Sequence record: PZ295659.1 | DNA: 64,000 bases | From: a phage | Direction: 5' to 3' (one strand) | Shown: in pieces, positions 1 through 64,000 of the stretch | Layout: each line of letters begins with the position of its first letter | Position numbering within the stretch: position 1 is the first letter of the stretch | Position numbers and translations under genes: made by a program | The notes under the pieces: generated by a model | What the model saw: the letters and a program-made list of their open reading frames with translations, nothing else | Database searches by the model: none | What the model was told of the DNA's origin: nothing

Positions 1-1
1 T

Positions 2-2497
2 GTTATTGCTCTTGCTTCTCAAGAGCAAGCAAATGTCGATTTAGAAAATGCTCCTGGTAAAGAACTGGCTATTACTCCGGAAACATTAGCAAATCGTACA
101 GCAACTGAAACTCGTCGTGGTATTGCTCGTATTGCAACAACTGCACAAGTTAACCAGAATACCGATTTTGCATTCCAAGACGACTTGATTATTTCTCCTA
201 AGAAATTGAACGAACGTACAGCAACTGAAACCCGTAGAGGTGTTGCTGAAGTTGCAACTCAGGCTGAAACTAATGCTGGAACAGATGACACCACTATTAT
301 TACTCCTAAGAAATTGGATGCCCGTCAAGGTTCTGAAGTTTTATCCGGTATTGTAAAATACACATCTACGACTGGTACTACAGCTGCTACTATTCGCGGT
401 AATGCTGGGACTAACGTTTATAACAAAGCCGTAGATAATTTAACTATTTCTCCAAAGGCTCTTGACCAGTATAAAGCTACCCCTACTCAGCAGGGTGCAG
501 TAATTCTTGCTATTGAAAGTGAAGTTATCGCTGGCGAATCACAAGCCGGTTGGGCTAATGCTGTAGTGACCCCTGAAACTCTGCATAAGAAAACTTCTAC
601 TGATGGACGTATTGGTTTAATTGAAATTGCTACGCAAGCAGAAACTAACACTGGAACTGATTATACTAGAGCAGTAACGCCTAAGACGTTAAATGATAGG
701 AGAGCGACGGAAGGATTATCCGGCATAGCCGAAATTGCTACGCAAGTTGAATTTGATACTGGAACTGACGATACTCGTATCTCGACTCCACTGAAAATTA
801 AAACTCATTTTGATTCTTCTGACCGTACCAGTGTTAATTCTGATTCCGGACTTATTGAAGAAGGAACCTTGTGGAACCATTATACTCTTGATATTTCTAA
901 AGCAAATGAAACACAACGTGGTACACTTCGCGTAGCGACCCAGGCAGAATCTAATGCGGGAACTTTAGATGATGTTCTTATTACTCCTAAAAAGCTTTTA
1001 GGGACTAAGTCCACTGAAACGTCTGAAGGCGTGATTAAGGTTGCTACTCAGGCTGAAACTGTAACAGGAACTTCTGCTAATACTGCTGTATCACCTAAGA
1101 ATTTAAAATGGATTGTTCAATCGGAACCATCCTGGACTGCTACTACGGCAATTCGTGGATTCGTTAAAACTTCATCTGGTTCTATTACATTTGTCGGTGA
1201 CGATACTCAAGGTAATACCCAGGATTTGAATCTTTATGAGAAAAATAGTTATGCTATTTCTCCATATGAATTAAACCGTGTACTTGCTAACTACTTACCG
1301 TTGAAAGCTAAAGCAGCTGATAGTAATTTGTTAGATGGTCTAGATTCTCTTCAGTTCATCCGTAGAGACATCGACCAGACGGTTAATGGTTCTTTAAGTT
1401 TTACTAAACAGACCAACCTGAGTGCTCCTTTAGTATCTACAAGCACTGCTTCTTTTGGTTCCGAAGCATCTGTTACTCGTAGATTAACTCTTAATGACTC
1501 TAGCGGTTCCGAAATAATTTTCACTAAAGGAACCCAATCTCTTAGTAATAAAGAGAATTTCGTTGTTAGAGCATGGGGTAATAGCGCTACAGATGGTGCC
1601 CGTGACACAGTATTTGAAGCGGGTGACGAAACCGGATACCATTTCTATTCTCAGCGCGCTGCTGATAATAGAGTATCATTCAATATTAATGGAACACTTT
1701 ATTCAACAGGTATTGTTTCTACAAATGGATTAAATGTTACAGGTGTTTCTACCTTTACCGGGCCTATTAGTGCTACAGGCGAAATTGTTTCTAGTTCTCC
1801 TATTGCATTCAGAGCTATTAACGGTAACTATGGTGTTATGCTTTATAATGCTGGTAACAGTTCTTATATTGCATTAACTAACTCAGGTGACCAGACCGGG
1901 ACGTTTAATAACTTACGCCCGATCACGATTAACAATGCCACAGGATTAGTTCGTCTTGACAACGGTGTTCAAATCACAAGTGGTGCAACAATAACTACCG
2001 GTGGGTTAACTGTAAATAACAGAATTATTTCTAATGGCGTTAAAACTGCCACTGTTTATACCGATAAACCAACAGCTTCTACTGTAGGTTTTTGGTCTAT
2101 TGACATTAACGATTCTGCTGTATATAGCCAATTCCCTGGATACTGGACGCGTGATAACAAAGGTAACCGTGACCAAGAAATTAAATATCCTGGTACTTTG
2201 ACTCAATTCGGTAATAGCTTAGATTCGCTTTATCAGGATTGGATTTGTTATCCTACAGGTGCAAATGGCGGTAGTATTCGTTATACTCGTACCTGGCAGA
2301 AAAATAAAGATGCTTGGACTTCATTTGCAATGGTATTTGATAGTGGCAACCCACCTTCACCTAGCGATGTCGGTGCTATCCCATCTGATAATGCTGTTAT
2401 TGGAAACCTTACTATTCGAGACTTCTTACAATTAGGAAATGTGAGAATTGTTCCAGACCCGGTTAACAAAACAGTTAAATTTATATGGGTTGAATAA
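2..2497 (+). CDS. 34: Long tail fibre proximal subunit gp34, C-terminal part; frame is open from the window edge so the 5-prime end lies upstream
   Basis: No stop from nt 2 in this frame; degenerate ~35-aa repeats (ATQAE-N-GTDD...ITPKKL); followed by 35-36-37-38-t in T4 order. Confidence 0.8.
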   Translation, partial: VIALASQEQANVDLENAPGKELAITPETLANRTATETRRGIARIATTAQVNQNTDFAFQDDLIISPKKLNERTATETRRGVAEVATQAETNAGTDDTTIITPKKLDARQGSEVLSGIVKYTSTTGTTAATIRGNAGTNVYNKAVDNLTISPKALDQYKATPTQQGAVILAIESEVIAGESQAGWANAVVTPETLHKKTSTDGRIGLIEIATQAETNTGTDYTRAVTPKTLNDRRATEGLSGIAEIATQVEFDTGTDDTRISTPLKIKTHFDSSDRTSVNSDSGLIEEGTLWNHYTLDISKANETQRGTLRVATQAESNAGTLDDVLITPKKLLGTKSTETSEGVIKVATQAETVTGTSANTAVSPKNLKWIVQSEPSWTATTAIRGFVKTSSGSITFVGDDTQGNTQDLNLYEKNSYAISPYELNRVLANYLPLKAKAADSNLLDGLDSLQFIRRDIDQTVNGSLSFTKQTNLSAPLVSTSTASFGSEASVTRRLTLNDSSGSEIIFTKGTQSLSNKENFVVRAWGNSATDGARDTVFEAGDETGYHFYSQRAADNRVSFNINGTLYSTGIVSTNGLNVTGVSTFTGPISATGEIVSSSPIAFRAINGNYGVMLYNAGNSSYIALTNSGDQTGTFNNLRPITINNATGLVRLDNGVQITSGATITTGGLTVNNRIISNGVKTATVYTDKPTASTVGFWSIDINDSAVYSQFPGYWTRDNKGNRDQEIKYPGTLTQFGNSLDSLYQDWICYPTGANGGSIRYTRTWQKNKDAWTSFAMVFDSGNPPSPSDVGAIPSDNAVIGNLTIRDFLQLGNVRIVPDPVNKTVKFIWVE
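100..1090 (+). repeat. Degenerate tandem coding repeats (~105-120 nt units, at least 6 copies) inside gp34
   Basis: Recurring peptide blocks RRGIARIATTAQ / RGVAEVATQAETNAGTDD / IEIATQAETNTGTD / IAEIATQVEFDTGTDD / LRVATQAESNAGT / IKVATQAETVTGT each followed by (I/V)(T/S)PK-L. Confidence 0.7.
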
Positions 2498-2505
2498 GAG
2501 GTTAT

Positions 2506-3630
2506 ATGGAAAAATTTATGGCAAGGTTTGGACAGGGATACGTCCAAACGCCGTTTTTATCGGAAAGCAATTCAGTTAGATTTAAGCTAAGTATAGCGGG
2601 TTCATGCCCGCTTTCAACAACTAATCCGTATATTTTGTTCCAAGACGAGCCTTTAGGGTTGCAGTCTTTTGGTATTGGACTAAATGTTAGGGTGATAAAT
2701 CCGGAAAATGGAACTATAGTTGATAGTAAATTATACAATTTTGCGCCTACAAATAATGCAACTTCAGCTGCATTTATTTCGTTTGTTAATACATACGCAG
2801 ATAATTTCATTTTCGCATTTATTTCTAATAACAAATTTAATTTGCCGCCAGAAATAATTGAATGGTTTAAAGCTGCTGGGAGTTCAGTTATACCGTCAAT
2901 TGAAGTTGCTAGTCTTGTTGATATTTCATATTCAGCGTTTTATGTTTCAGGTAAAAATACTATTGCATTAGAACACATAAAATACAGTAATAAGAAAACA
3001 ATTTCTGATTACGCAACTCCATTAGATATTGTATATGACTCTATTGCTGATATAGGTGCTACCGGCTATCCTAGACGTACATATGAAGCTCTAGAAACGT
3101 TTTTATCTCCTGTTGGAAGAACTAACAATGAAATAAAAAGGATGCCTACATCATCCCTTGTTACTCCTATCGCAAACTATGGATTAAAGCCTACGGATTT
3201 TCTTTATTTGAAATTTCAATTAACGGCTGATGAAGAATTATTAGAGGAAGGAACCACAAGACTTTCAATTCGTTTCTTTAAGTCTCCATCTAGCTCTCCT
3301 ATATCATCTAAAGATATAAACTTTGATGGAACTGCCGGGGAGTGGAAGCTATATGAAGAATACGTTGAAATACCGGCTGAAGCTGATGGCTTTACAGTAT
3401 ATTGTTACCGTACGGCCTCAGTCGGTCAAGGTGGGCTAAGAAATGTTATTTTCACTGAAGTATCATGTAACGGAAGTATAGCAAAACCAGCCGAGTTTGG
3501 TATAAACGGTATTCGTGCTAATTACATTGATGAATCATTAACCGGTAATGATATAATGGACTTGCCTACTCAGTTATCTAACGACACAGGTAAGGTATTT
3601 GGGCAGGAATTTAAAGAGTACACAGAATAA
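2506..3630 (+). CDS. 35: Tail fibre hinge connector gp35
   Basis: 374 aa; N-terminus MEKFMARFGQGYVQTPFLSESNSV matches remembered T4 gp35; SD aagagg before ATG; synteny. Confidence 0.85.
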   Translation: MEKFMARFGQGYVQTPFLSESNSVRFKLSIAGSCPLSTTNPYILFQDEPLGLQSFGIGLNVRVINPENGTIVDSKLYNFAPTNNATSAAFISFVNTYADNFIFAFISNNKFNLPPEIIEWFKAAGSSVIPSIEVASLVDISYSAFYVSGKNTIALEHIKYSNKKTISDYATPLDIVYDSIADIGATGYPRRTYEALETFLSPVGRTNNEIKRMPTSSLVTPIANYGLKPTDFLYLKFQLTADEELLEEGTTRLSIRFFKSPSSSPISSKDINFDGTAGEWKLYEEYVEIPAEADGFTVYCYRTASVGQGGLRNVIFTEVSCNGSIAKPAEFGINGIRANYIDESLTGNDIMDLPTQLSNDTGKVFGQEFKEYTE

Positions 3631-3648
3631 AGGAGACTTCGGTCTCCT
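3631..3648 (+). terminator. Stem-loop AGGAGAC-UUCG-GUCUCCU followed by UUUU, directly after the gp35 stop
   Basis: Perfect 7-bp inverted repeat with UUCG tetraloop on the plus-strand transcript, then T-run. Confidence 0.55.
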
Positions 3649-3655
3649 TTTCGCG

Positions 3656-3663
3656 TATAAATA
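3656..3663 (+). promoter_or_regulatory. T4-type late promoter TATAAATA upstream of gp36
   Basis: Exact TATAAATA about 27 nt upstream of the gp36 ATG, with SD taaggag in between. Confidence 0.65.
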
Positions 3664-3689
3664 CTTTAATATTAATAAGGAGACACGAA

Positions 3690-4346
3690 ATGGCCGATTT
3701 AAAAGCCGGAAGTACAGTTGGTGGTTCCGTCATATGGCATCAAGGCAATTTTCCTTTAATGCCAGCTGGCGACGACATTCTATATAAAACATTTAAATTA
3801 TACACTGAATATAACAAGCCAAAAGCGGCTGATAACGATTTCGTATCTAAAGCAAATGGCGGGACATATCTCAAAAAGGTAATCTTTAACGAAGGTGTTG
3901 CAGTCAAAACAGCAGATGACCAAACGAATGGTATTTTTTCTGGTGGTGGTGACGCCGCGACATTCGACCAAACAAACATGGATATTGTTTCGTGGTATGG
4001 TATTGGGTTTAAAACATCTCAAGGTACAGGTGAAAGAACTGTTGTAATTGATACTCGCACCGGTAATATAAGTTCTAAAGGCGTTATTGAAGCATCTCAA
4101 TTCAGAGCCACAACGTTAGCACCTTTAAATAATTACGACCTTACTCGCAAAGATTATGTTGATAGTCAAATAAATACAGTTAATGCTAATGCAAACAGTC
4201 GTGTACTCCGTTCAGGAGATACGATGACCGGCGCGCTAACCGCCCCAAATTTTTTCTCACAGAATCCTGCATCTCAACCATCGCATGTTCCACGATTTGA
4301 CCAAATTGTTATTAAGGATTCTGTTCAAGATTTCGGCTATTATTAA
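3690..4346 (+). CDS. 36: Long tail fibre distal connector gp36
   Basis: 218 aa; MADLKAGSTVGGSVIWHQGNFPL... and C-terminal ...SQPSHVPRFDQIVIKDSVQDFGYY match remembered T4 gp36. Confidence 0.9.
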   Translation: MADLKAGSTVGGSVIWHQGNFPLMPAGDDILYKTFKLYTEYNKPKAADNDFVSKANGGTYLKKVIFNEGVAVKTADDQTNGIFSGGGDAATFDQTNMDIVSWYGIGFKTSQGTGERTVVIDTRTGNISSKGVIEASQFRATTLAPLNNYDLTRKDYVDSQINTVNANANSRVLRSGDTMTGALTAPNFFSQNPASQPSHVPRFDQIVIKDSVQDFGYY

Positions 4347-4354
4347 GAGGACTT

Positions 4355-7300
4355 ATGGCTACTTTAAAACAAATACAATTTAAAAGAAGCAAAACTGCAG
4401 GAGCACGTCCTGCTGCTTCAGTATTAGCCGAAGGTGAATTGGCTATAAACTTAAAAGACCGTGTACTTTTTACCAAAGATGACCAAGGAAATATTATTGA
4501 TCTGGGTTTTGCTAAAGGTGGTAGTATTGACGGGAATGTTATTCATACTGGCAATTATAACCAGACTGGCGATTATACTTTAAATGGCACCTTCACTCAG
4601 ACAGGTAATTTTAATTTAACTGGTATTGCTCGAGTAACTCGCGATATTATTGCCGCCGGGCAGATTATGACCGAAGGCGGAGAACTTATTACAAAAAGTT
4701 CAGGTACAGCACATGTTCGTTTTCATGATTCAGCTGATCGTGAACGTGGCATTATTTACGCACCGGCTAATGATGGATTAACTACGCAAGTAGTTAATAT
4801 CCGCGTTCAAGACTACGCCGCTGGTGATGAAAGCACCTATGCATTTTCAGGCAGTGGTCAATTTACTTCACCTGAAGTATCGGCATGGAAATCTATGTCA
4901 ACTCCTCAGATTTTGACTGACAAAGTCATTACAGACGGGAAGAAGGCCGGTGATTATGACATCTATTCATTAGCAAATAATAATTCTAACACAGATAAAA
5001 ATAATTTACGTGTCGTACGTACCGACCCAGCGGCCGCAATGCTCCATGAAATTTGTGAAAATAACGGTATCAGTTGGTATTCCGGTTCAACCCCTACTGA
5101 TTATATGTTGTCTTTTGCTTATTCCGGTGGTTTTCAAGCAGGTCATTCGATTGCAGTAGGTATGGAATCAGGGCCTTTGACATATTCAACCTTAGGTAAA
5201 GGTTCTATTGTTCTTGGTGATAATGATACTGGGCTAAAATGGCATCAGGATGGATATTATTTCAGCGTCAATAATGGAACGAAAACATTTTTATTTAGCC
5301 CTAGCGAAACAACTAGCCTAAGAAAATTTGTAGCTGGATATTCTACTAGCGGAACCGATTTAACGACTCCTCCGACAGAAAACTACGCATTAGCCACTGT
5401 TGTTACTTACCATGATAATAACGCGTATGGAGATGGTCAGACTCTTTTAGGATATTATCAAGGCGGTAATTATCATCACTATTTCCGCGGTAAAGGTACC
5501 ACAAACATTAATACTCATGGCGGTTTGTTAGTGACTCCTGGTAATATTGATGTTGTTGGTGGTTCGGTTAATATTGACGGCCGCAACAATGCATCTACTC
5601 TGATGTTCAGAGGAAATACAACAGGATGGAGTTCAGTTGATAATATGACTATCAGCGTTTGGGGTAATACCTTTACTCATATTGATAGCGTCCGTAAAAA
5701 CGTAATGGAAATATCTGATGCCACTAGCTGGATGAGCTATATTCAAAGACTTACTACTGGTGAAGTAGAAATGAACGTCAATGGTTCATTTGAATCATAC
5801 GGTGTTACTGCTGGAAATAGTGGAGTTCACACAACAGGCGAAATTTCATCTGGAGCAGTGAATGCTCTTCGTATTTGGAACGCAGATTATGGAGCCATTT
5901 TTAGACGTTCAGAAGGAAGTCTTCATATTATTCCAACTGCTTATGGTGAAGGTAAACATGGTGATATCGGTCCACTTCGCCCGTTTAGTATGGCTTTAGA
6001 TACCGGTAAAGTTACTATTCCAGATTTACAATCAAGTTATAATACGTTTGCTGCTAACGGTTATATTAAATTTACTGGTCATGGCGCAGGCGCTGGTGGT
6101 TATGACATTCAATATGCTCAAGCGGCTCCTATTTTCCAGGAAATTGATGATGATGCTATAAGCAAATATTATCCTATTGTTAAACAGAAGTTTTTAAATG
6201 GTAAAGCCGTTTGGTCTTTAGGTACTGAGATTAGTTCAGGTACATTCGTTATTCATCATCTGAAAGAAGATGGTTCACAAGGCCATACGTCTCGTTTTAA
6301 TCAAGACGGTACTGTTAACTTCCCGGGTAATGTTCTGGTCGACGGTGATATTAACATGAAAGGCGTGATGACTTTTGACGCCGGACGTTTAGGATCACGA
6401 GATTATTTTAAATTTAACCATTGGGGTGATAGTAATAATGCTCGTGATAACATCATCCAGTTAGAAGATAGTCAAGGCGCTCATTTTTCCACTGAACGTA
6501 CTTTAGCGACAGGTGCAATTAAAACTCGTTTCTTTGGCGAAACATTTACTGATGGTACATTATACCTAAATCAGATGAATAATAGCTCTGAACGATTCCA
6601 TATCAATAATTGGGGAAATTCAGAAGCTGGTCGCGCGGCAGTGATGGAAGTCGGTGATTCCAAAGGTTATCACTTCTATACTGAACGCAGGACAGATAAC
6701 AGTTTGAATTTTGATGTTGGTGGCAATTTTACTGTGCATGGACCTAGCGGGATCACTATCAAAAACTCTGCTGGCGCTCGCCACATCTGGTTTAGAGATG
6801 ATAGCGATGCAGAAAAGGCTGTTATCTGGGCTACAGATGATGGTATTTTACATATACGAAATAATCATGGGGGTCCATTTAGTCATCACTTCCAGGGTGC
6901 AATGATTCTAGCGGGAGAGCGTGTTCCATATAATAGTGAATACGCTCTTATCCGTGGTAATATTTCCGGTGGTGCATGGGTAGACTGGCGAGATCGTCCG
7001 GCTGGATTGTTGGTAGACTGTCAGGACTCACGAAATCAAGCATATAACATTTGGAAAGCTACTCATTGGGGCGAACAGCACATTGCGGCGATGGGTGTTC
7101 ATGCTGGTGGCGGTAATCCTCATGTTGTATTGCATGTTGGTGGGAGTGATTATGCATTTGGATTTAACGGTGATTTTACTGCTGGCGCTGCTGTATATTG
7201 TAACGACGTTTATATTCGTTCTGACCGTCGTCTGAAAATTAATGTTGAAGACTACGAAGAGAATGCGGTAGATAAGGTAAATAAACTCAAAGTTAAAACC

Positions 7301-7573
7301 TATGATAAAGTTAAATCTCTTTCTGACCGCGAAGTTATCGGCCATGAGATTGGTATTATCGCACAGGATTTGCAAGAAGTATTACCGGAAGCTGTTAGCA
7401 CTTCTAGTGTCGGATCTCAGGATAACCCAGAAGAAATTTTAACAATTTCTAACTCTGCTGTGAACGCGCTTTTAATTAAGGCCATTCAGGAAATGAGCGA
7501 AGAAATTAAAGAATTGAAAACGCCTCTCTTTACTAAAATTGCTCGCAAAATTAGTAAATATTTTAAATTCTAA
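4355..7573 (+). CDS. 37: Long tail fibre distal subunit gp37 with C-terminal intramolecular chaperone domain
   Basis: 1072 aa; N-terminus MATLKQIQFKRSK...AASVLAEGELAINLKDR as in T4 gp37; C-terminus carries SDRRLKINVEDY and GIIAQDLQEVLPEAV. Confidence 0.9.
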   Translation: MATLKQIQFKRSKTAGARPAASVLAEGELAINLKDRVLFTKDDQGNIIDLGFAKGGSIDGNVIHTGNYNQTGDYTLNGTFTQTGNFNLTGIARVTRDIIAAGQIMTEGGELITKSSGTAHVRFHDSADRERGIIYAPANDGLTTQVVNIRVQDYAAGDESTYAFSGSGQFTSPEVSAWKSMSTPQILTDKVITDGKKAGDYDIYSLANNNSNTDKNNLRVVRTDPAAAMLHEICENNGISWYSGSTPTDYMLSFAYSGGFQAGHSIAVGMESGPLTYSTLGKGSIVLGDNDTGLKWHQDGYYFSVNNGTKTFLFSPSETTSLRKFVAGYSTSGTDLTTPPTENYALATVVTYHDNNAYGDGQTLLGYYQGGNYHHYFRGKGTTNINTHGGLLVTPGNIDVVGGSVNIDGRNNASTLMFRGNTTGWSSVDNMTISVWGNTFTHIDSVRKNVMEISDATSWMSYIQRLTTGEVEMNVNGSFESYGVTAGNSGVHTTGEISSGAVNALRIWNADYGAIFRRSEGSLHIIPTAYGEGKHGDIGPLRPFSMALDTGKVTIPDLQSSYNTFAANGYIKFTGHGAGAGGYDIQYAQAAPIFQEIDDDAISKYYPIVKQKFLNGKAVWSLGTEISSGTFVIHHLKEDGSQGHTSRFNQDGTVNFPGNVLVDGDINMKGVMTFDAGRLGSRDYFKFNHWGDSNNARDNIIQLEDSQGAHFSTERTLATGAIKTRFFGETFTDGTLYLNQMNNSSERFHINNWGNSEAGRAAVMEVGDSKGYHFYTERRTDNSLNFDVGGNFTVHGPSGITIKNSAGARHIWFRDDSDAEKAVIWATDDGILHIRNNHGGPFSHHFQGAMILAGERVPYNSEYALIRGNISGGAWVDWRDRPAGLLVDCQDSRNQAYNIWKATHWGEQHIAAMGVHAGGGNPHVVLHVGGSDYAFGFNGDFTAGAAVYCNDVYIRSDRRLKINVEDYEENAVDKVNKLKVKTYDKVKSLSDREVIGHEIGIIAQDLQEVLPEAVSTSSVGSQDNPEEILTISNSAVNALLIKAIQEMSEEIKELKTPLFTKIARKISKYFKF

Positions 7574-7579
7574 CAACAA

Positions 7580-7597
7580 GGGGGAAATGCCCCCTTT
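7580..7597 (+). terminator. GC stem-loop (GGGGG-AAAUG-CCCCC) plus UUU after the gp37 stop
   Basis: 5-bp G/C stem with 5-nt loop and trailing TTT between gp37 and gp38; function (terminator or RNA stabiliser) not established. Confidence 0.35.
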
Positions 7598-7609
7598 GGA
7601 GTATAAATT

Positions 7610-8389
7610 ATGGCAGTAGTTGGAGTTCCTGGCTGGATTGGAAGTTCAGCCGTAAATGAAACGGGCCAGCGCTGGATGAGTCAAGCAGCTGGTCAATTAA
7701 GATTGGGTGTTCCTTGCTGGATGAGTCAATTTGCAGGTCGCTCAAGAGAAATTATTCACACACTTGGAGCAGACCATAACTTCAATGGTCAATGGTTCCG
7801 AGATAGATGTTTTGAGGCAGGTAGTGCACCTATAGTGTTTAATATCACCGGAAATTTAGTATCATATAGTAAAGATGTTCCTTTATTCTTTATGTATGGC
7901 GATACACCAAATGAATATGTTACTTTGAATATTCATGGTGGAGTTCATATGTGGGGACGAGGTGGTAACGGTACTGTAAACGGAAACCCGGGCACAAATG
8001 GCGGCGACGTAATCCAAAATGATATTGGCGGAAGACTTCGTATTTGGAACTATGGCGTTATTGCATCAGGTGGTGGCGGTGGCGGTGCAGTGTCATTACA
8101 GAATAGCTGGGCGCCAAATGCTACAGCAGGGGGCGGTGGTGGTAGACCATTTGGCATCGGCGGTGGCGGCGTTAATTGGCCGGGTGGTAATGCTAGTTAT
8201 GACTCCCCAGGCGGTGCCGGTTACACTTCCCAATTCGGCGGAGGCAATGGCGGTGATGCTGGAGGTCGTGGCGGAGATGGATGGGGTAATCACTTATCTA
8301 GATCTGGTGGTGGTGCTCCTGGCAGAGCAGTATTCGGAAGTTCACCGTCATGGGGTGCTACAGGCACAATCTACGGCTCCTGGATTTAA
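7610..8389 (+). CDS. 38: T2/T6-type tail fibre adhesin gp38 with glycine-rich motifs
   Basis: 259 aa; N-terminus [22 protein letters not shown]... and several poly-Gly blocks characteristic of T2-type gp38; SD ggag before ATG. Confidence 0.85.
7954..8323 (+). repeat. Simple-sequence GGN (glycine codon) tracts within gp38
   Basis: Runs such as ggtggtggcggtggcggt and ggcggtggcggc encoding [20 protein letters not shown]; locally GC-rich in an AT-rich genome. Confidence 0.7.
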
Positions 8390-8407
8390 ACGATAATACC
8401 TCTCAAT

Positions 8408-8415
8408 TATAAATA
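8408..8415 (+). promoter_or_regulatory. T4-type late promoter TATAAATA upstream of holin t
   Basis: Exact TATAAATA 22 nt upstream of the ATG at 8437, SD gggagagg in between. Confidence 0.65.
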
Positions 8416-8436
8416 TTGATAAATGGGAGAGGTAAT

Positions 8437-9096
8437 ATGGCAGCACCAAAAGTATCATTTTCGCCTAGTGATATTTTATTTGGGTTGCTAGACCGCATTT
8501 TCAAAGATAACGCCTCTGGAAATATTCTTATTTCAAGAGTTGCTGTTGTAGTTCTTTTGTTCCTAATGGCACTAATATGGTACAAAGGGAATATTTTTAT
8601 GGATTATTATGTGAGGTCTAAATATGATACTTACACAGAAGTAATTCAAAAAGAAAGAAATACACGATTTGAATCTGCGGCTTTAGAGCAACTACAAATA
8701 GTCCACGTCACATCAAGGGCGGATTTTAGTTCGGTGTATTCTTTCAGACCTAAAAATCTAAATTATTTCGTCGACCTTATTGCGTATGAAGGTAAGTTAC
8801 CTAGCACAGTAACTGAAAAATCTATGGGAGGATTTCCTGTTGATAAAACGACAGCAGAATATTCGGTCCATTTAAGTGGACTTCACTTTACTTCTAAAAC
8901 AGATTTTGCTTTCTTACCTACCAAATCAAAAACTCCGGAACTGGCGTATATGTATAGTTGTCCTTACTTCAATTTGGATAACATATATGCGGGAACTGTT
9001 TCTATGTATTGGTATAAGGGGTCGGATGTGTTAAATGAAGAACGCTTGGCTGCAATATGCAACCAAGCAGCAAGGATATTAGGGCGGGCTAAATAA
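8437..9096 (+). CDS. t: Holin t
   Basis: MAAPKVSFSPSDILFG..., single TM segment, C-terminus AARILGRAK matching remembered T4 holin; ATG at 8437 preferred over the upstream TTG at 8416. Confidence 0.9.
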   Translation: MAAPKVSFSPSDILFGLLDRIFKDNASGNILISRVAVVVLLFLMALIWYKGNIFMDYYVRSKYDTYTEVIQKERNTRFESAALEQLQIVHVTSRADFSSVYSFRPKNLNYFVDLIAYEGKLPSTVTEKSMGGFPVDKTTAEYSVHLSGLHFTSKTDFAFLPTKSKTPELAYMYSCPYFNLDNIYAGTVSMYWYKGSDVLNEERLAAICNQAARILGRAK

Positions 9097-9369
9097 TTAG
9101 TTGTTAGAATACATCGTCAAATGGCGATAAATATTTTCAAAACCTTCATTGAATTCACTAATCAGTGTTTTCTTTTCTTCGGCAGTTAAATTTGTAATTA
9201 GTTTTCTGAACGAATTCTGATTTAGCTGCCGACCATCTTTTTTAATTCCAATCTCATTCAAGAAACCGATGAAACTTGCTCGGTCTTCAACAATATCTTC
9301 CCTAGAGAATTTAATCAAAATAGAAGCAATAGTAATAATTTCACGTACGATTTCAATGTCTTTATTCAT
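9097..9369 (-). CDS. asiA: Anti-sigma70 factor AsiA
   Basis: 90 aa; MNKDIEIVREIITIASILIKFSREDIVE... closely matches remembered T4 AsiA. Confidence 0.9.
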   Translation of the reverse strand: MNKDIEIVREIITIASILIKFSREDIVEDRASFIGFLNEIGIKKDGRQLNQNSFRKLITNLTAEEKKTLISEFNEGFENIYRHLTMYSNN

Positions 9370-9415
9370 AACGTTTTATTCATTCCACTTAGTTGATATG
9401 GATATAGTACCATTA

Positions 9416-9577
9416 TCAGTGTTGATTGTAAACGGCTTTTTCTACGCTTTTAACGTAATTGGTGTAGTCTTCCTGTTCGTACGAGTGTAAGGCCAAGAAC
9501 GGAACTAATAGTTCATTATAGACTAAAGCCTCACGCTCACATTCGGCCTCTACTACGTTCTGAAGATTATGACTCAT
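9416..9577 (-). CDS. Hypothetical small protein (start taken at internal ATG with SD aagga)
   Basis: Six-frame ORF 9416..9631 trimmed to the ATG at 9577 to limit overlap with the upstream gene. Confidence 0.3.
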   Translation of the reverse strand: MSHNLQNVVEAECEREALVYNELLVPFLALHSYEQEDYTNYVKSVEKAVYNQH

Positions 9578-9866
9578 ATCGTTCCTTATAACTATCAATA
9601 TAATCCTGTATGTCGAAGAACGACATTTCATATTCTAGGGCATTAAGAGCCCGTTCTTCAGTATAGTCAGAACCAAAGACGATAGTGATTTCACCAGGCT
9701 TCATGTGATTGAAATCAACACTAAAAGGAATACGAGAACATACTTCGTCTGCCATATCTGCAACAACACTACGATATACTTCTCGGTTAACCTGATAAAG
9801 CTCTGCAAGTTCTTCGCATCGAATAACAAGTTCAGTGGCAGGATTTTCTTTGATTTTAGTAAACAT
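9567..9866 (-). CDS. arn: Acidic small protein in the position of Arn (anti-restriction)
   Basis: 99 aa, strongly acidic, immediately upstream of asiA as arn is in T4; SD aaggg; assignment by position and composition only. Confidence 0.4.
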   Translation of the reverse strand: MFTKIKENPATELVIRCEELAELYQVNREVYRSVVADMADEVCSRIPFSVDFNHMKPGEITIVFGSDYTEERALNALEYEMSFFDIQDYIDSYKERYES

Positions 9867-9940
9867 AGTCTTTACCCTTATGTTTTTGTTTGCGTTTAGA
9901 TTGAAGTTCTGATTTCTTCTTGTCCTTATGAACAGAAGCC

Positions 9941-10168
9941 TTATTGAAATCGTGTTTTGCTACAAGATTGTTCATAATGATTTATAACCTCATTTAAACA
10001 TTTATCGGTAAAAGAAAACTTTTTAGCCACAGAACATTCGATAATGTGCTCTTTCAAATCTTTAGAGTCGGTATATCCCATCTCAGTAATAAAGTGGCGA
10101 ATTAAAGCTTTATTCTTATCATTAACAGAATTAAAATAATCTGCTTTAGAATCAATTATTCTCATCAT
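9941..10168 (-). CDS. Hypothetical protein (arn.x region)
   Basis: 75-aa ORF in a co-directional gene run. Confidence 0.4.
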   Translation of the reverse strand: MMRIIDSKADYFNSVNDKNKALIRHFITEMGYTDSKDLKEHIIECSVAKKFSFTDKCLNEVINHYEQSCSKTRFQ

Positions 10169-10433
10169 CTAATTTCCTTAATTGATATTGCAACGAGCTA
10201 ATAATTTCTTCATTCATTTTAATATACATGTCACGCAAGAAAGGTTTTAACCCATCACGAATAATTGCTAACGTATCACCTTTACATAAATTAACCAAAT
10301 AAGGATGGTCTAAAGCGTCCCAACCAGGCTGATTAGCATACATACCATAGTTTTCTTCCATCATATGATTAAGACGTTTGATATCTTGGATACGTGATTC
10401 AATAGCATCTTTCTGGAGTTGTTTAATATTCAT
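10152..10433 (-). CDS. Hypothetical protein
   Basis: 93-aa ORF, 17-nt overlap with the downstream ORF. Confidence 0.45.
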   Translation of the reverse strand: MNIKQLQKDAIESRIQDIKRLNHMMEENYGMYANQPGWDALDHPYLVNLCKGDTLAIIRDGLKPFLRDMYIKMNEEIISSLQYQLRKLDDENN

Positions 10434-10894
10434 TAATAAAGGTCCTCTGAATAAAGTTCTTTCTCACTTCCGCCACGTTCAATACGTACCTGTCCAGCAT
10501 ACGTTGCAATAATCATTGCTTCTTCACGAGTCCAGTAATTAGAGTATTGGTCGATAAAGCCTTGGTCATCACCACAAACTTGTTGCGAGACTAATTGAGG
10601 ACCAACTATATCAAGTACTTCAGCCATATCTTTAGAGTAATGACGAACTCCAGGAATAACCAGAGTTCCACCGCTCTTCAATTTAAACCTATTAGCTGCA
10701 CATACTATAACACGTTGAACTTTTTGGTCATTATTCCAATAGCACGTTTGCCAACAGATTTCAGGAACTTCATTCACTATATCATCAGCAGAATAATTAT
10801 AACCGTAGGACTGGAATTTTTCTGCTAGACTTTCAGGAGTCTCACGAGACAAGGCCAAATCTAATAGCTCTAAACGTTCTTTAAATGATTTCAT
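10433..10894 (-). CDS. Hypothetical protein
   Basis: 153-aa ORF, start/stop overlap with neighbours. Confidence 0.5.
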
Positions 10895-11220
10895 TTAAAC
10901 CATTCCTTAATACGTTGCCAAATAGATTTTTGTGCTTGTTTATTTACACCAATCGAACGAATAACCGGTTGTGACTGCTGGTATTCTTTATAATCTTCTT
11001 TATAGATTTCGTAAGCTGCATCAACAAATGAACTGATCGCTGACATGTAGTTTTTGCGAAGGCCAAATGGTGCGTCATTATTTTCACGAATAACCATATA
11101 TTGGCCTGCTTTAATCTTTACAATTGTCCCTAAATAAGCCCCGTGGTACCAAATATCCCATCCTTCCTGAGTAGGTTCTGCACATTTACGAAGTTCGTTA
11201 ATAATATTCAGCTTATTCAT
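10891..11220 (-). CDS. Hypothetical protein
   Basis: 109-aa ORF directly downstream of motA. Confidence 0.5.
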
Positions 11221-11230
11221 TATGTATTCC

Positions 11231-11863
11231 TCACAGTACGTTAGTTACAAGGGTAATGATTTCTTTGGACACATTAGGGAAGTCAATGTAAGTATATTTA
11301 CCACCGATCTTAATCTTAACATCATTTTCAAGAGAAGTAAACAGCTTTGATTCAGTTTCTGACATGTTGTATGCAAATATTCTAAGACAACCATCTCGAC
11401 GAATTTCGATCTGACGAATACCTAGAACTCGTTTTGCAAATCGAACTTCCAAGTTACTACGGTTTTCACCAATTTCTTTAACTTCAACTTTATCTTTAAT
11501 ATTTTCAAAAACAAAGTTTGCTAGTTCATGCATTTCAGGAGTAACTCCACGTGCTTTTCTGGTGTTACGTTTCTGAAGAAGTTCTGGAGCATTTTCTTGG
11601 GCAAAGAGGTCTGCAGCTTTTTGGATAATATCCATTGCTTCGCCTGTTGCTATAAGTCCATCACCAGATTTTTCGACTAAACCTTTCTTAATCAATACAC
11701 CAATGTTAGAGTTAACAACCGATGCATTGTATTCCGCTTCCAGAGCTTCACGGACATTGGCAGCAGTGGTGAAGTTGTTCTTAATGATATAAACCATTAT
11801 TGCGGCAGTTTTTTCATTCAGAGCGTTTTCAGAAGCTTTGATGATGTAAGTAACTTTAGACAT
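11231..11863 (-). CDS. motA: Middle transcription activator MotA
   Basis: Start at internal ATG 11863 (MSKVTYIIKAS...), about 210 aa as in T4 MotA; SD ggaga; early promoter just upstream. Confidence 0.85.
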   Translation of the reverse strand: MSKVTYIIKASENALNEKTAAIMVYIIKNNFTTAANVREALEAEYNASVVNSNIGVLIKKGLVEKSGDGLIATGEAMDIIQKAADLFAQENAPELLQKRNTRKARGVTPEMHELANFVFENIKDKVEVKEIGENRSNLEVRFAKRVLGIRQIEIRRDGCLRIFAYNMSETESKLFTSLENDVKIKIGGKYTYIDFPNVSKEIITLVTNVL

Positions 11864-11900
11864 TTTATTTCTCCAAATTAGTATTTGTTTTGATAGGTCT

Positions 11901-11929
11901 ATAATATCATGTTTGAAGCACATGTAAAC
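11901..11929 (-). promoter_or_regulatory. Early promoter for motA
   Basis: Minus-strand reading GTTTACA-N17-TATTAT about 40 nt upstream of the motA ATG. Confidence 0.55.
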
Positions 11930-11954
11930 TGTTTTGTGAGAAAAATGCACAAAA

Positions 11955-11970
11955 GGGAGCCGAAGCTCCC
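11955..11970 (-). terminator. UUCG-tetraloop hairpin (GGGAGC-UUCG-GCUCCC) with U-rich tail
   Basis: Plus-strand gggagccgaagctccc; on the minus transcript a UUCG hairpin followed by UUUUGUGCAUUUUU, between gp52 and the motA promoter. Confidence 0.5.
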
Positions 11971-12046
11971 TAATCATGTTTGTCCAACCAATACAGCCAA
12001 ATCACTAGTGCGGCTATTGCACCGAGAAATCCTAAGGCTAGGGCAC

Positions 12047-13372
12047 TCAAAGTGCCTCCAAGTCTTTAGTGTACTCTGTCACAACATCAGTAGACTTCCA
12101 ATACTCATTTTCTTCTTTCTTAGCTTTAGCTTCTTCTGCTAGTTTACGTGCTTCGTCGGAAGTGATATGGAAGATGTTAAGACCCACCAGTTTATCGACA
12201 TGTTCTTTATACATTTCGATTTGTGCTAGCTCTTCAGTCAAAGCTTTACGAGTCTTGCCTTGAATCACAATTTCACCGTTGATAACTTTTTTGATGAAGT
12301 GTGCCTTAGCAAAAGCCAGTTTAAATGCTTTTTCAGATTCAAGGATTTTGTTGTCAATACGTTTCTGAACGTAAGTCTTACGGACTTCAACAAAATCTTT
12401 GATTAAGTCCACTACGTTATCGTAGACCGCTAATTTACCCTTTTCATTAATCACTGTGATGTTTTGTGAACGACGTTCGATGAGACTAAAATCTTTCATG
12501 ATTTTTTCATGACGTAGCTCTTCATCATCAGGAAGCGAGTACTCTTTACGGAACTTCACCTTAAACCCAAAGCCGTGTTCACCGCAATCATCTTCCCATG
12601 AGATTAGACCTTTGTCTTCCAATGGGTCAAGAACCTTACTCACATACGTTTCACGGTCGAATTTATATGGGATTTCAGTTATCTGCATTTGAGTGCGAGA
12701 TGTGAACTTATATGTTCCGTGAATCTCATAACGCCCATCAACTTCATGTACTTCACCACGGAATTCCGGGAATTCAACTTTTGGCTTAGTGACATTTTTA
12801 CCTTGAAGAGCTTGTAATACAGCCTTTTTGACTGATTTAAAACTATGGGGCAGAATATTTGTTGCGTAACCGGTTGCAATACCAGAGACGCCATTCAAAA
12901 GAACTGTCGGAATAATAGGAAGATAGAATTTTGGTGGAATGTGTTCTTTATCTTCATGAGCTGGAGCATATTCAGTATCTTTATATACGTTATAGAAATT
13001 TTTACTTACACGAGCAAAAATATAACGAGATGCTGCAGCTTTTTGGACTGTTCGAGAACCAAAGTTGCCTTGGCCATCTAACAGTGGATAGTTGTTGTTC
13101 CACGTGTTAGCCATCAATGCACCTGCATCTTGTGCAGAAGATTCACCATGGTGATAACCTAAATCTGCAACACCACCTGCAATTGACGCAAGTTTATGAA
13201 ATTTTTCTTTATTACCACGAGCCAAATCTAACGCACGATGAACCACAAAACGTTGAACCGGCTTAAATCCATCAATCATGTTTGGGATTGCACGGTTTTC
13301 GACGGTGTACATCGCATATGCTAAGGCTTCGTTATCAATAATACTTTTTAGATTACGAGAATTCAATTGCAT
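12047..13372 (-). CDS. 52: DNA topoisomerase II medium subunit gp52 (GyrA-like)
   Basis: 441 aa; MQLNSRNLKSIIDNEALAYAMYTVENRAIPNMIDGFKPVQRF... as in type IIA topoisomerase A subunits; T4 position. Confidence 0.9.
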   Translation of the reverse strand: MQLNSRNLKSIIDNEALAYAMYTVENRAIPNMIDGFKPVQRFVVHRALDLARGNKEKFHKLASIAGGVADLGYHHGESSAQDAGALMANTWNNNYPLLDGQGNFGSRTVQKAAASRYIFARVSKNFYNVYKDTEYAPAHEDKEHIPPKFYLPIIPTVLLNGVSGIATGYATNILPHSFKSVKKAVLQALQGKNVTKPKVEFPEFRGEVHEVDGRYEIHGTYKFTSRTQMQITEIPYKFDRETYVSKVLDPLEDKGLISWEDDCGEHGFGFKVKFRKEYSLPDDEELRHEKIMKDFSLIERRSQNITVINEKGKLAVYDNVVDLIKDFVEVRKTYVQKRIDNKILESEKAFKLAFAKAHFIKKVINGEIVIQGKTRKALTEELAQIEMYKEHVDKLVGLNIFHITSDEARKLAEEAKAKKEENEYWKSTDVVTEYTKDLEAL

Positions 13373-13376
13373 ATTT

Positions 13377-13517
13377 TCACCATATTAATGAACGAATATC
13401 CATTATAACATCTGAAATGAAAAGCACTACTTGGATTAGTCCAAACATCACACCATAGTACAGAACCGTAAGCAACAACAAGAGCCCGAAGGCTCCTGCT
13501 AAGATTTTCTTAATCAT
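13377..13517 (-). CDS. Possible small hydrophobic protein (46 aa); overlaps a UUCG-type hairpin so may not be coding
   Basis: ATG overlaps the upstream stop as TAATG; MIKKILAGAFGLLLLLTVLYYGVMFGLIQVVLF...; region where T4 has ac/stp. Confidence 0.3.
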   Translation of the reverse strand: MIKKILAGAFGLLLLLTVLYYGVMFGLIQVVLFISDVIMDIRSLIW

Positions 13518-13663
13518 TACTCGCCTTTTAATACGTTAAAAAGAGCTAAGACCGCTAAGGTACCTTGTGACACCGCCTGTTGAAATACTGATGTTTCGCC
13601 TGTAACTAAAGTGTTAATGAATAAAAACGACCAACACAACAATGCAATGATCCATGTTACCAT
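13517..13663 (-). CDS. Possible small membrane protein (48 aa)
   Basis: ATG with SD gaggt; MVTWIIALLCWSFLFINTLVTGE...; below the 60-aa cutoff of the six-frame track. Confidence 0.4.
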   Translation of the reverse strand: MVTWIIALLCWSFLFINTLVTGETSVFQQAVSQGTLAVLALFNVLKGE

Positions 13664-13684
13664 TTTAATTACCTCAAAAATAAA

Positions 13685-14131
13685 TTAATAACTCTGCAGA
13701 ATGAATTTGAAATTATCTGCCAGAAGACGGTTCATTTCAGTGAGTGTTTGATATTCTGATGTATGATTGCGAGTGAATGCCAGAGCCAATTGTCCTTTAC
13801 CATAACCAGTAGTCAGGGGTTTCATGTTCTTAGCTGCAACAAAGATTACATCATATTCGATATTGTTAGTGCCCATGGTACGGGCTAGTTGCGAACGGCC
13901 TTGACGAATGTGAGAAAGAATTGCATCCAACCCTTGTTTAGAACGTTGACGTCCTACAAAGAATCGTGCTGCTACTTGACGCCAATCAGATGAACCTTTA
14001 ACAAAGAAGTAAAAACCTTCACGAGAACGAAACTCTTTAGAAACTTCAGAACCGTATTCGCCATTACGAACTACTGCAACAACTTCACCGCCAACTGCCA
14101 GAAGGTCTTTACGAGTTAAATATTTGGACAT
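13685..14131 (-). CDS. ndd: Nucleoid disruption protein Ndd
   Basis: 148 aa; [29 protein letters not shown] and [20 protein letters not shown] resemble remembered T4 Ndd; synteny. Confidence 0.7.
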
Positions 14132-14174
14132 GCTAATTTCCTCAATTGATTAATGTTTTGTAATCCATGAGAGC

Positions 14175-14204
14175 ATTATACTCTGCTCTCAAGAGTTTGT
14201 ACAA
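14175..14204 (-). promoter_or_regulatory. Early promoter for ndd
   Basis: Minus-strand TTGTACA-N17-TATAAT, with the -10 inside a 7-bp inverted repeat (gagagca / tgctctc). Confidence 0.55.
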
Positions 14205-14206
14205 TT

Positions 14207-14407
14207 TTATTCGGCCATATCAGAACGTTCAAAAAGCTCTTCAACAGTTAAACATTCGGTGTCATCCTCAATAAAGAATCGGGTCCAACACGTTGGGGCG
14301 ATGCAGTTATGAGTTTGACCAGCTATAGAAGCTACACGAATAAGCTGCTGGCCATTATTCAGGACAAATTTTTCACCAATTTCAACATCTTTAAAAAGCT
14401 TAGCCAT
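14207..14407 (-). CDS. Hypothetical protein
   Basis: 66-aa ORF with SD gagga and its own early promoter upstream. Confidence 0.5.
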   Translation of the reverse strand: MAKLFKDVEIGEKFVLNNGQQLIRVASIAGQTHNCIAPTCWTRFFIEDDTECLTVEELFERSDMAE

Positions 14408-14435
14408 TTTGTATTCCTCATGTTTTGATAGGACT

Positions 14436-14465
14436 ACTATACCATAATCCTACCTTGATGTAAAC
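14436..14465 (-). promoter_or_regulatory. Early promoter (GTTTACA-N17-TATAGT) for ORF 14207..14407
   Basis: Consensus -35/-10 on the minus strand; -10 lies within the inverted repeat aggatta / taatcct. Confidence 0.55.
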
Positions 14466-14657
14466 AATTAAATTACATTAAAATATGTTAAAGCCAACCA
14501 TGTTCCAGTGAACGAACATGCGATGTAAAAACCCGTATCGCAAATTGTTCTTAGTACAATAAGAAGTGCATTTTTCATAAGTACCTCAATACAATTGAAA
14601 ATATTATACAAATCATAGGGATACTAAGCAACCATATTCCGATCCACATTTTAGAGC

Positions 14658-14921
14658 TCATATCTCAACTTCCGCGAGTTCCATATATCCTTTGTTGATA
14701 ACCTCTTTAAGGTCTTTAGAAAGAATAACATCAAAATGGTCGTTCATATGTCCATTAACCAGACGAGTTATTTCGGCTTCAGATGACATATAAGGCACGT
14801 CTGAGTCCCAATGAGATAGACCTAAATGGGTATAAATCATCCCTTCGTCATCTGCAGTGTTGTACATTGAAACAAATTCGCCTGTTACTTTATGTTTTGC
14901 GTAGAAAAATTTAAATTTCAT
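14658..14921 (-). CDS. Hypothetical protein
   Basis: 87-aa ORF with SD and early promoter. Confidence 0.5.
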   Translation of the reverse strand: MKFKFFYAKHKVTGEFVSMYNTADDEGMIYTHLGLSHWDSDVPYMSSEAEITRLVNGHMNDHFDVILSKDLKEVINKGYMELAEVEI

Positions 14922-14947
14922 GATGTTATCCTCTTTTAGATAGGACT

Positions 14948-14977
14948 ACTATATCATAGTCCTACTTAGTTGTAAAC
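14948..14977 (-). promoter_or_regulatory. Early promoter (GTTTACA-N17-TATAGT) for ORF 14658..14921
   Basis: Consensus elements on the minus strand; -10 embedded in the 8-bp palindrome taggacta / tagtccta. Confidence 0.55.
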
Positions 14978-14989
14978 ACTTTTATGAAA

Positions 14990-15547
14990 TTAAAGATGAA
15001 GATACCACCCGTTGTAGTTGCTCTTGCGGACGATTTTCTTTAGGTCTTCATGGTCTCCCACGAACTTTATAGAATAAGAGAAGACGTCAGGTGAGGTTTC
15101 TTTGACATCTAATATAATAATGCAATCTGCGACTCGATGGTTCAAGAAGGGCCCTATATTGATTCCATTACCACCCGGATAATCACCACTGTATCCTGTG
15201 GTAACCGAAATCCATTTAGAATCTATCTGGTGTGTCTTGACTTCTACACGAATTCCACAATACTTGGGATGGGCTAACACGTCCCATGCATACGTGTACG
15301 GGTCTTCTACGTCTTCAATACCTTTATTAACATATCCGTCTAGCCAATTTGCTACTACATACTCTGCAAAGACCGCAACCTTACAACGTCGAACTACATC
15401 TTCTTTGTTTTGGCCAGGATTTTGGCTCAGGGAATACCGAGCAGTATCAGCGATCTTCACCTTCATTTCACTAGTCAAAAACTCATTCGACAGGATAAAT
15501 GTCGGAAGATTCTTCAGTCTCAACAGTCCCAAGTTCGTCTTTACCAT
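14990..15547 (-). CDS. denB: Hypothetical protein in the position and size range of endonuclease IV (DenB)
   Basis: Start taken at internal ATG 15547 (SD agagg), giving about 185 aa as T4 DenB; assignment by synteny between ndd and rIIB only. Confidence 0.4.
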   Translation of the reverse strand: MVKTNLGLLRLKNLPTFILSNEFLTSEMKVKIADTARYSLSQNPGQNKEDVVRRCKVAVFAEYVVANWLDGYVNKGIEDVEDPYTYAWDVLAHPKYCGIRVEVKTHQIDSKWISVTTGYSGDYPGGNGINIGPFLNHRVADCIIILDVKETSPDVFSYSIKFVGDHEDLKKIVRKSNYNGWYLHL

Positions 15548-15770
15548 AGATACCTCTGATGTGTAGTTCGCCAAAATAAATGCGGTCACCTTCTTCAAGA
15601 TATTCTGCATCTACAGGCGGAATTTCAATAACAACTTCGTCACATTCTAACCAGCCGTAGTGTGCATCACCAGGATGTTTTACCAATTTAGCACAATAAA
15701 CTGATTTACACTTATGATGACCACGAAGATTAGCAATTTTGGATTCTGATACGTCAAATGGATGAATCAT
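15483..15770 (-). CDS. Hypothetical protein (start moved to internal ATG with SD agggg)
   Basis: The first 17 codons of the six-frame ORF overlap the rIIB stop and a terminator hairpin; ATG at 15770 follows the hairpin. Confidence 0.4.
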   Translation of the reverse strand: MIHPFDVSESKIANLRGHHKCKSVYCAKLVKHPGDAHYGWLECDEVVIEIPPVDAEYLEEGDRIYFGELHIRGIYGKDELGTVETEESSDIYPVE

Positions 15771-15789
15771 AATTACCCCTAAAGAAAAA

Positions 15790-15805
15790 GGGGACCGAAG
15801 TCCCC
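15790..15805 (-). terminator. UUCG-tetraloop hairpin (GGGGAC-UUCG-GUCCCC) + U-run after rIIB
   Basis: Plus-strand ggggaccgaagtcccc 5 nt downstream of the rIIB stop; minus transcript ends ...GUCCCCUUUUUCUUU. Confidence 0.6.
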
Positions 15806-15810
15806 AATTA

Positions 15811-16746
15811 TTATTCTGCAAATAATTCAGTAACGTCTGAAATTACTTCATAACGACAAGTACGCATCTTAGCATCACCATAGTCAACTGGGATAGATAC
15901 AACATCACGTGGATGAACTTTAACCTTAACAACTTTATCTGAGCTAGAACCAAAGTAACGAATATATGATTTAGCACAAACATGTAGACCACGGGAACAA
16001 GTTTGTGTATCATCATCGTTAACACGAGTACGAGGCATTGAAACAACTTTACCAGGCGAGTTATCAAATGTGCCGCTATAGCAATCTAAATAGTCCTTAC
16101 GAACTACTTTCCATGCGTAGAAATGTCCGTCTTCAGTGATTTCAATATCATTTGCAACCAAGAAGTCGAATAAACGTTGTACAGCTTTTTCGCTTGGGTT
16201 TTCTAACAGGTTTTCAAGGAACGGCAGATAGAATTTAAAGTCTTCGCCTTTTTCCATGGAATCAATAATACGGTTAACCAGTCCTGAACGAATTTCTATA
16301 CCTTGATAAAATAAACTACCACCTTCAATAGTAACATTACCATCAACAAACTTAGTAATAGCTTTCTTGATGTTAATAAGTTCGACAGCTTTACTAAGGT
16401 TTCCTGCGACCAAATTAGCTTTAATTTCTTCAAAATTTGCATGACTTGATGGGGTCGCATTGTATGCTACGCGTCCTTCAATGATTGAAATAAATTTAGA
16501 TGACGCGTTCCATACGATTTCTGGACGATGACCTGTAATAATAGGTTCATTATTTTCTGGGATCTGTTCTTCGTCTTCAAATTCAGCTGCTTTCTCTTCA
16601 GCTTTAAAATTCTTAACAATCTTACGAAGAGTATCTGTTGAAATGTCAAAGTAATCGGCAATTTCTTTACGGGTCCATTTGCCTGATTTGACCAGGTCGT
16701 AAGCTTCTAACTGTTCTTCTTGGGACAAGCATTTGATATTGTACAT
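15811..16746 (-). CDS. rIIB: rIIB protein
   Basis: 311 aa; MYNIKCLSQEEQ...; size and position as T4 rIIB. Confidence 0.9.
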   Translation of the reverse strand: MYNIKCLSQEEQLEAYDLVKSGKWTRKEIADYFDISTDTLRKIVKNFKAEEKAAEFEDEEQIPENNEPIITGHRPEIVWNASSKFISIIEGRVAYNATPSSHANFEEIKANLVAGNLSKAVELINIKKAITKFVDGNVTIEGGSLFYQGIEIRSGLVNRIIDSMEKGEDFKFYLPFLENLLENPSEKAVQRLFDFLVANDIEITEDGHFYAWKVVRKDYLDCYSGTFDNSPGKVVSMPRTRVNDDDTQTCSRGLHVCAKSYIRYFGSSSDKVVKVKVHPRDVVSIPVDYGDAKMRTCRYEVISDVTELFAE

Positions 16747-16755
16747 AATGTTTCC

Positions 16756-18969
16756 TTATTTGGCCGCTTCCACGGCCTTCATGAATTTAACGATTTGAGC
16801 GACCTGTTCTTTAGAAAGAGTACCACGTCGTCCCATGTATTCTGACACAATATGATAATTGGTTTCAAATTCAATAACCATTTTATCATCATTATCGTAA
16901 GCATTATCTTTAAGCTTATCGAAAATTTTAGCACACAATTCTAACTTCCTGTTTAAGTCTCTGTTATCAGCACCTGCGAATCGATTCCATCCCCAACGAT
17001 TATTTACTGTTGAAAGTTTTGCAAAATCTTTACTGATTTCTTTGTTCTTAGAGCTAAAATACTTACTAAGGAAGTTAAGCTCTTCATTACGAGTAATATG
17101 ATTCAAATAAGGCTGTGCTCTACGACTTGGTGATACATACTCATCATAATCCACTTTATCAATTAGCGTAATATAGTCATTAATTGATTTTTCGAACAAG
17201 CATTCTACTTCACCAAGTTTACGAACTTTCTTAGCAATCTGTGGACGGACTACAGTGAACTCTTTAATACCTGATAAATCGGCAATACGAGTCAAGAAAC
17301 TAGAATCGTAGTTCAACCAACCTTTATTTGCGTCAAGACATTCAGCGTTAGAACGATTACGAATTACAACATAACCTTGGATTTCATCAGCTTTACCGGC
17401 TGGAATAAAGAGATCTTCTGATACCCAAACATCGTTTTCATTCTTAAAGAACCGATGAGCACTCGGTGATTTAGGACGAGGCTGTGATGAACGTTCTTTA
17501 ACTTCAATCCACGGTTTAACTAATGCAAGAATTTCAGAGGTCTTATAGAATTTAAGGCTATCACCAGCGAAAATAACCTTTAATCGTTCTAGAAGTTTCA
17601 TTGCAACTTCATCTTCCGGGTTAATGAATAATACACTACTACCACGTCCGGAAGGAACCTTATCAACGAGTGTTGATGCATCGGCGGAAGCCAAAGCATC
17701 GTTCAGAGCACGCATCATTGGTACGCGGCCTTTCACATCGTCAATAACAATATCAATATGCTTACGACTAATACCTAGCAGGCTATTAATTGAAATAGTT
17801 GCAGACGAGCTTCCGCTTTCACGAATACGACGAAGTCGTGGGTCTGAAACGATATCATATACAACGCCGAGGTTGCACCATTCAGGTCCCATTTTAAAAC
17901 GTTTGTACAACTCAGAATAAGTTAGCTGTTCTTTAGAATATTTCAGTGATTCAATATTAGAACCAGCTTTTTCCATGTATTTACGAGCAGAGTAACCAAG
18001 AGAATCGATTTCACGGAATACATGACGTGGATATTCACAATCAATCCATTTCTTAGAATCTTCAGCAAATAATTTTGCATCGATTTCTGCAACACGTTTA
18101 TGGATATTTGCTACTGTACGTTTATCAAATGACAACGCTTCACGAGACGGGGCTACATCTAGTTCACCCATAGGGAATTTAATATAAGCTGTAGTGCATC
18201 GCGTCATCATCCATGTTTGTTCTTTAATAACACTTCCGATTGGATATACAATACCACCGTAAACAGCCATGATATTACCACGTTCACCCCATGGAGCTTC
18301 CTTGGCTAAATAAACATCATCGAATTCCGGGAAGTATTTGATATCTTTAACACCACGAACTTCTGCAATGTCACCCAGAGGACGCATAACATAAGCAATT
18401 TCGGATGCGAACTTTTCAAAATCTTCTGGGTTAACAGGCACAACTACTTCAACGCCGGTCCGGTCATCAGGGCCCATCTTATCTACGAAGGTTGGCTTAA
18501 TCTGTGGACCTGTGTCATCTTGGTAGATTACGTAACCACGAACTTCACCGTTGTGATAAGACGTAAGGTTAAACGTATCGGTATATGCTAGTGGAGCTTT
18601 AGAGCCGAGTCCGAATCCACCAATGAAATCGTTACTCGATGTTTTAGTTGAAGCAAAATATGAATTATAGATTCCTGGCTCTTCGTCATTACCTCGAATG
18701 GTGAAATCACTCATACCAGGACCAAAGTCTCGAACTACAAAACGTGGGTCTAAACGACCTGGAGCCTGAACAATAAACTTATCAGTGCAACCATTAAGAA
18801 TTTGACCGTCGATACAGTTTGTGATTAATTCACGTACACAAGCCAATTCTTTGTTTGTATAAAGGTCATTAGACAAAATCTTATAAACTTTGCTATTGCC
18901 TTGAATAGTAAATGCTGTGCTCTTACCGCCTGAACCAATAATCGTTTCTTTAGCCGTTTCAATAATCAT
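16756..18969 (-). CDS. rIIA: rIIA protein
   Basis: 737 aa; size and position as T4 rIIA, adjacent to rIIB. Confidence 0.9.
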   Translation of the reverse strand: MIIETAKETIIGSGGKSTAFTIQGNSKVYKILSNDLYTNKELACVRELITNCIDGQILNGCTDKFIVQAPGRLDPRFVVRDFGPGMSDFTIRGNDEEPGIYNSYFASTKTSSNDFIGGFGLGSKAPLAYTDTFNLTSYHNGEVRGYVIYQDDTGPQIKPTFVDKMGPDDRTGVEVVVPVNPEDFEKFASEIAYVMRPLGDIAEVRGVKDIKYFPEFDDVYLAKEAPWGERGNIMAVYGGIVYPIGSVIKEQTWMMTRCTTAYIKFPMGELDVAPSREALSFDKRTVANIHKRVAEIDAKLFAEDSKKWIDCEYPRHVFREIDSLGYSARKYMEKAGSNIESLKYSKEQLTYSELYKRFKMGPEWCNLGVVYDIVSDPRLRRIRESGSSSATISINSLLGISRKHIDIVIDDVKGRVPMMRALNDALASADASTLVDKVPSGRGSSVLFINPEDEVAMKLLERLKVIFAGDSLKFYKTSEILALVKPWIEVKERSSQPRPKSPSAHRFFKNENDVWVSEDLFIPAGKADEIQGYVVIRNRSNAECLDANKGWLNYDSSFLTRIADLSGIKEFTVVRPQIAKKVRKLGEVECLFEKSINDYITLIDKVDYDEYVSPSRRAQPYLNHITRNEELNFLSKYFSSKNKEISKDFAKLSTVNNRWGWNRFAGADNRDLNRKLELCAKIFDKLKDNAYDNDDKMVIEFETNYHIVSEYMGRRGTLSKEQVAQIVKFMKAVEAAK

Positions 18970-18981
18970 ATTTTTCTCTCA

Positions 18982-19182
18982 TCACAAGTTACGTTTAAAA
19001 ATTTCTGCTACTTCAAGAAGTTCTTCTTTAGTAGCTGTATCGGTTTGTATTTTATATCGAATTTCTTTAAAGCGTTCTTTAAAAGACTCTGCCGACTCGA
19101 TATCAAAAAATCTTTGGATAAGCCGGAATTCCCGGAGCACCGCTTTATCAAAAAGGTCCAAGTCCACGTTATATGTTCTCAT
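18982..19182 (-). CDS. Small protein rIIA.1-like
   Basis: 66-aa ORF immediately upstream of rIIA. Confidence 0.5.
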   Translation of the reverse strand: MRTYNVDLDLFDKAVLREFRLIQRFFDIESAESFKERFKEIRYKIQTDTATKEELLEVAEIFKRNL

Positions 19183-19207
19183 AATATTCTCTTCAGTAGA
19201 TTCCTAG

Positions 19208-19258
19208 GGCACTATTACTAAAGACCATATAATCTATCATCTTATGTGTAATAGTGCC
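19208..19258 (-). other. Long inverted repeat (11-bp stem ggcactattac / gtaatagtgcc, 29-nt loop containing TATAAT-like sequence)
   Basis: Perfect 11-bp arms in the intergenic space between the glycosyltransferase gene and rIIA.1. Confidence 0.5.
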
Positions 19259-19274
19259 TCAGGCTATTCAGGAT

Positions 19275-20375
19275 TTACGCTGTGAAGATTTTATCCCACA
19301 TCGCAACAACTGCATCTCGATTATACTTCTTCCATACTGCTTCAGCACGTTTAACTCGAGCTTCGTATGTGTCAGTGAATTCTAATACAGCTTTTGTGTA
19401 AAGCGCAACTACTTCTTTCTTAGGAGTAGAGGAATCAATTTCTACACGCACAGTATCTGGGTCGTATTCGAATGTCGCATGAGGATAATCCTTAAAAACT
19501 AACTGGATTACGGGGACACCTTTAGAGATGGCTTCAATAGAACTATTCTCTACTGTACCTGTGTCAGGACACGTATTAATAAGTGCTTTAGCTGTTTTAA
19601 GGCGTTCCATGATTTCACTGTGTGGAGCATCAATAATAACAGGATATTTAGCTGGTGGAGCCCATTTACTAGGACAGTATCCTACACCATTTTCGCCTAG
19701 TGCTTTAATCGCTTCAAGAGCAACATCGGTACGACGCATTTTAGTGTCATAACGTTGTGCACTAATAATCAGATCAGTCGCCGGAAGAACTTCAGGTTTC
19801 TCATTCAAACAAATAACCGGATAATCTTCGGCTTCAAACAACGGATTTGCTCGCCAATAATCATAATCAATTTTGTCAGTCAGAGCTGAAGTCATATGGC
19901 AATATTTACGTTCAAATTCACGGAAGGCTTTAGTAGGAGCATAACTCTTACCACCATTCTTATGAATTTGAATAGTCTGGTCCCAAATTTGAACAATGCC
20001 ACGAGATACCGGTTCAAATGGTGTTGCCATAAAATTCTTATGAACTTTAGAGAGACCTGCGTCTTTAATTGCCTGAACGGTTAGTTTAGTCGGTTCCATA
20101 GTAACAACAAAATCGTATTCATTGATGCCGGCTAGTTCAACAATCTTACGAGCCATAGTATAACTCATACCTAGACTGAATTTAGTCAGATGACCAACAG
20201 GATGGTGTGTAACTTTCCAGTCACCAAACGTGTCATTATCAAAGCCGATATAATCAATATCAGCACCGATGGACACAAGATATTTCAACACATTTAAATG
20301 TACTGCTTCAAGGCCACCTTGTACACGGTCAGGATTAAATGGGACTGCACGAGATGGGATAAACATAACTTTCAT
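19275..20375 (-). CDS. GT-B fold glycosyltransferase (candidate DNA sugar transferase)
   Basis: 366 aa; N-terminal MKVMFIPSRA... Rossmann-like start and C-terminal ENSSIEAISKGVPVI resembling the GT4 E-x7-E motif; sits between rIIA.1 and gp39. Confidence 0.65.
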   Translation of the reverse strand: MKVMFIPSRAVPFNPDRVQGGLEAVHLNVLKYLVSIGADIDYIGFDNDTFGDWKVTHHPVGHLTKFSLGMSYTMARKIVELAGINEYDFVVTMEPTKLTVQAIKDAGLSKVHKNFMATPFEPVSRGIVQIWDQTIQIHKNGGKSYAPTKAFREFERKYCHMTSALTDKIDYDYWRANPLFEAEDYPVICLNEKPEVLPATDLIISAQRYDTKMRRTDVALEAIKALGENGVGYCPSKWAPPAKYPVIIDAPHSEIMERLKTAKALINTCPDTGTVENSSIEAISKGVPVIQLVFKDYPHATFEYDPDTVRVEIDSSTPKKEVVALYTKAVLEFTDTYEARVKRAEAVWKKYNRDAVVAMWDKIFTA

Positions 20376-20401
20376 AATTAAGCCTTATTAAAATTAAAAT
20401 G

Positions 20402-20419
20402 AAGCTCCAGAAGGAGCTT
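20402..20419 (-). terminator. Hairpin AAGCUCC-UUCU-GGAGCUU overlapping the gp39 stop
   Basis: 7-bp inverted repeat aagctcc/ggagctt with 4-nt loop. Confidence 0.4.
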
Positions 20420-22235
20420 AGGACATCCATTCTTTACGAAGTTCTGAATCATCACCCAACAACATTTCAAAGAGTTCTTTCCAATTTTCAGGAAGTTTAA
20501 CTACGTCGTACACAGGGTTCTGAATCATTTCACGATATTCTGACTTTTCAAGGGAGCCTAATCCCTTGATGTATCGAATACTATGCTTAGGAAGTGTATC
20601 TTTAGCTTCTTCATACTCAGCTACAGTATAAAACCATTTTTGAGTTTTGCCAATTTGTGCAATAATTACAGGCGTTTTAACAAAGCGAATACGTCCTTGT
20701 TCAAACAATTCAGGCCAATTACTAAAGAAAGCAAGCAAAGCTGGATAAATACTTCCAAGACCGTCATGATCGGCATCGGTCATAATTGCAATATTACGAT
20801 AGTTTGTATTCTCTGCCTTTTCACCAAGAATAAGACCTGTGATAGCACAGATATCAAAGAGCTCTTTATTCTTCATCATATCAGCATATGACATACCCCA
20901 GCTATTCATCACCTTACCACGTAATGGGAATCCGCCGTGTAGTTCACGGTCACGAACATCAATGAGATAACCAATTGCCGAATCACCTTCTGTTAAAAAC
21001 AATGTCGTATCTGCATCTTTACCACATTGGTTAGCTTTAATATGCTTATGAACCTTAGCTTTAGTTGCCTTTTTAGCTGCTTTAGTTTCTGCAGCTTTTT
21101 CTGCCGCCAATTTACGAGCTAATGCTGCTTCAACAATAGGCATAATCAAGGCTTCGTTTTTAAGAAGTGCCTGAGCAATTTTCTTAGCATCTAATTGGAT
21201 ATGATTACGAATATCACCATACGTTGACGTTAAACGTTCTTTAGTCTGAGAATCAAAACGCATGTTGCTCATGTCTCTAATAAACATCAACATTGTGAGA
21301 CATTCTTTAACACGAGCTTTAGTGACTTCAATACCCTTATATTTCTTTTTAATACCTGGCAAAAGATGTTCGCAGATATCATCCATTACACATTCAACAT
21401 GATGACCACCATTTTTAGTATGGATGTTATTCACATAAGTTAAATGACGGAAGCCATCTGGTGATGTTGTGAATGCTATAGAGACTTTATCATTTTCTTG
21501 AATGATGTTATCTTCGCCAAATTGTTTAGCAAATCGTTTAAAATTACCATCAACCTTTTTACCGTTAAATGTGAACTTGATATCAGGATAAACGACTGCC
21601 AATGTTTGAAGTCGGTCTAAAGTAATATCTAAATAAATTTGAGATAAATTATGTTCTTCAAATGAAGAGAAATCAGGAGTGAAGATTACTTTAGTGCCTT
21701 TACCTTTAGATTTCTTAGAAGACCATGATTTGTTTTCCATTCCGTTTGAACAGTTAACAGTGATTTCATTTTCGCCATCTGATGTGATGCCTGTAAACAA
21801 CGTAGAGAAGATATTAGTTAAACTACTCCCGACGCCGTTCATACCACCAGTCTTGCGTTCAGAGTCATCACCAAAGTTACCACCAGCCTTTGGAATAGTC
21901 CAGGCTGCTACAGGACCTGGAATCTGTTCACCATTTTGGTCGGTGACCATTGCTTGAGGAATACCACGTCCGTTATCTTCCACTGAGACTTGATTATTTT
22001 TAATTTGCACATCAATTTTATTTGCAAACTTAAACGATGTACGAATAGCTTCATCAACCGAGTTGTCAATAATCTCATCGATTAATTTAACCAGACCAGG
22101 AACATATTCAACTTGTTGATATTTACCAAACAAAAAACGCTCGTGGGCTTCTTTAGCCGAAGAACCAATATACATACCACTTCGTTTCTTAATATGTTCT
22201 ACATCTGACAGTACCTTAATTTCATTTTTAATCAT
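20418..22235 (-). CDS. 39: DNA topoisomerase II large subunit gp39, uninterrupted GyrB-like form
   Basis: 605 aa continuous ORF MIKNEIKVLSDVEHIKKRSGMYIGS... covering the ATPase and Toprim regions. Confidence 0.9.
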   Translation of the reverse strand: MIKNEIKVLSDVEHIKKRSGMYIGSSAKEAHERFLFGKYQQVEYVPGLVKLIDEIIDNSVDEAIRTSFKFANKIDVQIKNNQVSVEDNGRGIPQAMVTDQNGEQIPGPVAAWTIPKAGGNFGDDSERKTGGMNGVGSSLTNIFSTLFTGITSDGENEITVNCSNGMENKSWSSKKSKGKGTKVIFTPDFSSFEEHNLSQIYLDITLDRLQTLAVVYPDIKFTFNGKKVDGNFKRFAKQFGEDNIIQENDKVSIAFTTSPDGFRHLTYVNNIHTKNGGHHVECVMDDICEHLLPGIKKKYKGIEVTKARVKECLTMLMFIRDMSNMRFDSQTKERLTSTYGDIRNHIQLDAKKIAQALLKNEALIMPIVEAALARKLAAEKAAETKAAKKATKAKVHKHIKANQCGKDADTTLFLTEGDSAIGYLIDVRDRELHGGFPLRGKVMNSWGMSYADMMKNKELFDICAITGLILGEKAENTNYRNIAIMTDADHDGLGSIYPALLAFFSNWPELFEQGRIRFVKTPVIIAQIGKTQKWFYTVAEYEEAKDTLPKHSIRYIKGLGSLEKSEYREMIQNPVYDVVKLPENWKELFEMLLGDDSELRKEWMS

Positions 22236-22284
22236 GTTGTCTCCTCGTTATGAAGGTATTCTATCATCCGAAATCTAAAGCAAA

Positions 22285-22300
22285 AAGGGCCGAAGCCCTT
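22285..22300 (-). terminator. UUCG-tetraloop hairpin (AAGGGC-UUCG-GCCCUU) + U-run upstream of gp39
   Basis: Plus-strand aagggccgaagccctt between ORF 22299..22724 and gp39. Confidence 0.55.
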
Positions 22301-22724
22301 ATTTAAATTTAATTTTCTGAAGTGCATCAATTGCGGCCAAACGCCCTTGTTCACTTTTAACTGTAATGACCACATCACCTGATACGATCACCGAACCATC
22401 AACGAATTCTATAGAGCCTTTTTTGAAATCGACAGTTGTATCTGGTTCCGGAACTTCTTCAAAGAATTTAAATTCTGCACCATAAAGCAAAATATCACCT
22501 TGCATACTATGAATAGTTCGGCCATAATCGCCTACGGCTTCTACAGCAATAATCGAAACGCCGTAACCAATCATCTCTTCCACAATAAAATCTTTGGACA
22601 ATAAAGTAGTATGCAAATTAGTATTAAGACGTTTACCGGTCGTATTAAGCATTCTCAAGAAATTATCTTCCTGACCTTTGATAATACGATATTTCTTACC
22701 AACTTCAAAACCTTTAAAAGCCAT
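22299..22724 (-). CDS. Hypothetical protein
   Basis: 141-aa ORF. Confidence 0.5.
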   Translation of the reverse strand: MAFKGFEVGKKYRIIKGQEDNFLRMLNTTGKRLNTNLHTTLLSKDFIVEEMIGYGVSIIAVEAVGDYGRTIHSMQGDILLYGAEFKFFEEVPEPDTTVDFKKGSIEFVDGSVIVSGDVVITVKSEQGRLAAIDALQKIKFK

Positions 22725-22726
22725 AA

Positions 22727-22906
22727 TTAACCCTTCTTAAGTAAGTCGTAAAAACCGCCGTTCACATGTTTAGGAGCAGAAACCCGACGAGTAGACAGAC
22801 GATGACATTCAGGGCAAACATCGTTTTCTCGTTCAGAAATTCTTTTAATTTTTTCATATTCATGGCCACAATCTTCAGATTGACATTTATAGTCGTATAA
22901 TGGCAT
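22727..22906 (-). CDS. Zinc-ribbon small protein (59 aa, two CxxC pairs)
   Basis: MPLYDYKCQSEDCGHEYEK...CPECHRLSTRR; fills the gap between two annotated ORFs; absent from the six-frame track because it is under 60 aa. Confidence 0.55.
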   Translation of the reverse strand: MPLYDYKCQSEDCGHEYEKIKRISERENDVCPECHRLSTRRVSAPKHVNGGFYDLLKKG

Positions 22907-22908
22907 TA

Positions 22909-23337
22909 TTATTCCTTAAAATGTGCTTTCAACATTTGATACAAAGACCATGCCTGGTCATTATTTTCGATAGTAATCGTCATCACAGGAAATTCAGACA
23001 ATTCGTCAAGTTCATCAGAATCTTGCTCTTCGGACGCTTGATATGGATTTTCAACTTCGTCAAAGAACTCTGCTTCATTCGTGGAGAGCCAGATAAAGTT
23101 TTCATCAAGGATATCACCGCCTGTTGCGTATCCAACCGTGCCAGTAGATGTCACAATTTTAGTAGGACGTCCAAGATGGTCAACATCTAATACTTTAAAT
23201 GGTTCCATGCCAAGACGTCGTGCATAAATCCCATTATCAGTGTGGTCTTTAATAAACTCTTCTTGGGCACGTTTATCTATAAATTGGTACCATGAGTTAA
23301 CGCGGAATTTATTAGCCATTAGTAAGTTTCCTTCCAA
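22909..23337 (-). CDS. Hypothetical acidic protein
   Basis: 142-aa ORF. Confidence 0.5.
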
Positions 23338-23546
23338 TAAGTTGTACCATTTTCAGTGATTTCACGGAAGATACCATAGATAGGCATTTCATCGCCGAGT
23401 TTTTCGTAAACGTAAACCACTTCGGTGTAGCATAAAAATTCGGTCCAGTTTTTCTGTACAACAACTAAATCAGGATTAAACAGAACATCTTCAAACTCAT
23501 CGATGTTTGAATCAGTAGTTACGTTTTTAATGATTTGACGTTTCAT
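23319..23546 (-). CDS. Hypothetical protein (start at internal ATG with SD aggag)
   Basis: Six-frame ORF 23319..23591 trimmed; promoter-like cassette lies between 23570 and 23605. Confidence 0.4.
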
Positions 23547-23603
23547 AATATTCTCCTCTTGTTTTGATAGGTCTATAGTATCATAGACCATAGTTGTTGT
23601 ACA

Positions 23604-24128
23604 TCATTTTAGCAAAATAAAATCAACTTGTTCTGCCAATGAACGTCTAAACATTAATTGACAACTTCCGAGGATGAAATCAGGTGCTTCATAGACCGCG
23701 ATGTAGTATCCTTTAGCTTTCAAGAGTTCAACATCCACCTGGTCGTCAAACCATGCATAAACCGCGTCAACACTTTCAAATCCAAAATAGAACCCTTGGG
23801 CCCAATCTTCACTCAATTCAAATGTGTGCCCAATTCTATAGTATCTTAAGATATTTTGTTCAAGGAGTTTATCTTCATTTACTGTAGGACGATTAGGAAC
23901 ATTATAGTTGTCGCCGTGATGGTAGAAGTTACCTGAGATTATTCCATGTTTATCAAGGAACTCCCATGTTTCTTCAGAGTTGTCGGTGCCCGACCAACCG
24001 TATGGCGAACGAGGTTCTTTATTCCAAGAGGTTTCCCAAATTCTGACCGCTTTACCGTCTTCGATAGCAATTCCTGGTAATGATTCACGTTGAGTACAAA
24101 AACTACGTTCTACGCGGTAAACTAACAT
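23604..24128 (-). CDS. Hypothetical protein (start at internal ATG with SD ggaga)
   Basis: About 174 aa after trimming the six-frame ORF 23604..24185. Confidence 0.45.
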   Translation of the reverse strand: MLVYRVERSFCTQRESLPGIAIEDGKAVRIWETSWNKEPRSPYGWSGTDNSEETWEFLDKHGIISGNFYHHGDNYNVPNRPTVNEDKLLEQNILRYYRIGHTFELSEDWAQGFYFGFESVDAVYAWFDDQVDVELLKAKGYYIAVYEAPDFILGSCQLMFRRSLAEQVDFILLK

Positions 24129-24154
24129 ATTATTCTCCTCTGGTTGATATGGGT

Positions 24155-24183
24155 ATAATATCAAAACCAGAGGAGAAGTAAAC
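24155..24183 (-). promoter_or_regulatory. Early promoter (GTTTACT-N16-TATTAT) inside an 11-bp inverted repeat
   Basis: ctcctctggtt...aaccagaggag arms flank the -10 region. Confidence 0.5.
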
Positions 24184-24187
24184 AACT

Positions 24188-24607
24188 TTATGCGAAAGCA
24201 GCTGGGGTATATTTTTTAATTTGGAATTCAGGAACTACCATGAACTGTCCAGCGAAAACGATGTTATAAAGCTTAACACCATCTTCTACCCAACGGTCGC
24301 TAATAAATCCGGCGATTTGCTTAGTTTTCCATGGTGTTCCATCAGTTGCCGCAGCAATAGTGAATTCATGGTCTTTTTCAACAGAAACTGATCTGCATAG
24401 TCCCCATTTGAACGCTTTTTCTTCCGGTTCAATGAATTGGCTTGAGACGTAGCCAATATTACCATTAGCATCACGAACTTTAACTTGGTTACGACCAAAA
24501 ACCGGATCACTCACAGAAAGAACTTCAACCAACTTCCCGGCAACTTTAGAGCGAGAAGCAACAGATACATATACATAATCACCTGTAGAGAGATTTACAA
24601 TATTCAT
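24188..24607 (-). CDS. Hypothetical protein, paralog A of a tandem pair
   Basis: 139 aa; shares FKWGLC...GFISDRWVEDGVKLYNIVFAGQF with the adjacent ORF. Confidence 0.55.
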   Translation of the reverse strand: MNIVNLSTGDYVYVSVASRSKVAGKLVEVLSVSDPVFGRNQVKVRDANGNIGYVSSQFIEPEEKAFKWGLCRSVSVEKDHEFTIAAATDGTPWKTKQIAGFISDRWVEDGVKLYNIVFAGQFMVVPEFQIKKYTPAAFA

Positions 24608-24616
24608 AATAATTCC

Positions 24617-25072
24617 TTAAGCTTTACGAGGAGACACATAGCGAGTGATTTCAGATTCTTTAACAACTCGGAAGTCACCTAAGAATACGATATTGTATAA
24701 CTTTTCACCATCTTCAACCCATTGGTCACTAATGAAGCCACACATAGTATCAGTTTTGCTTGGATAACCGTATTCGTCGATGAAGTCAAATTCTTTATCA
24801 GTCTGGAATTCAACACCTTTACACAAGGCCCATTTGAACTGTACATTAGGTTCAGTAGAAGCAGATGGAGCGCTCACACGAGTTTCCAGGAATTTAGGAC
24901 TTACGTAAGCGTACTGAGTATCCTGACGTCCAAAACTAGGAATGATTCGAACTTTAACTTCTTTAATACGTCCCATGCCATTTGTGCGAAGTCCGACAAC
25001 TTCAACCAGACGACCAGCGGCTTTAGACCGGGATGCAGTTGATACACGCTTAATTTCACCAATAGTAATCAT
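24617..25072 (-). CDS. Hypothetical protein, paralog B of a tandem pair
   Basis: Start at internal ATG 25072 aligning with paralog A; shares FKWALC...GFISDQWVEDGEKLYNIVFLGDF. Confidence 0.55.
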   Translation of the reverse strand: MITIGEIKRVSTASRSKAAGRLVEVVGLRTNGMGRIKEVKVRIIPSFGRQDTQYAYVSPKFLETRVSAPSASTEPNVQFKWALCKGVEFQTDKEFDFIDEYGYPSKTDTMCGFISDQWVEDGEKLYNIVFLGDFRVVKESEITRYVSPRKA

Positions 25073-25137
25073 ATTTTTTCTCTCTTTGTTTAAGTTGAAT
25101 TCATTATACTCCATCCATCCTTGGATGTAAACTGTTT

Positions 25138-25815
25138 TTATCGCTGTTTTACACTTAACGGGTCAGGATTCTCAGGGACATCTTCAAGACCAAGCGCATA
25201 ACGCTGAGCATATTTTAACATCAAAATATCTTTAGCACAATCATGAATACTATCATGGGCAACGAATCCTTTTAGCGTACCCATTGGTAATGGACACATA
25301 CTTAATCCTCGTGTCAACGAGTAAGCTTCGATTGCCGTACGAATATCACGTTGAGCCCAGAATTTAACCGGTTCTAATTTATCAGTATCAATCTCTGGTT
25401 CAGGAACACCTTCATCACGATAGAGGTCACGAATCAAATCGACCAATATCGGGAAGTCAAAGCTCATACCACGACACCACATCTGTGATTTCCATTGGTC
25501 AACTTTATTAGCTCGGCAATAATCTAAAAAGATTTTAATGCCTTCAAGCGTAGTGACATCGTCTTCAGACGGAGCCAAGTTTTTACGCGCTTCGGCCGAT
25601 TGTTCTTTCCACCATTTCATAGTGGATTTAGCGAAAACTCGCTTACCTTTCTGAGAAGCTAAATTAAATTTAATTCGCTTACCTCGTTGAACAAGTTCTT
25701 CAAATGATTCAACAACTTCAGGGTCGGAATTATACGCAATAACCGCAAGGTCAATAACAGCCGCTTTTGATGTATTGCCGAATGTTTCAAAATCTATAAT
25801 AACATCAGTGCTCAT
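25138..25815 (-). CDS. dexA: Exonuclease A (DexA), DEDD-type
   Basis: 225 aa; MSTDVIIDFETFGN...; adjacent to dda as in T4. Confidence 0.8.
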   Translation of the reverse strand: MSTDVIIDFETFGNTSKAAVIDLAVIAYNSDPEVVESFEELVQRGKRIKFNLASQKGKRVFAKSTMKWWKEQSAEARKNLAPSEDDVTTLEGIKIFLDYCRANKVDQWKSQMWCRGMSFDFPILVDLIRDLYRDEGVPEPEIDTDKLEPVKFWAQRDIRTAIEAYSLTRGLSMCPLPMGTLKGFVAHDSIHDCAKDILMLKYAQRYALGLEDVPENPDPLSVKQR

Positions 25816-25824
25816 AATTTTCTC

Positions 25825-27138
25825 TCAAATAAAATGGACGTCAAACCGGCCACGAGTTGTGCCGACATACAATAACTGTTTAGCTAATTCTGAATCGGCA
25901 TAATGGATACACGGTGTATAAACAAAGGCCGTGTCAACAGACATACCCTGGGCCTTATGGAAGGTTGATACTGGTAGTGCCTTCACCTTAGTGAACATAC
26001 GTTTAGCATCCCAGAATTCGCTCCATGGAGCTTTACCACCTTTATTCCAAAATTTGTATGTTTCTGCGGTCTTAGCCAAAAACAAATTGAATTTATAAAG
26101 CTCTTCTTCAGAAGAAATAACCTTTATATCTTCGCGGATGTATTCTTCATCATCCCCATATGTTTCTACTGTAAGATTCCAGTATCGTATCATATATTCG
26201 CCTGAAACACCACGTGCTTTAACGAATGTAGACGTTTCTACAGCATCTCGAATACGAACGAATTGGCCGTTATTGAAAAGCATTTCGGTCATATTTTTAC
26301 CATCTAGCTTATATGTCTTAGTAAACGGCTCTTGTAGAACAATGACTTCGTCTTTAATAAATGGTTTTTCTGTTTCAAGAAGTTTTCGGCGAATAATTGA
26401 ATTTAACTTGTCCACCGACTTATTTGTGAATGCCATCATTCGATTTTCGAAAAGGTCTTCAGGAGTTTTAACGACGTTAAAATAGTTCATCATATACGAT
26501 TTAAGGTCTGTATATCCATGAACACCATGCCCATCAACTACTTTATCGTAAATCCATTTGCCGTTACGAATATCAGTCGCAACATCAATAATTGGTGCAT
26601 TGCTACGTTTAACTTCTGTAAGGTTGCATTGCACGAAGTCTTTGTGAGTGAAGAAAGGACTTAGATACGCAGTTGATTCGCCTGGGTCTACCGGACGAAT
26701 CTGGCATCGGTCGCCGATTCCAATTACTGTACACCATTTAGGGATACTAGCTAACATTATTTTAAACAGAGAACGGTCGCACATTGACGCTTCATCAAAT
26801 AACAGTACACGGCACAAGGCTAAGTCGGGAACCTTTTTCTGTTCAAACAATATGTTTTCTTCGTATGTAGTTGGGTTGATTTTAAGAATGCTATGAATAG
26901 TCGATGCTTCTTGACCCGCAAGTTTGCTTAGAACCTTTTTAGCAGCATGTGTAGGGGCTGCTAAAATAATACCTGATTCTCCAGAAGAAATAAGGGCTTC
27001 AACGATGAATCTAGTAAGGGTTGTTTTACCTGTACCAGCAGGCCCATTAATAGTTACGTGATGTTTCTTTTCTTTAATAGCGTTCATAACAACGTTGAAG
27101 GCGTTTTTCTGGCCTTCAGTCAAATCATCAAATGTCAT
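25825..27138 (-). CDS. dda: DNA helicase Dda (SF1)
   Basis: 437 aa; MTFDDLTEGQKNAFN...INGPAGTGKTT Walker A; matches remembered T4 Dda. Confidence 0.9.
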   Translation of the reverse strand: MTFDDLTEGQKNAFNVVMNAIKEKKHHVTINGPAGTGKTTLTRFIVEALISSGESGIILAAPTHAAKKVLSKLAGQEASTIHSILKINPTTYEENILFEQKKVPDLALCRVLLFDEASMCDRSLFKIMLASIPKWCTVIGIGDRCQIRPVDPGESTAYLSPFFTHKDFVQCNLTEVKRSNAPIIDVATDIRNGKWIYDKVVDGHGVHGYTDLKSYMMNYFNVVKTPEDLFENRMMAFTNKSVDKLNSIIRRKLLETEKPFIKDEVIVLQEPFTKTYKLDGKNMTEMLFNNGQFVRIRDAVETSTFVKARGVSGEYMIRYWNLTVETYGDDEEYIREDIKVISSEEELYKFNLFLAKTAETYKFWNKGGKAPWSEFWDAKRMFTKVKALPVSTFHKAQGMSVDTAFVYTPCIHYADSELAKQLLYVGTTRGRFDVHFI

Positions 27139-27446
27139 CGTAAAGTCCCTGCAATTGGAATACTAACAATACGGCCTGTATCCAGGATTCGTTGATACAA
27201 TTTTTGCGTCTCCGCATCTAGTTTAAAGCGTTTCATTTCAAGCTTATTAAACCAGAACTTACGCGGAGTTTCGACCATTCTTAGAACTCCCATTTTTAAA
27301 TCTGTTTTATACTGTGTTTTCAAAGTATCGAAAACTTTATCTGCAATATCCTTTCTAAAAAATACTGCAGGACGATGCTCATCAAGTGGAACCGGGACAG
27401 TAAATCCTTCCATATCTCGATAAACTATTGCATATACATAAACCAT
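27135..27446 (-). CDS. Hypothetical protein (dda.1 position)
   Basis: 103-aa ORF with start/stop overlap to dda. Confidence 0.5.
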   Translation of the reverse strand: MVYVYAIVYRDMEGFTVPVPLDEHRPAVFFRKDIADKVFDTLKTQYKTDLKMGVLRMVETPRKFWFNKLEMKRFKLDAETQKLYQRILDTGRIVSIPIAGTLR

Positions 27447-27448
27447 AA

Positions 27449-28195
27449 TTAACCTTTAATCAGTTGGAATAATGATGCGCTAAGTGGTAAGCCACGTTTC
27501 AATTTTAATTTACCAATGAAACCGATCTTTTCAAAACGTTGCAGACCTTGGATAACTTTATCATATGTATCGAAAAGCGATTCAGCGTCAGTTAATTTAG
27601 TTTTAGTTTTCCAGTCAGAGCCTTTAAGAAGAACGTTGAGTTTAGTAAGTTCATGGCCTTCTGCTTGATGTGAGCCATTAATGCGTGCTTTCAAAGCAAC
27701 AATTCTAAGTTTAGATTCGTTAGATAAAGGTTGATTTTTCATCATGTTCGCCATATGCTTAACACGATTTTCACGTTTTGCTCGGATTTTTAAAATAGTG
27801 CCATAAATCTTTTTAATTTGGGCCCATTTCTTCTCGTCGAGATTAAGTTTCTCTACTTTACGAGCAGAAGGATTAGCGATACGTCTTGCAATGGCATCAC
27901 GTTTCTCAATAAGTTCTTCTAATGTTAAATCAGAACGAGCTGTGTTATATTTTTTCTTAACTGGGATAACATTACCTTTAATGTAGCCGATATCGTTATT
28001 AAAACGTTCTAAGGATAATTTCTCACCTTCAACAGAGTTATTGAAAGATTCACCTGAGTAAGCGCAGACCTTTTGATCAAGAATGTTTTTAAGGTAATTA
28101 AAATCTAAGTTAAAATCCTTAGAGCGTCTCTTCGCAGAAGCTCTGGTGTGGTCAAGACGACGATTGATTTTGTTAATTTTATTATTTGATAACAT
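27449..28195 (-). CDS. Hypothetical basic protein (position of T4 srd); degenerate HNH-like stretch without catalytic His/Cys
   Basis: 248 aa, lysine/arginine rich; ERFNNDIGYIKGNVIPV segment; no confident family assignment. Confidence 0.45.
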   Translation of the reverse strand: MLSNNKINKINRRLDHTRASAKRRSKDFNLDFNYLKNILDQKVCAYSGESFNNSVEGEKLSLERFNNDIGYIKGNVIPVKKKYNTARSDLTLEELIEKRDAIARRIANPSARKVEKLNLDEKKWAQIKKIYGTILKIRAKRENRVKHMANMMKNQPLSNESKLRIVALKARINGSHQAEGHELTKLNVLLKGSDWKTKTKLTDAESLFDTYDKVIQGLQRFEKIGFIGKLKLKRGLPLSASLFQLIKG

Positions 28196-28245
28196 AATAT
28201 TTTCCTCTGTCTTACGGACGTTAGGTCATTTAGCTGATATGTCCT

Positions 28246-28274
28246 ATAATATCATGCCCTCAGGTAGTGTACAC
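28246..28274 (-). promoter_or_regulatory. Early promoter (GTGTACA-N16-TATTAT)
   Basis: Upstream of ORF 27449..28195. Confidence 0.5.
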
Positions 28275-28348
28275 TCTTTTTTCGTAAAATGCTTTAATTT
28301 TTTATGTGTTATAATGGTTCTGAGTTCCATCCGGTTATTCCAATCCAG

Positions 28349-28957
28349 TCAGTAACCGACAATAGACAGATTCCAGATTGTATAACTTCCATCTTGAATA
28401 ATAGAATCTACACGCAGTGTAGTCCCTATAGGGAGCATAAATTCACATTCGTCAGATATAAGTCTAGCATTAGACCGTCTTGTCGCTTCAGGGAAAGCTC
28501 CATTGAACTCACAAGATGGCGCAGCCAGAATCATGTTAAGCATATGTTCACGGAAGTTGAAAGCAAATGGTGCATCTTTGATGCAGAACATATTAAATGT
28601 TCCGTAAAAATTATACGAAGCAAAGTTACGTGCTACACTGAACACTGGGCTGAAGCTCATTACTCTGTCAAATTTAATAATACTACCAACGCCTTTATCA
28701 TCGAGTGTGGCCATAGTTTTCTTAGAGATTCCACGATACATTGTCTCAGGAACAGAAGACGTCCAATTTCTACGAACGATTGAACTTAACTCCTGTTGGA
28801 TGCTATCAGGCTTGTTTTCCATACATTGCCATAGTACACTTTGTTCAATGTCGCTGAATTGCTCATCGATTTTGTACTGAAGCATATCTTGATAATCCGG
28901 GCATTGAGCACGACGAACCATTTCTTCAATTTCACATTCATTATACGGCATAAACAT
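28349..28957 (-). CDS. modA: ADP-ribosyltransferase, ModA/ModB-like
   Basis: 202 aa; R-S-ExE elements: YRGISKK, FSPVFSVA and SDECEF; position between dda and soc as T4 mod genes. Confidence 0.6.
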   Translation of the reverse strand: MFMPYNECEIEEMVRRAQCPDYQDMLQYKIDEQFSDIEQSVLWQCMENKPDSIQQELSSIVRRNWTSSVPETMYRGISKKTMATLDDKGVGSIIKFDRVMSFSPVFSVARNFASYNFYGTFNMFCIKDAPFAFNFREHMLNMILAAPSCEFNGAFPEATRRSNARLISDECEFMLPIGTTLRVDSIIQDGSYTIWNLSIVGY

Positions 28958-28985
28958 TTAGGTTTCTCCTGTGGTTGATAAAAGT

Positions 28986-29015
28986 ATAGTATCATCGTCG
29001 GTAGAGTTTGTACAC
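28986..29015 (-). promoter_or_regulatory. Early promoter (GTGTACA-N17-TACTAT) for the ADP-ribosyltransferase gene
   Basis: Consensus elements about 30 nt upstream of the ATG. Confidence 0.5.
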
Positions 29016-29304
29016 TAAAAATTCAACATTTTCAAATGAATGATTTTGTTAGGTATTCGCGTTCTTGAAGTTCAGATTGACATGTCATGATAGACCTCCA
29101 TTTAAAGATAAGCCTATCATAACACGAGAGGAGGGAATGTAAACTACTTTTTAAGCTTTCCTACTAAAGGTCCATCAGGTCCAGGTTGTTCTAACATGAA
29201 TAAGGATGCTTTAAAAAGCAATGCCAACCCTTTCACCATTCGATACCATGTCTCAAAGTCTTTTTCCTTGATTTCTAGTAAGAATTTCTCTTTAAATTTC
29301 TCTT

Positions 29305-29493
29305 TCATTTCCAAGGACTCCATGGTGGAGGGTCGTCATAATAAGAGGCAAGGTCTTTCAGGGCTTCAACAGGTAAACTAAAGCCGTGTCGTTGTATAAT
29401 ACTATCTAGTTCATCAACAAGTTCACTACGATGCACTTTAGGAGCCTCAACTTCAGGCTCATCAAACATACTCATCAAGTCCATATTATTCAC
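29305..29493 (-). CDS. Hypothetical acidic small protein
   Basis: 62-aa ORF. Confidence 0.35.
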   Translation of the reverse strand: MNNMDLMSMFDEPEVEAPKVHRSELVDELDSIIQRHGFSLPVEALKDLASYYDDPPPWSPWK

Positions 29494-29950
29494 CGAGATA
29501 AAAACTAGCAGGTTCAGAGAATGTTTCTAGTGCTACACCTTTTGTCTTAAAAAATTTCCAAATAGCTCGTTGCAAATGGGTTAAATCTGCTAATGATGTA
29601 ATAAAGTATTTTTTGGCAAAATACTTATGGTCTCGCTTTTCAAACAAGTCTAAACGCTTTTCAGGATTCACATAAACTGCATTTTCCGTAGATTCATAAC
29701 CTAAGTCCTTTATGCCTTCTTCAAGACTAAACGGAGAATTTTTAGAATGAGTAATAGCTCCAACTCGCTCTACACGAATTTTGTAACCTTTAGGAATCTG
29801 CAATTTACAGAATTCTTCTACGATATATTGCGGATTATTTAGACTTTTGTTAATGAGAATAGCTATTTCTAGTGGAGTCTTATCTTCTACTGGTATATGT
29901 TTAAACGATTTGGCTTCAAGCAAATACATTTTAAATAACATAGCATCCAT
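29486..29950 (-). CDS. Hypothetical protein
   Basis: 154-aa ORF. Confidence 0.5.
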   Translation of the reverse strand: MDAMLFKMYLLEAKSFKHIPVEDKTPLEIAILINKSLNNPQYIVEEFCKLQIPKGYKIRVERVGAITHSKNSPFSLEEGIKDLGYESTENAVYVNPEKRLDLFEKRDHKYFAKKYFITSLADLTHLQRAIWKFFKTKGVALETFSEPASFYLGE

Positions 29951-30339
29951 TATAATTTCCTCGATGGTTCACCCATATAAAGTTTTACAATACGTTCGCC
30001 TTCATCTTCGATGAGTTTCTCTTCGTGTTTCTGGAATTCTTTAGCCATATTCTCTTCAAGAACATCCAGCCAATCTTCTGGTTCGACTCCATCATTCAAG
30101 CTTTTAAACCATTTTACTATTTTGTTCATTCACAGCTCCCTGAGCTTGAACCACAATCAGAATAACTTGACCCAGAATCACCAGGCCAAGACGATACGTA
30201 TGAATGATTATAATCGGAAGAGCTTGAAGCATTAACCTGTTTTGTTTTTGGACGAACAACTTCTTCCATCATTCCGTCACCGATATATTCCCAACTTTTT
30301 TCGTGTGTATCAGGAATAGGCATCATACCTTCGCCTGGT

Positions 30340-30567
30340 TTAACAGCAAACAACTTCTTCAGCATCGTAAGCATTAATTGTTCCTCGAACAAAACGAACA
30401 CCACCGTCATCCCAACGGATTTCGGCATTAAATTTGACGTCTTCACCATCCATCATGAACGAGTGTACGACTACATCATCATAATATCCAAGGCCGTATT
30501 TCAATGAAACTTCTTGAGCAATCAAAGCACCTAATGTGTTATTAGGTTTAATCCAACGATTTAACAT
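30340..30567 (-). CDS. Hypothetical protein (start at internal ATG with strong SD gaggag)
   Basis: Six-frame ORF 30340..30636 trimmed. Confidence 0.45.
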   Translation of the reverse strand: MLNRWIKPNNTLGALIAQEVSLKYGLGYYDDVVVHSFMMDGEDVKFNAEIRWDDGGVRFVRGTINAYDAEEVVCC

Positions 30568-30595
30568 ATTGTTCTCCTCTTGAGTAAGTAAGAAT

Positions 30596-30625
30596 ATCTT
30601 AACACAGTTTTTAGCGGTTGTAAAC
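30596..30625 (-). promoter_or_regulatory. Early promoter (GTTTACA-N17-TAAGAT) downstream of the soc terminator
   Basis: Consensus -35 with weaker -10. Confidence 0.4.
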
Positions 30626-30642
30626 TGTAGAAACAAAAAAAA

Positions 30643-30662
30643 AGGAATCCCGAAGGATTCCT
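30643..30662 (-). terminator. UUCG-tetraloop hairpin (AGGAAUCC-UUCG-GGAUUCCU) + U9 after soc
   Basis: 8-bp stem, UUCG loop, nine-U tail on the minus transcript, 8 nt after the soc stop. Confidence 0.7.
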
Positions 30663-30669
30663 TAAATTA

Positions 30670-30906
30670 TTAACCACTTACTGCTGTAGGCGTGAACATT
30701 GCTGCGTTCTTGGTCTTCCAGTCAGCAGCATCAGTTACTACCGTTGTATAAGCAGCTTTTTCAGACGGGAAAGTCTGATAATGAGAATCTGCAATCCGAT
30801 GTTCGTTTGAATAAATCTCAAACGGTACAGAAACTTCCATACCTTTAACTTCTTTGCCTTCACCAGCAGGATGCGTAAAGGTTTTGATGTTTACATAACC
30901 ACCCAT
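30670..30906 (-). CDS. soc: Small outer capsid protein Soc
   Basis: 78 aa; GYVNIKTF...HYQTFPSEKAAY matches remembered T4 Soc; late promoter upstream; strong SD aaaggag. Confidence 0.85.
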   Translation of the reverse strand: MGGYVNIKTFTHPAGEGKEVKGMEVSVPFEIYSNEHRIADSHYQTFPSEKAAYTTVVTDAADWKTKNAAMFTPTAVSG

Positions 30907-30937
30907 AATTAACTCCTTTGTTGTTTAATTACAGGTG

Positions 30938-30945
30938 TATTTATA
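30938..30945 (-). promoter_or_regulatory. T4-type late promoter TATAAATA for soc
   Basis: Exact TATAAATA on the minus strand 32 nt upstream of the soc ATG. Confidence 0.65.
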
Positions 30946-30951
30946 ACTTAA

Positions 30952-31473
30952 TTAGTAACCATTATCCTGGCGTTCAAAGTTGTGTTGGTTTTTCAGGTAA
31001 TACAGTTTGAAGATTTCTTCAGCAGAAAGTCCTAGACCTTGGAACATATTTAGAACGAAATGCAGAATATCAATCATTTCAAATTTAATTTCAAGCTGGT
31101 CTTCAGGAGACAGTTCATCGATACGACGATTTCGATATTCAGCATGTTGTGCCTTCCACGGCTTCCATACAGAGCTAGCGGCTTTTTCACCATTGCTCAT
31201 ACCACCAAGTGAAGTCAGCAGTTCACGGAATTCATCATCAATATAATCTTTCTGATTACGCAGCCAGTCAACAACATCACCAGCAGTAGCCAATTCATCA
31301 GGATGTTTGTTATGTTCAGGCTTGTCATTTGCCAGACGAACCTGTAAAGATTTCTGCATATCAAGCATTACCTGCAGAGGGTCTTTATCTTCGTGAATCA
31401 GAGCATTAAAATAAGCTTCTTCTGCTTTATCAACACCAGAAATAAGTTGTGAACATTCGTTAAAGTGCGCCAT
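30952..31473 (-). CDS. 56: dCTP pyrophosphatase gp56
   Basis: Start at ATG 31473 (MAHFNEC...), SD aaagga; MazG-like; between soc and gp61 as in T4. Confidence 0.75.
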   Translation of the reverse strand: MAHFNECSQLISGVDKAEEAYFNALIHEDKDPLQVMLDMQKSLQVRLANDKPEHNKHPDELATAGDVVDWLRNQKDYIDDEFRELLTSLGGMSNGEKAASSVWKPWKAQHAEYRNRRIDELSPEDQLEIKFEMIDILHFVLNMFQGLGLSAEEIFKLYYLKNQHNFERQDNGY

Positions 31474-31563
31474 TATTTTTCCTTTCAATTCAGTATAAGA
31501 GAAGTTAATTCTAACATTAATTTTATAAAGCGTAATAAATAATAAGGTAACTAAGGAGATATT

Positions 31564-31761
31564 ATGTTTAAACTTCCATCGTTAATCAACGCTATTAAAG
31601 GCAATAAAAAGAAAACTGCTATCGCTGCAATAGTTGTAGGTGGCATTATTTCATGGAACTTTGGGATTGCACCATTGTTAGTTGCCCATGGTGTTATGGT
31701 TCCTTCTGTTCCATTGGATACTGTAGTTGATTTGGCCTTTGCTATTATAGGGCTTGTTTAA
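31564..31761 (+). CDS. Small membrane protein on the opposite strand (65 aa, two predicted TM segments)
   Basis: Strong SD taaggag 7 nt before ATG; hydrophobic IAAIVVGGIISW and VDLAFAIIGLV; the only plus-strand candidate gene inside the minus-strand run. Confidence 0.45.
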   Translation: MFKLPSLINAIKGNKKKTAIAAIVVGGIISWNFGIAPLLVAHGVMVPSVPLDTVVDLAFAIIGLV

Positions 31762-32780
31762 ATCTTAGAATAACGAGATAATCTCATTTTAGCATGCAAC
31801 CCACTTGAAATATTCTGTTTCATATATTCTAAAATTTCTTGTGGTGTTGCATTTTCTTTCATTACCATATCATTCACATCCTTTGATCTCCATGGAGCTC
31901 GGTCCCAGAACATGACACGTTCGCCTGCATCAACTAATCGCTTCATGCGAGCTATAGTATCCGGATGCCTAGGTTCATTATCCATTACCCATACCCGACG
32001 TTCTTTAAATGGTACCACATCTAAATCTATTGAGCCGCCTGTAATAGCGATTGCATTGGGTATGAATAAACTATCAATAGGGCCTTCCATTACCCAGACG
32101 TCTCCTTCCTTAACACGTTCAACACCATAAATTTTTGTTGCAGACTCAAACGCTTTAATAGTGATATATTTCTGAGGAGCATCTTTACGAAGTGCACGTC
32201 CTTGGAATGACTCGGCCTTCCCATCTTTATTAAAAATAGGAATCACTAAACGTGGTTCTGGAATCTCTTTCTTATACGTACCAGGTTGAATCTTGTTGAC
32301 CAATTTGGGCCATTCTAATGTGAACCATAATCTGTTCCATGATTCTTTAGGAATGCATCGAGACTTAACATATTTCACAATAGGATGCTCTTCAGGCAGC
32401 TTGTCCAGACGAGAACAAGACGGCAAAGAATTTATAGTCTTTTTCTCCGGTTCTGGTTTATGTTCAGGAACCTTTTCAATCTTTGGTTCCATTCTAGCTT
32501 TTTCTTTACGAACTTCCATTAGATATTCGCGGTAAAGCTCTTCATCATACTCTTTTAAGTATCCGGAAATTGTATTGTGGTATTGACAATTATAGCAATG
32601 TACATTACCAGGAGTACCGCCATAATACCATCCACGAGCTTTCATTACATCTGTCTGGGAGTCGCCACAAACTGGACAACGAAATGTTAATTTAAATGTG
32701 CTTGAATTATTGATTTGTCTAAAACGAGGTAGGTGAGAAAACGCACGATAAGCAAATTCATTATCTATCCATTCAGCCAT
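31758..32780 (-). CDS. 61: DNA primase gp61
   Basis: 340 aa; N-terminal zinc-binding CPVCGDS...CYNCQYH and Toprim region; size as T4 gp61. Confidence 0.9.
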   Translation of the reverse strand: MAEWIDNEFAYRAFSHLPRFRQINNSSTFKLTFRCPVCGDSQTDVMKARGWYYGGTPGNVHCYNCQYHNTISGYLKEYDEELYREYLMEVRKEKARMEPKIEKVPEHKPEPEKKTINSLPSCSRLDKLPEEHPIVKYVKSRCIPKESWNRLWFTLEWPKLVNKIQPGTYKKEIPEPRLVIPIFNKDGKAESFQGRALRKDAPQKYITIKAFESATKIYGVERVKEGDVWVMEGPIDSLFIPNAIAITGGSIDLDVVPFKERRVWVMDNEPRHPDTIARMKRLVDAGERVMFWDRAPWRSKDVNDMVMKENATPQEILEYMKQNISSGLHAKMRLSRYSKI

Positions 32781-32793
32781 AGTATTCTCCAGA

Positions 32794-32813
32794 GGCCTTA
32801 AATTAATAAGGCC
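32794..32813 (-). terminator. Hairpin GGCCUUA-(6 nt)-UAAGGCC upstream of gp61
   Basis: 7-bp inverted repeat in the 39-nt intergenic gap. Confidence 0.4.
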
Positions 32814-32819
32814 ATCATA

Positions 32820-33314
32820 TCACAACTTATTAATATTTACTTTAATTCGCTTTCTTTTCTTGGAAGGAATTTGTTCTGGACCTTTATTTACGACTGCACC
32901 TGTAGTTGTTCCTGATGCAATAGCTTGAGGACTACCGCCTGAATCACCAGCAACCATATCCTCAAATAAAGGGAGTTCTTTAAATATTTCTTTCTGTTGT
33001 TCTTCCGTAATGTTATAGCGTGAAGCTACAGCACTCCAGGCAGACATCATTGAGGCCATTCCATTAAGACCTGGAACAGTGCTCATCATTCGCTTCATTG
33101 AACGAACTGAAGCATGAAAAGGTGTATAAGCCGCTTTCTCTTCGGGAGTAGAAGGACGTTTAAGAACACTTCCACGTTCATCGATGATTTTGGCTTCGTA
33201 TGCTTTCCATTCGGTAAAAGGTTTTTGCATTAGTCGAATAAACTTATATGCATAAACAGAATCTATTGCAGTGTTAATAATACCCATAGGTACCTCCTGA
33301 GTATATTTAATCAA
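32820..33314 (-). CDS. Hypothetical protein
   Basis: 164-aa ORF. Confidence 0.5.
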   Translation of the reverse strand: MIKYTQEVPMGIINTAIDSVYAYKFIRLMQKPFTEWKAYEAKIIDERGSVLKRPSTPEEKAAYTPFHASVRSMKRMMSTVPGLNGMASMMSAWSAVASRYNITEEQQKEIFKELPLFEDMVAGDSGGSPQAIASGTTTGAVVNKGPEQIPSKKRKRIKVNINKL

Positions 33315-33504
33315 TTACAAAGATTGCTTTGTCACCATTTATATCTGTGACTTCATATGTAGTGCCTTCATACTGTGGAATATTCCAAATTACACCATCA
33401 TTAGCTTTTACGCTAATATGGTATTGGTGTTTTGAAACAACTTCATAATCTTCAAAACTTGTAAAAACACTAATTTTAGAACCAGTGCAAATTGCAGTAG
33501 TCAT
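33307..33504 (-). CDS. Hypothetical protein
   Basis: 65-aa ORF. Confidence 0.4.
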   Translation of the reverse strand: MTTAICTGSKISVFTSFEDYEVVSKHQYHISVKANDGVIWNIPQYEGTTYEVTDINGDKAIFVID

Positions 33505-33505
33505 T

Positions 33506-34165
33506 TTAACCTCGATTCATAAATGCATTAAATATTTGGTCATCAACAGAAATTTCTAATTCGACTTCAATTGTTTCAGCCTTTTCTTCAGGTGGTAATT
33601 CGTATCCACACACTACAATTTTTTCATCGATATCAAAATACACAGAAGCAATACGATTAATGTTATTTTCGGTTAAGTCTAAATCAACATCAACATCTTT
33701 TTGACCTACACTTAAAGGATAACTAATACGGGTTATTTTATTATCTTTAACAAAGAGACCACCAACATACTCTGTACTACGTTTGAAGTTTACACGTTTC
33801 CGAAATGAAAGATATGATGCATCTTTACCGTGAGCTCGGCTCATAGGACATAATGAATAGCTAGAATAAGAGATGTCAAATCCTACACCTTCAATATGAG
33901 CCAACGCGTCATGATTAAACCAATTATAATCATATGCCAAATCCATTATATTGTAATATGTGAAAGGCACCGGATTAACATCATACGTTGTACCTTTAAA
34001 ATCTGCCCAGGCAACGATTTCGTTATCTTTAACAATTACAAAAATTACACCAATATGATATCCGTTATTATTTTCATTCGGCGTTATATTATAACATTGT
34101 GCATTAGGAAATTTACCATATTTAAACGGCGCATTTTTGTGCATATAATAAATCATATTATTCAC
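33506..34165 (-). CDS. Hypothetical protein
   Basis: 219-aa ORF. Confidence 0.5.
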   Translation of the reverse strand: MNNMIYYMHKNAPFKYGKFPNAQCYNITPNENNNGYHIGVIFVIVKDNEIVAWADFKGTTYDVNPVPFTYYNIMDLAYDYNWFNHDALAHIEGVGFDISYSSYSLCPMSRAHGKDASYLSFRKRVNFKRSTEYVGGLFVKDNKITRISYPLSVGQKDVDVDLDLTENNINRIASVYFDIDEKIVVCGYELPPEEKAETIEVELEISVDDQIFNAFMNRG

Positions 34166-34451
34166 CTGTGATTTCGGTTACGATATCTTTGTTATCGAAA
34201 TTAGGGTCACAATACAAGACATAATTGTACTGCATGATACCACCGGACTTAAGTTGTTCAACAACTTTATTAACCATATTAGGACGGTCTCGTTTAGTGA
34301 TGTTCATGATATCAGAGAAAATTTGTTGTTCAACATCTTCTTGATTTGCAGTCATTGACCACTCACAGAGGTCTTTATCATAACCTGCCGTAACTGGAGC
34401 CGGTGCACATGATACTGCAAGTAAGATTGCTGCCAATGATAACTTTTTCAT
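34158..34451 (-). CDS. sp: Periplasmic protein Spackle (Sp)
   Basis: 97 aa; signal peptide MKKLSLAAILLAVSCAPAPVTA then GYDKDLCEWSMTA...MQYNYVLYCD as remembered for T4 Sp. Confidence 0.7.
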   Translation of the reverse strand: MKKLSLAAILLAVSCAPAPVTAGYDKDLCEWSMTANQEDVEQQIFSDIMNITKRDRPNMVNKVVEQLKSGGIMQYNYVLYCDPNFDNKDIVTEITGE

Positions 34452-34480
34452 TTTAACTCCTTAGTTGATTTGATAGGACT

Positions 34481-34510
34481 ACTATACTATAGTCCATCTA
34501 TAATGTAAAC
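34481..34510 (-). promoter_or_regulatory. Early promoter (GTTTACA-N17-TATAGT) for sp
   Basis: Consensus elements; -10 inside the aggactac / atagtcc inverted repeat. Confidence 0.55.
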
Positions 34511-34514
34511 AAGT

Positions 34515-34763
34515 TTATTCTTTTTCGCGAATAATAATTACTTGTTGAGGCTGCTGAGCAGATTTCTTTTCGGCAACGATAGACCAAATTAAAGTTCCAA
34601 TCCAACCAACCATCGTCCAGTTAAAGAGTAAAGATACAAAGAAGATTGCTGTTGTGCTTTTTGTGCCACGAATAAGTGCGATTACCCAAGGCAACATGTA
34701 AATGATGATTGAACCAATACCTGCGATTAAAACCGCTACTGAACTAGCTACGAATAATTCCAT
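34515..34763 (-). CDS. Small inner-membrane protein (two TM segments)
   Basis: 82 aa, hydrophobic throughout. Confidence 0.55.
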   Translation of the reverse strand: MELFVASSVAVLIAGIGSIIIYMLPWVIALIRGTKSTTAIFFVSLLFNWTMVGWIGTLIWSIVAEKKSAQQPQQVIIIREKE

Positions 34764-34824
34764 GTTAATTTCCTCTTGATTTGTTATGTTTATAATATCT
34801 TATTTTAACTTTGGCGTAAACCAA

Positions 34825-35193
34825 TTAATTAAATTTGTTTAAACGTTCAATACACTGGACGTAGTTATTTGCGATTTGTTTCTGGGTAGGCTCTTTACCA
34901 GTTGTTTCAATATAGCGAATGAATGCGATTTCAGTAGCCTGTAAGCAATGTTCTTTAACGCGCTGTTCTTTTGACATAGCTACGGTATCAGAATCACGAT
35001 AACGTTGAGCATGAGCATCAGCTTGAATCATTCGATTACCTACAGTAACCGGGTCTTCCACTTCAACTTTAGGTTGGTCATACTGTTTAACATTCGGATT
35101 GTAAATCAGTTGGCCAACGTTATTAGGGATAAAGCCGTGGGCACCACATCCGGTTAATCCAAATACCATTGCTAAAGCGATTAATTTTTTCAT
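34825..35193 (-). CDS. Putative lipoprotein
   Basis: 122 aa; signal peptide with lipobox LTGC. Confidence 0.55.
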   Translation of the reverse strand: MKKLIALAMVFGLTGCGAHGFIPNNVGQLIYNPNVKQYDQPKVEVEDPVTVGNRMIQADAHAQRYRDSDTVAMSKEQRVKEHCLQATEIAFIRYIETTGKEPTQKQIANNYVQCIERLNKFN

Positions 35194-35221
35194 TTCAATT
35201 TCCTCTGTAGTTGATAGAAAG

Positions 35222-35251
35222 ATAGTAACACAGTATGCGATGCTTGTAAAC
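35222..35251 (-). promoter_or_regulatory. Early promoter (GTTTACA-N17-TACTAT) for the lipoprotein gene
   Basis: Consensus elements about 30 nt upstream of the ATG. Confidence 0.5.
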
Positions 35252-35253
35252 AG

Positions 35254-35511
35254 CTATTTTAAACTTTTGCGAAATTTGCGTTTTTCTTGACGAATCTGTC
35301 GTTTAGTCGGACGTACAGCAAATTTAACGAAGTCCACTTTACCGTGTGGAAACTTTTCAGATGCTTCACAGTCCATCATTAGTTCCCATCCTTCCAGAAT
35401 AAGAGCTTTCCATTGTGTAGTTGATGCAAATTCGTATGTTGATGGTTTAAACACAGTTGAATACATATTATCCTCTGAAATCAGCTTCGAAAACTTTCTC
35501 GTCATTAACAA
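35254..35511 (-). CDS. Hypothetical basic protein
   Basis: 85-aa ORF. Confidence 0.4.
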   Translation of the reverse strand: MLMTRKFSKLISEDNMYSTVFKPSTYEFASTTQWKALILEGWELMMDCEASEKFPHGKVDFVKFAVRPTKRQIRQEKRKFRKSLK

Positions 35512-35659
35512 ACGCTTTAACTAATGCGTTGTTCACTTCAGCAAGTTGTACCGCAACCCACTCGATTTCTTCGCTATCACCTGATAACATGATATCTTTA
35601 GTGAACATCTCGCCGCTTTTAAACCAACCGATAAAAGTAACTTTAGTTAATTTGCTCAT
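35468..35659 (-). CDS. dmd: Dmd-like antitoxin
   Basis: Start at internal ATG (MSKLTKVTFIGWFKSGEMFTKDIMLSGD...), about 63 aa; resembles remembered T4 Dmd; between sp and gp41. Confidence 0.55.
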   Translation of the reverse strand: MSKLTKVTFIGWFKSGEMFTKDIMLSGDSEEIEWVAVQLAEVNNALVKAFVNDEKVFEADFRG

Positions 35660-35973
35660 ATTTCCTCGCAAAATGCCCATTCAGCGTGATAAACTGTAGC
35701 ACCTTTAGTATTATTCATTTGAACTACGTCTACCGGAGAAATTACTCGATAGAGACGTGGTTCACCTCCATAAGAGCGTGCTGCTCGTCCTGCATAAATC
35801 TTTGCTAAACCGATATCTTCAGTAAAGAATACACGATCCAAGTTTTTCTTACGTCCAGTTTCAGACAGAACTCCTGTTTCTTCAGGAGGACAAAGTATAT
35901 TTTCGATGTTAGCTGAACTACTTGAACCGTGATAAAAAATCTTAAATTCTGCTTTACAATCGATGGTTTTCAT
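35656..35973 (-). CDS. Hypothetical protein
   Basis: 105-aa ORF with SD and early promoter. Confidence 0.5.
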   Translation of the reverse strand: MKTIDCKAEFKIFYHGSSSSANIENILCPPEETGVLSETGRKKNLDRVFFTEDIGLAKIYAGRAARSYGGEPRLYRVISPVDVVQMNNTKGATVYHAEWAFCEEI

Positions 35974-36002
35974 TTTGTTCTCCTCTTGGTTGGTGTAAGT
36001 AC

Positions 36003-36032
36003 ATCATATCATGCCTAGAGGAAGATGTAAAC
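36003..36032 (-). promoter_or_regulatory. Early promoter (GTTTACA-N17-TATGAT)
   Basis: Immediately downstream of the gp41 terminator hairpin. Confidence 0.5.
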
Positions 36033-36036
36033 CCCG

Positions 36037-36058
36037 AAAGGAGACCGAAGTCTCCTTT
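36037..36058 (-). terminator. UUCG-tetraloop hairpin (GGAGAC-UUCG-GUCUCC) + U-run after gp41
   Basis: Plus-strand aaaggagaccgaagtctccttttt 4 nt after the gp41 stop. Confidence 0.65.
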
Positions 36059-36061
36059 TTA

Positions 36062-37504
36062 TTAAAATTTTAACTCATTGGCTAAGCTATCTAGGTCAGC
36101 ACGTGTTGTTTTGGCTTTACCTACGCGTTCCGTACGATTCATCTCTGCCTGACGCATCTGAGCACCTGCGTTTTCATTTACTGTGTTAGGTGTGTTCATG
36201 CCTTCTTGCTCAATCTCAACCCATTTCTGGTTGCCTTTACGTACACCCATCAGGAATTTATTCCACTTATTCTTATCACCGTATCGTGATTTGATTTGTT
36301 TGATAAGTTGTTGTTCAGCTTGTGCAAGTTCTTCGGTTTCAATTACGGCCAACATGAAATCTGCCGTTGCTGGTAAACCTGCTGATTCTGCAATATCGCT
36401 CATGTTCATATCCGAAGCATCCCATGCTGCACGTCCTACTTGAGCTGCAGTCCATAGAACTGTTTCAGATTCTACTGCTAATGCACGAAGTTCTTCTGCG
36501 ATAGCTTTAACTAATGTGTAGCTATTTTCAGTGTAAACTCTGATACGACAAGACCCACAAATACCTAAGTAATCAACCATGATTACAGATGGCACAAAGT
36601 TCTTCTTGAGTTTCAATTCATTAAGCAATGCACGGAATGTATTAGCATTAGCTCCACCAGTAGGATACTGTTTAACTACTAAACGTCCTAATGTGGATTT
36701 TGAACGCCATTTTTCCATCTTGGCTTTATATTCAGCATAAGATACGTTACCATCATCGATATCATCAAGTGATACGTCAAGCATGTTTGCATCTATACGC
36801 TTAGCACAAACTTCTTCAGCCATTTCCATGGAAATATAAAGAACATTATGACCTGTTTGAAGATAATCTGCAGCAAGTGAACAAAGGCCTAAAGATTTAC
36901 CAACGTTAACACCGGCCATTAAAACATTCAGTGTACCGGTTTCAGCACCACCTTTAGTGATTTTATTCAGAATGTTTAATTTGAACGGGACCTTACGTGC
37001 TTTGTTCAGATAAGAAAGCCAGCGGGCTTCATAGTCTTCCATCCAGTCGTGTCCAACATAACTATCAAACGAAATTGAAAGTGCTTGACGCATAATATCA
37101 GGAATAGCTCCTACGTCAGGCATTTTCTTGTTACGTTGTTCTGGAGGTAGTTCAGCATTAGACTGAATCTCAATGATTTTGGATGTAGCATTATACATCG
37201 CTTTTTGCTGGACATATTTCTCAGTTTCTTTAACCAACCATTCGTGGTCTTCAGGAGTATCAGCCAATTTTTCAATTAGGTCTGAAGTTCCTTTATATTC
37301 GGCTTCAGTTAAAGAACTGTTATCTAAAGCCACCTTTAATGCGTTGATAGACGGCATTGCATTATATTCGTTAACGTGGCTCTTTATAATTTTAAAGACG
37401 TTTTTTGCCGGTCCACGCTCAAAATACTCAGAATCCATATAAGGCCAAACCTTAGAAAAATAAGCCTGGTCATATACTAGATGAGACAAAATAATTTCTA
37501 CCAC
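36062..37504 (-). CDS. 41: Replicative DNA helicase gp41 (DnaB-like), GTG start
   Basis: 480 aa; MVEIILSHLVYDQAYFSKVWPYMDSEYF...; first codon is GTG preceded by SD aaggag. Confidence 0.9.
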   Translation of the reverse strand: MVEIILSHLVYDQAYFSKVWPYMDSEYFERGPAKNVFKIIKSHVNEYNAMPSINALKVALDNSSLTEAEYKGTSDLIEKLADTPEDHEWLVKETEKYVQQKAMYNATSKIIEIQSNAELPPEQRNKKMPDVGAIPDIMRQALSISFDSYVGHDWMEDYEARWLSYLNKARKVPFKLNILNKITKGGAETGTLNVLMAGVNVGKSLGLCSLAADYLQTGHNVLYISMEMAEEVCAKRIDANMLDVSLDDIDDGNVSYAEYKAKMEKWRSKSTLGRLVVKQYPTGGANANTFRALLNELKLKKNFVPSVIMVDYLGICGSCRIRVYTENSYTLVKAIAEELRALAVESETVLWTAAQVGRAAWDASDMNMSDIAESAGLPATADFMLAVIETEELAQAEQQLIKQIKSRYGDKNKWNKFLMGVRKGNQKWVEIEQEGMNTPNTVNENAGAQMRQAEMNRTERVGKAKTTRADLDSLANELKF

Positions 37505-37513
37505 GATAACTCC

Positions 37514-37855
37514 TTAAAAGAATTTAAATTTTTTCTTGGTCCGTTCATTAAAAGCTTGTTGTACTTGCATTGTAACACATTTTTCAACATGTGGTGCAAG
37601 TTCTGCTTTTCTGTCCTGGTCAAGAACTGCAAAGTCCATTACGATTTTACCATCAACCCAGTCTAGTTTTGTAATATAGACTATATGATGAGAACCATCT
37701 TCAAGCGTAATCAGAATCTCTTGAATGACATTTTCCATTGCTGAACGGATAATTTTAAGAGATTCATTAAACACTCGTTCTTTGCGAATGTCTTCCCCTT
37801 CCGAAGAAGGGGATTCATCAACGATTTCTAGATTTAAATCATCGAGATTATTCAT
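37514..37855 (-). CDS. 40: gp40-like small protein
   Basis: Start at ATG 37855 overlapping the uvsX stop by 8 nt; the alternative TTG at 37876 gives 120 aa; position as T4 gene 40. Confidence 0.5.
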   Translation of the reverse strand: MNNLDDLNLEIVDESPSSEGEDIRKERVFNESLKIIRSAMENVIQEILITLEDGSHHIVYITKLDWVDGKIVMDFAVLDQDRKAELAPHVEKCVTMQVQQAFNERTKKKFKFF

Positions 37856-39020
37856 CGAAATCTTCCATTTCGTCAAGGTCGTTTTCTATATCTGCTGCAG
37901 ACGGAGCATCAGAAGTTTTAACCGGAACTTTAGTTGTTGCTTTGCAATTAATAAGGTCGTTAACAGCGTCATCAACTTCTTTAATAGAAGAGATAGCACC
38001 TAGTTTATATTTAGTTTCAATTGCATCTCGGAAAGGTTTGTGTTTAAACAACGGTCCCCAGAATTCTACACAATCAGTAGCTTTAGCACGCCATGATTTT
38101 TCTTCACGAATCATTTCACCTGTTTCTTCGTCAAGGAATTCACGAGCATACCAACCAGCTTTAGGCTTAACTACAAAACCAATTTCAGTTGCCATTTCTA
38201 ACAAGCCACTGAATGGGTCAATACCACCATCAAAATTAACTGTGATCGGAAAAGTAGATTTCTCTTTAACCGTACGAGATTTTTCTGCTTTCAACGTGAA
38301 GTCATAACCGGTCAATTCTGTACCTTCTTTAACCTGACGTTTAGAGATAAAGAATACAGTGTTAGCAGAGTAAAGAATACCTGTACCACCACCCATAATC
38401 TCTTTAGGATACAATCCGCCAATTTCCATTGCGGTATGGTTAATTGCAACACACGGAATATCTTTAATAGTCAGATACGGGGTCACAATGCGGAACAGAG
38501 ATTTAAGTGCCTTAGCACGAGACATATCACCTACAACTTTCTCGTTCAATGCATCTTCGGTTTCTTTCTTAGATGCAGTATTACCGATTGAATCGATAAA
38601 GATAATAACTTTATCACCGCGTTCAATCGCGTCAAGCTGATTAGTCATATCAACTTTAAGTTGTTCGACAGATTGAATCGGAGTATGAACTACACGGTCT
38701 AAATCAACACCCATTGAACGAAAATAAGATTCTGAAGCACCAAATTCTGAATCATAGAACAAACAAATTGCATCTTTATATTTCTTCATATATGCTGCAA
38801 CCATGGTCAGACCAAACAACGTTTTAAAGTGTTTAGAAGGAGCAGCAAAAATAGTTAAGCCTGATTGCAACCCGGCATTCAGTGCACCACCTAATGCAAT
38901 ATTCAACATCGGAATACGAGTAGGGACTTCATCACGATTATTAAACAGCTTAGACTTAGTCAAGTCTGCAGTCATTTTAGAAGTAGAAGCTTTAATCAGA
39001 CGAGATTTTAAATCAGACAT
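37848..39020 (-). CDS. uvsX: Recombinase UvsX (RecA-like)
   Basis: 390 aa; MSDLKSRLIKASTSKMTADLTKSKLFNNRDEVPTRIPMLNIALGG...; matches remembered T4/RB69 UvsX. Confidence 0.9.
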   Translation of the reverse strand: MSDLKSRLIKASTSKMTADLTKSKLFNNRDEVPTRIPMLNIALGGALNAGLQSGLTIFAAPSKHFKTLFGLTMVAAYMKKYKDAICLFYDSEFGASESYFRSMGVDLDRVVHTPIQSVEQLKVDMTNQLDAIERGDKVIIFIDSIGNTASKKETEDALNEKVVGDMSRAKALKSLFRIVTPYLTIKDIPCVAINHTAMEIGGLYPKEIMGGGTGILYSANTVFFISKRQVKEGTELTGYDFTLKAEKSRTVKEKSTFPITVNFDGGIDPFSGLLEMATEIGFVVKPKAGWYAREFLDEETGEMIREEKSWRAKATDCVEFWGPLFKHKPFRDAIETKYKLGAISSIKEVDDAVNDLINCKATTKVPVKTSDAPSAADIENDLDEMEDFDE

Positions 39021-39120
39021 TGTATTTTTTCCATAGGCATCATTATATTTTACTCATGTTTAAAAGATAAGACGATTATATACTAAGGGTTATACAGCAT
39101 TTAAAACTTTAAACAGGCTC

Positions 39121-39669
39121 TTAACGAGCCCATTTGATAATTTCTGTAATCAAATTATTACGTTCGCTTGCATTAAATCCTATAACTTTGTTAGCACCAT
39201 CATGATTAAGTAATTGATACGTTTGGATTTCGTTATGAATTGCAAACTCTTCAAAATATGAAATGACTGTATTAAAACCGAACGAAGACAAAGTAATAAG
39301 GTCGTCTTCAAAACTTTCAGTCATTTCGTTACGTGTTAAAATAATTGTGAACACATCATGGTTTTGGCAAAGACGAACATAATCCTGTTCATAAACGTCA
39401 AGAACCGAGTCCGCATCTTGTCGAATACGTCCATAAACCCAGTTACTAATATATCCACGGTCTAACAGATAAATCTTAGTAGGGTCTAAATAATTCAACA
39501 TCGTTTCGAAACAGCCAACTTCATTTCGAGACTTAACATCGAAACGTCCATCAACTGTTCGTTTAGGGAAATCAATCTTTACATATCTTTCGCTAATTTC
39601 CATTATGTCATTAATGAAAGTTGTTTTACCAGCATTATCCGGGCCATCTACTAAAATAATTTTAGCCAT
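39121..39669 (-). CDS. P-loop NTPase, nucleoside/nucleotide kinase-like
   Basis: 182 aa; Walker A ILVDGPDNAGKTTF; no direct T4 counterpart at this position. Confidence 0.5.
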   Translation of the reverse strand: MAKIILVDGPDNAGKTTFINDIMEISERYVKIDFPKRTVDGRFDVKSRNEVGCFETMLNYLDPTKIYLLDRGYISNWVYGRIRQDADSVLDVYEQDYVRLCQNHDVFTIILTRNEMTESFEDDLITLSSFGFNTVISYFEEFAIHNEIQTYQLLNHDGANKVIGFNASERNNLITEIIKWAR

Positions 39670-39670
39670 T

Positions 39671-40570
39671 TTATTCCTCGATTACGACATCTTCATATTT
39701 AGGTATATTATACGGCGAAGAAATTAAAGCATTAAAGTAGATGAACTCACCAAGACCTGGATGGAATACTTCTTCAGGATTTTCGAAATATTGAATCTTC
39801 GGTCGTCCTTTAAGAATTTGATAGTACTCAGTTTTAGTTGGGTTAAAAATTCGAATCAGCGCTTCTTCAGGATACTTATTTCTGTCGAAGCTATTATTTG
39901 GATCGGTTATATAAAGCGGTTGGCCTAATTGAATTGCACATTCAACCACTTGTTCAAAACGATAACACGGGTCACTAATTCGAAATGGATGAAAAATACC
40001 ATCTAGATGAATAGGAGCCAAATCACCTACAAGACGCTGCATGATGGAAGGACGTATAACTTTCTGCGTTACGATAATCTTATTACCATCTGCACCTGCG
40101 TTAACCAGCACTTCTTTTTGACGTTCATTCAACACAGTAGTTTGAAGTGAACGATTAACCGACAACATGTCGGTTTTTAAGAATTCGTCAATATAAAAAC
40201 GTGGTTTATTAGGGTCCGCAGTGATATTGAAATTGAATTCCACATCAAAAGCGCCGTCATATCCAGTGATATCTGTGATTAGAAAATCACAATCATAATA
40301 AGCAATTAATGAATCAACCACAAATTCATTTTCAGACCAGAAATATTTACGAGTGTTATATGCGTTATCTTTATACCATAATGGAACAAACTTAAATTCT
40401 GGGAAAAGACGTTCACATTCTTTAATATCAGATGCATTACGTGGATATGTAATCACATCACCCGGATTAGCACGGTGCAAATGAAGTTGGAAGTTGCCAT
40501 CCTTAAGGATAGCATACTGTCCAGTTTCATAAGACCGCATACTCAAGATAGGTACGCGGAAAATAGCCAT
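39671..40570 (-). CDS. Protein of unknown function at the beta-glucosyltransferase locus; candidate DNA sugar transferase
   Basis: 299 aa between uvsX and gp42; no recognisable similarity to remembered T4 beta-gt; no motifs identified. Confidence 0.35.
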   Translation of the reverse strand: MAIFRVPILSMRSYETGQYAILKDGNFQLHLHRANPGDVITYPRNASDIKECERLFPEFKFVPLWYKDNAYNTRKYFWSENEFVVDSLIAYYDCDFLITDITGYDGAFDVEFNFNITADPNKPRFYIDEFLKTDMLSVNRSLQTTVLNERQKEVLVNAGADGNKIIVTQKVIRPSIMQRLVGDLAPIHLDGIFHPFRISDPCYRFEQVVECAIQLGQPLYITDPNNSFDRNKYPEEALIRIFNPTKTEYYQILKGRPKIQYFENPEEVFHPGLGEFIYFNALISSPYNIPKYEDVVIEE

Positions 40571-41286
40571 TAGTCAAGGAATCCTTTAACATAATCAAAA
40601 TCACGTTCAAACACATGGGCACTTACCATGGTATGAGTATAATCACCAACTTCTACACCACATTCGTTAGCGATATAATGAAGTAATTTTCCTTGGAGAT
40701 AAAAATCCAACTGCATAACAACAGCACAGTTCTGAGAACGCATATGACAGTGGGTATAAAGCTTACCATCACGAATATAATAAGTCACTGAGTCAGTACA
40801 TGGATATTCAAGTGTTTCGTCCGAATCAAGCAAAGCCTGATCTGAACTTTCTAGAATTTGGAACACAACTCTTCGGGAGTTAGGCTTCTCTTTAAGTTCT
40901 TTTAGAAGAGCTGGTAATTGAGCCGCAATGCGAGGACCGTAGAAAGTGTTGAAGTTTGCAGGCAAAGCGTCTGATTTAGGTTTAGAAATAAATTTAGCGA
41001 CATTAGGATATGCCTTAAATGCTTCTTCTGCATCAGTACCACCAGAAATCATAAACTTCCAGAAGTCTTCGGCATATTCATAAGAGATGCGATTAATACG
41101 TGGATCGGTCATTTTGAATGATGAAGGGGTATCAACAACTACTGTCATAGACCCAATTTCATTACAACGTCCAATACGAGAATCAGTAACGAACTGTGGA
41201 TTTTCTAAAATTTCACGATTAACAGCTTTAAATGCGGATTGAAAATCTGCGGCTTTAATATATTTCATTGTGTTATGTTTTCCCAT
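40570..41286 (-). CDS. 42: dCMP hydroxymethylase (thymidylate synthase family)
   Basis: 238 aa; PCTDSVTYYIRDGKLYTHCHMRSQN aligns with the T4 gp42 active-site region CTNTVQYLIRD; SD gaggt; N-terminus diverged from my recollection of T4. Confidence 0.65.
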   Translation of the reverse strand: MGKHNTMKYIKAADFQSAFKAVNREILENPQFVTDSRIGRCNEIGSMTVVVDTPSSFKMTDPRINRISYEYAEDFWKFMISGGTDAEEAFKAYPNVAKFISKPKSDALPANFNTFYGPRIAAQLPALLKELKEKPNSRRVVFQILESSDQALLDSDETLEYPCTDSVTYYIRDGKLYTHCHMRSQNCAVVMQLDFYLQGKLLHYIANECGVEVGDYTHTMVSAHVFERDFDYVKGFLD

Positions 41287-41304
41287 GTTTACCTCAATAC
41301 AGTT

Positions 41305-41328
41305 ATTATATACTCAATTCATAAAGCT
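41305..41328 (-). promoter_or_regulatory. Candidate MotA-dependent middle promoter for gene 42
   Basis: Minus-strand AGCTTTA (one mismatch to the TGCTTTA MotA box) 11 nt upstream of TATAAT. Confidence 0.35.
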
Positions 41329-41406
41329 TATTTGAATTTCTTAGCAATGTTGATATAACGTAAAGCTTCAGCATCGATACTTCCAAGAACACTATGAAGA
41401 AATGCA

Positions 41407-41568
41407 TCAGCGTAGTATTCTAGTTGAACAGGTTTCTTTAATCACTTTAGCCGCTTTAGTTTCAAACAGGCCCATAAGGGCCTTTTTAAGAATTTGTTCG
41501 TTGCTGTTAATTTTCGTAGTCAAAATCTCTTCATTAAGTTGGTGGTTAAAAGTTTTTCTAGAAATCAT
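41407..41568 (-). CDS. Possible small protein (53 aa) coupled by ATGA to the Cys-rich gene
   Basis: ATG overlaps the upstream TGA; region also contains a GGCCC/GGGCC hairpin, so coding status is uncertain. Confidence 0.3.
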   Translation of the reverse strand: MISRKTFNHQLNEEILTTKINSNEQILKKALMGLFETKAAKVIKETCSTRILR

Positions 41569-42725
41569 TCCGGGTACCTCAAAGCGTCGTCAGAGTTAGT
41601 TATATCAATAATAGATATAGAGTTTTCTGCTAACCCATTTTTAGATAACTGACGTTTATAATATCTTTCACAATATGTACACGTCGTCCCGCAGATTTCA
41701 TTAGCACAATCGAAATCTGGATGTCTGAACCACCTTTTTTCTAAAAAGCCATCTAACAAAGAGGTTTCAATATTTACCGTATGTGAAAACTCGGTCTCAT
41801 TTTCAAGAGTGAAAATAGTCTCTAAAGGCTTCCACAATTCCAACAAATTACCTTCAAATTTTTCAGAAGCATAAGCTTCAAGAACTTTCAAAATGTAGTC
41901 TGTGCTACCTGTACGTCCTGAAACTTTGAATTGAGTGATACCAATATCATTATAAAGTTTCAAATCTTGAGGACGAACAAAACGAGTTCTCAACCAGTTA
42001 AATGGGTCTGTATCACGAGCTTTAATACAGTGTTGCATTGGATAGCCATTTAAGGATTTGGCATCATCTACTGTAACGTCGGTGCTATGGAAAATATAGC
42101 AAGAGTCACGATAGCTACAATGTGTTGTATACCCTTTACCAGCATTAGAACAGAACTCATTTACAAGAACTTCAAATATTATATTGTTCTTATTGCAAAA
42201 CTCTGCTGCACGCTTCAGGAAAGAAACTGAACGGTTCTTATGAATTCCACAGCAGACCTTTTTGATATTATATTGGTCATGCAAGTATTTGATTTGAGTT
42301 ACAGCATCGACATGTAGAATTGTTGAAACTTCAATCTCAATGTCTTTATTAACTTCACGAACAATTTCCATAACAACAGGGTTAGCGATAGTAATACGCC
42401 ATACGCCTATTGACCAAAGATACTGAACATAATCCTGAATAGCTTTCTTCTTCCACTCAACTAGTTCTCTTTTTGAACCAGGATTTATCGTGTTGAGTGT
42501 ATAGTTAAAGCAAATACCTAATTCGTTACAACGTTTAACATAATCTTCTAACATCTTTTTGTCAACGTCAGGAAGCCTAAAATCAGGTCTGGCTGCTACA
42601 AAAGCCATTTCTCTTGTAGAGCCGTATACTTCATTTATCAAGCTATTAGGATAAGTTTTATTGAGCTCTACGATTTTATCAAGAAGAGCTAAATCAAAAT
42701 TCGTTCCGATTTTAAAAGTATTCAT
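41565..42725 (-). CDS. Cys-rich protein of unknown function, possible metal or Fe-S binding, in the sugar-nucleotide module
   Basis: 386 aa; C-terminal CANEICGTTCTYC (C-x4-C-x3-C-x2-C) plus further Cys pairs; weak resemblance to U32-type Cys-rich segments not confirmed. Confidence 0.5.
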   Translation of the reverse strand: MNTFKIGTNFDLALLDKIVELNKTYPNSLINEVYGSTREMAFVAARPDFRLPDVDKKMLEDYVKRCNELGICFNYTLNTINPGSKRELVEWKKKAIQDYVQYLWSIGVWRITIANPVVMEIVREVNKDIEIEVSTILHVDAVTQIKYLHDQYNIKKVCCGIHKNRSVSFLKRAAEFCNKNNIIFEVLVNEFCSNAGKGYTTHCSYRDSCYIFHSTDVTVDDAKSLNGYPMQHCIKARDTDPFNWLRTRFVRPQDLKLYNDIGITQFKVSGRTGSTDYILKVLEAYASEKFEGNLLELWKPLETIFTLENETEFSHTVNIETSLLDGFLEKRWFRHPDFDCANEICGTTCTYCERYYKRQLSKNGLAENSISIIDITNSDDALRYPE

Positions 42726-42779
42726 TTTTACATCTCGCGTTAATTGATGCGATGGTTTTTGCAGGTCTTACTTAAATTA

Positions 42780-43181
42780 TTATAGATTCGGTTTATATGA
42801 TTTAAATGTTTCGAATTCGCCTTTATTCATAAGAGCTTTGAATTCGTCAGGACGCATAGCTTTGTCGTCGATAATCCAATCATATACTGGTTTATGTGTT
42901 AGCAAATTATGGTACTTCAAGCCAATGTTTGCCAAGTTCTGAATCAGACTTGGGAGAATGTCAATTGCTATACGACCAGGACCTACTGACTTCATACCGC
43001 GAGCAGTGTAAAGCGTTATTGTATGCCCTGCATCATACAGGGCATTAATGGCAGACACCATTTCGACGTCTGGTTTGAAGTTCACGTAATCACGATTGTT
43101 ATTCCACTCGGTTATACAATCATCGACATCAAAACAAAGATTAAGCATGTTTTCTACACGGTGCATTAGATTCGTTCCCAT
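42780..43181 (-). CDS. HAD-superfamily phosphatase (small, capless)
   Basis: 133 aa; motif I-like FDVDDCIT, then LYTAR and KP...WIIDDKA; an alternative ATG at 43166 overlaps the upstream stop as TAATG. Confidence 0.55.
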   Translation of the reverse strand: MGTNLMHRVENMLNLCFDVDDCITEWNNNRDYVNFKPDVEMVSAINALYDAGHTITLYTARGMKSVGPGRIAIDILPSLIQNLANIGLKYHNLLTHKPVYDWIIDDKAMRPDEFKALMNKGEFETFKSYKPNL

Positions 43182-44851
43182 TGATGAGTGATATCGCCAC
43201 CGATTGGACGATAGGAAACACCAGTTTCTTTATCAGTTAGTACCCATTTACCAGGATTTTTTGTAATCAGAGTAGCCGTTACAGGTTCTGCTACGTCATA
43301 ACTAATAGAGCCGTCTTGAAGTACACGGCCCATGTTACGTAATTGCTTAGTCAGAAGTTCCATACCTTTATAATATGCGGCTACCGCTTTAAGTGGATTA
43401 TTCTTGAAATAACCACCTAATGCAATCCAGATAATTGCTACAGCCAAATGATGATACTCGTTAAACGAACTCATCTTTCCATATTTGTAAACTAATGGAT
43501 TGATGTTAATAGTCACATTACAAGTTGTTTCATCAATAGTAAACTGACCCCAGGTCGGATTAGCGTTGAATTCATCATAACCTGAAACAGCGTAAAGCAC
43601 TTTAGCTTCATCATACAATTTTGGCCCGTAAATCTTGGTTTCACCAAAATATCCACGAGGGTCGATAAACTTGACTTCACCATTATCAGTAATCATAGTA
43701 TTACTGAAGTTCGGGTCACCATGAATAACAGAGTACTGTCCCTGAGAACGGTTATGATAACGAATAAGGTGTTCTAAAGCTTGTTTCAACATTGGCTTCA
43801 GACGTCCAATCTTAGTGTAGTTCACATGTGTGATTTTACCAAATGAATCAATCAATGGTTGAATACTTTCACAACGATCAATAACTTTCGTATAGAATTC
43901 TTTAGTGAAATCACGACGAACAGTTTCAGGACTTACAAAATAAGTGTCTGTGCTGAATTTCAGTGCATCTAAAATTGCATCAACAATTTGTGGACGAGCA
44001 AGACTCGATTTGGATTTAATATATTCAAATGCCGGCTTACCTTTAATGCGTTCCATTTCAAAGTTATTTTCATTAACAGAAACTAACTGAGGAACTGAAT
44101 CTGATTTCACTTTAAGATACCATGAAATCTCATCTTTCTGAAGAGCTCGACCCTGTTCGGTTAATGCGAATTTAGTTACAGTTTCTTCACCAATTTCAAC
44201 TGCATTAAAACTACGATTAAGTTCACGAACTTCATGAGCTTTTTCAAGTTTAGGCATATCACCTAAATCAATTAGATTCATAAGCTCTGATTTATTGAAT
44301 GCGCTGCCGTAAAGGAATTCTACGAAATCACGCCCTTTGCAGTATTCATGAATTTCCTCATCAGTAGAACCCATATAGAATTCCCAGTCTTTGAACTGAT
44401 AAATTCCTACAACATTACCACCTGTTGAACCTACGTTAGTGATATTTTCACCGTCGAAATTATATCGACATTCGTCACCCTTAACATAGATTGCGTTAAC
44501 ATTCCAAGACCATGAACCAAAATCAGGAATAATATCGCACCAGTTAACAATTACATTATGGCTGTCTAAATCTTTGTGTAATTTAGCAAGAGCATAAGCA
44601 GAACCATACGCTTCATCAACTGTACGAATAGTCACATTGAACCCTTCTTGCTCACAATAAGCTCGAACAGTTTCAGCAAATTTTGAATGAACTACTACAA
44701 TAATTTCATCTGCGCCAAGGTCAGAATAAATTGTATACAAATTGCTCAGAATAGTGTCTTGTTTATAGTTAACAAGCACCTTAGGAATATGATGCGTTAT
44801 TGGATACAAACGAGTTGCCAGTCCAGCACCAAGAATAACAGCTTTTTTCAT
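43166..44851 (-). CDS. Bifunctional sugar-1-phosphate nucleotidyltransferase / APH-fold sugar kinase fusion
   Basis: 561 aa; N-terminal AVILGAGLATRLYP (RmlA-type G-x-G-T-R-L), C-terminal VIHGDPNFSNTMI...FIDPRG (Brenner and D-x-x-G motifs of choline/aminoglycoside kinase fold). Confidence 0.65.
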   Translation of the reverse strand: MKKAVILGAGLATRLYPITHHIPKVLVNYKQDTILSNLYTIYSDLGADEIIVVVHSKFAETVRAYCEQEGFNVTIRTVDEAYGSAYALAKLHKDLDSHNVIVNWCDIIPDFGSWSWNVNAIYVKGDECRYNFDGENITNVGSTGGNVVGIYQFKDWEFYMGSTDEEIHEYCKGRDFVEFLYGSAFNKSELMNLIDLGDMPKLEKAHEVRELNRSFNAVEIGEETVTKFALTEQGRALQKDEISWYLKVKSDSVPQLVSVNENNFEMERIKGKPAFEYIKSKSSLARPQIVDAILDALKFSTDTYFVSPETVRRDFTKEFYTKVIDRCESIQPLIDSFGKITHVNYTKIGRLKPMLKQALEHLIRYHNRSQGQYSVIHGDPNFSNTMITDNGEVKFIDPRGYFGETKIYGPKLYDEAKVLYAVSGYDEFNANPTWGQFTIDETTCNVTININPLVYKYGKMSSFNEYHHLAVAIIWIALGGYFKNNPLKAVAAYYKGMELLTKQLRNMGRVLQDGSISYDVAEPVTATLITKNPGKWVLTDKETGVSYRPIGGDITHQWERI

Positions 44852-44892
44852 GTTGTGGTCCTCATTGGTAAGTAGGAGTATTGTACACTATT

Positions 44893-45036
44893 CTAGTTAA
44901 AGCATTCATACTTTGCTTGTAGTCCAATCATAATCCATCCGATTACAAGTGTTGGAATCATTACTGGAGCCGTTAAGCTCCAGTAGATAGTCATGACAAG
45001 CATCAATAGTAAAAGTCCTATTGTTATTGCTTTCAT
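44893..45036 (-). CDS. Small hydrophobic peptide (47 aa) coupled by ATGA to the isomerase gene
   Basis: MKAITIGLLLLMLVMTIYWSLTAPVMIPTLVIGWIMIGL...; ATG overlaps the TGA of the SIS gene. Confidence 0.4.
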   Translation of the reverse strand: MKAITIGLLLLMLVMTIYWSLTAPVMIPTLVIGWIMIGLQAKYECFN

Positions 45037-45668
45037 TGTTCGCCTCGTAACATGGCACCTAGTGCACCGCCAGGGTGGAACTTAAGGAAGTCATTAGAGG
45101 TAAATCCACGTTCAGACGAAAGGTTGATAGCAAACGTATCGATAAGCGCTAACAACAATGTAGTGGACATGGTCGGAGCCAGAGAATTCTCATCAACCTC
45201 TACTGCGATGCCTGTACAGAACGTATAATCAAAAAGAGCTTCATATTCTTGTGGAATGTCTGGGTTACAATGCAACAGAATCTGTTTGACGTTCGGACGA
45301 ATCATTTTAAGATGCTTAGCCACGCCTATCATTTCTTCAGTTTTACCAGAACGACTAATATGAATCAACACATCATTAGGCGCAATGAATCCTGCATCAC
45401 CGTGAGAATAATGCCCGGTGTTCAAGTACATACTAGGGATACCGAGTGAAGCAAATGTTTCAGAAGCTTTAGTTGCAATATTAGCATTCTTACCAACACC
45501 TGTAATAATTACTCGGCTTTCATAATTACTAAGCCCTGGGCGTCGAAGAGTTTCTAGAATAGCATTATAACGAGCAGGGTTTTGACTAATTACTTTGGCC
45601 ATAGCGGCCAAAGAAGAAGCTTGTTTTATGATTGCGTCAATAGCGATAGTAATAGGAGTAGTTTTCAT
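45033..45668 (-). CDS. SIS-domain sugar-phosphate isomerase, KdsD/GutQ-like (arabinose-5-phosphate isomerase type) without CBS domains
   Basis: 211 aa; ITGVGKNANIATKASETFASLGIPSMYLNTGHYSHGDAGFIAPNDVLIHISRSGKT parallels the KdsD SIS core GMGKSGHIG...HGDLG...ISNSGES. Confidence 0.7.
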   Translation of the reverse strand: MKTTPITIAIDAIIKQASSLAAMAKVISQNPARYNAILETLRRPGLSNYESRVIITGVGKNANIATKASETFASLGIPSMYLNTGHYSHGDAGFIAPNDVLIHISRSGKTEEMIGVAKHLKMIRPNVKQILLHCNPDIPQEYEALFDYTFCTGIAVEVDENSLAPTMSTTLLLALIDTFAINLSSERGFTSNDFLKFHPGGALGAMLRGEQ

Positions 45669-45708
45669 ATTTCTCTCATTTAATTAGTTTACCGTCCATG
45701 ACATTATA

Positions 45709-48420
45709 TCAAAAATCGAACATATCGAAAAGAGATGCTTTCTTCTCGTAATCGAGTTTCGCTGCTGATGTGAATCCTTCAAGTGGTTTAATAAATGTCT
45801 TCTCAAGGAGAACAGTGTAGTCCATCCAATGAAGTACGTCGTCTTTAATTAAATCTGTGATTTCAGTACCAGAAGGCCATGCGATACATTTATCACCGAA
45901 TGGGTTTCCTTCACGTAAAGGCAGAACATATACTTTTTCACCTTCTACAACTTGCGGTGCATCGATATTACCTTTGATGGCCCGGTTATATGTCAGAATT
46001 CCACGAATATGGAACGGACATTTAGGACCAGGGAATCCACCTACGTCATATTTAGCGATGTTATTCGCAGAAGATACCGACGCGATGCTAATATAATTCA
46101 ATTGACGGAATTCTTTTTCAAACTCTTTAAAATATTCTTGTAATGATTCTTCACCTTCTTGAAGCATACGACGAATACATTCTTTAAGAGCTTTCTGTAC
46201 GGCTTTAGGAGTCGAAGATTTCTGCGTCTCTAGACCCATGATTTTGAGTTTAGGCTCAGCGTAACGAGTACCTTCCATATCCCACACGTTTAATGCATAA
46301 CGTTTCTTACCAGTCCAGAATCCACCAATACCTTTAGAACCAAGTGGAGGCCCAGCGATAGCTTCTCGGTCCATGAACATTAAGTGTTGTTTATTGTTCA
46401 TGTATTCACACATTTCACGGAAACCTCTATCAATAGCTGGTTCCATACGTTCACGTGCAAACTTATCTAAGAAGTCTACCCAGTGGTTGGTATCACGGAA
46501 TTTAGATTCACCAACCTTATCGATAATTTTATCAGCAGATACGTAAATAGAGTCTGTATCACCATAAAGAACGAAAGCTTCACCTTCTGTACCACAAACT
46601 TCGTTCAGATATTCATTAACTTTACGTTCAATCCACTGTAAAGCCATTTGCCCAAATGTTGTGATTGCAGTAGCATTACGCAAATCATAATAACGGAACC
46701 AAACGTTGCCAAGTGCACCATAAAGTGAGTTGATAAGCAATTTACGGTTAATTTGAGCAGTCATACCTGCAACTTCGGTACGTTGAGCTCTAAACAACAT
46801 TTCATTAAGAGATTTAGCAGACAACTTTTTAATCTTTTCTTTAATCTCATCACTGAAGTCGAAACGATAATCAACATCTAATGGTTCGTCAACAGAAAGA
46901 TTAGGATTATGCAATGCCTCTTTAATTATTTCACCGTTACGTTGAGCTGCAAGCATGTAACCTTTATGTTCTTTACGTTGATTAAAGACCTTAGTGATTT
47001 CAGTTGGAACTACACCATCACGGTCTTTATAATACATCATGCCGTTAGGAGAGCAACTGTACACATCTGAAGGACGTTCAGCAACAGCGTTAATATAATC
47101 ATGCAATGGAGCTACTTTAAACGTTCCTGCTATTGTTTCCGGGCTAATATTCACTTGGCGAATAATACTTGGATACAGAGATGTAAGGTCGAAACTCATT
47201 ACATATTTGTATCGATTTGGAATAGGTTCCTTAACAAAAGCACCAGGATAAGGTTGAACCGGGTGAGAACGACCTTGTGGAATCACCTTGTTCTGCTCTT
47301 TAAGGCTATTAAAAATAATAGCATCCCATGTTTTAATTGGGCTAAACACAGATTGAATCTGTATCTTAGCATAATAACCCATGTCCAAACTCAAGTTGAT
47401 GAACTGACGCTTAGCATCAATTTGCAATACACGATACACGTCGATAATGTTATAAGAAATATATCGTTGGTGATTGCTTTCACGAAGCTTAGAAATAGGG
47501 CCGTCATATTTCAGTTTACCAACGTTCAATTCAAATTCTGAAATGTAATCCAGAGAATATGACGGCTGATTGGTAAAAGAGAATTTTTTGTAAAGGTCAA
47601 TGTAATCAAGAACAGAGATACCGAACAATGTAATGATTTCACGAGAACCATACATGTTTTCGATAACTTTAACACGAGTTTTACGATGTGGTGATAAACG
47701 TTTCGCAGTAGATTCGCCAAAAATATTCTTGATTCGGTTATACACATATGGAATATCAAATGACTCAACGTTCCATCCAGTCAAAATGACAGGAGTTTTC
47801 TGTTGCCAGAAGTTGAGATATTCCATCAACAATTCTTTTTCGTTATCGAACGGCATATAAATGATTTTATCGATAATTTCGGATGGAACTTCATCACCGC
47901 CTTGTTCTTGAAGCTTGGCCGCAATTTCGATAGACCATTCTTCTACATTACCATATGGAGAATTCAATAGATCAAATACGTAGAACCTGTCGTCAATTGA
48001 GTCATAATGGGTGATAGCATCAATCGGATGTTTTGCTTGTGACGGCTCAGGGAACCCATCCGGGGATGTTACTTCGATGTCGAAGTTAGCCACACGAATT
48101 TTTGTATGGTCGTATTTGATTTCATAGTTATAAGTGTCAGACAAATACGCCAATTTGAAATCGTCCATGCCAAGTGCTTCAAGTCCGATATCTTCCATGC
48201 GTTTAATCCATTGGGAGGCATCACGCATATTGGCGAACAACTTACGAGTACACGGCTTACCATAGATATCAAAATATTTCGTGGCCTGACTTTCAGGACA
48301 ATGTGCAAACAATGATGGTTTATACTCTACTTCACGAGTACGTTCACGGCCGTTAGAATCGATGTAACGTTCAAAAATTGAATCACCAATCTGTTCAACC
48401 GTTAAGTAAAATTCTTTCAT
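45709..48420 (-). CDS. 43: DNA polymerase gp43 (family B), RB69-type
   Basis: 903 aa; MKEFYLTVEQIGDSIFERYIDSNGRERTREVEYKPSLF... matches my recollection of RB69 gp43; exonuclease and polymerase motifs (YGDTDS) present. Confidence 0.95.
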   Translation of the reverse strand: MKEFYLTVEQIGDSIFERYIDSNGRERTREVEYKPSLFAHCPESQATKYFDIYGKPCTRKLFANMRDASQWIKRMEDIGLEALGMDDFKLAYLSDTYNYEIKYDHTKIRVANFDIEVTSPDGFPEPSQAKHPIDAITHYDSIDDRFYVFDLLNSPYGNVEEWSIEIAAKLQEQGGDEVPSEIIDKIIYMPFDNEKELLMEYLNFWQQKTPVILTGWNVESFDIPYVYNRIKNIFGESTAKRLSPHRKTRVKVIENMYGSREIITLFGISVLDYIDLYKKFSFTNQPSYSLDYISEFELNVGKLKYDGPISKLRESNHQRYISYNIIDVYRVLQIDAKRQFINLSLDMGYYAKIQIQSVFSPIKTWDAIIFNSLKEQNKVIPQGRSHPVQPYPGAFVKEPIPNRYKYVMSFDLTSLYPSIIRQVNISPETIAGTFKVAPLHDYINAVAERPSDVYSCSPNGMMYYKDRDGVVPTEITKVFNQRKEHKGYMLAAQRNGEIIKEALHNPNLSVDEPLDVDYRFDFSDEIKEKIKKLSAKSLNEMLFRAQRTEVAGMTAQINRKLLINSLYGALGNVWFRYYDLRNATAITTFGQMALQWIERKVNEYLNEVCGTEGEAFVLYGDTDSIYVSADKIIDKVGESKFRDTNHWVDFLDKFARERMEPAIDRGFREMCEYMNNKQHLMFMDREAIAGPPLGSKGIGGFWTGKKRYALNVWDMEGTRYAEPKLKIMGLETQKSSTPKAVQKALKECIRRMLQEGEESLQEYFKEFEKEFRQLNYISIASVSSANNIAKYDVGGFPGPKCPFHIRGILTYNRAIKGNIDAPQVVEGEKVYVLPLREGNPFGDKCIAWPSGTEITDLIKDDVLHWMDYTVLLEKTFIKPLEGFTSAAKLDYEKKASLFDMFDF

Positions 48421-48480
48421 TTAATTTCCTTTAGACGAGTTATTGTCTTTTGTTTGTTGATGAACTTATTATACTCCAAA

Positions 48481-48496
48481 TGGGACCGAAGTCCCA
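48481..48496 (-). terminator. UUCG-tetraloop hairpin (UGGGAC-UUCG-GUCCCA) between regA and gp43
   Basis: Plus-strand tgggaccgaagtccca 6 nt after the regA stop, about 60 nt upstream of the gp43 ATG. Confidence 0.55.
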
Positions 48497-48501
48497 TTGC
48501 T

Positions 48502-48870
48502 TTAATTACCAATTGTATATTTTGCTTTCAAAGTCCAGTCATCTTTCTGTTTAAAAGAGATAACTCGGAAGTTATTAGTCAGGCTAAATAGATCTTCACG
48601 AGCAGAGTCTTCAATAATAATCAATCCCCAGTCTTCAAGCAACTGAGCAATCGAATCACGTCGCTGATAGTCTTCACCATCAATATCAACCTGACGTCCG
48701 TCCATACGCAGCATTTCTTTAAAGTGGACGATATAGTACTTACCTTGCTTTTGGAGGATATGACAAGACTGGTAAAGGACTTTATCCTTGTTATTAGCGA
48801 TGCCCATACGGGTCAAAGTCTCTTTGACTTTCAGAAAATCTTCAGGGTTCTTCAATTTAATTTCAATCAT
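48502..48870 (-). CDS. regA: Translational repressor RegA
   Basis: Start at ATG 48870 (MIEIKLKNPEDFLKVKETLTRMGIANNKDKVLYQSCHILQK...), 122 aa as T4 RegA. Confidence 0.9.
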   Translation of the reverse strand: MIEIKLKNPEDFLKVKETLTRMGIANNKDKVLYQSCHILQKQGKYYIVHFKEMLRMDGRQVDIDGEDYQRRDSIAQLLEDWGLIIIEDSAREDLFSLTNNFRVISFKQKDDWTLKAKYTIGN

Positions 48871-48872
48871 TT

Positions 48873-49436
48873 TTACCATTCCAATGCTAATTTTTTAAAT
48901 TGTTTTTGTTCTTTCACATTTTTTGTAACTTCTTTGAGAAACTCATCGGTGACCATGGCCTTCAGTTCTTTAAGGACTATTGGCAACTTGTTATTTTTTT
49001 CAAGGAGCCGCTTATACTCAGTAGCATCATTCATGTTGATTGTGTAATGTTTCATCAACAGTTTGATAACTAGTAACTCTGAAGTGTCTTCGACTAGTTT
49101 AGCCCATTTAGAGAATCGACGACCACGTGGAATTGCCGCCATCATATAGTTGAAGTGCGCTTCATCACTTAATTCAGAACCGACTAAGTTCATCATGTAA
49201 ACAGCTGGCATACATTCTGGGAACTGGGATAATGAGTTCTCAACCATAAATTTTGAGTAGTCGACCTGAGCAATTGACATAGATTTCTTTTCATTAATAG
49301 CATTAATGATTTTAAAGAATTCATTCTCAGGTTTTTCTTTAAACATATCAGCACATTTTTGAATCGCATCAGCGTCATTAGACTTCCATGCAATTTGGTG
49401 CTCGTTAAGCCGGACGTCATCATCGAATAAGTTCAT
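48873..49436 (-). CDS. 62: Clamp loader small subunit gp62
   Basis: 187 aa immediately after gp44; size and position as T4 gp62. Confidence 0.85.
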
Positions 49437-49437
49437 A

Positions 49438-50400
49438 TTATTTCCAAGTCAGTTCGCAGGTCAGTTGAAGAAGCATATACATAACATGTAATTCAATATT
49501 ACTTGCTAATCCATGAAACTTATTGTTTTCGCCTGCAATTTCATAAAGCGAAATAATACTTTTACCAGGTGCAACTTGGTCATAACATTCTGAAACTAAT
49601 TTATCGATGAACCATGAATAATCTGCGGCATATTTTGGAGCTAATGCACGAAGCTGTTTGATATCTTTGTTCTTCATTGCTTCGATAACATCAGAGACTG
49701 TGCCACGGTCATTAGTTACGATAGACAAAATACCCGCATCAAGAACACCTTTAGACGAGTACTGGTCTAATTGACCAATTGTACGACGAAAGTCCGGGAA
49801 GTTCTTTTTAACCAGAGCTGCAACAACTTTCATATCAGCGATTTCGATATTTTCGTTCTTACAGATTTCAACCATACGATGAATCATTTTCTTCATCATC
49901 GAGATTTTATCTTCTTCGGTTGGACGTCCGAATTCGATAACTCGACAACGACTACGTAACGGTTCGATAATTCCATCGATGTTGTTGGCAGTAATAATAA
50001 TAGAACAGTTACTAGAGAATTCTTCCATGAATGTACGAAGGTGTCGTTGTGATTCGGCAAGGCCACTACGGTCAAATTCATCAATAACAATAACTTTCGG
50101 CTTGCCTTCCATTGAGACTGAACGAGCAAATGCAGTTAACGGTCCACGTACAAAATCAATCTTACAATCAGAACCGTTGACGAACATCATTTCGGCATTG
50201 ATATCATTACATAATGCTTTTGCTACGGTTGTTTTACCTGTACCAGGAGAAGGAGAGTGCAAAATAATATGAGGAAGTTTTCCTTTAGATACTAAAGACT
50301 TGAATGTTTCATGGTCATACGCAGGCAGAATACATTCGTCAATGGAAGAAGGACGATATTTCTGTTCTAGAATGTGTTCTTTGGAATTGATAGTAATCAT
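49438..50400 (-). CDS. 44: Clamp loader ATPase gp44
   Basis: 320 aa; [27 protein letters not shown]...[10 protein letters not shown] Walker A; matches remembered T4 gp44. Confidence 0.9.
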
Positions 50401-50475
50401 GTAATTTTCCTCATTATCATTAAACTGGAGGATTTCTCCTCCATAATCGTATCACAATAAACGTAAAGCTTTGAC

Positions 50476-51162
50476 TTAGAAGTCGTGAGTAGAATCAGCT
50501 TCCATCGCAATAACATAACTTACTTGAGAGCTTTCAAACTTAGCTGCAACTTTATCACCAGCTCCCCACAACATTACTTTATAGTTACCTGGCTGGATTT
50601 TCATATTAGCCATATTGATTACGAAGTTAAAGTTATTAGAACCATCATAATCGGTAAGAGTCAAAGAATACTTAGGACGGGTTAGTCTAGAATCTTCAAC
50701 TTTATTATAGCCATTGATAACAATTTTACCATCTTTATTTGTAATAGCAATTGTATCAATCTGAAGACCACGTGAAACTCGAAGCAATTGTTGAAGGTCT
50801 TCAGCTTTAATTTCAGTAATCACAGAAGCCACTGGGAATTGAATTGGCTTATTAGGAAAAACAATGGTGCTCTTGTCAGCGGCAGGCCAATAAACCGTGG
50901 AACGTGTATCTGCAATTTTAATATTGCCATCAGTGTGCATTGAAATTTCAGCATCATCAGACACTAGACTCAAAATGCTTAAGAAGCTATTCAAATCATA
51001 AAGTGCTACGTCAAAATCAATTTCATCAGAGATATTTGCTTCTGCATAAGTGGTGCCATTAACTGCACGAGTCATAATAAATTTACCTTGACTCAGCAGA
51101 ATGCCGGAGTTAATAGAGGCAAAGTTTTTCAGAATAGCGATAGTATCTTTAGACAGTTTCAT
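50476..51162 (-). CDS. 45: Sliding clamp gp45
   Basis: Start at ATG 51162 (MKLSKDTIAILKNFASINSGILL...), SD aagga; the upstream TTG of the six-frame ORF is not needed. Confidence 0.9.
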   Translation of the reverse strand: MKLSKDTIAILKNFASINSGILLSQGKFIMTRAVNGTTYAEANISDEIDFDVALYDLNSFLSILSLVSDDAEISMHTDGNIKIADTRSTVYWPAADKSTIVFPNKPIQFPVASVITEIKAEDLQQLLRVSRGLQIDTIAITNKDGKIVINGYNKVEDSRLTRPKYSLTLTDYDGSNNFNFVINMANMKIQPGNYKVMLWGAGDKVAAKFESSQVSYVIAMEADSTHDF

Positions 51163-51202
51163 TTTATTTCCTTTCAAGACAATTCAAAGTTTAACAAATT
51201 TA

Positions 51203-51619
51203 TTATGCAGCAGCCATTTGCTTTTTAATAGCTTCAGGCAGTGATTCAATATATTCTGGAATTTTAGAAGCAACAATTTCGCCAGCTGCAATTAGTTGTT
51301 CGTCGGCATCAACACAGTAGAAATCTTCCAGACGCTCAGAACCATCTTTATCAAGAACGATTTTTCCGCCGGCTTCAATAGAATCTTTATAGTGCTTACG
51401 CATCAGATGAATCCACATATCAGATACATCGTTATCAATAAAACCATAAATCATAAAACGAGTTTCTTGTGGCAAAGATTGGAGTTTTTTAGCACTTGCG
51501 TCATCACAATGCAGGACCCATGCTTTACGAACACGATTATGGTTATGTGGGTTAGCGTCAGTACGGATAGAAGTAACTTTCAGATCAGCAGCAGTGAAAC
51601 CTTTAGCAGTAGTAAACAT
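51203..51619 (-). CDS. rpbA: RNA polymerase binding protein RpbA-like
   Basis: 138-aa ORF between gp45 and gp46 as in T4. Confidence 0.55.
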   Translation of the reverse strand: MFTTAKGFTAADLKVTSIRTDANPHNHNRVRKAWVLHCDDASAKKLQSLPQETRFMIYGFIDNDVSDMWIHLMRKHYKDSIEAGGKIVLDKDGSERLEDFYCVDADEQLIAAGEIVASKIPEYIESLPEAIKKQMAAA

Positions 51620-51631
51620 ATTATTTCTCTC

Positions 51632-51832
51632 TTATTCGTAGAAGTCGGTAACTGTCCATGCGGAATTGCGATTAGACATTATTTTATTATACTCATCTTT
51701 AAAAGCAGATTTGAGCATTTGTTCAGTAACAATATGTTCTTCACCTGAAAACGTATTGGTCAAAACATATTTTTTAATTTCAGGGACAACGAGAAGATGT
51801 TGGCCAGTTGAATACTCCATGTTGTTCTCCAT
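51632..51832 (-). CDS. Small protein (45.2 position)
   Basis: 66-aa ORF. Confidence 0.45.
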   Translation of the reverse strand: MENNMEYSTGQHLLVVPEIKKYVLTNTFSGEEHIVTEQMLKSAFKDEYNKIMSNRNSAWTVTDFYE

Positions 51833-51874
51833 TTAATTTGATGTGGTCATTATAACCACATCGTGTTAAAGCAT

Positions 51875-53563
51875 TTATGAAACAGTCATTACAGTAAATC
51901 GTCCAACTTTGCTCATCTGAAGATGTTGTCCATAACGTTGAGGGTCATGGTCTCGATGAGAGATAATGAACACGTTAGTATTTTGTAAACTTCCAAGAAT
52001 GGTATCTATAGCCTTAACAGCCTCAGAATCGACAGCACCATCAAAAACCTCATCAAGAATCAGAGTGTTGATTTTAACACCAGAGACCTTTTCAGCAATA
52101 TCTCGCCATGTAAACAACAATGCGATATCGATACGTGCCTTTTCACCTTGACTAAATGAAGCATAACTGAAATCTTCACGGCCACGTGATTTTATAGATT
52201 CATTGAATTCTTCGTCAATAGAAAACACGTAATCAGCTTCCATGATTTTAAGATAATAGTTAATCTGCTTGTTGAACAGAGGCACATATTTTTTAATGAT
52301 AGCACCTTTAATACCAGAATCTTTTAACATATCTGTGATAATACCACGATGGTATTTTTCAAGAACGATATCCGATTTTGTTTTAATGATTTTATCAAGT
52401 TCTTTTTGAAGCAAAGCTATCTCATCGGCATGGTCGATAAATTCCGCCGAGGCTTGTTCTATTGCAGCTTTAACTTTCTTAGCTTTATCAATAGTGGCAA
52501 TCATTGCTTGTTTCTTGGTACGAATATCAGATGCAAGGTCCTGTTTAGTCTTAACATTAGCTCTATATTCGTCCACTAGGACACTCAGATTATCTCTGTG
52601 ACATGTAAGTTGCTCGAATGAGTGATTACATTCATGAAGCTTATCGGTAATCTTAGAGACAATAGGGTCACCCTGGTGCAACTGTGACGCACAAGTAGGA
52701 CATGTGCCACCGTCATGATACATCTTAATAACTTTGTTATATGAGTCGATTTTAGATTTAATCAAGAATGCTTCTTGTCCGATCTTGTTGAATGCCTCAG
52801 TAGGGTCTTCATCAAGAACGATATTAAGTAGTCGCTCATTAGCTTCTTCGATTTCTGCTTTTAATGAACGAGCTTCTTTGGCTAGGTCGTCATACATATT
52901 CTGTAGACGCGCTACATTATCACCAGATAATTTCTTTTGACGTTCGATATTCTCGTTATAAATCTTAATTTGTTGGATAATACCATCTTTCTTGGCATCG
53001 AGAACTTGTCCCTGGGAATTAAGTTCTCGAACTTGAGACTTATTGATTTTATCCATTTCAGCGAGTGTGCCGACTTCTAAAAGGTCTTCGACAAGTTTTC
53101 TACGAGCAGGGGTGCTAAGAGCCATGAAAGGGGTATACCCTGCCGTCCCAAGCACAACGATTTGTTTAAAAGACGCGTATGACATTCCGATGCTACGTTC
53201 AAATTCTTCTTGGAAGTCACGACTGCTGGCAGATTCATCAAGACGAACACCGTCAACGGAGATTTCGAAAATATTGGGCTTTTGGCCACGTTTAATGAAG
53301 TATTTTTTACCATCGAATTCCATCCAAAGCTCAACTAAGAGCTCTTTCTTGTTCGTGCTATTAATGATTTGCCCTTTCTTAACATCACGAAATGGTTTAC
53401 CGAAAAGTCCGAAAGTAATGGCTTCTAACATCGTAGATTTACCACCGCCGTTTTTACCAGTGATTAATGTCTTTTGGACTTTATCTAATTGGATGTCAAT
53501 AGGATTCCCACCTACCGACATGATGTTTTGATAACGAACACGATTTAATTTAAATGATTTCAT
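51875..53563 (-). CDS. 46: Recombination endonuclease subunit gp46 (Rad50/SbcC-like)
   Basis: 562 aa; MKSFKLNRVRYQNIMSVG...ITGKNGGGKST Walker A, coiled-coil middle, CPTC zinc hook, C-terminal ABC signature. Confidence 0.9.
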   Translation of the reverse strand: MKSFKLNRVRYQNIMSVGGNPIDIQLDKVQKTLITGKNGGGKSTMLEAITFGLFGKPFRDVKKGQIINSTNKKELLVELWMEFDGKKYFIKRGQKPNIFEISVDGVRLDESASSRDFQEEFERSIGMSYASFKQIVVLGTAGYTPFMALSTPARRKLVEDLLEVGTLAEMDKINKSQVRELNSQGQVLDAKKDGIIQQIKIYNENIERQKKLSGDNVARLQNMYDDLAKEARSLKAEIEEANERLLNIVLDEDPTEAFNKIGQEAFLIKSKIDSYNKVIKMYHDGGTCPTCASQLHQGDPIVSKITDKLHECNHSFEQLTCHRDNLSVLVDEYRANVKTKQDLASDIRTKKQAMIATIDKAKKVKAAIEQASAEFIDHADEIALLQKELDKIIKTKSDIVLEKYHRGIITDMLKDSGIKGAIIKKYVPLFNKQINYYLKIMEADYVFSIDEEFNESIKSRGREDFSYASFSQGEKARIDIALLFTWRDIAEKVSGVKINTLILDEVFDGAVDSEAVKAIDTILGSLQNTNVFIISHRDHDPQRYGQHLQMSKVGRFTVMTVS

Positions 53564-53799
53564 ATGTATTCTCTTCGAATGAAGTCCTCTACATATTTTA
53601 ACATGTTATCTCTATCAGCAAAATATTCATCTAGTTCTGCATACATAACAACACCTGGTGCGTACTCACAGGTAACATACATTGTTCCAAAGAAACGAGG
53701 AGTTGATTCCTCGTAATTCTCGGTCCATTCAACGATACCAATATAACCGTCACCAATACTAAATTCATGACGATGGATTTCATAATCAGTCTTCGTCAT
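53560..53799 (-). CDS. Hypothetical small protein (46.x position)
   Basis: Start at internal ATG with SD gagga. Confidence 0.45.
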   Translation of the reverse strand: MTKTDYEIHRHEFSIGDGYIGIVEWTENYEESTPRFFGTMYVTCEYAPGVVMYAELDEYFADRDNMLKYVEDFIRREYI

Positions 53800-54043
53800 T
53801 ATACGCGTCCTCAATACACGCTTCAGCCATTTTAAGAATAGAGCCAGGAGTATCGTTGTCCATTATATTAAAGCTAAATTCAATAGCCCAGTCTGTGCAG
53901 ACATGAACTGCTTTAACTTCATTGCCTTCAACGCGTAATGGCTCAATCCAATACTTGATAGTGTTCTCGAATCCATCATCATCTTTAACGTCCATTTCAA
54001 CTTCAAGCCCAAGCCCAGCATTGTTAAATTCATCTAAAGTCAT
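53786..54043 (-). CDS. Hypothetical small acidic protein (46.x position)
   Basis: 85-aa ORF. Confidence 0.45.
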   Translation of the reverse strand: MTLDEFNNAGLGLEVEMDVKDDDGFENTIKYWIEPLRVEGNEVKAVHVCTDWAIEFSFNIMDNDTPGSILKMAEACIEDAYNDED

Positions 54044-55059
54044 TGTGTTGCCTCAATATAAAGTTCATTGGAATATTTGACCAGCGCTTCTCTTTCTTCG
54101 TCTGAGATATCTGGAATCGCGTCAATATATTCTTTAATGATATCTTGAAGTGATTTAATCTCGATTTCCTGGTCATCATCAGATTCAACACTGTTATCAA
54201 CTTTAGAAACCATACGAAGAGAGTGAACTACTTTTTCAAGTTCAGATTCAAACTTAGTCAACTCTGAATCAATTTCTGATACTATAACACGTACGGCTAG
54301 ATTAGTATAATCAGAATAATTGATTTTGCCTTTAAACGGATAAGTGATTCGTCGATGCCATGTTGTTTCATTAGGAATAAATTCCATACGTTCAACATCA
54401 GTGTCAAATACCCAGAATCCGCGCGGGTCGTTCTCATCGCCTGCAGTAAGGGTCCATGGTGTCCCAATATATTTAACGTTAGCAGCTTCAGAGATTGTGT
54501 GGAAGTGGCCAGACCAGACTTGTTTATAGGTCTTTAAGAAATCAGGTTCAAGCCCATGAGACTTCATTCCTTTATAGAAATAAAAGCCATTCAGTTCCCA
54601 GTGACCAACACAATACGCCGCAGAAGAAGTCTTGATGTGCTCTAAGATTTCACCTGTATTTTCTTCACACATCCATGGAACGATATCAATAAGACATCCG
54701 TCAAAATCTACAGTAGTTGGATGTTCGTAAATAGTAAAGTTTTCAAATTGAGTTAACAATTCAGAAACAGTGTTAGGTGTTATTGTATTCTTAAACGCCA
54801 TGTCATGATTTCCTATCGTGACATGAACGTGAATGCCTGCTTTAGAAATCATATCAACGATTTCACGATTGAATTCCATTGTACGATGTGTTATTGCTTT
54901 ACGGACGTCAAACCAATCACCGTACTGAATCCAAGTTTTAATCCCGTGTTTCTTAGAGTATTCAATTGCTTGACGAATACCATCACGTTGAATATCTTGA
55001 ACCCATGGGTCGTCTTGTTTGACTCCGATATGGAAGTCGCCTAAGTGCAAAATTTTCAT
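54040..55059 (-). CDS. 47: Recombination endonuclease subunit gp47 (Mre11/SbcD-like)
   Basis: 339 aa; MKILHLGDFHIG phosphoesterase motif I and further calcineurin-like motifs. Confidence 0.9.
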   Translation of the reverse strand: MKILHLGDFHIGVKQDDPWVQDIQRDGIRQAIEYSKKHGIKTWIQYGDWFDVRKAITHRTMEFNREIVDMISKAGIHVHVTIGNHDMAFKNTITPNTVSELLTQFENFTIYEHPTTVDFDGCLIDIVPWMCEENTGEILEHIKTSSAAYCVGHWELNGFYFYKGMKSHGLEPDFLKTYKQVWSGHFHTISEAANVKYIGTPWTLTAGDENDPRGFWVFDTDVERMEFIPNETTWHRRITYPFKGKINYSDYTNLAVRVIVSEIDSELTKFESELEKVVHSLRMVSKVDNSVESDDDQEIEIKSLQDIIKEYIDAIPDISDEEREALVKYSNELYIEATQ

Positions 55060-55112
55060 ATTATTTCCTCATTAGTTAATTCATTCTATCATCCGTTTAT
55101 AAAGCAAAAAAA

Positions 55113-55132
55113 AAGGAACTCCGAAGAGTTCC
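55113..55132 (-). terminator. UUCG-tetraloop hairpin (AGGAACUC-UUCG-GAGUUCCU) + U8 upstream of gp47
   Basis: 8-bp stem, UUCG loop, eight-U tail; overlaps the stop of the small ORF 55131..55289. Confidence 0.7.
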
Positions 55133-55289
55133 TATCCACATAGTACACCGTACAGAGGCTCACGGTTCGATTTGAACTTGATCGGCCTACGGGTAATAGT
55201 ACCTTCTGCTTTAGCTTTTTCATATGATGCGTTAAAACGCTTAATCATATTAGTTTTGCTTTCTCTAATCTTGTTGAAATCGATGTCCA
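55131..55289 (-). CDS. Possible small basic protein (52 aa)
   Basis: ATG with SD aagga; not in the six-frame track (under 60 aa); followed by the terminator hairpin. Confidence 0.35.
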
Positions 55290-55344
55290 TAGGAGTCCTT
55301 AGAAATCTGGATGTTCGTCATTCATTAACCAGCGGTCCATGTTA

Positions 55345-55545
55345 TCACCGTTGCCACCATTTTTTAAGTTGATGTGAATCTACCCACACCTTCGCTACAG
55401 GTTCAATCTGAAAAATACCATCAGACGTACGTCCAATCATTTTGTATTCGGTCTCAGATTGTTTGACACAAATATCACCGTAAGAGCGAAGTCTAAAAGC
55501 GGCTCCTACTAGAAGCCGTTTAAATGGTTTATTTACTAGCGCCAT
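55345..55545 (-). CDS. Hypothetical small protein
   Basis: Start at internal ATG 55545. Confidence 0.4.
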   Translation of the reverse strand: MALVNKPFKRLLVGAAFRLRSYGDICVKQSETEYKMIGRTSDGIFQIEPVAKVWVDSHQLKKWWQR

Positions 55546-55852
55546 TAATGATGTCCTCAATAGCCTGACGAGTAGTAACCCACTGAATTTTAATCAATTC
55601 GTCAGTGTAGGGTTGACGCAGAATATCACGAGATTTTTTAATAGCGTATTCGTAAGCTTCGAAGTTATTTTGAATTGCAGCTTCTTGCGCGTGAGCATAA
55701 AGACGATTAAGTTCGCTACGATTCTTTTTAAGAATCTTTTCGGCTTTCTTAACCGCTTCTGCTTCATTTTTCTTTTGAATTTCTTGTAGCATTTTAGCTA
55801 CTTTATCTTCGGCTTCTTTGTTTTCAGCTCTTTCAATAATCTCAGTATTCAT
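55529..55852 (-). CDS. Hypothetical protein
   Basis: 107-aa ORF, charged, helical-looking. Confidence 0.5.
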   Translation of the reverse strand: MNTEIIERAENKEAEDKVAKMLQEIQKKNEAEAVKKAEKILKKNRSELNRLYAHAQEAAIQNNFEAYEYAIKKSRDILRQPYTDELIKIQWVTTRQAIEDIINGASK

Positions 55853-55853
55853 A

Positions 55854-56069
55854 TTATCTCATTAAATTAAAATAAAAACGTCCGTCCTCTTCAATACAGA
55901 ACTCATACTCAACCGGAGTCCCATTTATCGAAAATGACACGTCATGTGGGTTCAAAGGGTCGATGTCAAAATTAATTTTAAATTCTCGACCCAACAGTTT
56001 TACCAAATAAGGGATTGCTTCGTCAAAAGGTTCTTCTAAGTAGTTAGAGATGTCAATTGTCATCCTCAT
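55854..56069 (-). CDS. Hypothetical small protein downstream of gp55
   Basis: Six-frame ORF trimmed to an internal ATG to limit overlap with gp55. Confidence 0.4.
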
Positions 56070-56610
56070 ATAAAAAATCCAAACTAGGCGAATCGCTAAC
56101 AACTTCCTTCTTTTCAGCCCCAGGAGCTTTATAAGCGGATTCTTCATAATGCGTCATTTTATCGTAGATGTCTTGAATAAACGTTTCATCTACCAACGCT
56201 ACCATATCATCGTCATGACTGTCGTAGACATTATGAACGAAGTAACTATATTTCTTTGCAACTTCCTTACGTTCTTTTTTGATACGTTGGACAAAAGCAT
56301 TAAAACAAGCTCGAGTTATGTATGCATGTGGGTTATTGTACTTAGTTTCGTCGAAATTATGAAGTCCCTTAATAGAGGCTTCAATCCCATCTGCAATCAT
56401 CTCCTGCTTCCAAGACTGGGTATATCCTGAAAAGTTGAAACGTTTGGACAGGCCTTCGGCGATAAGCATAATTGCTAAACCGATGGTATCATTCTGACGA
56501 ATAATTTTGTTTGGGTCTTTATTATTTAAGAGCTCCTTTTTCCACTCGATTATAGCGGCGAGAAGCTCTTTATTATTCACATAGTTATTTTTAGGTTTTT
56601 GTTCAGTCAT
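56053..56610 (-). CDS. 55: Late-transcription sigma factor gp55
   Basis: 185 aa; [28 protein letters not shown]...; size and sequence as remembered for T4 gp55. Confidence 0.9.
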
Positions 56611-56682
56611 AAGTACCTCTTAGCTCAATTCATAGGTCTATTATATCATAATATTTAGAGACCTATCTTAAAGCACGAGATA

Positions 56683-56952
56683 CTATCGGAGCAAACAATA
56701 AGCCTGAAACACTTTTTCCATTAAACGTTTGAACTCATGGATATCGATATAAAGCTCAGTAAGACCGGCATTATAAAGAAAATCTAAAAAGTTCTCATGT
56801 GTTTCATTATAGTCGCCTTCGTTTAATTGAGATACATGAGTTTCCCAAAAACCAACACCTTTAACAAATGGAAAATACGTGACTTTCATGTATTCGTCAA
56901 CATAAAATTCGCCCAGCTTTTCTTCAGTTATACTGATTCGAGTTAATTTCAT
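56683..56952 (-). CDS. Hypothetical protein (55.x region)
   Basis: 89-aa ORF. Confidence 0.45.
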   Translation of the reverse strand: MKLTRISITEEKLGEFYVDEYMKVTYFPFVKGVGFWETHVSQLNEGDYNETHENFLDFLYNAGLTELYIDIHEFKRLMEKVFQAYCLLR

Positions 56953-57176
56953 TCTAGTTCCTTTGCTGCTTCAAGAGCAGCATCCAGCGAATCAAATTGG
57001 TCAACGAAATCAATATTCAACGCATCGTCAACCGTAGCATATAACCACCATTGTTTGAATTCATATTCTAGGATAAATCCAGGACCTTCAATCTGAGGAA
57101 GACCTAGGCTATTTGTACCAACTTCGTAACCAGCTAGACGCAGGTCGTTAATCAAAGTTTCTGTTAATACGCTCAT
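56949..57176 (-). CDS. Hypothetical acidic protein (55.x region)
   Basis: 75-aa ORF with stop/start overlap. Confidence 0.45.
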   Translation of the reverse strand: MSVLTETLINDLRLAGYEVGTNSLGLPQIEGPGFILEYEFKQWWLYATVDDALNIDFVDQFDSLDAALEAAKELE

Positions 57177-57505
57177 TTTACCGCCTTAACAATTTTCAGG
57201 TCAACGAATTTTTTCTTACGTTGATTTTTCATACGACGGATAGTCTTTTCAGAGATTTCATGTTTCTGATAAGCTTTAGATTCAACACCAAATGCAGCAA
57301 CGTCAAATTCAGAAAGAATATATTGTACTAGAATTTCACGAATAGAATTACGTCCAATTTTCTGGTCGTGTTTTTGCATGATTTCATAAAGACGGAATTC
57401 CCACGCGTCAAGAACTTGAGGAGTAACAATATTGCCGGATTCCAGAAGAGCAACAACTTTATCGAAAGCGAAAGAATTAACTACGTTTTTGATTTTAGTA
57501 GACAT
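57173..57505 (-). CDS. Hypothetical protein (55.x region)
   Basis: 110-aa ORF with early promoter upstream. Confidence 0.5.
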   Translation of the reverse strand: MSTKIKNVVNSFAFDKVVALLESGNIVTPQVLDAWEFRLYEIMQKHDQKIGRNSIREILVQYILSEFDVAAFGVESKAYQKHEISEKTIRRMKNQRKKKFVDLKIVKAVK

Positions 57506-57542
57506 ATTATTTTCCTAGGTTATTTTATTATCCAATGAGAGA

Positions 57543-57572
57543 ATTATACTTTGCTCTCAAGAGTTTGTATAC
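57543..57572 (-). promoter_or_regulatory. Early promoter (GTATACA-N17-TATAAT), near-identical copy of the ndd promoter cassette
   Basis: gagaattatactttgctctcaagagtttgtatac vs gagcattatactctgctctcaagagtttgtacaa at 14171..14204. Confidence 0.5.
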
Positions 57573-57811
57573 TATTTTTTAAGCATGAAAAGTAAGTAAT
57601 TTGTATCACGTGGAGTAATATCAACACCCATATCAAAGATGCCTTTATAGATTGGGTATTTGTTTTCGGTTGTATCGAAGCTGAAACTATTTCCATCGCA
57701 TCTAACAGTAATAGCATCTGTTAAAATGTCATACTCAATCCTAACAATTGAATCCCCAATTTTAACGTCGAGGTGTTTTTTGAATTTGATAAAATCTAAT
57801 TCTTGGGCCAT
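57572..57811 (-). CDS. Hypothetical protein
   Basis: 79-aa ORF; 10-bp inverted repeat gataggaaga/tcttcctatc upstream. Confidence 0.45.
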   Translation of the reverse strand: MAQELDFIKFKKHLDVKIGDSIVRIEYDILTDAITVRCDGNSFSFDTTENKYPIYKGIFDMGVDITPRDTNYLLFMLKK

Positions 57812-57874
57812 GATATTTTCCTCGTTTTAAGACGATAGGAAGACATGTTATTATCTTCCTATCGTTGTACATTA

Positions 57875-58075
57875 TTAACCGAACTTTTTAGCGCCTTTCC
57901 AGCCTTCGTACATAACTGCACAAGTCAGTAGTACAGCGTGCTGGCATTCTTTGTATTTGTAAATCCAGAACCAGCGTAAGAAGTCTTCGTCCTCAACGCC
58001 GTTGAGTTTCATATTGGCAAAGAATTCGGCACGTTCTTCACGAAGTTGCCATGACACAATATTTTCAGGATTCAT
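57875..58075 (-). CDS. Hypothetical small protein
   Basis: Start at ATG overlapping the upstream stop (ATGA). Confidence 0.4.
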   Translation of the reverse strand: MNPENIVSWQLREERAEFFANMKLNGVEDEDFLRWFWIYKYKECQHAVLLTCAVMYEGWKGAKKFG

Positions 58076-58206
58076 TTTGTGTTCCACGCCCCGTTTTCGT
58101 CGATGAACTTAATCCAGTCATTTACAGACCATTTAGTTGTATCATCCTTTGGATTAACATTTAAAGTATATAATCCCTGCTTAAAAAGCATTCGTTTGAT
58201 ATTCAT
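58072..58206 (-). CDS. Hypothetical small protein (44 aa)
   Basis: Start at internal ATG with SD gagga. Confidence 0.35.
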   Translation of the reverse strand: MNIKRMLFKQGLYTLNVNPKDDTTKWSVNDWIKFIDENGAWNTK

Positions 58207-58213
58207 AATTTCC

Positions 58214-58507
58214 TCAACTGTAACGATAACATTCGTTAGCTTTACGTTTGGCTTCAGTATGAGAAGTATTATAATCATAATCTTCTTTACTGTAAACATC
58301 TTTTTTCAACTTACGAACTTCTTTGCGAAGTTGTCGATTCATTTCGTTCTTGACTTCAGAATCAACCCCGCTCATACGCTTCCATTTATCTGAGCGGAAT
58401 ATGTTTTCAACCATGTCTTTGTGGCTAACACCGTCAGGAGCTTTACGTTTACCAAAATAGTCGTAATCACGAACTTTCAAATCTTTACGACGATACGTTT
58501 TACCCAT
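58214..58507 (-). CDS. Hypothetical basic protein
   Basis: Start at internal ATG with SD gaggt; lysine/arginine rich. Confidence 0.45.
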   Translation of the reverse strand: MGKTYRRKDLKVRDYDYFGKRKAPDGVSHKDMVENIFRSDKWKRMSGVDSEVKNEMNRQLRKEVRKLKKDVYSKEDYDYNTSHTEAKRKANECYRYS

Positions 58508-58514
58508 AAGTACC

Positions 58515-58763
58515 TCAGAGGTTGATTGATACAATGCGTTTGATAAAATTCACTTCACTTACTGAAAGGTCTTTGAGACCGATTGATTCTAAACGTTGAG
58601 TAAGCGTCAACATTGGGATATAGTCCCATTGTGTTTTAGACGTTTGATAAGTACGGACGCCATTAGCAATTTCAACATGCAAATCGGAAATGGTAACGAA
58701 TACTGGACGCTCATCATTAACTTTAAGGGTTAGAACAACTTTCTTTGAATCTAAACTAATCAT
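58515..58763 (-). CDS. Hypothetical protein
   Basis: 82-aa ORF. Confidence 0.45.
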   Translation of the reverse strand: MISLDSKKVVLTLKVNDERPVFVTISDLHVEIANGVRTYQTSKTQWDYIPMLTLTQRLESIGLKDLSVSEVNFIKRIVSINL

Positions 58764-59062
58764 GGCTTAATTTCCTTTGCAATTGAACAGAAGATACCAC
58801 GGTCACAAAGCATTTCACCAATTTCTGGATATTTGATTGAACGGTACCAAACATCCAGGCTTGAAACTCTGGTTATCTGTACTGCATTACCGTTGACAGA
58901 ATAGTACTGGTCGACCTTAATTTCTTTATCTTCAATTGTCATTTTATTTTCCTCTATAGTAGATGGCTTAATCTTAACACATCTATTGAGGATGTAAACT
59001 GTTTTATGAAAATATTTTCGATTTGAGAGGGGCACAAGGAGATAGTGAAGTGAAGATTCCAA
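58760..59062 (-). CDS. Hypothetical protein
   Basis: 100-aa ORF. Confidence 0.45.
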   Translation of the reverse strand: MESSLHYLLVPLSNRKYFHKTVYILNRCVKIKPSTIEENKMTIEDKEIKVDQYYSVNGNAVQITRVSSLDVWYRSIKYPEIGEMLCDRGIFCSIAKEIKP

Positions 59063-59107
59063 TGGATTATATTAGAAATGAGATAAAGAAGACCAGGCGG
59101 CACCTGG

Positions 59108-59431
59108 TCAATCTTCTATAATATCAGAGTCATATCCTAATGAAATCAAGGACTTTTTAAACTCTGCAATATTCTTTTGTTTCTTATCATTTAAAAATAT
59201 GACAGGATAACGAATATTAAGTGAAGTGAATCCTGCACGTTTAGCAAGAGATACGATTAAAGGACGGTCATATTCAATCTTACCATTATTAGTGAGGACT
59301 TTATAAAATGTATAAGGAGCATTGAGCTCCTTTAAAAGTTTTGTAACAGTATAACATCCCGGACAACGTCCTACTTCTTCAGGGATGCCGTAAATTTCAA
59401 TCTTATTCTTTAAGTTCGAGTTTTGTTCCAC
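59108..59431 (-). CDS. nrdH: Glutaredoxin/NrdH-like redoxin (start uncertain, possibly GTG)
   Basis: KIEIYGIPEEVGRCPGCYTVTKLL with CxxC active site; no in-frame ATG near the start, GTG at 59431 preceded by aagga. Confidence 0.45.
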   Translation of the reverse strand: MEQNSNLKNKIEIYGIPEEVGRCPGCYTVTKLLKELNAPYTFYKVLTNNGKIEYDRPLIVSLAKRAGFTSLNIRYPVIFLNDKKQKNIAEFKKSLISLGYDSDIIED

Positions 59432-59714
59432 GAGAAATAATTCCTTGGTAAGCCCAATAAGGAGGATTAACAGAATCCTCGCCAGAGTTTTCTTCAGGAA
59501 AATAAACCTGGATAACAAATCCAGATTCATCAAAGGTAAAATAAACTGTAGGCAGTTCACCTAACAATTCGGCACGAGCATTAATTTCTTCGAGATCTCG
59601 TTCACGTCCAGCCCAAAAACTAGGATTTAGATTACATTCGTAAAAATAATAGTCATTACCGAACATATCAAAACCTTTCCAACTCTCTACCACATACCGC
59701 TCAAAACTAATCAT
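59403..59714 (-). CDS. Hypothetical acidic protein
   Basis: 103-aa ORF. Confidence 0.45.
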   Translation of the reverse strand: MISFERYVVESWKGFDMFGNDYYFYECNLNPSFWAGRERDLEEINARAELLGELPTVYFTFDESGFVIQVYFPEENSGEDSVNPPYWAYQGIISRGTKLELKE

Positions 59715-59716
59715 AA

Positions 59717-59956
59717 TTAAGCCTTTTTATCAAGAACAGAATTCAGTTTATTAGTAATTTTGTCCAAACGTTCATTGAATTCGCTGGAGGATAATCCCTT
59801 TTCCGGAGAAATTAAACTAATCACGAAAAATACACCAGTAAAAGGAATAAGAAAAATAGCTCCAACTGCCATAAACAAAAAGAATGTTACGGTTGTAAGA
59901 AAATCAGCTAAACCTTTACGAAATTTATACATATTTACCCTTAATTGATTAACCAA
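59717..59956 (-). CDS. Small membrane protein
   Basis: 79 aa with one long hydrophobic segment. Confidence 0.5.
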   Translation of the reverse strand: MVNQLRVNMYKFRKGLADFLTTVTFFLFMAVGAIFLIPFTGVFFVISLISPEKGLSSSEFNERLDKITNKLNSVLDKKA

Positions 59957-60046
59957 GCATTGATAAGCACTAAACTATATTGCGAATAAAATTCTGGACC
60001 AAAATGAAAAATCATATCATTTATAGTATCCATAATATAATTCAAT

Positions 60047-60517
60047 TTAATCATGTTTCCACACCCCATCGGTATTTGACCAAAGTCGCTGATTATCTGA
60101 TCCTCGCCACAGTTTTTTGGTCGGAAGATTTTTCTCATACTTCCCATCAATAATAACATCAACATATTTAAGCATTTCTAGTTGTTTAATATCTTCAAAC
60201 TTATATCCTGTCCACAACCAAATGCTTTTATTGGGATAAAGATTTTTTACTGTTTGAACAATGCAATGAACAACATCTCGGTTATCAGGATAGAGAGGGT
60301 CTCCTCCAGTTATAGTTAATCCTTCTATATAATCATTATTCAAACATTCAATTAATTGTTCTAGCGTTTCACCAGTGAATGGAACGCCATTTCTAGCATT
60401 CCATGTTGATTTATTATAACACCCTTCGCATTTATGCAAACAACCGGTAACGAAAAGAACGACCCTGCAACCAGGGCCATTCACAAAATCACAGGGATAA
60501 AATCTATCATAATTCAT
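60047..60517 (-). CDS. nrdG: Anaerobic ribonucleotide reductase activating enzyme NrdG (radical SAM)
   Basis: 156 aa; cysteine cluster CLHKCEGC; ATG overlaps the nrdD stop as ATGA. Confidence 0.9.
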   Translation of the reverse strand: MNYDRFYPCDFVNGPGCRVVLFVTGCLHKCEGCYNKSTWNARNGVPFTGETLEQLIECLNNDYIEGLTITGGDPLYPDNRDVVHCIVQTVKNLYPNKSIWLWTGYKFEDIKQLEMLKYVDVIIDGKYEKNLPTKKLWRGSDNQRLWSNTDGVWKHD

Positions 60518-62331
60518 TGGTGTTTAACCCTATGCATGATTTCTTTATTTTTGCCGAGATTAAATCCACGTTCGTTCGGATTTCCAAGATAACCGCATGT
60601 TCTTCTTATGGTGTTCATCTTTTTAGGATCAGTTTCTCCACAAATAGAACAAACAAATCCGTTTTCAGTAGGAGTCATTTCATGGGTACTTCCACACGTA
60701 AAACATTTATCTACTGGCATATTAACACCAAAATAATCTAAATGTTGCGCAGCATAATCCCATACAGCCTCAAGACCTTTTAGGTTATTTTTCATATCAG
60801 GAAGTTCAACATAAGAAATGTGACCGCCAGTCGCAATGAAATGATATGGGGCTTCGCGAGAAATCTTTTCAAACGGAGTAATATTTTCTTCTACTGAAAC
60901 ATGGAAACTATTAGTGTACCATCCTTTATCAGTAACATCTTTTACACTTCCATATTTTTCAGTATCGAGTTTACAGAAGCGATAGCACAGGTTTTCAGCA
61001 GGAGTAGAATACAAGCTAAAAGCAAAACCGGTTCTTTCAGTCCACTGCTTAAGACGAGCATTCATTTTAGTTAAAATTTCTTGTCCAATATCACGACCGA
61101 CAAGAATATTCAATTCGTGAATACCAATGTATCCTAGGGACACTGAACTTCTACCGTTTTTAAATAACTCAATTATGTCGTCGTCAGGTTTAAGACGAAC
61201 CCCGAATGCACCTTCTTGGTAAAGAATAGGAGCAACAGTCGCTTTAACTCCTTTTAAGGAACTAATTCTACACATCAAAGCTTCAAAACATAAATCCATT
61301 CGTTCATTGAACAATTCGGTAAATTTCTGTTCATTGAACTGTGTTCCAATATAAGAATCTAACGCAATACGAGGAAGATTCAGTGTTACAACACCAAGAT
61401 TATTACGTCCATCAAGAATTTCATTACCAGTCGAATCTTTCCATACACTCAAGAAACTACGACAACCCATTGGAGAAACAGGAATAGATGAACCGGTGAT
61501 AGCTTTATTATTCTTAACTGAAATAATATCAGGATACATTCTTTTGCTTGCACACTCTAGAGCAAGCTGCTTAATATCATAGTTCGGGTCGTCTTTATAA
61601 AGATTGACACCCTCTTCAACGAACATAACAAGTTTAGGGAAAATAGGAGTTATTCCATCACGACCAAGGCCTTTAATACGGTTTTTAAGAATTGCCTTCT
61701 GAATAATTCGTTCAGTCCAGTCAGTTCCAGTACCAAATGTAATTGTTACAAAAGGCGTTTGCCCGTTTGAACTAAAGAGAGTATTTACTTCGTATTCATA
61801 CGCTTGGAATGCATCGTATACGTCTTTTTCTGTTTTAGATTGGGCATAATTCAACGCATCAGCGATTTGCCATTTTTCTGCATCCTCAATATGTTTTGCA
61901 TAGGTGCGTTTAACATAAGGAGAAAGTACTTTATCTACATTCGCAAAAGTCGTTCCGCCATATTGATGGGAAGCAACCTGTGCAGTAATTTGTGCCATAA
62001 TTGCAGTAGCAACGCCGATTGATTTAGGAGTTTCAATCTGTGCATTACCTAGCTTAAATCCGTTTTCAAGCATTCCTTTTAAATCTACTAAACAGCAATT
62101 AGTAAATGGAAGAGCAGGGGAATAATCAATATCATGGAAATGGATAATTCCGCTTTCATGTGCTTTCATAATAAAAGACGGGACCATATTTTTGGCAATG
62201 TGCTTAGACACAATACCAGCCATAAGGTCCCGTTGAGTTGGAAAAACACGAGAATCTTTATTAGCATTCTCGTTCAAAAGATCTTTATTAGTTTTATGAA
62301 TTAATCCTTCAATTTCTTTTTCAATTTTCAT
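60514..62331 (-). CDS. nrdD: Anaerobic ribonucleoside-triphosphate reductase NrdD, uninterrupted
   Basis: 605 aa continuous; C-terminal zinc-ribbon cysteines CFTCGS...CSICG and glycyl-radical region RRTCGYLG. Confidence 0.95.
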   Translation of the reverse strand: MKIEKEIEGLIHKTNKDLLNENANKDSRVFPTQRDLMAGIVSKHIAKNMVPSFIMKAHESGIIHFHDIDYSPALPFTNCCLVDLKGMLENGFKLGNAQIETPKSIGVATAIMAQITAQVASHQYGGTTFANVDKVLSPYVKRTYAKHIEDAEKWQIADALNYAQSKTEKDVYDAFQAYEYEVNTLFSSNGQTPFVTITFGTGTDWTERIIQKAILKNRIKGLGRDGITPIFPKLVMFVEEGVNLYKDDPNYDIKQLALECASKRMYPDIISVKNNKAITGSSIPVSPMGCRSFLSVWKDSTGNEILDGRNNLGVVTLNLPRIALDSYIGTQFNEQKFTELFNERMDLCFEALMCRISSLKGVKATVAPILYQEGAFGVRLKPDDDIIELFKNGRSSVSLGYIGIHELNILVGRDIGQEILTKMNARLKQWTERTGFAFSLYSTPAENLCYRFCKLDTEKYGSVKDVTDKGWYTNSFHVSVEENITPFEKISREAPYHFIATGGHISYVELPDMKNNLKGLEAVWDYAAQHLDYFGVNMPVDKCFTCGSTHEMTPTENGFVCSICGETDPKKMNTIRRTCGYLGNPNERGFNLGKNKEIMHRVKHQ

Positions 62332-62801
62332 TTTAAACTCTTTCTAAGCTGCTTTTTGAATGAAGCTATTAATTGTGTTTTGGTATCAGATTCATTATAT
62401 TCAAATCCTCTTTGAAGCATCTCAGCCATCATTTCCTCTTTACCTAGTCTTGAGAACTCTTTAGTTTTGTCTGGAACAAAATTAGGATGGATATTATTAT
62501 CAGAATAATCTTGTTTCAAATAAGCAAGAAGAGCTTCAAGCCATTCGAGGTAGTCGACATCACGTCCTTTAAGACCGGAACGGTTGAACTTATGCTTCAT
62601 TTGACCTTCTGCTGCGTTGCACAGATTACAGAGTAACCCACGAACTCTACCTGCTTTTGGCCCGTTTAATTCGTGGTCGTGGTCAAGATGGTTACCTTGA
62701 ACATCAGGGTCTAATTCACGGTGGCAAATAGGACACTTACCATTCTGTGCATCATAAAATTTTTGTTTTTCTTCTTTATATTTTGTGCCTGATAATAACA
62801 T
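62328..62801 (-). CDS. 49: Endonuclease VII (gp49), Holliday junction resolvase
   Basis: 157 aa; CPICHRELDPD...HLDHDHELNGPKAGRVRGLLCNLCNAAEG matches remembered T4 endonuclease VII. Confidence 0.9.
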   Translation of the reverse strand: MLLSGTKYKEEKQKFYDAQNGKCPICHRELDPDVQGNHLDHDHELNGPKAGRVRGLLCNLCNAAEGQMKHKFNRSGLKGRDVDYLEWLEALLAYLKQDYSDNNIHPNFVPDKTKEFSRLGKEEMMAEMLQRGFEYNESDTKTQLIASFKKQLRKSLK

Positions 62802-62836
62802 GATAAACCCTTACCTTAAATAGATAAGGGTATTTA

Positions 62837-63247
62837 TTAACTTAAACGTCTTTCTAAATATTCAATGTATTCTGCGGCTGCTTGCATCAGGTTACCTTCA
62901 TAGCCGTCGTTATTTTCTTGTCCGGCTAATTTAGCTAATGCATAAGAAATTCGTTCACCTTCGAATTCACCAAGTTTACTGCCACAAACTACTTGATCAA
63001 TTTCTTCGAGTTCATCTATTGAATTGGATTCCCAGAAACACCAAAAACCAATATCACGGTCGTGAATGCAAAGTTTCTCGCCGGTAGACAACATCACTTC
63101 AACGATGCCGCCGTCAAGGTCAGCCGTTGTTGAAATACCAATTACCTTGATTATTGTTCCTTTCTTTAATTCAGGAAACTTGACTTGTAGTTCTTCATCT
63201 TCTTTAACAATCTTGAACCATTTACCGCGAGTTTCAGAAATATTCAT
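62837..63247 (-). CDS. Hypothetical acidic protein (start at internal ATG)
   Basis: Six-frame ORF 62837..63385 trimmed to ATG 63247, immediately after the stop of ORF 63249..63446. Confidence 0.4.
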   Translation of the reverse strand: MNISETRGKWFKIVKEDEELQVKFPELKKGTIIKVIGISTTADLDGGIVEVMLSTGEKLCIHDRDIGFWCFWESNSIDELEEIDQVVCGSKLGEFEGERISYALAKLAGQENNDGYEGNLMQAAAEYIEYLERRLS

Positions 63248-63248
63248 A

Positions 63249-63446
63249 TCAATATTCTCTATAAAAGTTACGATGAGAACGTTTAGCTTTGCGAAGCTGA
63301 CGTTTAGTAGGACGAACTGTAAACGGTTGTCCAGAGAAAAAATTCGGATCGGTTTTAATAAGCAAATACCAATCATGCTTGCCATTTTTTAATAAACGGT
63401 ACAATAATTTAACTTGCATAATAATCTCTTCCCATTTCCATATCAA
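63249..63446 (-). CDS. Hypothetical basic small protein
   Basis: 65-aa ORF. Confidence 0.4.
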   Translation of the reverse strand: MIWKWEEIIMQVKLLYRLLKNGKHDWYLLIKTDPNFFSGQPFTVRPTKRQLRKAKRSHRNFYREY

Positions 63447-63547
63447 TTAATTCATTTATTGAAGGTTCATCATAACATGGTTCTTCGTAGTTGTAAACCG
63501 TTTCGACGTCTGGCTCGACAGTTTCCCATCGAGCCGAATACCATGGT

Positions 63548-63904
63548 TTAACCCCGGAGTTTATTGAGCTCTTCATAATCAATCCAGGATTCTAGCCCTG
63601 ATGGCAAATCAGATTCAACATCCCACAGAAGCTCTTCAATGGCTTGCAGGCGATTATATTCTTCAACGGTAATGGTAACCATTGGTGCAACCGGTTCCGC
63701 CTTTTTAACCATCATATCGTTCATCAGGACGTAAAGGTCATCACGAACGACAGTGTCGTTCCAACCCCATGATTTGGCTTCGTAAGCTAACGATGAAGGG
63801 AGCACATTTAAAACTTCAATAATAGTTGGAGCATCAGGACCAAGTTCATTGGCACAAACTTCGTATACATCTTGGAAATCTTTAAGATTTAATGAATATG
63901 TCAT
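63548..63904 (-). CDS. Hypothetical acidic protein
   Basis: 118 aa; ATG overlaps the nrdC stop as ATGA. Confidence 0.5.
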   Translation of the reverse strand: MTYSLNLKDFQDVYEVCANELGPDAPTIIEVLNVLPSSLAYEAKSWGWNDTVVRDDLYVLMNDMMVKKAEPVAPMVTITVEEYNRLQAIEELLWDVESDLPSGLESWIDYEELNKLRG

Positions 63905-64000
63905 TTAAAATATTCTCGTAGTTGGTCAAATCCACCAATGTGACTTCCGTCAGGAGCAAACACTTGAGGCATAGTCAATCCGACTTGTGATTCACGTCCA
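63901..64000 (-). CDS. nrdC: Glutaredoxin/thioredoxin NrdC, C-terminal end only (gene starts beyond the window)
   Basis: Minus-strand translation ends ...QVFAPDGSHIGGFDQLREYFK, matching the remembered T4 NrdC C-terminus. Confidence 0.7.
   Translation of the reverse strand, partial: GRESQVGLTMPQVFAPDGSHIGGFDQLREYFK

Follow-up and report, generated by a model that had tools for sequence, protein, structure and literature searches.

What does a cysteine-rich protein of 386 amino acids contribute to a phage gene cluster for the synthesis of DNA with arabinosylated 5-hydroxycytosine, which already encodes a hydroxylase for the base? The sole demonstrated route to phage 5-hydroxycytosine uses molecular oxygen, yet the phages considered here replicate in gut bacteria. 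They break down dCTP and have a ribonucleotide reductase of the anaerobic type, and an O2-independent hydroxylase would close the gap. The window, a stretch of 64,000 nucleotides of phage DNA (PZ295659.1), is from a Mosigvirus, and the following genes on its minus strand bear on the question:

39121..39669, minus strand: thymidylate-kinase-like P-loop protein, homologue of RB69 gp45
39671..40570, minus strand: DNA arabinosyltransferase 1, homologue of RB69 gp46:47
40570..41286, minus strand: thymidylate-synthase-like, flavin/O2-dependent 5-hydroxy-dCMP synthase, homologue of RB69 gp48 (99% identity)
41328..41568, minus strand: homologue of gp49 (RB69 ORF049c), its start overlapping the stop of the U32 gene (ATGA)
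41565..42725, minus strand: predicted U32-family Fe-S protein, homologue of RB69 gp50 / ORF050c (99.2% identity to RB69)
42780..43181, minus strand: HAD phosphatase, gp51 / AfhF-like
43166..44851, minus strand: bifunctional sugar kinase / nucleotidyltransferase, gp52:53 / AfhE-like
45033..45668, minus strand: arabinose-5-phosphate isomerase with a SIS domain, gp55
60047..62331, minus strand: anaerobic ribonucleotide reductase NrdD (60514..62331) and its activase NrdG (60047..60517), given for context only

The open reading frame at 41565..42725 is genuine and ATG-initiated. The original prediction had made it the last gene of its module; the same-strand cluster in fact runs on downstream through gp49, the 5-hydroxy-dCMP synthase, the DNA glycosyltransferase and the kinase-like gene. 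The ATGA coupling to a small downstream frame that had also been proposed is real, as the stop codon of the U32 gene and the start codon of a 53-aa ORF (41407..41568) share bases in GGAATGATT. This ORF is the gp49 homologue, shortened to 53 aa by a 1-nt insertion near 41435. We considered whether gp49 might be a degenerate AroQ chorismate mutase and rejected the idea: the CM_2 profile finds no match in gp49 of the window or of RB69, and phages PM2 and TG1 carry a gp49-like gene plus a separate chorismate mutase. gp49 is a separate small-protein family. A promoter and terminator scan of the cluster gave results no better than shuffled sequence. With nrdD and nrdG the phage is equipped for dNTP synthesis without oxygen.

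The gp50 homologue is a divergent U32-family TIM-barrel protein. What had been noticed as a faint resemblance to U32 enzymes is borne out by a Pfam Peptidase_U32 (PF01136) match of 42.4 bits over residues 94-286 (cut-off 22.4, E 6.3e-11) and by the closest fold in the PDB. Profile comparison and structure searches of the kind that had been suggested agree: hhalign places RlhA closest among the E. coli U32 paralogues (E 7.7e-6 over 205 columns; TrhP, E 2e-3; UbiU, E 7e-3), and the AF2 model (pLDDT 93.4, pTM 0.91) retrieves with Foldseek the U32 TIM-barrel protein Mk0906 (5D88) as its top PDB match. The NCBIfam UbiU model gives the phage protein only 19 bits where its cut-off is 440, PDB sequence searches with the single protein or the family profile returned nothing useful, and a profile of the phage clade recovers 1,703 matches in 1.84 billion proteins, the mainstream U32 family not being among them. 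E185 aligns with RlhA E161, an acidic residue upstream of the first cysteine, and this position is Glu in 92 of 121 distant cluster representatives; the RlhA E161A mutant is nearly dead.

The cysteine richness and the C-terminal C-x4-C-x3-C-x2-C cluster singled out by the original prediction are both present and are conserved among homologues. Thirteen residues (3.4%) are cysteine, versus 1.3% in the 38 long minus-strand ORFs of the window, and the motif CANEICGTTCTYC spans residues 340-352. C158, C192, C203, C209, C233, C340, C345, C349 and C352 are invariant in 69 homologues at 47-87% identity, and this invariance shows that the pattern exceeds chance. They include two candidate ligand sites:

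42027..42152, minus strand: candidate ligand site 1, C192, C203, C209 and C233 (NEFC-x10-C-x5-C-x23-C), from alignment, hhalign and conservation
41670..41708, minus strand: candidate ligand site 2, C340-x4-C345-x3-C349-x2-C352 (CxxE[IL]CGx[ST]CxYC), from conservation

In the first site, C192 (or C203), C209 and C233 align with the canonical [4Fe-4S] cysteines of UbiU, RlhA and TrhP. Three positions of the canonical motif Cx6Cx15Cx3-4C are aligned in this way and the CxxxC partner, the fourth cysteine, is absent; a family-specific invariant cysteine of the phage clade may be the ligand that replaces it. Among the 121 distant representatives, C192 is kept in 119 and C203 and C233 in 121 each, while position 209 is occupied by Cys in 73 and by His in 47. 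The second site, whose four cysteines are kept in 113-116 of the 121 and along which the model pLDDT is 95-97, probably binds a further Fe-S cluster or metal. The earlier suggestion of a metal or Fe-S site is thus well supported by conservation, including the Cys/His exchange at one putative ligand position. A radical SAM enzyme was also considered, as the segment CGTTCTYC (C345-x3-C349-x-Y-C352) resembles CxxxCxxC. However, this motif is C-terminal and not at the start of a partial TIM barrel, a fourth conserved cysteine (C340) is present, and there is no Radical_SAM Pfam match at E <= 0.1.

We think it rather likely that gp50 is an O2-independent, prephenate-dependent dCMP C5-hydroxylase, a backup to gp48 in this phage and the sole hydroxylase elsewhere; its substrate, product, anaerobic role and cluster number are what we infer. 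The protein would be a compact single-chain U32 Fe-S enzyme whose substrate, a deoxycytidine nucleotide and most likely dCMP, is hydroxylated at C5 in an O2-independent reaction. The oxygen would come from prephenate, which would end up as phenylpyruvate and CO2, and one or two Fe-S clusters would take off the two electrons. In this Mosigvirus, gp50 would stand in anaerobically for the adjoining gp48 hydroxylase, which requires flavin and O2, and in the anoxic gut it would keep 5-hydroxy-dCTP flowing for replication and arabinosylation. Because the Mosigviruses, including the window and RB69, are without a chorismate mutase, their prephenate would come from the host. For the clade as a whole, the chances seem to us about even that it provides a second, O2-independent route to 5-hydroxycytosine DNA, the only one in phages of strict anaerobes and a twin of the oxygen-dependent one in enteric T4-like phages. 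In full-text searches we found no paper in which the modification of phage DNA is linked to U32 proteins, prephenate or chorismate mutase.

The genes that accompany the clade in other phages are consistent with a need for prephenate. In 51 of the 68 non-Mosigvirus records with a phage U32 gene, every one of the 51 from a T4-like phage, this gene adjoins that of an AroQ chorismate mutase. In unrelated viral contigs its neighbor is a 107-aa chorismate mutase, a DAHPS-CM fusion or a DAHP synthase; chorismate mutase and/or DAHP synthase supply prephenate. In 32 viral loci that are not T4-like the U32 gene sits within modules of kinase, gp46:47-like glycosyltransferase, SIS, AfhE and HAD genes (glycosyltransferase in 23 of the 32, AfhE in 16), the gp46:47 glycosyltransferase family being the commonest neighbor of the clade in unrelated phages. 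Genes for dCTPase/dUTPase-like proteins or dCMP deaminase are often nearby, and a six-frame HMM search found a thymidylate-synthase-family gene within 10 kb of the U32 gene in only one of these 32 loci. Two neighbors, of 402 aa (L006) and 296 aa (L018), were tested as further gp46:47-like glycosyltransferases, and this was not supported.

The distribution of the U32 gene tracks host oxygen use: the T4-like phages of aerobes (Acinetobacter, Pseudomonas) have only the O2/flavin-dependent thymidylate-synthase-like enzyme, and contigs associated with anaerobes have U32 alone. The thymidylate-synthase-like gene occurs in 57 records from Acinetobacter phages and 20 from Rhizobium phages. Neither host figures in the ten most frequent names of the U32 search, the tenth of which has three records, so at most three records from each can carry U32; Maestro and Pseudomonas phage PspYZU05, inspected directly, have none. 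Both hydroxylase genes are found in most enterobacterial and Shewanella phages. The 14 U32 matches in genome bins are mostly from strict anaerobes, with the reservation that host assignments of metagenomic bins can be wrong, and none has a thymidylate synthase gene within the approximately 10 kb examined on each side, the range searched in the metagenomic phages. The gene is not mandatory in enteric hosts, because E. coli is also a host of the Dhakaviruses, JS98 for example, which lack it.

A U32 hydroxylase could act in the same pathway on another substrate or at another level: on cytosine in DNA after replication, on dCTP or dC, or on a uracil nucleotide, with 5-hydroxy-dUMP as the product. 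The targets of RlhA and TrhP are polymers, and in jumbo-phage-like contigs the U32 gene directly follows that of dCMP deaminase, which produces dUMP. However, the 386-aa phage protein is without a nucleic-acid-binding extension of the RlhA/TrhP type, and its neighbors are nucleotide-level enzymes (kinase, dCTPase-like, NT5C, dNK); we consider such a substrate unlikely. The published annotations, "sugar or heterocycle reductase" and "putative enzyme involved in UDP-arabinose biosynthesis", point instead to the sugar branch, the former label being a fold-based guess for gp50. The placement of the gene between the HAD phosphatase and the remaining cluster, and the frequent co-occurrence of SIS and AfhE genes with U32, would fit a sugar role. 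Against this, the isomerase, AfhE and AfhF reportedly account for UDP-arabinofuranose synthesis, no sugar-acting U32 protein is known, and one would still have to account for the linkage to chorismate mutase and DAHP synthase. Acinetobacter phages without U32 make the same arabinosyl-5-hydroxycytosine, and the clade also occurs in clusters without arabinose genes, in loci that have neither SIS nor AfhE but only kinase and glycosyltransferase genes or a UDP-galactopyranose mutase module (L019, L020, L045, L046, L051, L055 and L068). A place in the sugar branch therefore appears improbable to us. The original prediction had offered a redox step on sugar or nucleotide, or the transferase itself; the nucleotide option fits, as C5 hydroxylation of the base, whereas the sugar step and the transferase do not, the transferases being separate GT-B proteins.

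One could also assume that the protein is an RNA hydroxylase like TrhP and RlhA, with tRNA or rRNA of the host or the phage as its target, and that its position in a DNA modification cluster is incidental. T4-like phages carry tRNA genes, and the only known nucleic-acid U32 enzymes are RNA hydroxylases. Nevertheless, the linkage to DNA glycosyltransferase and nucleotide-metabolism genes recurs in very different phages, and the RNA-binding domains of RlhA and TrhP are missing from the phage protein, which makes an RNA target very unlikely. The family name and many database annotations ("peptidase", "collagenase-like protease", PHROG 5757) suggest a peptidase or collagenase, to which we give next to no credence: no catalytic mechanism has been established for the reported U32 proteases, all genetically characterized E. 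coli members are hydroxylation factors (PMC5727448; PMC10990095), and neither the conserved sets of Cys/His ligands nor a gene context of nucleotide and prephenate metabolism suits a protease.

If gp50 is a prephenate-dependent dCMP hydroxylase, a U32 hydroxylase would for the first time be known from a virus, and for the first time with a soluble deoxynucleotide as substrate; those characterized so far act on a ribosomal precursor, on tRNA or on a membrane lipid. The chorismate mutase and DAHP synthase genes of phages would then serve to supply a cofactor, and DNA with arabinosyl- or glycosyl-5-hydroxycytosine would reach many uncultured phages of anaerobes. Oxygen-dependent phenotypes would be predicted for phage-therapy candidates such as Mosigvirus and the T4-like phages of Klebsiella, Enterobacter and Serratia. 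Prephenate-dependent U32 hydroxylation had not been reconstituted in vitro by 2024 (PMC10990095), and a single-chain enzyme of 386 aa with dCMP and prephenate would offer a tractable system in which to test the mechanism.

Among known systems, the U32 "peptidase" Mk0906 of Methanopyrus kandleri (PDB 5D88) shares the TIM-barrel U32 core (Foldseek E 2.8e-7, TM 0.70 on target) at 11% identity, but consists of the barrel only, without the C-terminal region that holds the cysteine cluster of the phage protein. RB69 gp48 and DLP3 gp80 make 5-hydroxy-dCMP, the product also proposed for gp50, and gp48 is encoded two genes away in the same cluster; it has the unrelated thymidylate synthase superfamily fold and uses flavin and O2, from which the oxygen of the 5-hydroxycytosine in RB69 DNA comes (PMC13326640). 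RlhA, TrhP and UbiU/V act without O2 and require prephenate, the oxygen donor, and Fe-S clusters (PMC5727448; PMC10990095). UbiU and UbiV are the anaerobic counterparts of the flavin/O2 hydroxylases UbiI/H/F (PMC10990095); prephenate is their demonstrated oxygen donor, and the two [4Fe-4S] clusters that they hold in all are matched in number by the two candidate ligand sites on the one chain of the phage protein. They differ in that they form a heterodimer, act on a lipid and need the lipid carrier UbiT. TrhP (YegQ), which hydroxylates tRNA at U34, carries out pyrimidine C5 hydroxylation as proposed for gp50, and TrhP and the O2-dependent TrhO are parallel routes to one product, the same logic that we propose for gp50 and gp48; it differs in its RNA substrate, its C-terminal beta-barrel domain and its weak similarity to the phage protein (hhalign E 2e-3). 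RlhA (YdcP) has 653 aa with a DUF3656 domain that the 386-aa phage protein lacks, is about 21% identical to it, places the fourth motif cysteine differently, and acts on a ribosomal precursor where we propose a deoxynucleotide. Nevertheless, both have the U32 core, U32-motif cysteines and a C-terminal four-cysteine group (the essential residues of RlhA are C169, C176, C580 and C611), and RlhA forms 5-hydroxycytidine at position 2501 of 23S rRNA, the cytosine C5 hydroxylation that is also proposed for gp50.

The window is a segment of a T4-like Mosigvirus genome, and the surroundings of the U32 ORF, which encodes the Cys-rich protein gp50, share 97.5-98.9% DNA identity with PHB12, ST0 and RB69. 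The genes of the cluster are all encoded on the minus strand, between the DNA polymerase gene gp43 (45709..48420) and uvsX.

Genes of the modification cluster in the window
45033..45668, minus: SIS arabinose-5-phosphate isomerase
43166..44851, minus: nucleotidyltransferase and kinase (AfhE-like), 561 aa
42780..43181, minus: HAD phosphatase
41565..42725, minus: U32 ORF, 386 aa, 99.2% identical to RB69 ORF050c/gp50
41407..41568, minus: small ORF (gp49 homologue), 53 aa
41328-41568, minus: gp49 homologue including its out-of-frame remainder
40570..41286, minus: thymidylate synthase (TS)-like gene (gp48)
39671..40570, minus: glycosyltransferase (GT), 299 aa
39121..39669, minus: thymidylate-kinase-like gene

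The original prediction was correct on the ORF, its length, the CANEICGTTCTYC motif and the small ORF that overlaps it through ATGA, and the protein is indeed Cys-rich (3.4% versus 1.3% in the window's long ORFs). It is not the last gene of the module, as had been assumed, since the small ORF and the TS-like, GT and thymidylate-kinase-like genes continue on the minus strand. The GT (39671-40570) and AfhE-like (43166-44851) genes are intact single ORFs of 299 and 561 aa; the RB69 GenBank record (L002) splits them into ORF046c/047c and ORF052c/053c, and the intact ORFs agree with the published remark that these splits are sequencing errors. A 366-aa ORF without a Pfam match (19275-20375, minus strand), flanked by two large ORFs (16756-18969 and 20418-22235), occupies the place that published work gives for RB69 gp3, the second arabinosyltransferase of Mosigviruses; this match is by position. 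RB69 ORF049c has 79 aa; relative to RB69, one extra A in an A run near 41435 frameshifts the window homologue, leaving 53 aa, with the remainder readable out of frame to 41328. The 53-aa form is shared with PHB12; the versions in ST0 and HY126 are 47 and 40 aa long, and Bas46 retains all 79 aa. The frameshift and the shorter Mosigvirus versions suggest that gp49 can be dispensed with or is being lost, or that its homopolymer invites sequencing errors. We rejected gp49 as a chorismate mutase (CM): it forms a separate small family, and PM2 and TG1 carry both a member of it and the mutase.

Lee et al. 2026 (PMC13326640) describe mono- and di-arabinosylated 5-hydroxycytosine in RB69 DNA and attribute the synthesis of 5-hydroxy-dCMP to the TS-like gp48, a flavin-binding enzyme whose oxygen comes from O2. 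The same authors label gp50 a 'sugar or heterocycle reductase' with a fold match as the sole basis; they cite He 2026 and Mahler 2025, yet offer this fold-based guess alone. Homologues elsewhere are annotated 'peptidase' or 'putative enzyme involved in UDP-arabinose biosynthesis', and the deposited records read 'putative peptidase' for LC53 and 'hypothetical protein' for HY126.

The faint U32 likeness noted in the original prediction proved right. The Pfam Peptidase_U32 match scores 42.4 bits against a curated cut-off of 22.4, and the AlphaFold2 model built from 69 homologues (pLDDT 93.4, pTM 0.91) has the U32 protein Mk0906 (5D88) as its top solved-structure match, the other matches being generic TIM barrels. 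From 1.84 billion proteins the clade profile retrieved 1,703 cluster representatives, 485 of them at E <= 1e-30; so few matches indicate that the mainstream U32 family was not drawn in and that the clade is divergent. In a profile comparison with the four E. coli U32 proteins from the MG1655 record, RlhA was nearest (E 7.7e-6 over 205 columns), followed by TrhP (2e-3) and UbiU (7e-3). C209 and C233 align with two canonical U32 cluster cysteines, the first canonical cysteine is taken by C192 (MAFFT) or C203 (hhalign), and in the alignment an extra invariant family cysteine stands in for the absent fourth. Among 121 distant representatives, K267 and R271 never vary, C192, C203 and C233 hardly ever do, and the C-terminal four cysteines are retained in 113-116. 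At position 209, 73 of the 121 have Cys and 47 have His, a swap typical of what would be a metal ligand. This conservation pattern points to two putative four-ligand sites. The suspected Fe-S site thus gains support from ligand sets conserved across homologues, and gp50 is a real, conserved, divergent U32 enzyme with a predicted Fe-S centre.

The known chemistry of the family suggests a reaction. Formation of 5-hydroxycytidine at 23S rRNA position 2501 needs RlhA, with prephenate and Fe-S biogenesis required (PMC5727448), and UbiU/V are Fe-S proteins for O2-independent ubiquinone hydroxylation with prephenate as the oxygen donor; prephenate chemistry has been proposed as common to U32 proteins, including TrhP and RlhA, with in vitro activity not yet shown (PMC10990095). 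The family thus performs, without O2, pyrimidine C5 hydroxylation, which is the reaction the phage needs. The Discussion of Lee et al. names these RNA hydroxylation pathways without linking them to gp50 (PMC13326640).

Genes for prephenate supply occur beside U32. In Enterobacter phage Entb_45, an AroQ CM (CM_2 40.9 bits, cut-off 27) is encoded by a 79-aa ORF that begins in overlap with the stop codon of U32. By tblastn, AroQ CM occurs in 51 phage records, all T4-like and each beside U32 and TS-like genes, that is, in 51 of the 68 non-Mosigvirus records with U32. The hosts are Klebsiella, Serratia, Yersinia, Enterobacter, Edwardsiella, Erwinia, Pectobacterium, Escherichia (EcS1), Shewanella, Providencia, Morganella and Kosakonia; in Shewanella phage Thanatos, U32 and CM form a two-gene unit elsewhere in the cluster. 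The mutase has 79-97 aa in the loci inspected and 114 aa in the LC53 annotation. It is missing from Mosigviruses (the window and RB69), which would rely on host CM for prephenate, and from one Klebsiella lineage (Biddle). Six large non-T4 contigs carry a 107-aa CM immediately after U32 (CM_2 E 7.7e-15), DAHP-synthase-CM fusions lie near U32 in L050, L052-L054, L064 and L084, DAHP synthase alone directly follows U32 in L009 (NCBIfam E 2.6e-70) and L038, and CM is also present in L081 and L083. In uncultured phage contigs, DAHP synthase genes, alone or fused to CM, inside DNA-modification clusters constitute auxiliary shikimate-pathway genes.

Prephenate-supply genes at U32 loci (L numbers, loci from our scans)
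L001 7158-7397; L013 11284-11541; L015 3658-3903; L016 3825-4067; L017 3878-4171: mini AroQ CM
L050 8411-9433; L053 7302-8357; L054 8332-9387; L064 11079-12197; L009 9145-9891; L038 9384-10130: DAHP synthase or DAHP-synthase-CM fusion

The original prediction allowed for a redox step on the sugar. The family alignment, used to scan IMG/VR, picked up 52 loci, 15 of them T4-like and 32 on non-T4 contigs of up to 294 kb, where U32 identity is 39-55%; PolIII-alpha genes are present on similar contigs that came separately from other metagenome assemblies. The non-T4 modules contain P-loop kinase, gp46:47-like GT (23 of 32), SIS, AfhE-like (16 of 32) and HAD genes, and dCTPase/dUTPase-like or dCMP deaminase genes are frequent nearby. 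L019, L046, L020, L045, L051, L055 and L068 have kinase-GT-U32 alone or a UDP-galactopyranose mutase module, and no arabinose genes. U32 thus follows the pathway's base branch rather than its sugar branch, which leaves the sugar role unsupported, as is the alternative that gp50 is the transferase itself. In bacterial bins (Phocaeicola, Tannerella, Lachnospiraceae, BRC1; L089-L093 and L007) the clade belongs to a conserved three-gene unit (e.g., L093 3984-7137; L090 5872-9080) whose other members are a P-loop protein of 425-450 aa and a ~265-aa protein (motif LLGGE.MPED.NPGLE); GT is absent from the unit. A radical SAM/SPASM protein recurs near the clade (L007 12160-14360, L082, L020 5980-7011, L006 1-249); in L007 and L082 a second U32-like paralogue, highly divergent at 22% identity, comes after it.

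The TS-like enzyme and U32 differ in distribution. An HMM of phage TS-like enzymes, E. coli ThyA and Rhizobium/Agrobacterium phage homologues, run on six-frame translations, found a TS-family gene within 10 kb of U32 in 15 of 15 T4-like loci and in only one of 32 non-T4 loci, L040, whose gene (5509-6360) resembles canonical ThyA (243 bits to PF00303; the gp48 type scores 57). We found the TS-like hydroxylase in 374 phage records, 57 of them under the name Acinetobacter and 20 under Rhizobium; U32 occurs in 222, with both names outside the ten commonest, the tenth having 3 records. Acinetobacter phage Maestro and Pseudomonas phage PspYZU05, inspected directly, have the whole module, with U32 and CM absent; DLP3 likewise has neither. 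Dhakaviruses (JS98) infect E. coli without a U32 gene. The 14 U32 loci of the GTDB scan fall mostly in bins of strict anaerobes (Oscillospiraceae, Lachnospiraceae, Romboutsia, Erysipelotrichales, Gastranaerophilaceae, Tannerella, Phocaeicola, Angelakisella), a soft, bin-based host assignment, and none of the 14 has a TS gene near U32. Non-orthologous displacement with redundancy between the flavin/O2 enzyme and U32 is the simplest reading: phages of aerobes would use the former, phages of anaerobes the latter, and phages of facultative anaerobes both.

The analysis shows that gp50 belongs to the U32 family, has its fold, keeps the ligand residues and sits in recurring gene associations. From these several independent lines of comparative evidence we infer the substrate, product and oxygen independence of gp50: it is probably, if not securely, an enzyme for O2-independent, prephenate-dependent C5 hydroxylation of dCMP. 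We did not find this role in the literature available. On the T4 pattern, dCTPase would supply dCMP, which gp48 (with O2) or gp50 (with prephenate) would convert to 5-hydroxy-dCMP; kinases would raise this to the triphosphate for incorporation by the polymerase, and glycosyltransferases would finally add arabinose on the DNA. Phages of facultative anaerobes would keep two hydroxylases just as they keep an aerobic and an anaerobic ribonucleotide reductase; at 60047-62331 (minus strand) the window encodes the anaerobic enzyme, NrdD (605 aa), together with NrdG (156 aa), its radical-SAM activase. Like gp50, RlhA combines U32-motif cysteines with a C-terminal four (C572/C580/C611/C614); RlhA requires C169, C176, C580 and C611 and is almost inactive as the E161A mutant, E161 being the residue with which gp50 E185 aligns.

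Follow-up and report, generated by a model that had tools for sequence, protein, structure and literature searches.

Which reactions are carried out by the product of the long open reading frame at 43166..44851 of the window (the whole 64,000-nucleotide stretch of phage DNA, record PZ295659.1), and on which sugar do they act? A preliminary description of the locus had proposed that a single polypeptide combines a sugar-1-phosphate nucleotidyltransferase with a kinase of the APH/choline-kinase fold, and that it makes an NDP-sugar directly from a free sugar. The ATG-initiated frame encodes 561 amino acids and lies on the minus strand, like all other features given below. A Shine-Dalgarno sequence, GAGGA (44859..44863), is found 7 nt before the start codon, and a motif resembling a T4-type middle promoter (TGCTTTA, 12 nt, TACAAT; 44880..44904), whose function would be that of such a promoter, is located 29 nt upstream of the ATG. 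Across the whole window, this pattern was found at 16 places, where 1.7 occurrences are expected.

The N-terminal nucleotidyltransferase domain (residues 1–205; 44237..44851) was identified by Pfam, Foldseek and a profile comparison with PDB sequences. The Pfam family NTP_transferase (PF00483) matched the N-terminal half with an E value of 7e-10 and 39.3 bits (curated cut-off 21.2), and the model of the domain resembled MurU, RmlA, LicC and HddC with a Foldseek probability of 1.00. With a profile of the nucleotidyltransferase family, HddC was the top match among the PDB sequences (E 1e-13) and LicC was found at E 2e-11; the best single-sequence match in the PDB was LicC (1jyk, E 1.7e-5). The previously quoted string AVILGAGLATRLYP occupies residues 4–17, and alignment to LicC and homologs places the nucleotidyltransferase signature, GAGLATRLYPITHHIPK, at residues 8–24 (44780..44830). 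The signature had been described as G-x-G-T-R-L; a nucleotidyltransferase signature is indeed present, but the exact motif is G-A-G-L-A-T-R-L, in which alanine takes the place of the second glycine of the canonical form in the LicC alignment. Residues G10, R14, K24, D106, D195, D198 and K201 are invariant in 43 homologs, down to 28% identity. The boundary of the domain falls at approximately residues 205–215, instead of after the roughly 230 residues first assigned to it.

By sequence, the kinase half gave sub-threshold Pfam matches only (Fructosamin_kin, RIO1 and EcKL); two homologs, P0056 and P0082, passed the Pfam cut-off for APH. Searches of PDB sequences with the C-terminal half returned marginal kinase matches (RIO2, E 0.05), no solved structure of the protein was found by single-sequence or profile searches of the PDB sequences, and NCBIfam has no model for it, all matches being far below the cut-offs. 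The whole-chain AlphaFold2 model had a pLDDT of 93.3 and a pTM of 0.89. Since its Foldseek matches were swamped by nucleotidyltransferases, residues 206–561 were modelled separately (pLDDT 94.2). The results showed that this part resembles APH(2'')-IIa (3ham), choline and ethanolamine kinases, and LicA, and that its structural matches include the anomeric or furanose kinases maltokinase, 5-methylthioribose kinase and NahK. The preliminary description had named a C-terminal half lacking a kinase fold as a finding that would speak against it; in the model the fold is there.

The kinase domain, eukaryotic-like and of the APH/choline-kinase fold, extends over residues ~215–507 (43331..44209). Alignment of the homologs places the catalytic loop HGDPNFSN at residues 377–384 (43700..43723) and the metal-binding motif IDPRGYFG, the equivalent of DFG, at residues 396–403 (43643..43666). 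Both strings quoted earlier for this half, VIHGDPNFSNTMI and FIDPRGYFG, were recovered, at residues 375–387 and 395–403, respectively. The catalytic set (Lys, Glu, H-G-D-x4-N, Asp) is intact and is invariant in the 43 homologs. Beyond the kinase core, a 54-residue C-terminal tail (residues 508–561; 43169..43330) was modelled with a pLDDT of 76–86; it is absent from distant homologs, the alignments of which end at about residue 502–504.

Both folds were thus modelled within one 561-residue reading frame, as originally claimed. When related phages were compared for fused or split forms, a check that had been suggested at the outset, the kinase and the nucleotidyltransferase formed one protein in 364 of the 377 phage records, and the split in the RB69 record was traced to one extra C at codon 218. 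Thomas et al. had already described the RB69 pair in 2018 as a single protein of 561 amino acids and 63.9 kDa, split by a sequencing error (PMC6024577), so that the fusion can no longer be called unusual. A cassette consisting of an SIS gene, the fusion and a HAD gene is also present in a distant cyanophage. On giant-virus-like contigs, we observed relatives of 890–955 amino acids in which HAD, SIS, nucleotidyltransferase and kinase are joined in one chain.

The window DNA is 97.8–98.6% identical to Mosigvirus genomes, RB69 and HY126 included, and this comparison places the phage among the RB69-like members of Mosigvirus. Over 562 positions, 544 residues of the protein (97%) are identical to XAN60479.1 of HY126. 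XAN60479.1 is the only nucleotidyltransferase-kinase reading frame in the HY126 cluster, and from domain content and synteny we infer that it is AfhE. Of the 18 substitutions or indels between the two proteins, 12–13 are within residues 228–265 of the kinase N-lobe, and none affects an invariant catalytic residue. Identity to the two RB69 pieces, ORF053c and ORF052c, is 99.1% and 99.7%, and the eight genes of the cluster are all 97–100% identical to their counterparts in HY126 and RB69. Length, domain order and gene neighbourhood are the same as in AfhE of HY126, RB69 gp52:53 (ORF53_52c) and DLP3 gp82. The reading frame is very probably the Mosigvirus ortholog of AfhE (RB69 gp52:53), acting in a UDP-D-arabinofuranose pathway for arabinosylation of the phage DNA. 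Our own evidence for this assignment consists of the reading frame, the two folds, the conservation of their catalytic residues, the composition of the cassette and the near-identity to studied phages; the substrates, the order of the steps and UDP as the carrier come from the literature, and the ring-locking rationale and the translational coupling discussed below are our own. The fusion and its role have been described before (RB69 in 2018, AfhE in 2026), and the present analysis adds no new knowledge on these two points.

The genes around the fusion are in line with this assignment. Upstream lies a gene for an SIS-domain D-arabinose-5-phosphate isomerase (45033..45668; RB69 gp55 ortholog, Pfam SIS, 100% identical in HY126), with NCBIfam matches to KpsF/GutQ (E 2e-32) and KdsD (E 1e-30). 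In the preliminary description the substrate had been deduced from this neighbour alone, and the isomerase indeed fixes the identity of the sugar as D-arabinose. Downstream, at 42780..43166, a small HAD-type phosphatase of 128 amino acids (AfhF, RB69 gp51 ortholog; 100% identical in HY126, its function taken from the literature) matched the NCBIfam EcbF-BcbF capsule phosphatase model with E 4e-13, which is under that model's cut-off. Its ATG overlaps the TAA stop codon of the fusion (TAATG), suggesting that the two genes are translationally coupled; translation from another ATG in the same frame, at 43181, would yield 133 amino acids. Further along are a thymidylate-synthase homolog (40570..41286; Pfam Thymidylat_synt, 99.2–99.6% identical to RB69 and HY126), identified as the 5-hydroxy-dCMP synthase orthologous to RB69 gp48, a putative first DNA arabinosyltransferase with an intact reading frame of 299 amino acids (39671..40570; RB69 gp46:47 ortholog) and a thymidylate-kinase-like nucleotide kinase (39121..39669; RB69 gp45 ortholog). 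A second putative arabinosyltransferase (19278..20375; RB69 gp3 ortholog, 98.4% identity by tblastn) is encoded away from the cluster.

Taken together with the literature, these genes suggest the following route. The SIS isomerase would convert host ribulose-5-phosphate to D-arabinose-5-phosphate, and the C-terminal kinase would use ATP to phosphorylate the anomeric C1 hydroxyl, giving arabinofuranose-1,5-bisphosphate. Only the furanose ring could form at this stage, because the 5-phosphate blocks O5 (a chemical argument). The HAD phosphatase would then remove the 5-phosphate, and the N-terminal domain would convert arabinofuranose-1-phosphate and UTP to UDP-arabinofuranose and pyrophosphate. 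Finally, the two putative arabinosyltransferases, which are of the GT-B type, would transfer arabinose onto 5-hydroxycytosine in DNA. The acceptor base would come from the ThyA homolog in the form of 5hodCMP, a role that PMC13326640 gives to the RB69 gp48-type protein.

For the central steps, the pathway text of PMC13326640 (Lee et al. 2026), which relays He et al. (Nat Chem Biol 2026), states that AfhE phosphorylates Araf5P, and that the resulting Araf1,5P is dephosphorylated by AfhF. The earlier expectation of an NDP-pentose as the product agrees with the UDP-Araf reported in the same text, and RB69 DNA is described in that paper as containing mono- and di-arabinosylated 5-hydroxycytosine. 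TH1_060 of phage Thanatos, which is 54% identical to our protein, is essential for phage growth (PMC12838424); the purified protein did not form an NDP-sugar from xylose-1-phosphate, whichever NTP was supplied (PMC12838424), a result that is weak evidence against the proposed function, since xylose-1-phosphate is probably the wrong substrate. UDP-D-arabinofuranose does not belong to the normal metabolism of enterobacteria, and the enzyme would allow RB69-like phages to build DNA with arabinosylated 5-hydroxycytosine, which is reported to block many restriction enzymes and to alter the sensitivity to CRISPR and type IV systems. Since the HAD phosphatase acts between the reactions of the two domains, the polypeptide alone does not complete the pathway. 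The bisphosphate would have to leave the kinase, visit the phosphatase and return to the nucleotidyltransferase; that the enzyme and the phosphatase form a channelling complex, perhaps with the C-terminal tail (residues 508–561) as a docking element and with the four-activity giant-virus relatives as its covalent version, is a speculative and rather unlikely idea.

The same step logic (isomerase, anomeric kinase yielding a bisphosphate, HAD phosphatase, nucleotidyltransferase) is known from the ADP- and GDP-heptose pathways, where the enzymes are GmhA (SIS isomerase), the kinase of HldE or HddA, GmhB (HAD phosphatase) and the nucleotidyltransferase of HldE or HddC. In HldE, too, a single polypeptide carries the kinase and the nucleotidyltransferase, and the phosphatase acts between their reactions. 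However, HldE unites a ribokinase (PfkB)-fold kinase with a cytidylyltransferase-fold domain in the opposite order and HddA is a GHMP kinase, whereas the phage protein consists of an APH/choline-kinase fold and PF00483; the heptose pathways feed LPS, whereas the phage product is a C5 furanose sugar for DNA. Membership in the HldE type was rejected, the folds being different and the pathway logic alone being common to both.

Nucleotidyltransferase-paired anomeric kinases of the APH fold (AmgK/MurU, NahK) use free sugars, and NahK and maltokinase are among the structural matches of our kinase domain, both of which count for a salvage route in which the HAD phosphatase would free D-arabinose from Ara5P, the kinase would phosphorylate C1 and the nucleotidyltransferase would make the NDP-sugar, the domain reactions then being consecutive. 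The order of isomerase, kinase, phosphatase and nucleotidyltransferase established for heptose nucleotide sugars counts against it, as does a chemical argument: free D-arabinose is mostly pyranose, but a furanose is required as the product, and phosphorylation of the 5-phosphate ester would lock the sugar in that ring form. Table 1 of PMC13326640 does give this other order, with the phosphatase first and the kinase acting on free arabinose ('Dephosphorylates Araf5p to Ara', 'Phosphorylates Ara to Araf1p'), but the pathway text of that paper, after the experiments of He et al., places AfhE before AfhF, and we regard salvage of the free sugar as improbable. AmgK/MurU, an anomeric kinase for MurNAc and GlcNAc with its uridylyltransferase, and LicA/LicC, usually separate proteins in both systems, perform consecutive reactions on a free substrate, whereas in the phage route, as far as the pathway text describes it, the substrate is a sugar 5-phosphate and a phosphatase intervenes. 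The proposal that the polypeptide makes an NDP-sugar directly from free sugar is contradicted by the same account, in which the kinase substrate is Ara5P and a separate HAD phosphatase (AfhF) acts before the nucleotidyltransferase step.

An anomeric kinase and an NDP-sugar pyrophosphorylase are likewise joined in one polypeptide in the FKP/AFKP80-type enzymes of Bacteroides, plants and Leishmania, and the Leishmania enzyme activates D-arabinose. Their kinase half, however, is of the GHMP fold and not homologous to that of the phage protein, and they use free sugars and form GDP-pyranose products; assignment to the FKP type of fucokinase/GDP-fucose pyrophosphorylase was rejected on the kinase fold. 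A MurU-like nucleotidyltransferase fold is shared with AmgK/MurU, and both folds match those of LicC and LicA. As in fused LicCA, the protein might instead activate phosphocholine or phosphoethanolamine, as a choline kinase and CTP:phosphocholine cytidylyltransferase producing CDP-choline or a related head group; LicC 1jyk is the best single-sequence PDB match of the N-terminal domain, and the C-terminal domain resembles choline and ethanolamine kinases and LicA. Yet the family profile puts HddC, a heptose-1-phosphate guanylyltransferase, first (E 1e-13), the flanking genes encode an Ara5P isomerase, a HAD phosphatase of the sugar-phosphate type, a 5hodCMP synthase and glycosyltransferases, and genes for the transport or transfer of choline are missing from the gene context. 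Arabinose is a component of Mosigvirus DNA, and the 97%-identical AfhE is active on arabinose phosphates according to the pathway text; choline activation is therefore extremely unlikely.

Hardly more probable is a role of the N-terminal domain as a GT-A-type glycosyltransferase moving sugar to DNA, the role first considered for RB69 ORF053c and Thanatos TH1_060. A conserved-domain match reported in 2018 (PMC6024577) was to the GT-A superfamily, and TH1_060 was handled as a glycosyltransferase candidate (PMC12838424), but UDP-xylose was not transferred to DNA by TH1_060 in the same study. In our protein the nucleotidyltransferase signature (G-x-G-x-x-T-R...P-K) is present with R14 and K24 invariant, the top structural matches are all sugar-1-phosphate nucleotidyltransferases, and the cluster has separate GT-B candidates. 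Choline activation of the LicCA type, the GT-A role, and membership in the FKP and HldE types were thus ruled out by context and fold.

The assignment as an AfhE ortholog is also of value for annotation, since the label given to it in many GenBank records is still 'hypothetical protein', 'GlmU' or 'bifunctional protein'. Also inside the cluster is a gene for a U32-family protein (41565..42725; RB69 gp50 ortholog, Pfam Peptidase_U32 E 6e-11), for which a search of PDB sequences returned no match. This protein is very conserved, and we have seen it only in phages of facultative anaerobes.

The gene under study (43166..44851, minus strand) starts with ATG and encodes 561 aa in a single ORF, with a ribosome-binding site, GAGGA, 7 nt upstream of its ATG. 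The preliminary description had read it as a nucleotidyltransferase (NTase) fused to a kinase, and the three peptide strings quoted there are present at residues 4–17, 375–387 and 395–403. The N-terminal half scored above the Pfam NTP_transferase cut-off (E 7e-10) and aligned with LicC in a single-sequence search (E 1.7e-5), and a profile built from 43 homologs matched the solved structures of HddC (heptose-1-phosphate guanylyltransferase; E 1e-13) and LicC (E 2e-11). By sequence, the kinase matches of the C-terminal half were all below the Pfam threshold; the APH cut-off was passed by two homologs. The AlphaFold2 model of the whole chain, based on a 43-sequence alignment, had a pLDDT of 93.3 and a pTM of 0.89, and Foldseek matched it exclusively to NTases (MurU, RmlA, LicC and HddC). 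When residues 206–561 were modelled alone (pLDDT 94.2), the best match was APH(2'')-IIa (3ham), followed by choline/ethanolamine kinases, macrolide phosphotransferases and LicA. The C-terminal half, for which the lack of a kinase fold had been named as grounds for rejecting the fusion, thus matches APH/choline-kinase folds, and the claim stands. The two domains meet at about residues 205–215. Across homologs down to 28% identity, residues G10, R14, K24, D106, D195, D198 and K201 of the NTase and K227, E241, D379, N384 and D397 of the kinase are invariant; these are the expected catalytic residues. Taken together, the sequence, profile, model and conservation results confirm that both domains reside in one ORF.

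The DNA of window positions 39000–46000 is 97.8–98.6% identical to many Mosigvirus genomes, including those of PHB12, F2, HY126 and RB69, which on sequence identity assigns the window to an RB69-like T-even phage. Each of the cluster genes is 97–100% identical to its HY126 and RB69 counterparts, and the target is identical to the sole NTase-kinase ORF of HY126 (presumably AfhE) at 544 of 562 positions. Of the 18 differences, 12–13 are packed into residues 228–265 (44059..44170, minus strand), which form the beta-sheet in the N-lobe of the kinase, and the two proteins are nearly identical elsewhere, a pattern suggestive of a small mosaic or of local recombination.

The RB69 record cuts the gene into ORF053c and ORF052c, and its alignment with the target showed exactly one additional C, at codon 218. 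Thomas et al. (2018) re-sequenced this RB69 region, found C-29116 to be an error, named the single 561-residue ORF 'ORF53_52c', expressed it as a band of ~64 kDa and proposed that it acts with ORF055c in UDP-arabinose synthesis (PMC6024577). The reference NC_004928.1 still carries frameshift errors in ORF053c/052c (5167–6853) and ORF047c/046c (1670–2570); both genes are intact in the window, encoding 561 aa and 299 aa (39671..40570, minus strand). Lee et al. (2026) report mono- and poly-arabinosylated 5-hydroxycytosine, not hydroxymethylcytosine, in RB69 DNA, and the structural matches of their models (4y7t, 1jyk and 3ham) are those obtained here for the target (PMC13326640). A homolog in Shewanella phage Thanatos (54% identical) is essential for phage propagation (PMC12838424). 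The target is the published enzyme, already known and, according to the literature, biochemically characterised.

The first reading of the sequence was correct and the functional guess largely so, except for the proposal that NDP-sugar is made directly from free sugar. In the reported order, the SIS-domain isomerase would convert ribulose-5-P to arabinose-5-P, the kinase domain would phosphorylate this at C1, the HAD enzyme would then take off the 5-phosphate, and the NTase domain would add UMP from UTP. According to the summary by Lee et al. of the AfhE/AfhF biochemistry of He et al., from which we take it, the kinase substrate is arabinose-5-P, and the Mg-dependent HAD phosphatase AfhF acts between the two AfhE steps, turning Araf1,5P into Araf1P (PMC13326640). 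An order starting from free sugar is retained only in the scheme in Table 1 of Lee et al. (PMC13326640). Against it stands a chemical argument: with O5 esterified, arabinose-5-P can close solely to a furanose, which is also the ring form in the DNA adduct. Because the ester limits the ring in this way, we infer that the order via arabinose-5-P is to be favoured. The established heptose pathways GmhA/HldE/GmhB and GmhA/HddA/GmhB/HddC follow exactly the same logic, although their kinase fold differs.

The neighbouring genes are likewise on the minus strand: a family-B DNA polymerase (45709..48420), the KpsF/KdsD-like SIS isomerase (45033..45668), a 47-aa strongly hydrophobic ORF between isomerase and target (MKAITIGLLLLMLVMTIYW..., 44893..45036), a small HAD-like phosphatase (42780..43166), a U32-family protein orthologous to RB69 gp50 (41565..42725), a thymidylate-synthase homolog (40570..41286), the 299-aa protein, a 182-aa nucleotide-kinase-like protein (39121..39669) and UvsX (37848..39020). 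The target stop codon and the phosphatase ATG overlap as TAATG, suggesting translational coupling of the two genes. The phosphatase has two possible in-frame ATG starts: one at 43181 would give 133 aa and overlap the target by 16 nt, and one at 43166, with the TAATG overlap, would give 128 aa, the form annotated in RB69 and HY126. The ATG of the 47-aa ORF overlaps the isomerase stop codon (ATGA), and its counterparts are 100% (RB69 ORF054c) and 98% (HY126) identical. Matches to a T4-type middle-promoter-like (MotA-box) pattern, TGCTTYA-N11-13-TANNNT, number 16 in the window, where 1.7 would be expected, and none of 100 shuffles had as many; 12 are on the minus strand. The sites include 44880..44904 (29 nt upstream of the target ATG), 43574..43599 (inside the target gene) and 39707..39731, all three on the minus strand.

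The question of whether homologs in related phages are fused or split was examined by tblastn. Homologs were found in 377 phage records, at least 80% of the protein being covered in 364, and no natural split was found among them. The hosts belong to Escherichia, Shigella, Serratia, Klebsiella, Enterobacter, Yersinia, Acinetobacter, Vibrio, Synechococcus and Chryseobacterium; the Chryseobacterium phage homolog, too, is a single ORF and lies close to a KpsF/GutQ isomerase. In cyanophage S-SRM01 (26% identity), gp300–302 (3411–5823 of L007) form the same three-gene cassette as here, of SIS protein, 508-aa NTase-kinase and small phosphatase, surrounded by genes for nucleotide-sugar epimerases, a NodZ-like fucosyltransferase and GT2 proteins. 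The annotation shows no thymidylate-synthase homolog within 4 kb of this cassette, which in this phage may therefore supply sugar for some glycan rather than for modified DNA.

The literature consulted assigns no role to the U32-family gene of the arabinosylation cluster. Its product is far more conserved than the target, with at least 80% identity in all 222 phage records that carry it; these are all phages of facultative anaerobes (Enterobacterales, Shewanella), and the 57 Acinetobacter phage records with a target homolog all lack it. U32 proteins such as RlhA, TrhP and UbiU/V serve O2-independent hydroxylations; the phage's known 5hodCMP synthase requires O2. The U32-family protein could therefore provide an anaerobic route to 5-hydroxycytosine, a testable idea for which we found no precedent in the literature consulted.

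Relatives of 890–955 aa, 31–36% identical to the target, combine HAD, SIS, NTP_transferase and APH-like kinase domains, in that order, in one chain (contigs L003, 8001–10781; L010, 8001–10862; L012, 1–2144 and 8001–10679). Their contigs carry giant-virus hallmarks, namely MutS-HNH, RNA polymerase Rpb2 and RNA_pol_N subunits, a 1553-aa family-B polymerase (PolB) and eukaryote-type domains, and one of these proteins was found in a eukaryotic transcriptome. On L012, two paralogs adjoin sugar epimerases and a GT2 gene.

Follow-up and report, generated by a model that had tools for sequence, protein, structure and literature searches.

The gene at 42780..43166 on the minus strand of the window, meaning here the whole 64,000-nucleotide stretch of phage DNA that was analysed (sequence record PZ295659.1), very probably encodes AfhF, the phosphatase in the pathway by which RB69-like phages modify their DNA with arabinosyl-5-hydroxycytosine. 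The maximal ORF spans 42780..43181 (-) and comprises 133 aa when counted from its first ATG, and the start of the gene lies most probably at 43166 (128 aa) rather than at 43181. This is a genuine gene rather than a chance ORF, because its 128-aa product matches a protein of solved structure at 100% identity and because a database search returned 48 homologue clusters. The identity to that protein, PDB 9IQW, runs over the full length and includes Cys17; the entry, released 2025-07-16, is listed by Foldseek as 'phage HY126 encoded D-arabinose 1,5-diphosphate phosphatase AfhF'. AfhF is thus already known: its gene has been characterised, the protein crystallised and the pathway published. The sequence identity, the HAD motifs and fold, the gene order and the stop/start overlap come from the present analysis, and the substrate and Mg2+ dependence from the literature and the PDB title. 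What the window adds is small: comparative support for a TAATG start, evidence that the Cys in motif I is clade-specific and activity-compatible, and the finding that the name 'phosphoheptose isomerase' is wrong.

The window originates from an RB69-like T4-type coliphage (Mosigvirus). RB69-type DNA polymerase, UvsX and gp41 helicase, a T4-like phage set, are among the neighbouring genes in the ORF list, and megablast of positions 39000-46000 returned PHB12 (98.6% identity), HY126 (98.0%) and RB69 (97.8%), all of them Mosigvirus or RB69-like coliphages. The gene under study and its neighbours are arranged as follows:

39671..40570, minus strand: 299-aa predicted DNA arabinosyltransferase, corresponding to RB69 gp46:47
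40570..41286, minus strand: thymidylate-synthase homologue by domain matches, orthologue of RB69 gp48
41565..42725, minus strand: 386-aa peptidase-U32-family protein, immediately downstream of the phosphatase (Pfam PF01136 at 6.3e-11 and a weak UbiU match in NCBIfam)
42780..43166, minus strand: afhF-type gene (RB69 gp51 orthologue), 128-aa capless HAD phosphatase plus stop codon
43166..44851, minus strand: afhE-type gene, 561 aa, with N-terminal sugar-1-P nucleotidyltransferase and C-terminal APH/choline-kinase-like kinase domains
45033..45668, minus strand: KpsF/GutQ-type arabinose-5-phosphate isomerase with a SIS domain only, orthologue of RB69 gp55 (TIGR00393, 2.2e-32; KdsD, 1.2e-30)

In the 561-aa AfhE-type protein the NTP_transferase match covers residues 3-100 and weak kinase-family matches fall at 308-409, while Pfam and NCBIfam searches of the 299-aa putative arabinosyltransferase gave no match. 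Both proteins are encoded in the window by single unbroken ORFs; the RB69 reference record divides the kinase-nucleotidyltransferase (ORF052c/053c) as well as the putative arabinosyltransferase (ORF046c/047c), and the unsplit ORFs seen here agree with the sequencing errors reported for RB69. The RB69 RefSeq record (NC_004928.1) contains the orthologue RB69p051 (L001 5281..5667), a 387-nt CDS that begins at the TAATG ATG and bears the product name 'phosphoheptose isomerase'. The HY126 record has the same 387-nt CDS, labelled hypothetical, overlapping the AfhE gene by 1 nt.

The 128-aa protein is a HAD-type phosphatase, in which motifs I-IV and a Rossmannoid alpha/beta core are present. Across an alignment of 49 sequences or clusters, the window included, D13, D15, T54, R56, K92, D100 and D101 are invariant (49/49), and the same motif residues align in the Vibrio protein 1XPJ. 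The motifs are encoded at these positions:

43110..43133, minus strand: HAD motif I, FDVDDCIT, with nucleophile D13, acid/base D15 and C17
43005..43007, minus strand: HAD motif II, T54 (in LYTARG), invariant in the 49 clusters
42891..42893, minus strand: HAD motif III, K92 (in THKP), invariant in the 49 clusters
42864..42869, minus strand: HAD motif IV, acidic pair D100-D101 (in IIDDK), invariant in the 49 clusters

AlphaFold (AF2) supplied with the alignment gave a model of pLDDT 92.2, which was taken in place of the unusable single-sequence model (pLDDT 37.9). When this MSA-based model was compared with the PDB using Foldseek, 9IQW was matched at TM 0.95-0.96 and the next match was 1XPJ (E 3.5e-8, TM 0.76, 30% identity). 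Weaker matches (E 0.02-0.3, probability 0.9-0.99) were to the PNKP phosphatase domains of T4 and Clostridium, GmhB, HisB-N and KdsC, all capless HAD phosphatases; L-2-haloacid dehalogenase was also matched. An earlier note, made from the window's sequence alone, had read the gene as a small HAD phosphatase and had named structure prediction of a HAD Rossmannoid core as a check on that reading. The four invariant motifs, the confident MSA-based model, in which the core is found, and the matches to 9IQW and other HAD phosphatases all bear it out.

The fold matches also bring up the reading that the enzyme is a nucleotide or polynucleotide phosphatase, similar to 5'(3')-deoxyribonucleotidase or PNKP, that acts on nucleotides or DNA ends. 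Foldseek matched the PNKP phosphatase domains of T4 and Clostridium weakly (E 0.02-0.04), one homologue (P0014) is named 'Polynucleotide kinase' in one source, and the AFDB match given by Lee et al. is a putative 5'(3')-deoxyribonucleotidase (PMC13326640). We regard this reading as extremely unlikely, as the fold matches, at 13-17% identity, reach no further than the superfamily, the gene always lies in an operon with the sugar kinase/nucleotidyltransferase gene, and the PDB entry for the identical protein describes a sugar bisphosphate phosphatase.

Family assignment by profile places the protein near, and outside, named families. Pfam gave no match. NCBIfam returned TIGR01689, 'EcbF-BcbF capsule biosynthesis phosphatase', at 49.3 bits (E 4.3e-13) against a cutoff of 162 bits, which makes the protein a relative of that family and not a member, together with a weak HAD-IIIA match. 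Membership in GmhB was likewise rejected, there being no NCBIfam or Pfam model match to GmhB and a fold match only, at 14-17% identity. The protein matches PHROG 1238 at 1e-42, whose label is 'phosphoheptose isomerase', and homologues are named elsewhere 'capsule biosynthesis protein' or 'polynucleotide kinase'. That such database names are correct, either 'phosphoheptose isomerase' (RB69p051, PHROG 1238) or 'capsule biosynthesis protein', would be in keeping with the RefSeq product name, the PHROG 1238 description and the source names of homologues and of the PDB molecule; we give it practically no chance. Neither Pfam nor NCBIfam finds a SIS/GmhA domain in the phosphatase, and the neighbouring 211-aa protein does match SIS; the DxD...T...K...DD motifs and the HAD fold speak against an isomerase, and the TIGR01689 score (49 bits versus 162) against the capsule name. 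The isomerase name is refuted by these domain and fold tests: with no SIS domain and a HAD fold, 'phosphoheptose isomerase', as used by RefSeq and PHROG 1238 for this HAD phosphatase family, is a mis-annotation. The database names look like propagated mis-annotations or homology carry-over.

With the protein identified as AfhF, its place in the pathway can be taken from the literature. Lee et al. (NAR 2026, PMC13326640) revised the RB69 modification to mono- and di-arabinosylated 5-hydroxycytosine, equated AfhF with RB69 gp51 and AfhE with RB69 gp52:53, and reported RB69 gp48, the thymidylate-synthase homologue, as the maker of 5-hydroxy-dCMP. In the passages of their paper that cite He et al. 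(Nat Chem Biol 2026), AfhE is described as an Ara5P kinase and UDP-arabinose pyrophosphorylase and AfhF as a Mg2+-dependent phosphatase that converts Araf1,5P to Araf1P; removal of the C5 phosphate by AfhF is worded as 'by analogy, likely', the analogy being with GmhB (PMC13326640). Thomas et al. 2018 nowhere discuss ORF051c (PMC6024577).

Following the steps published for HY126, RB69 and DLP3, the phage SIS isomerase (45033..45668) would convert ribulose-5-P to arabinose-5-P, and the kinase domain of AfhE would phosphorylate C1 to give arabinofuranose 1,5-bisphosphate. The 128-aa Mg2+-dependent capless HAD phosphatase would then take one phosphate, presumably that at C5, off the bisphosphate to leave arabinofuranose-1-P, D13 being predicted to carry an aspartyl-phosphate intermediate and D15 to serve as acid/base. 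In a fourth step the nucleotidyltransferase domain of AfhE would form UDP-arabinofuranose, whose sugar the DNA arabinosyltransferases would add to 5-hydroxycytosine, the acceptor base for arabinosylation being provided by the thymidylate-synthase homologue. AfhE would in this scheme be both the maker of the phosphatase's substrate and the consumer of its product, and the AfhF step would turn the product of the kinase into the substrate for sugar activation. The logic of this pathway parallels that of GmhA, HldE-HddA, GmhB and HddC in NDP-heptose synthesis. The end product matters to the phage: in RB69-like phages arabinosylated 5-hydroxycytosine takes the place of cytosine in the DNA and guards it against restriction and other host defences.

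The phosphatase could alternatively act one step earlier, releasing free arabinose from arabinose-5-P, with phosphorylation at C1 by the kinase domain of AfhE to follow. Table 1 of Lee et al. states as much, entering RB69 gp51 and DLP3 gp81 with 'dephosphorylates Araf5p to Ara' and the kinase domain with 'phosphorylates Ara to Araf1p' (PMC13326640), and nothing computed here tells Ara-5-P from Ara-1,5-P2 as substrate. The table is, however, inconsistent with the paper's own text, which, where it cites the HY126 biochemistry, gives Araf1,5P to Araf1P (PMC13326640); the PDB depositors named the protein D-arabinose 1,5-diphosphate phosphatase, and the bisphosphate route fits the established GmhB logic for NDP-heptose. 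We accordingly judge action on arabinose-5-P to be very unlikely and retain arabinofuranose 1,5-bisphosphate as the substrate. The earlier note had proposed removal of the 5-phosphate from either arabinose-5-P or a bisphosphate intermediate. The second of these agrees with the PDB title and with the account of He et al. in Lee et al.; the first is not the reaction reported in that account.

The acceptor base may have a further source in this cluster. U32 proteins include the O2-independent hydroxylases UbiU/UbiV, RlhA and TrhP, and the 386-aa U32 protein encoded directly downstream of the phosphatase gene might provide an anaerobic route to 5-hydroxycytosine beside the O2- and flavin-dependent ThyA homologue. 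This protein is the orthologue of RB69 gp50 and occurs in about half of the related clusters, being missing from the rest. Lee et al. enter gp50 only as 'sugar or heterocycle reductase', and their text makes no mention of U32, RlhA or gp50 (PMC13326640).

The organization of the cluster is well kept among relatives. In 28/28 related T4-like loci the phosphatase gene comes immediately after the AfhE homologue, and a thymidylate-synthase-like 5-hydroxy-dCMP synthase and a putative arabinosyltransferase lie within a few kb in these 28 loci. Because this order is constant, it supports, at the level of sequence comparison, a fixed functional pairing of the kinase/nucleotidyltransferase with the phosphatase. 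The isomerase is a separate matter: it lies just upstream of AfhE in most related clusters, and ten of the 28 (L010, L012-L018, L024 and L028) have AfhE and AfhF homologues and no SIS arabinose-5-P isomerase in the fetched flanks. Phages without a nearby SIS isomerase may use the host's KdsD/GutQ or may encode the isomerase elsewhere.

More distant homologues (30-42% identity; L031-L054) have no AfhE-like gene nearby and are thus uninformative about the function of AfhF. In viral contigs that are not T4-like, they form the N-terminal domain of 355-385-aa proteins (for example L031 3980..5137 (+) and L047 4001..5068 (+)), the C-terminal ~230 aa of which have no Pfam match. A thymidylate-synthase homologue lies about 2.5 kb from the distant homologue in L031, L032 and L040, and a radical-SAM gene is present in L047. 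These distant homologues may belong to other DNA-modification pathways.

The junction between the AfhE and AfhF genes bears directly on where translation of the phosphatase begins. Three in-frame ATGs precede the HAD motif, at 43181 (MGTNL...), 43166 (MHRVEN...) and 43148 (MLNLCF...), and the first two fall in these parts of the junction:

43164..43168, minus strand: TAATG stop/start overlap of the kinase-nucleotidyltransferase and phosphatase genes, with the upstream TAA at 43168..43166, the ATG at 43166 and a 1-nt overlap
43167..43181, minus strand: 15-nt stretch before the probable start, up to the first in-frame ATG at 43181, lying within the upstream gene's 3' end

The earlier note had pointed to the TAATG overlap and offered ATG 43166 as an alternative start. 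The overlap is as it described, the TAA ending the upstream 561-aa ORF, and 43166 now has the best support of the three ATGs. We compared the junction in the window and 28 related T4-like loci; 26/29 sequences were informative, the exceptions being two loci where an upstream ORF escaped detection and a further one that departed from the motif pattern. The informative junctions are distributed as follows:

TAATG, as in the window: 17/26 sequences
ATGA or GTGA overlap: 3/26 sequences
Read-through overlap of 17 nt (L008; TAA to CAA): 1/26 sequences
Genes 55-120 nt apart: 5/26 sequences

Individual loci depart from the common arrangement in different ways. In L008 (about 3999..4017) the AfhE stop is now CAA and AfhE extends 17 nt into the phosphatase gene, and in L012 (about 3960..3985) a 66-nt spacer lies between the two genes and contains a perfect GC-rich hairpin, GAGGAGGCTTTAGCCTCCTC.

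The sequence around the candidate starts likewise favors 43166. ATG 43181 arises from Gln-Trp codons of AfhE (CAA TGG); the triplet becomes GTG (CAG TGG) in L008, L009, L011 and L027 and is missing in L007, and this ATG is probably unused. At the other end, L007, L010, L014, L015 and L017 possess the HRVEN extension and are missing the internal ATG, so that the Met of TAATG is the sole possible start there. The codons of HRVEN vary only synonymously (CGT/CGC/CGA, GAA/GAG, AAC/AAT), which indicates that it is translated. The chain deposited as 9IQW reads ...H-MHRVEN..., with the Met encoded by ATG 43166, and not MGTNL, coming straight after what is left of the tag. Shine-Dalgarno duplex energies of -4.9 kcal/mol for 43181, -4.2 for 43166 and +0.2 for 43148 do not separate the first two starts and argue solely against 43148. 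Taken together, the conservation of TAATG, the HRVEN extension, the RB69 and HY126 annotations and the crystallised construct make ATG 43166 the best-supported start.

Whether the overlap couples translation of the two genes is a related matter. An ATG overlaps 15/58 minus-strand stop codons in a crude gene set of the window, so the arrangement is ordinary for such genomes. Translational coupling of AfhE and AfhF is plausible and would be in line with the conserved overlap; a TAATG start at 43166 would permit coupled, roughly stoichiometric expression of the two proteins. A promoter scan of 42500-45100 found 9 sites where 9.5 were expected from shuffling, and thus no excess, and the promoter and terminator scan placed no site between the AfhE and AfhF genes, a result that supports only co-transcription.

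The most unusual feature of the protein itself is the cysteine in motif I. The minus-strand sequence reads ...CAATGGGAACGAATCTAATGCACCGTGTAGAAAACATGCTTAATCTTTGTTTTGATGTCGATGATTGTATAACC..., in which FDVDDCIT occupies 43133..43110 and the Cys codon TGT 43118..43116, so the motif described as atypical by the earlier note, with Cys where Thr or Val is usual, is encoded as it was read. The fifth position of motif I is Thr in 45/49 clusters and Cys in 4/49, the latter being the window, P0001, P0002 (Pectobacterium phage PM2) and P0003. Among the related viral contigs, Cys is found in L003-L007 (99-84% identity) and Thr in all others. A change from Thr to Cys at position 17 takes two nucleotide changes from any Thr codon. 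On these comparisons Cys17 is an inherited, clade-specific replacement of the canonical Thr, and neither a sequencing artefact nor a hallmark of the family. It is compatible with activity, since the crystallised protein that is named as a phosphatase carries it.

The fifth position of motif I is not catalytic as far as is known, and Cys is nearly isosteric with Thr, Ser and Val; there is no sign that Cys17 plays a special part. Because the residue adjoins the catalytic aspartates, one can conceive of the Thr-to-Cys change as functional rather than neutral, conferring redox sensitivity or a shifted substrate preference relative to the Thr-bearing orthologues, which come from Serratia, Yersinia, Acinetobacter and Proteus phages. 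We think such an effect unlikely by a wide measure.

Among known systems, the phage-encoded 3'-phosphatase domain of T4 polynucleotide kinase/phosphatase (PDB 1LTQ, 5UJ0) resembles the window's protein in being a capless HAD with a DxDxT motif from a T4-like phage and in giving a weak fold match. It differs in its low identity (12-14%), in being joined to a kinase domain in one polypeptide and in acting on nucleic-acid 3' ends. The nearest cellular relatives are Vibrio cholerae APC26283 (1XPJ) and TIGR01689, minimal HAD proteins of about 125 aa with equal motif spacing. 1XPJ is 30% identical to the 128-aa protein (phmmer E 4.9e-10), but has a canonical DLDGT motif I and carries no known substrate.

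GmhB, the D-glycero-D-manno-heptose 1,7-bisphosphate 7-phosphatase (PDB 3L8H, 2GMW, 4PNH), shares with the window's protein the capless HAD fold (Foldseek probability 0.87-0.99) and a place in a pathway that runs from isomerase to anomeric kinase, bisphosphate phosphatase and nucleotidyltransferase. In contrast to AfhF, GmhB is about 180 aa long and contains a Zn-binding loop, and its substrate is a heptose, not a pentose; with identity of 14-17%, it is a superfamily analogue of AfhF and not an orthologue. The closest system of all is AfhF of HY126 (PDB 9IQW), orthologue of RB69 gp51 and DLP3 gp81, to which the window's protein corresponds in its identical 128-aa sequence, its HAD fold and its position after AfhE. 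No difference separates the two proteins, and the window's phage is a separate isolate, its 7-kb cluster being 98.0% identical in DNA to that of HY126.

What the first reader, a model, noticed from the sequence alone, without database searches (positions are those of the whole stretch)
44893..45036. Unannotated 47-aa hydrophobic peptide ATGA-coupled to the isomerase gene
A minus-strand ORF begins with an ATG overlapping the TGA of the SIS isomerase and encodes a TM-like peptide. It lies roughly where T4 has the imm membrane proteins but is far shorter. It is below the 60-aa cutoff of the six-frame track.
Basis: seen in the sequence. Interest (0 to 1): 0.4.

Follow-up and report, generated by a model that had tools for sequence, protein, structure and literature searches.

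The report
Known small T4-family membrane gene (Y02C)
The 47-codon hydrophobic reading frame is a real, conserved phage gene, but it is already catalogued: it matches an uncharacterised small T4 protein (Y02C/"gp42.1") and was annotated in RB69 in 2003, and its function is still unknown.

Summary
The ORF at 44893..45036 (-) exists as described: 47 aa, hydrophobic, its ATG overlapping the TGA of the SIS/arabinose-5-phosphate isomerase. Alone this is not beyond chance: 19 of 389 small ORFs in the window are as hydrophobic, and about 10% of gene junctions are ATGA.

Comparative data show a real gene. It is intact in all 26 loci examined, with no stops only in this frame. Synonymous sites are saturated while pN stays at 0.23-0.36, and within-lineage dN/dS is about 0.05-0.25.

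It is not unannotated. It matches phrog_3610 end to end, and near-identical homologues carry Pfam PF26865 "Phage_T4_Y02C". RB69 calls a truncated form ORF054c.

It does not replace imm. In T4-like phages the homologue follows imm with the same ATGA overlap, and this window has its own imm.1-imm about 10 kb away. It is not tied to arabinosylation, since glucosyl-hmC phages carry it.

The start/stop overlap holds in 26/26 loci with either upstream partner. [quoted passage not shown]

Likely role: a small inner-membrane protein made early or middle in infection. Its target is unknown. Ordinary; low interest.

The parts
44893..45036 (-). Small protein gene, 47 aa, of the T4 Y02C / 'gp42.1' / RB69ORF054c family (phrog_3610; near-identical homologues carry Pfam PF26865)
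   Evidence: ORF confirmed. phrog_3610 matched full length, E=6.8e-27. T4 homologue: tblastn E=1.3e-15. Purifying selection and a frame-specific open reading frame across 21 loci. The exact sequence occurs on 137 contigs.
45033..45036 (-). ATGA start/stop overlap with the upstream isomerase gene (likely translational coupling)
   Evidence: A start/stop overlap is present in 26/26 homologous loci: 24 with 4 nt and 2 with 1 nt. It holds with either imm or the SIS isomerase upstream.
45043..45046 (-). Shine-Dalgarno-like GAGG, 6 nt upstream of the ATG, inside the end of the isomerase gene
   Evidence: Read from the sequence. SD-like purine runs are also seen in T4 (GAGAGAAGGA), VR7 (AAGGAA) and the Kanagawavirus-like loci (GGTGA).
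45033..45668 (-). Upstream partner gene: SIS-domain arabinose-5-phosphate isomerase (RB69 gp55 homologue)
   Evidence: Pfam SIS E=1.7e-10. phrog_5670 E=2e-116. Role in the arabinosyl modification pathway proposed in PMC6024577 and PMC13326640.
44880..44907 (-). Middle-promoter-like element: MotA box gaaTGCTTTA, made of codons E44-C45-F46-N47, then a 12-nt spacer and a TACAAT -10. It would serve the downstream NTP-transferase/kinase gene.
   Evidence: Pattern hit (30 hits in the window against 11.7 +/- 3.2 expected). Same register in 13 of 14 loci with the SIS->ORF->NTP-transferase context. Consensus taken from PMC2988021. Predicted in RB69 as Pm:29842 in Nolan et al. 2006, Additional File 4.
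43166..44851 (-). Downstream gene: 561-aa NTP-transferase / kinase fusion (RB69 ORF53_52c homologue), 41 nt after the small ORF
   Evidence: Pfam NTP_transferase E=7e-10 plus weak kinase-family hits. phrog_4098. Shown to be a single gene in RB69 in PMC6024577.

Best explanation
The ORF is the RB69-group (Mosigvirus-like) orthologue of T4 Y02C. UniRef calls the T4 protein 'Uncharacterized 5.6 kDa protein in Gp42-imm intergenic region'; some annotations call it gp42.1; in RB69 it is ORF054c. It is a lineage-restricted accessory gene of T-even phages of Enterobacterales and lies in the variable interval between DNA polymerase gene 43 and gene 42.

Shown:
- It is protein-coding and under purifying selection.
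- Its start codon always overlaps the stop of whichever gene lies upstream (imm in T4-, VR7- and L022-type genomes; the SIS isomerase in RB69-, Kanagawa-, Winkler- and Tegunavirus-type genomes), and an SD-like element sits in front of it.

Inferred:
- It is co-transcribed and translationally coupled with the upstream pre-replicative gene.
- The variable but always strongly hydrophobic N-terminal segment (about residues 3-21, with a basic N-terminus) anchors it in the inner membrane.
- The highly conserved C-terminal half (T-x-P-x-M-I-P-T...G/A-W...L-Q-x-K-Y/F-x-C-F/I-N/W) is the working surface that contacts a conserved membrane partner.

Best guess, weak: it modulates an envelope or inner-membrane process early in infection, possibly alongside Imm, its neighbour in many lineages.

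For: Identity:
- phrog_3610 matched 1-47/47, E=6.8e-27. T4, VR7 and phiR1-RT homologues hit the same PHROG.
- tblastn against T4 gives E=1.3e-15.
- PF26865 Phage_T4_Y02C is precomputed on homologues.
- UniRef name and cluster membership come; the RB69ORF054c note.

Coding:
- No stops in frame in 21/21 loci; each of the other five frames has stops in at least 16 of the 21.
- Entropy by codon position 1/2/3 is 34.9/17.8/52.3.
- 41% of differing codons are synonymous, against 12% and 7% in the shifted frames.
- Between lineages pS is 0.63-1.0 and pN 0.23-0.36; within lineages omega is about 0.05-0.25.

Coupling: overlap in 26/26 loci with two different upstream genes.

Membrane character:
- GRAVY 1.36.
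- AlphaFold2 models one helix over residues 2-46, pLDDT 91.
- The N-terminal segment has a negative apparent insertion free energy in nearly all homologues, while the second 15-residue segment is marginal (scale values recalled from memory).

Promoter overlay.
Against: - There is no direct evidence of translation or membrane localisation. No Ribo-seq, proteomic or genetic data were found.
- The function is unknown, and no profile or structure match is informative.
- The link to Imm is weak. In this phage imm is about 10 kb away. S16 and a Klebsiella phage have imm abutting gene 42 with no small ORF between them.
- ATGA overlaps are common in these genomes (about 10-18% of junctions). The two contexts represent only two or three independent junction events.
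- No conserved RNA structure enforces coupling.
- Topology is unresolved: single span or hairpin.
Confidence: 0.85

Rival explanations
1. The small protein is an accessory of Imm-mediated superinfection exclusion. It would be a membrane partner made stoichiometrically with Imm through translational coupling, and it would keep that function in this phage even though imm has moved.
For: In 12 of 26 loci (T4-like, VR7-like, L022, PsgM02F) the ORF follows imm directly with an ATGA overlap. L022 keeps imm->ORF even though the arabinose genes lie downstream, which suggests this is the older arrangement. Both are small hydrophobic membrane proteins of pre-replicative operons.
Against: In this window and 13 other loci it is coupled to a cytoplasmic sugar isomerase, and in the window imm lies about 10 kb away. 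Imm is far more widespread (1041 records, including 138 Klebsiella phages). In S16 and Lion_ER11 imm occurs with no small ORF at that position. No experimental link was found.
Confidence: 0.2
2. The small protein is a component of the arabinosyl-DNA modification pathway, for example a membrane tether or assembly factor for the isomerase and the NTP-transferase/kinase that flank it.
For: It lies between the two pathway genes, with a conserved overlap, in loci from at least four named genera (Mosig-, Kanagawa-, Winkler- and Tegunavirus), although synonymous sites are saturated.
Against: Homologues occur in glucosyl-hmC phages that lack these genes (T4, RB32), where they sit between imm and gene 42. 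The published pathway uses RB69 gp51, gp52-53 and gp55 and never mentions gp54. Stenotrophomonas phage DLP3 has the three enzymes as consecutively numbered genes, gp81-83. In L022 the ORF is separated from the SIS gene by another gene.
Confidence: 0.05
3. The stretch is not a gene. It is conserved as a regulatory spacer (a middle promoter or mRNA signals), and the open frame is incidental.
For: A MotA-box/-10 element overlaps the 3' end here, and another lies inside the 5' part of the T4 ORF. Hydrophobic small ORFs are common by chance in this AT-rich genome.
Against: The substitution pattern is frame-specific, and only this frame is free of stops in all homologues. The invariant residues are spread over the whole C-terminal half, not only the promoter. 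The Cys is conserved with codon TGT in most lineages that lack the MotA box. The promoter position differs between lineages while the protein is conserved.
Confidence: 0.03
4. It is a membrane-damaging peptide (holin-like or type-I-toxin-like) or a host-takeover factor that inhibits a host inner-membrane protein, unrelated to Imm.
For: Its size, hydrophobicity and helical prediction resemble those classes. The variable anchor plus a conserved C-terminal motif suggests a specific conserved target. The family is confined to phages of Enterobacterales.
Against: It has no similarity to any holin, toxin or defence/anti-defence profile. It lies in a pre-replicative operon, which would be an odd place for a lysis function. 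There are no toxicity data.
Confidence: 0.25

Closest known systems
T4 Y02C ('Uncharacterized 5.6 kDa protein in Gp42-imm intergenic region'; gp42.1 in RB32 and VR7; Pfam PF26865; phrog_3610)
   Same: Homologous over the full length: 52% identity to T4, with the same motif P-x-M-I-P-T...G-W...L-Q-x-K-Y-E-C-x-N. The length is similar (47 vs 49 aa). It occupies the same genomic interval between genes 43 and 42 and has the same ATGA overlap with the preceding gene.
   Different: The upstream partner is the SIS isomerase rather than imm, and the downstream gene is the NTP-transferase/kinase rather than gene 42. The MotA-box-like element is at the 3' end of the ORF here and near the 5' end in T4.
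RB69 ORF054c (NP_861744)
   Same: The 47-aa frame in RB69 is 100% identical in protein, and the context is identical.
   Different: RB69's record starts the gene at an internal Met (36 aa), which loses the ATGA overlap. The long form is supported because lineages without that internal Met keep the first ATG, and no alternative start lies upstream of it in frame.
T4 Imm (PF14373, superinfection immunity membrane protein)
   Same: A small hydrophobic inner-membrane protein of the same pre-replicative region. It is the immediate upstream neighbour of the homologue in T4-like phages.
   Different: There is no sequence similarity. Imm is about 83 aa. The window encodes a true Imm elsewhere, at 34515..34763, 64% identical to T4 Imm.
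MotA-dependent middle promoters of T4/RB69 (applies only to the overlapping DNA element)
   Same: gaaTGCTTTA + 12 nt + TACAAT fits the published consensus (a/t)3TGCTTtA-N12(+/-1)-TAtaaT. The element corresponds to the predicted RB69 promoter Pm:29842.
   Different: It lies inside coding sequence, so the Cys-Phe-Asn codons carry both constraints. No transcript start has been mapped.

Membership tests
Phage_T4_Y02C (Pfam PF26865) / phrog_3610 | Full-length significant match to the family profile | tested here: met
   phrog_3610 matched 1-47 of 47, E=6.8e-27. T4, VR7 and phiR1-RT homologues hit the same PHROG.
Phage_T4_Y02C (Pfam PF26865) / phrog_3610 | Direct hit to the Pfam model PF26865 | not testable with these tools
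   The local Pfam copy lacks the model. The tag is precomputed on 94-96% identical proteins P0001-P0003 and on distant members P0004 and P0008. The exact window sequence is in the same 90% cluster as P0002.
Phage_T4_Y02C (Pfam PF26865) / phrog_3610 | Homology to the founding T4 protein | tested here: met
   tblastn of the T4 49-aa protein against the window: E=1.3e-15, 52% identity over 46 aa, at exactly 45033..44896.
Phage_T4_Y02C (Pfam PF26865) / phrog_3610 | Conserved motif and architecture: hydrophobic N-terminal segment, P-x-M-[IV]-P-T, W, Q-x-[KR]-[YF]-x-C-[FI]-[NW] at the C-terminus | tested here: met
   Alignments A1 and A2 and the 21-locus list.
Phage_T4_Y02C (Pfam PF26865) / phrog_3610 | Synteny: in the gene 43 - gene 42 interval, with the start overlapping the upstream stop | tested here: met
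   26/26 loci.
Imm superinfection immunity protein (PF14373) | Sequence similarity to Imm and a length of about 83 aa | tested here: not met
   No Pfam hit for the ORF. T4 Imm maps to 34518..34763, not to this ORF. The ORF is 47 aa.
Arabinosyl-DNA modification gene set (RB69 gp51, gp52-53, gp55 and transferases) | Occurs only with, and always with, the arabinose pathway genes | tested here: not met
   Present in T4 and RB32, which lack these genes. The DLP3 pathway genes are numbered consecutively, gp81-83 (PMC13326640). Neither pathway paper mentions gp54.
MotA-dependent middle promoter (overlapping DNA element only) | MotA box (a/t)3TGCTTtA placed 12 +/- 1 bp upstream of a TAtaaT -10 | tested here: met
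   gaaTGCTTTA-N12-TACAAT at 44907..44880, against the consensus in PMC2988021.
MotA-dependent middle promoter (overlapping DNA element only) | MotA/AsiA-dependent transcript start in vivo | not testable with these tools
   Only a computational prediction exists (RB69 Pm:29842). RB69 has a motA orthologue according to PMC1524935. I did not search the window for motA.
Holins / type I toxins / anti-defence proteins | Profile match to a described family | tested here: not met
   No hits in Pfam, NCBIfam or PADLOC, nor among PDB sequences.

The most novel reading that the evidence does not exclude
Y02C is a functional membrane microprotein. Its conserved C-terminal half (P-x-MIPT...W...Q-x-KYEC-F-N) would bind a conserved inner-membrane target in Enterobacterales, or Imm itself, making it an overlooked component of T-even superinfection exclusion or host envelope takeover. 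Its synthesis would be deliberately tied by stop/start overlap to whichever early gene precedes it. In RB69-like phages the same codons would also be selected as a MotA box, a true dual-coding segment.
Probability: 0.2. Interest if true: 0.45.

Novelty: already known. Interest (0 to 1): 0.15.

Why it matters
It matters little as a discovery. The gene family is already in Pfam, PHROGs, UniProt and many GenBank records, all without a function.

It has some modest practical value:
- T4 RefSeq NC_000866.4 has no CDS for this conserved gene, and RB69's record truncates it. Omics studies mapped to those annotations would therefore miss it.
- It is a clean, short test case for translational coupling that persists when the upstream partner is swapped.
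- It is also a test case for coding sequence overlaid by a MotA-type promoter.
- It adds one more conserved membrane microprotein to the list of T-even early genes that still need a phenotype.

Tried and rejected
- Pfam, NCBIfam and PADLOC scans of the window and T4 proteins gave nothing meaningful.
- A profile search against PDB sequences gave only a chance hit at E=3.3.
- The word-indexed protein search returned only 3 near-identical clusters. The exhaustive HMMER search of 1.84 billion representatives gave 6 hits. Three are genuine proteins of 46-47 aa. P0005 is a repetitive 481-aa protein and spurious on inspection. P0006 and P0007 are long proteins that I did not inspect and are probably spurious.
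- Literature searches for gp42.1, Y02C and T4 ribosome profiling or small proteins found no functional data.
- The T4 genome review and the paper at my recalled ID for the Lu & Henning imm study are not held.
- A hairpin that sequesters the start site and enforces coupling: rejected. Junction folds have z-scores of +1.05, +1.10, 0.01 and -0.13; only VR7 reaches -1.86.
- Frameshift or read-through fusion of the isomerase to the peptide: rejected. There is no slippery site, and in four Kanagawavirus-like loci a stop lies 3 nt upstream in the ORF's frame.
- The alternative 50-aa GTG ORF at 44906..45058 on the same strand: not conserved; that frame has stops in most homologues.
- The generic sigma-70 and terminator scan found nothing above shuffle expectation.
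- I did not run a fold search on the AlphaFold model, because a single helix would give meaningless matches.

Full report
**1. Observation**

The minus strand of the window carries an ATG-initiated 47-codon ORF at 44893..45036. It encodes MKAITIGLLLLMLVMTIYWSLTAPVMIPTLVIGWIMIGLQAKYECFN. Its ATG overlaps the TGA of the upstream 211-aa gene at 45033..45668, giving ...GAGGcgaacaATGAaa.

The upstream gene has a SIS domain (Pfam E=1.7e-10) and matches the phage arabinose-5-phosphate isomerase family phrog_5670 (E=2e-116). The adjacent 903-aa ORF matches records annotated as DNA polymerase gp43. The stretch around the ORF is 90-99% identical to 154 Escherichia and Shigella T-even phage records, so the window comes from an RB69-like phage.

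The description is therefore correct, but alone it is weak evidence. The window contains 389 ORFs of 30-70 aa, 19 of them with GRAVY >= 1.2, and this one ranks 15th. About 10% of same-strand junctions in a crude gene set are ATGA overlaps (8 of 82). In the RB69 annotation I count 5-6 of 34.

**2. Is it a gene?**

Yes. I read the homologous ORF in 26 loci: the window, L001-L020 and L021-L025. They include Tequatrovirus, Mosigvirus, Gaprivervirus, Kanagawavirus, Winklervirus and Tegunavirus records, plus unclassified and metagenomic contigs.

- All 26 are intact, at 46-50 aa.
- Across the first 21 loci the real frame has no stops in any homologue. Each of the other five frames is interrupted in at least 16 of the 21.
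- Column entropy by codon position 1/2/3 is 34.9/17.8/52.3.
- 41% of differing codons between lineage representatives are synonymous, against 12% and 7% in the shifted frames.
- By the Nei-Gojobori method, synonymous sites are saturated between lineages (pS 0.63-1.0) while pN is only 0.23-0.36. Within lineages omega is about 0.05-0.25, for example L015/L014 with 9 synonymous and 3 non-synonymous changes, and L010/L011 with 8 and 2. Values are higher but noisy among T4-like sequences, which differ at few sites.
- The first ATG is the true start. No other start codon lies upstream in frame, and the Kanagawavirus-like lineages have no internal Met before residue 26.

152 phage records carry the protein at >= 95% identity.

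**3. Is it unannotated? No.**

- The ORF matches phrog_3610 end to end (E=6.8e-27).
- Proteins 94-96% identical to it carry the precomputed Pfam tag PF26865. The contig lookups name that family Phage_T4_Y02C. The local Pfam copy lacks the model.
- The exact window protein occurs on 137 contigs and has many GenBank accessions as 'hypothetical protein'. An example is KMC05_gp065 in phage F2.
That call starts at an internal Met and gives 36 aa. The identical 47-aa frame with the ATGA overlap is present in RB69.
- UniRef calls the T4 homologue 'Uncharacterized 5.6 kDa protein in Gp42-imm intergenic region'.
- T4 RefSeq NC_000866.4 shows no CDS between genes 42 and imm. The intact 49-aa ORF is there, at L005 5228..5377 (-), which is T4 26227..26376, and it starts with an ATGA overlap on the imm stop codon.

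**4. Relation to imm**

In RB32 the order is 43 - imm.1 - imm - 42.1 - 42. In VR7 it is 43 - imm - 42.1. In both, the 42.1 start overlaps the imm stop by 4 nt.

The window has its own imm.1 and imm at 34825..35193 and 34515..34763 (-), about 10 kb from the small ORF. Its Imm is 64% identical to T4 Imm. So the small ORF is not a shortened Imm. It is the orthologue of the gene that follows imm in T4-type genomes.

The metagenomic locus L022 has 43 - imm - ORF - 165 aa - SIS - 86 aa - NTP-transferase. There the imm-linked arrangement coexists with the arabinose genes.

Imm is more widespread than the small protein: 1041 records, including 138 Klebsiella phages. In Salmonella phage S16 and Klebsiella phage Lion_ER11, imm abuts gene 42 with no small ORF between them. 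The small gene is therefore a lineage-restricted accessory gene, and Imm can occur without it at that position.

The exhaustive HMMER search confirms a very narrow family. Among 1.84 billion representatives there are 3 genuine hits.

**5. Relation to arabinosylation**

The ORF sits between two genes proposed to make NDP-arabinose: RB69 gp55 and gp52-53. The third proposed enzyme, gp51, follows them. Both papers on the pathway skip gp54 (PMC6024577 and PMC13326640). Phage DLP3 has the three enzymes as consecutively numbered genes, gp81-83. Homologues occur in glucosyl-hmC phages. I conclude that it is not a pathway component.

**6. Coupling**

The start overlaps the upstream stop in 26/26 loci: 24 ATGA, one TAATG and one TGATG. 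The upstream gene is imm in 12 loci and the SIS isomerase in 14. The overlap persists even though the C-termini of the isomerases diverge and synonymous sites are saturated.

An SD-like purine run precedes each start. Junction RNA folds are not significant, with z-scores of +1.05, +1.10, 0.01 and -0.13. Only VR7 shows a hairpin, at z = -1.86. So coupling is plausible, by termination-reinitiation plus an SD of its own, but dependence on upstream translation is not demonstrated. Because the overlap is inherited within each context, it represents only two or three independent events.

**7. The protein**

- GRAVY is 1.36.
- AlphaFold2, with a 6-sequence alignment, models one continuous helix over residues 2-46 (mean pLDDT 91.2, pTM 0.46).
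- I applied the Hessa biological hydrophobicity scale, with values recalled from memory, so the result is approximate. The N-terminal segment (about residues 3-21) has a negative insertion free energy in nearly all homologues. The second 15-residue segment, between the prolines and Q40, is marginal at about 0 and too short for a full span.
- The N-terminus is basic (K2).
- The N-terminal segment varies in sequence. The C-terminal half holds most of the conserved positions: P24, M26, P28, T29, G/A33, W34, L39, Q40, K/R42, Y/F43, C45, N/W47.

My reading is a variable membrane anchor plus a conserved interaction surface. The topology remains unresolved: a single span with N inside and C outside, or a short hairpin. 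No solved-structure, defence or other family resemblance was found.

**8. An overlaid promoter**

The last codons plus the 41-nt spacer read gaa-TGC-TTT-AAc-tag-aatagtg-TACAAT. This fits the MotA-dependent middle-promoter consensus (a/t)3TGCTTtA-N12(+/-1)-TAtaaT from PMC2988021.

- The relaxed pattern is enriched in the window, with 30 hits against 11.7 +/- 3.2 expected, and 20 of the 30 are on the gene strand.
- It lies in the same register in 13 of the 14 loci with the SIS-ORF-NTP-transferase context. L021 is the exception.
- The lineages without it at that site (the eight T4-like loci, the three VR7-like loci, L021 and L022) spell the Cys as TGT in 10 of 11. L016 has TGC followed by ATC, and L020 has Tyr. 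The Cys is therefore conserved at protein level, and the promoter is a lineage-specific overlay.
- The eight T4-like loci instead have TGCTTTTAATCTTGATGATTATAAT (one with a single-base variant) near the 5' end of the ORF, presumably serving gene 42.
- Nolan et al. 2006 already predicted the RB69 element as Pm:29842 (29802..29842, minus strand). RB69 has a motA orthologue.

**9. Verdict**

The feature is a real, conserved gene for a small membrane-type protein with a conserved stop/start overlap. It is already catalogued and annotated in relatives, it is not a substitute for imm, and it is not specific to the arabinosylation cluster. Its molecular function is unknown.

The mechanism I commit to is a small inner-membrane protein made early or middle in infection and translationally coupled to the preceding gene. 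Its conserved C-terminal half would engage a membrane partner. An Imm-related role (about 0.2) and an unrelated host-membrane target (about 0.25) are the leading guesses, and both are untested. Novelty: already known. Interest: low.

Noticed in passing
L005 5228..5377 (-) = T4 NC_000866.4 26227..26376: T4 RefSeq shows no CDS between imm and gene 42, yet an intact 49-aa homologue (MKSKIIAALLLILMIIISIYYSVTVPLMIPTIILGWSLLLLQVKYECIN) lies there with an ATGA overlap on the imm stop. UniRef lists it as an uncharacterised 5.6 kDa protein. Analyses mapped to the RefSeq annotation would miss it.
   Followed up: yes
L006 9824..9967 (-) = RB69 NC_004928 29823..29966: RB69ORF054c is annotated from an internal Met (36 aa). 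The conserved 47-aa form starts 33 nt upstream at the ATGA overlap. Yersinia phage phiR1-RT and Enterobacter phage ZX14 leave their homologues unannotated.
   Followed up: yes
window 34515..34763 (-) and 34825..35193 (-): imm and imm.1 homologues lie downstream of gene 41 rather than between genes 43 and 42 as in T4. In this lineage the imm.1-imm pair and the small ORF have been separated by rearrangement.
   Followed up: partly
window 44880..44907 (-): A MotA-box/-10 middle-promoter-like element is built from the last codons (E-C-F-N) of the small ORF plus the spacer. It is conserved in register in 13 of 14 loci with the same context and corresponds to the predicted RB69 promoter Pm:29842. 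This is a case of coding sequence doubling as a promoter.
   Followed up: yes
whole window: The relaxed middle-promoter pattern TGCTT-N13-15-TANNNT occurs 30 times against 11.7 +/- 3.2 expected, and 20 of the 30 hits are on the minus (gene) strand. This is consistent with a MotA-type middle transcription programme in this phage.
   Followed up: partly
window 13377..13517 (-): A second small hydrophobic ORF lies on the gene strand (46 aa, MIKKILAGAFGLLLLLTVLYYGVMFGLIQVVLFISDVIMDIRSLIW). It matches phrog_3595 full length (E=6e-24, unknown function), and a MotA-like pattern hit lies inside it at 13426..13402.
   Followed up: partly
window 41407..41568 (-): A 53-aa ORF starts 4 nt before the end of the U32-peptidase-like gene (41565..42725), another ATGA-type junction. 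It matches phrog_8601 (E=3e-27, unknown function) and lies at the position of RB69ORF049c.
   Followed up: partly
window 43166..44851 (-): The NTP-transferase/kinase is a single 561-aa ORF here. RB69's record splits it into ORF053c and ORF052c, which PMC6024577 showed to be a one-base sequencing error.
   Followed up: yes
L004, L010-L015, L023, L024: spacer just after the small ORF: Kanagawa-, Winkler- and Tegunavirus-like loci share a near-palindrome, GGTACAATGGA(T/C)GTACC, that spans the -10-like TACAAT in the spacer before the NTP-transferase gene. The window's spacer lacks the palindrome. Its significance is unknown.
   Followed up: no
L003 3478..3514 (VR7): Only in VR7-like phages does the imm/ORF junction fold into a hairpin that covers the SD and start codon (-11.7 kcal/mol, z = -1.86). 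This could make coupling obligatory in that lineage.
   Followed up: no
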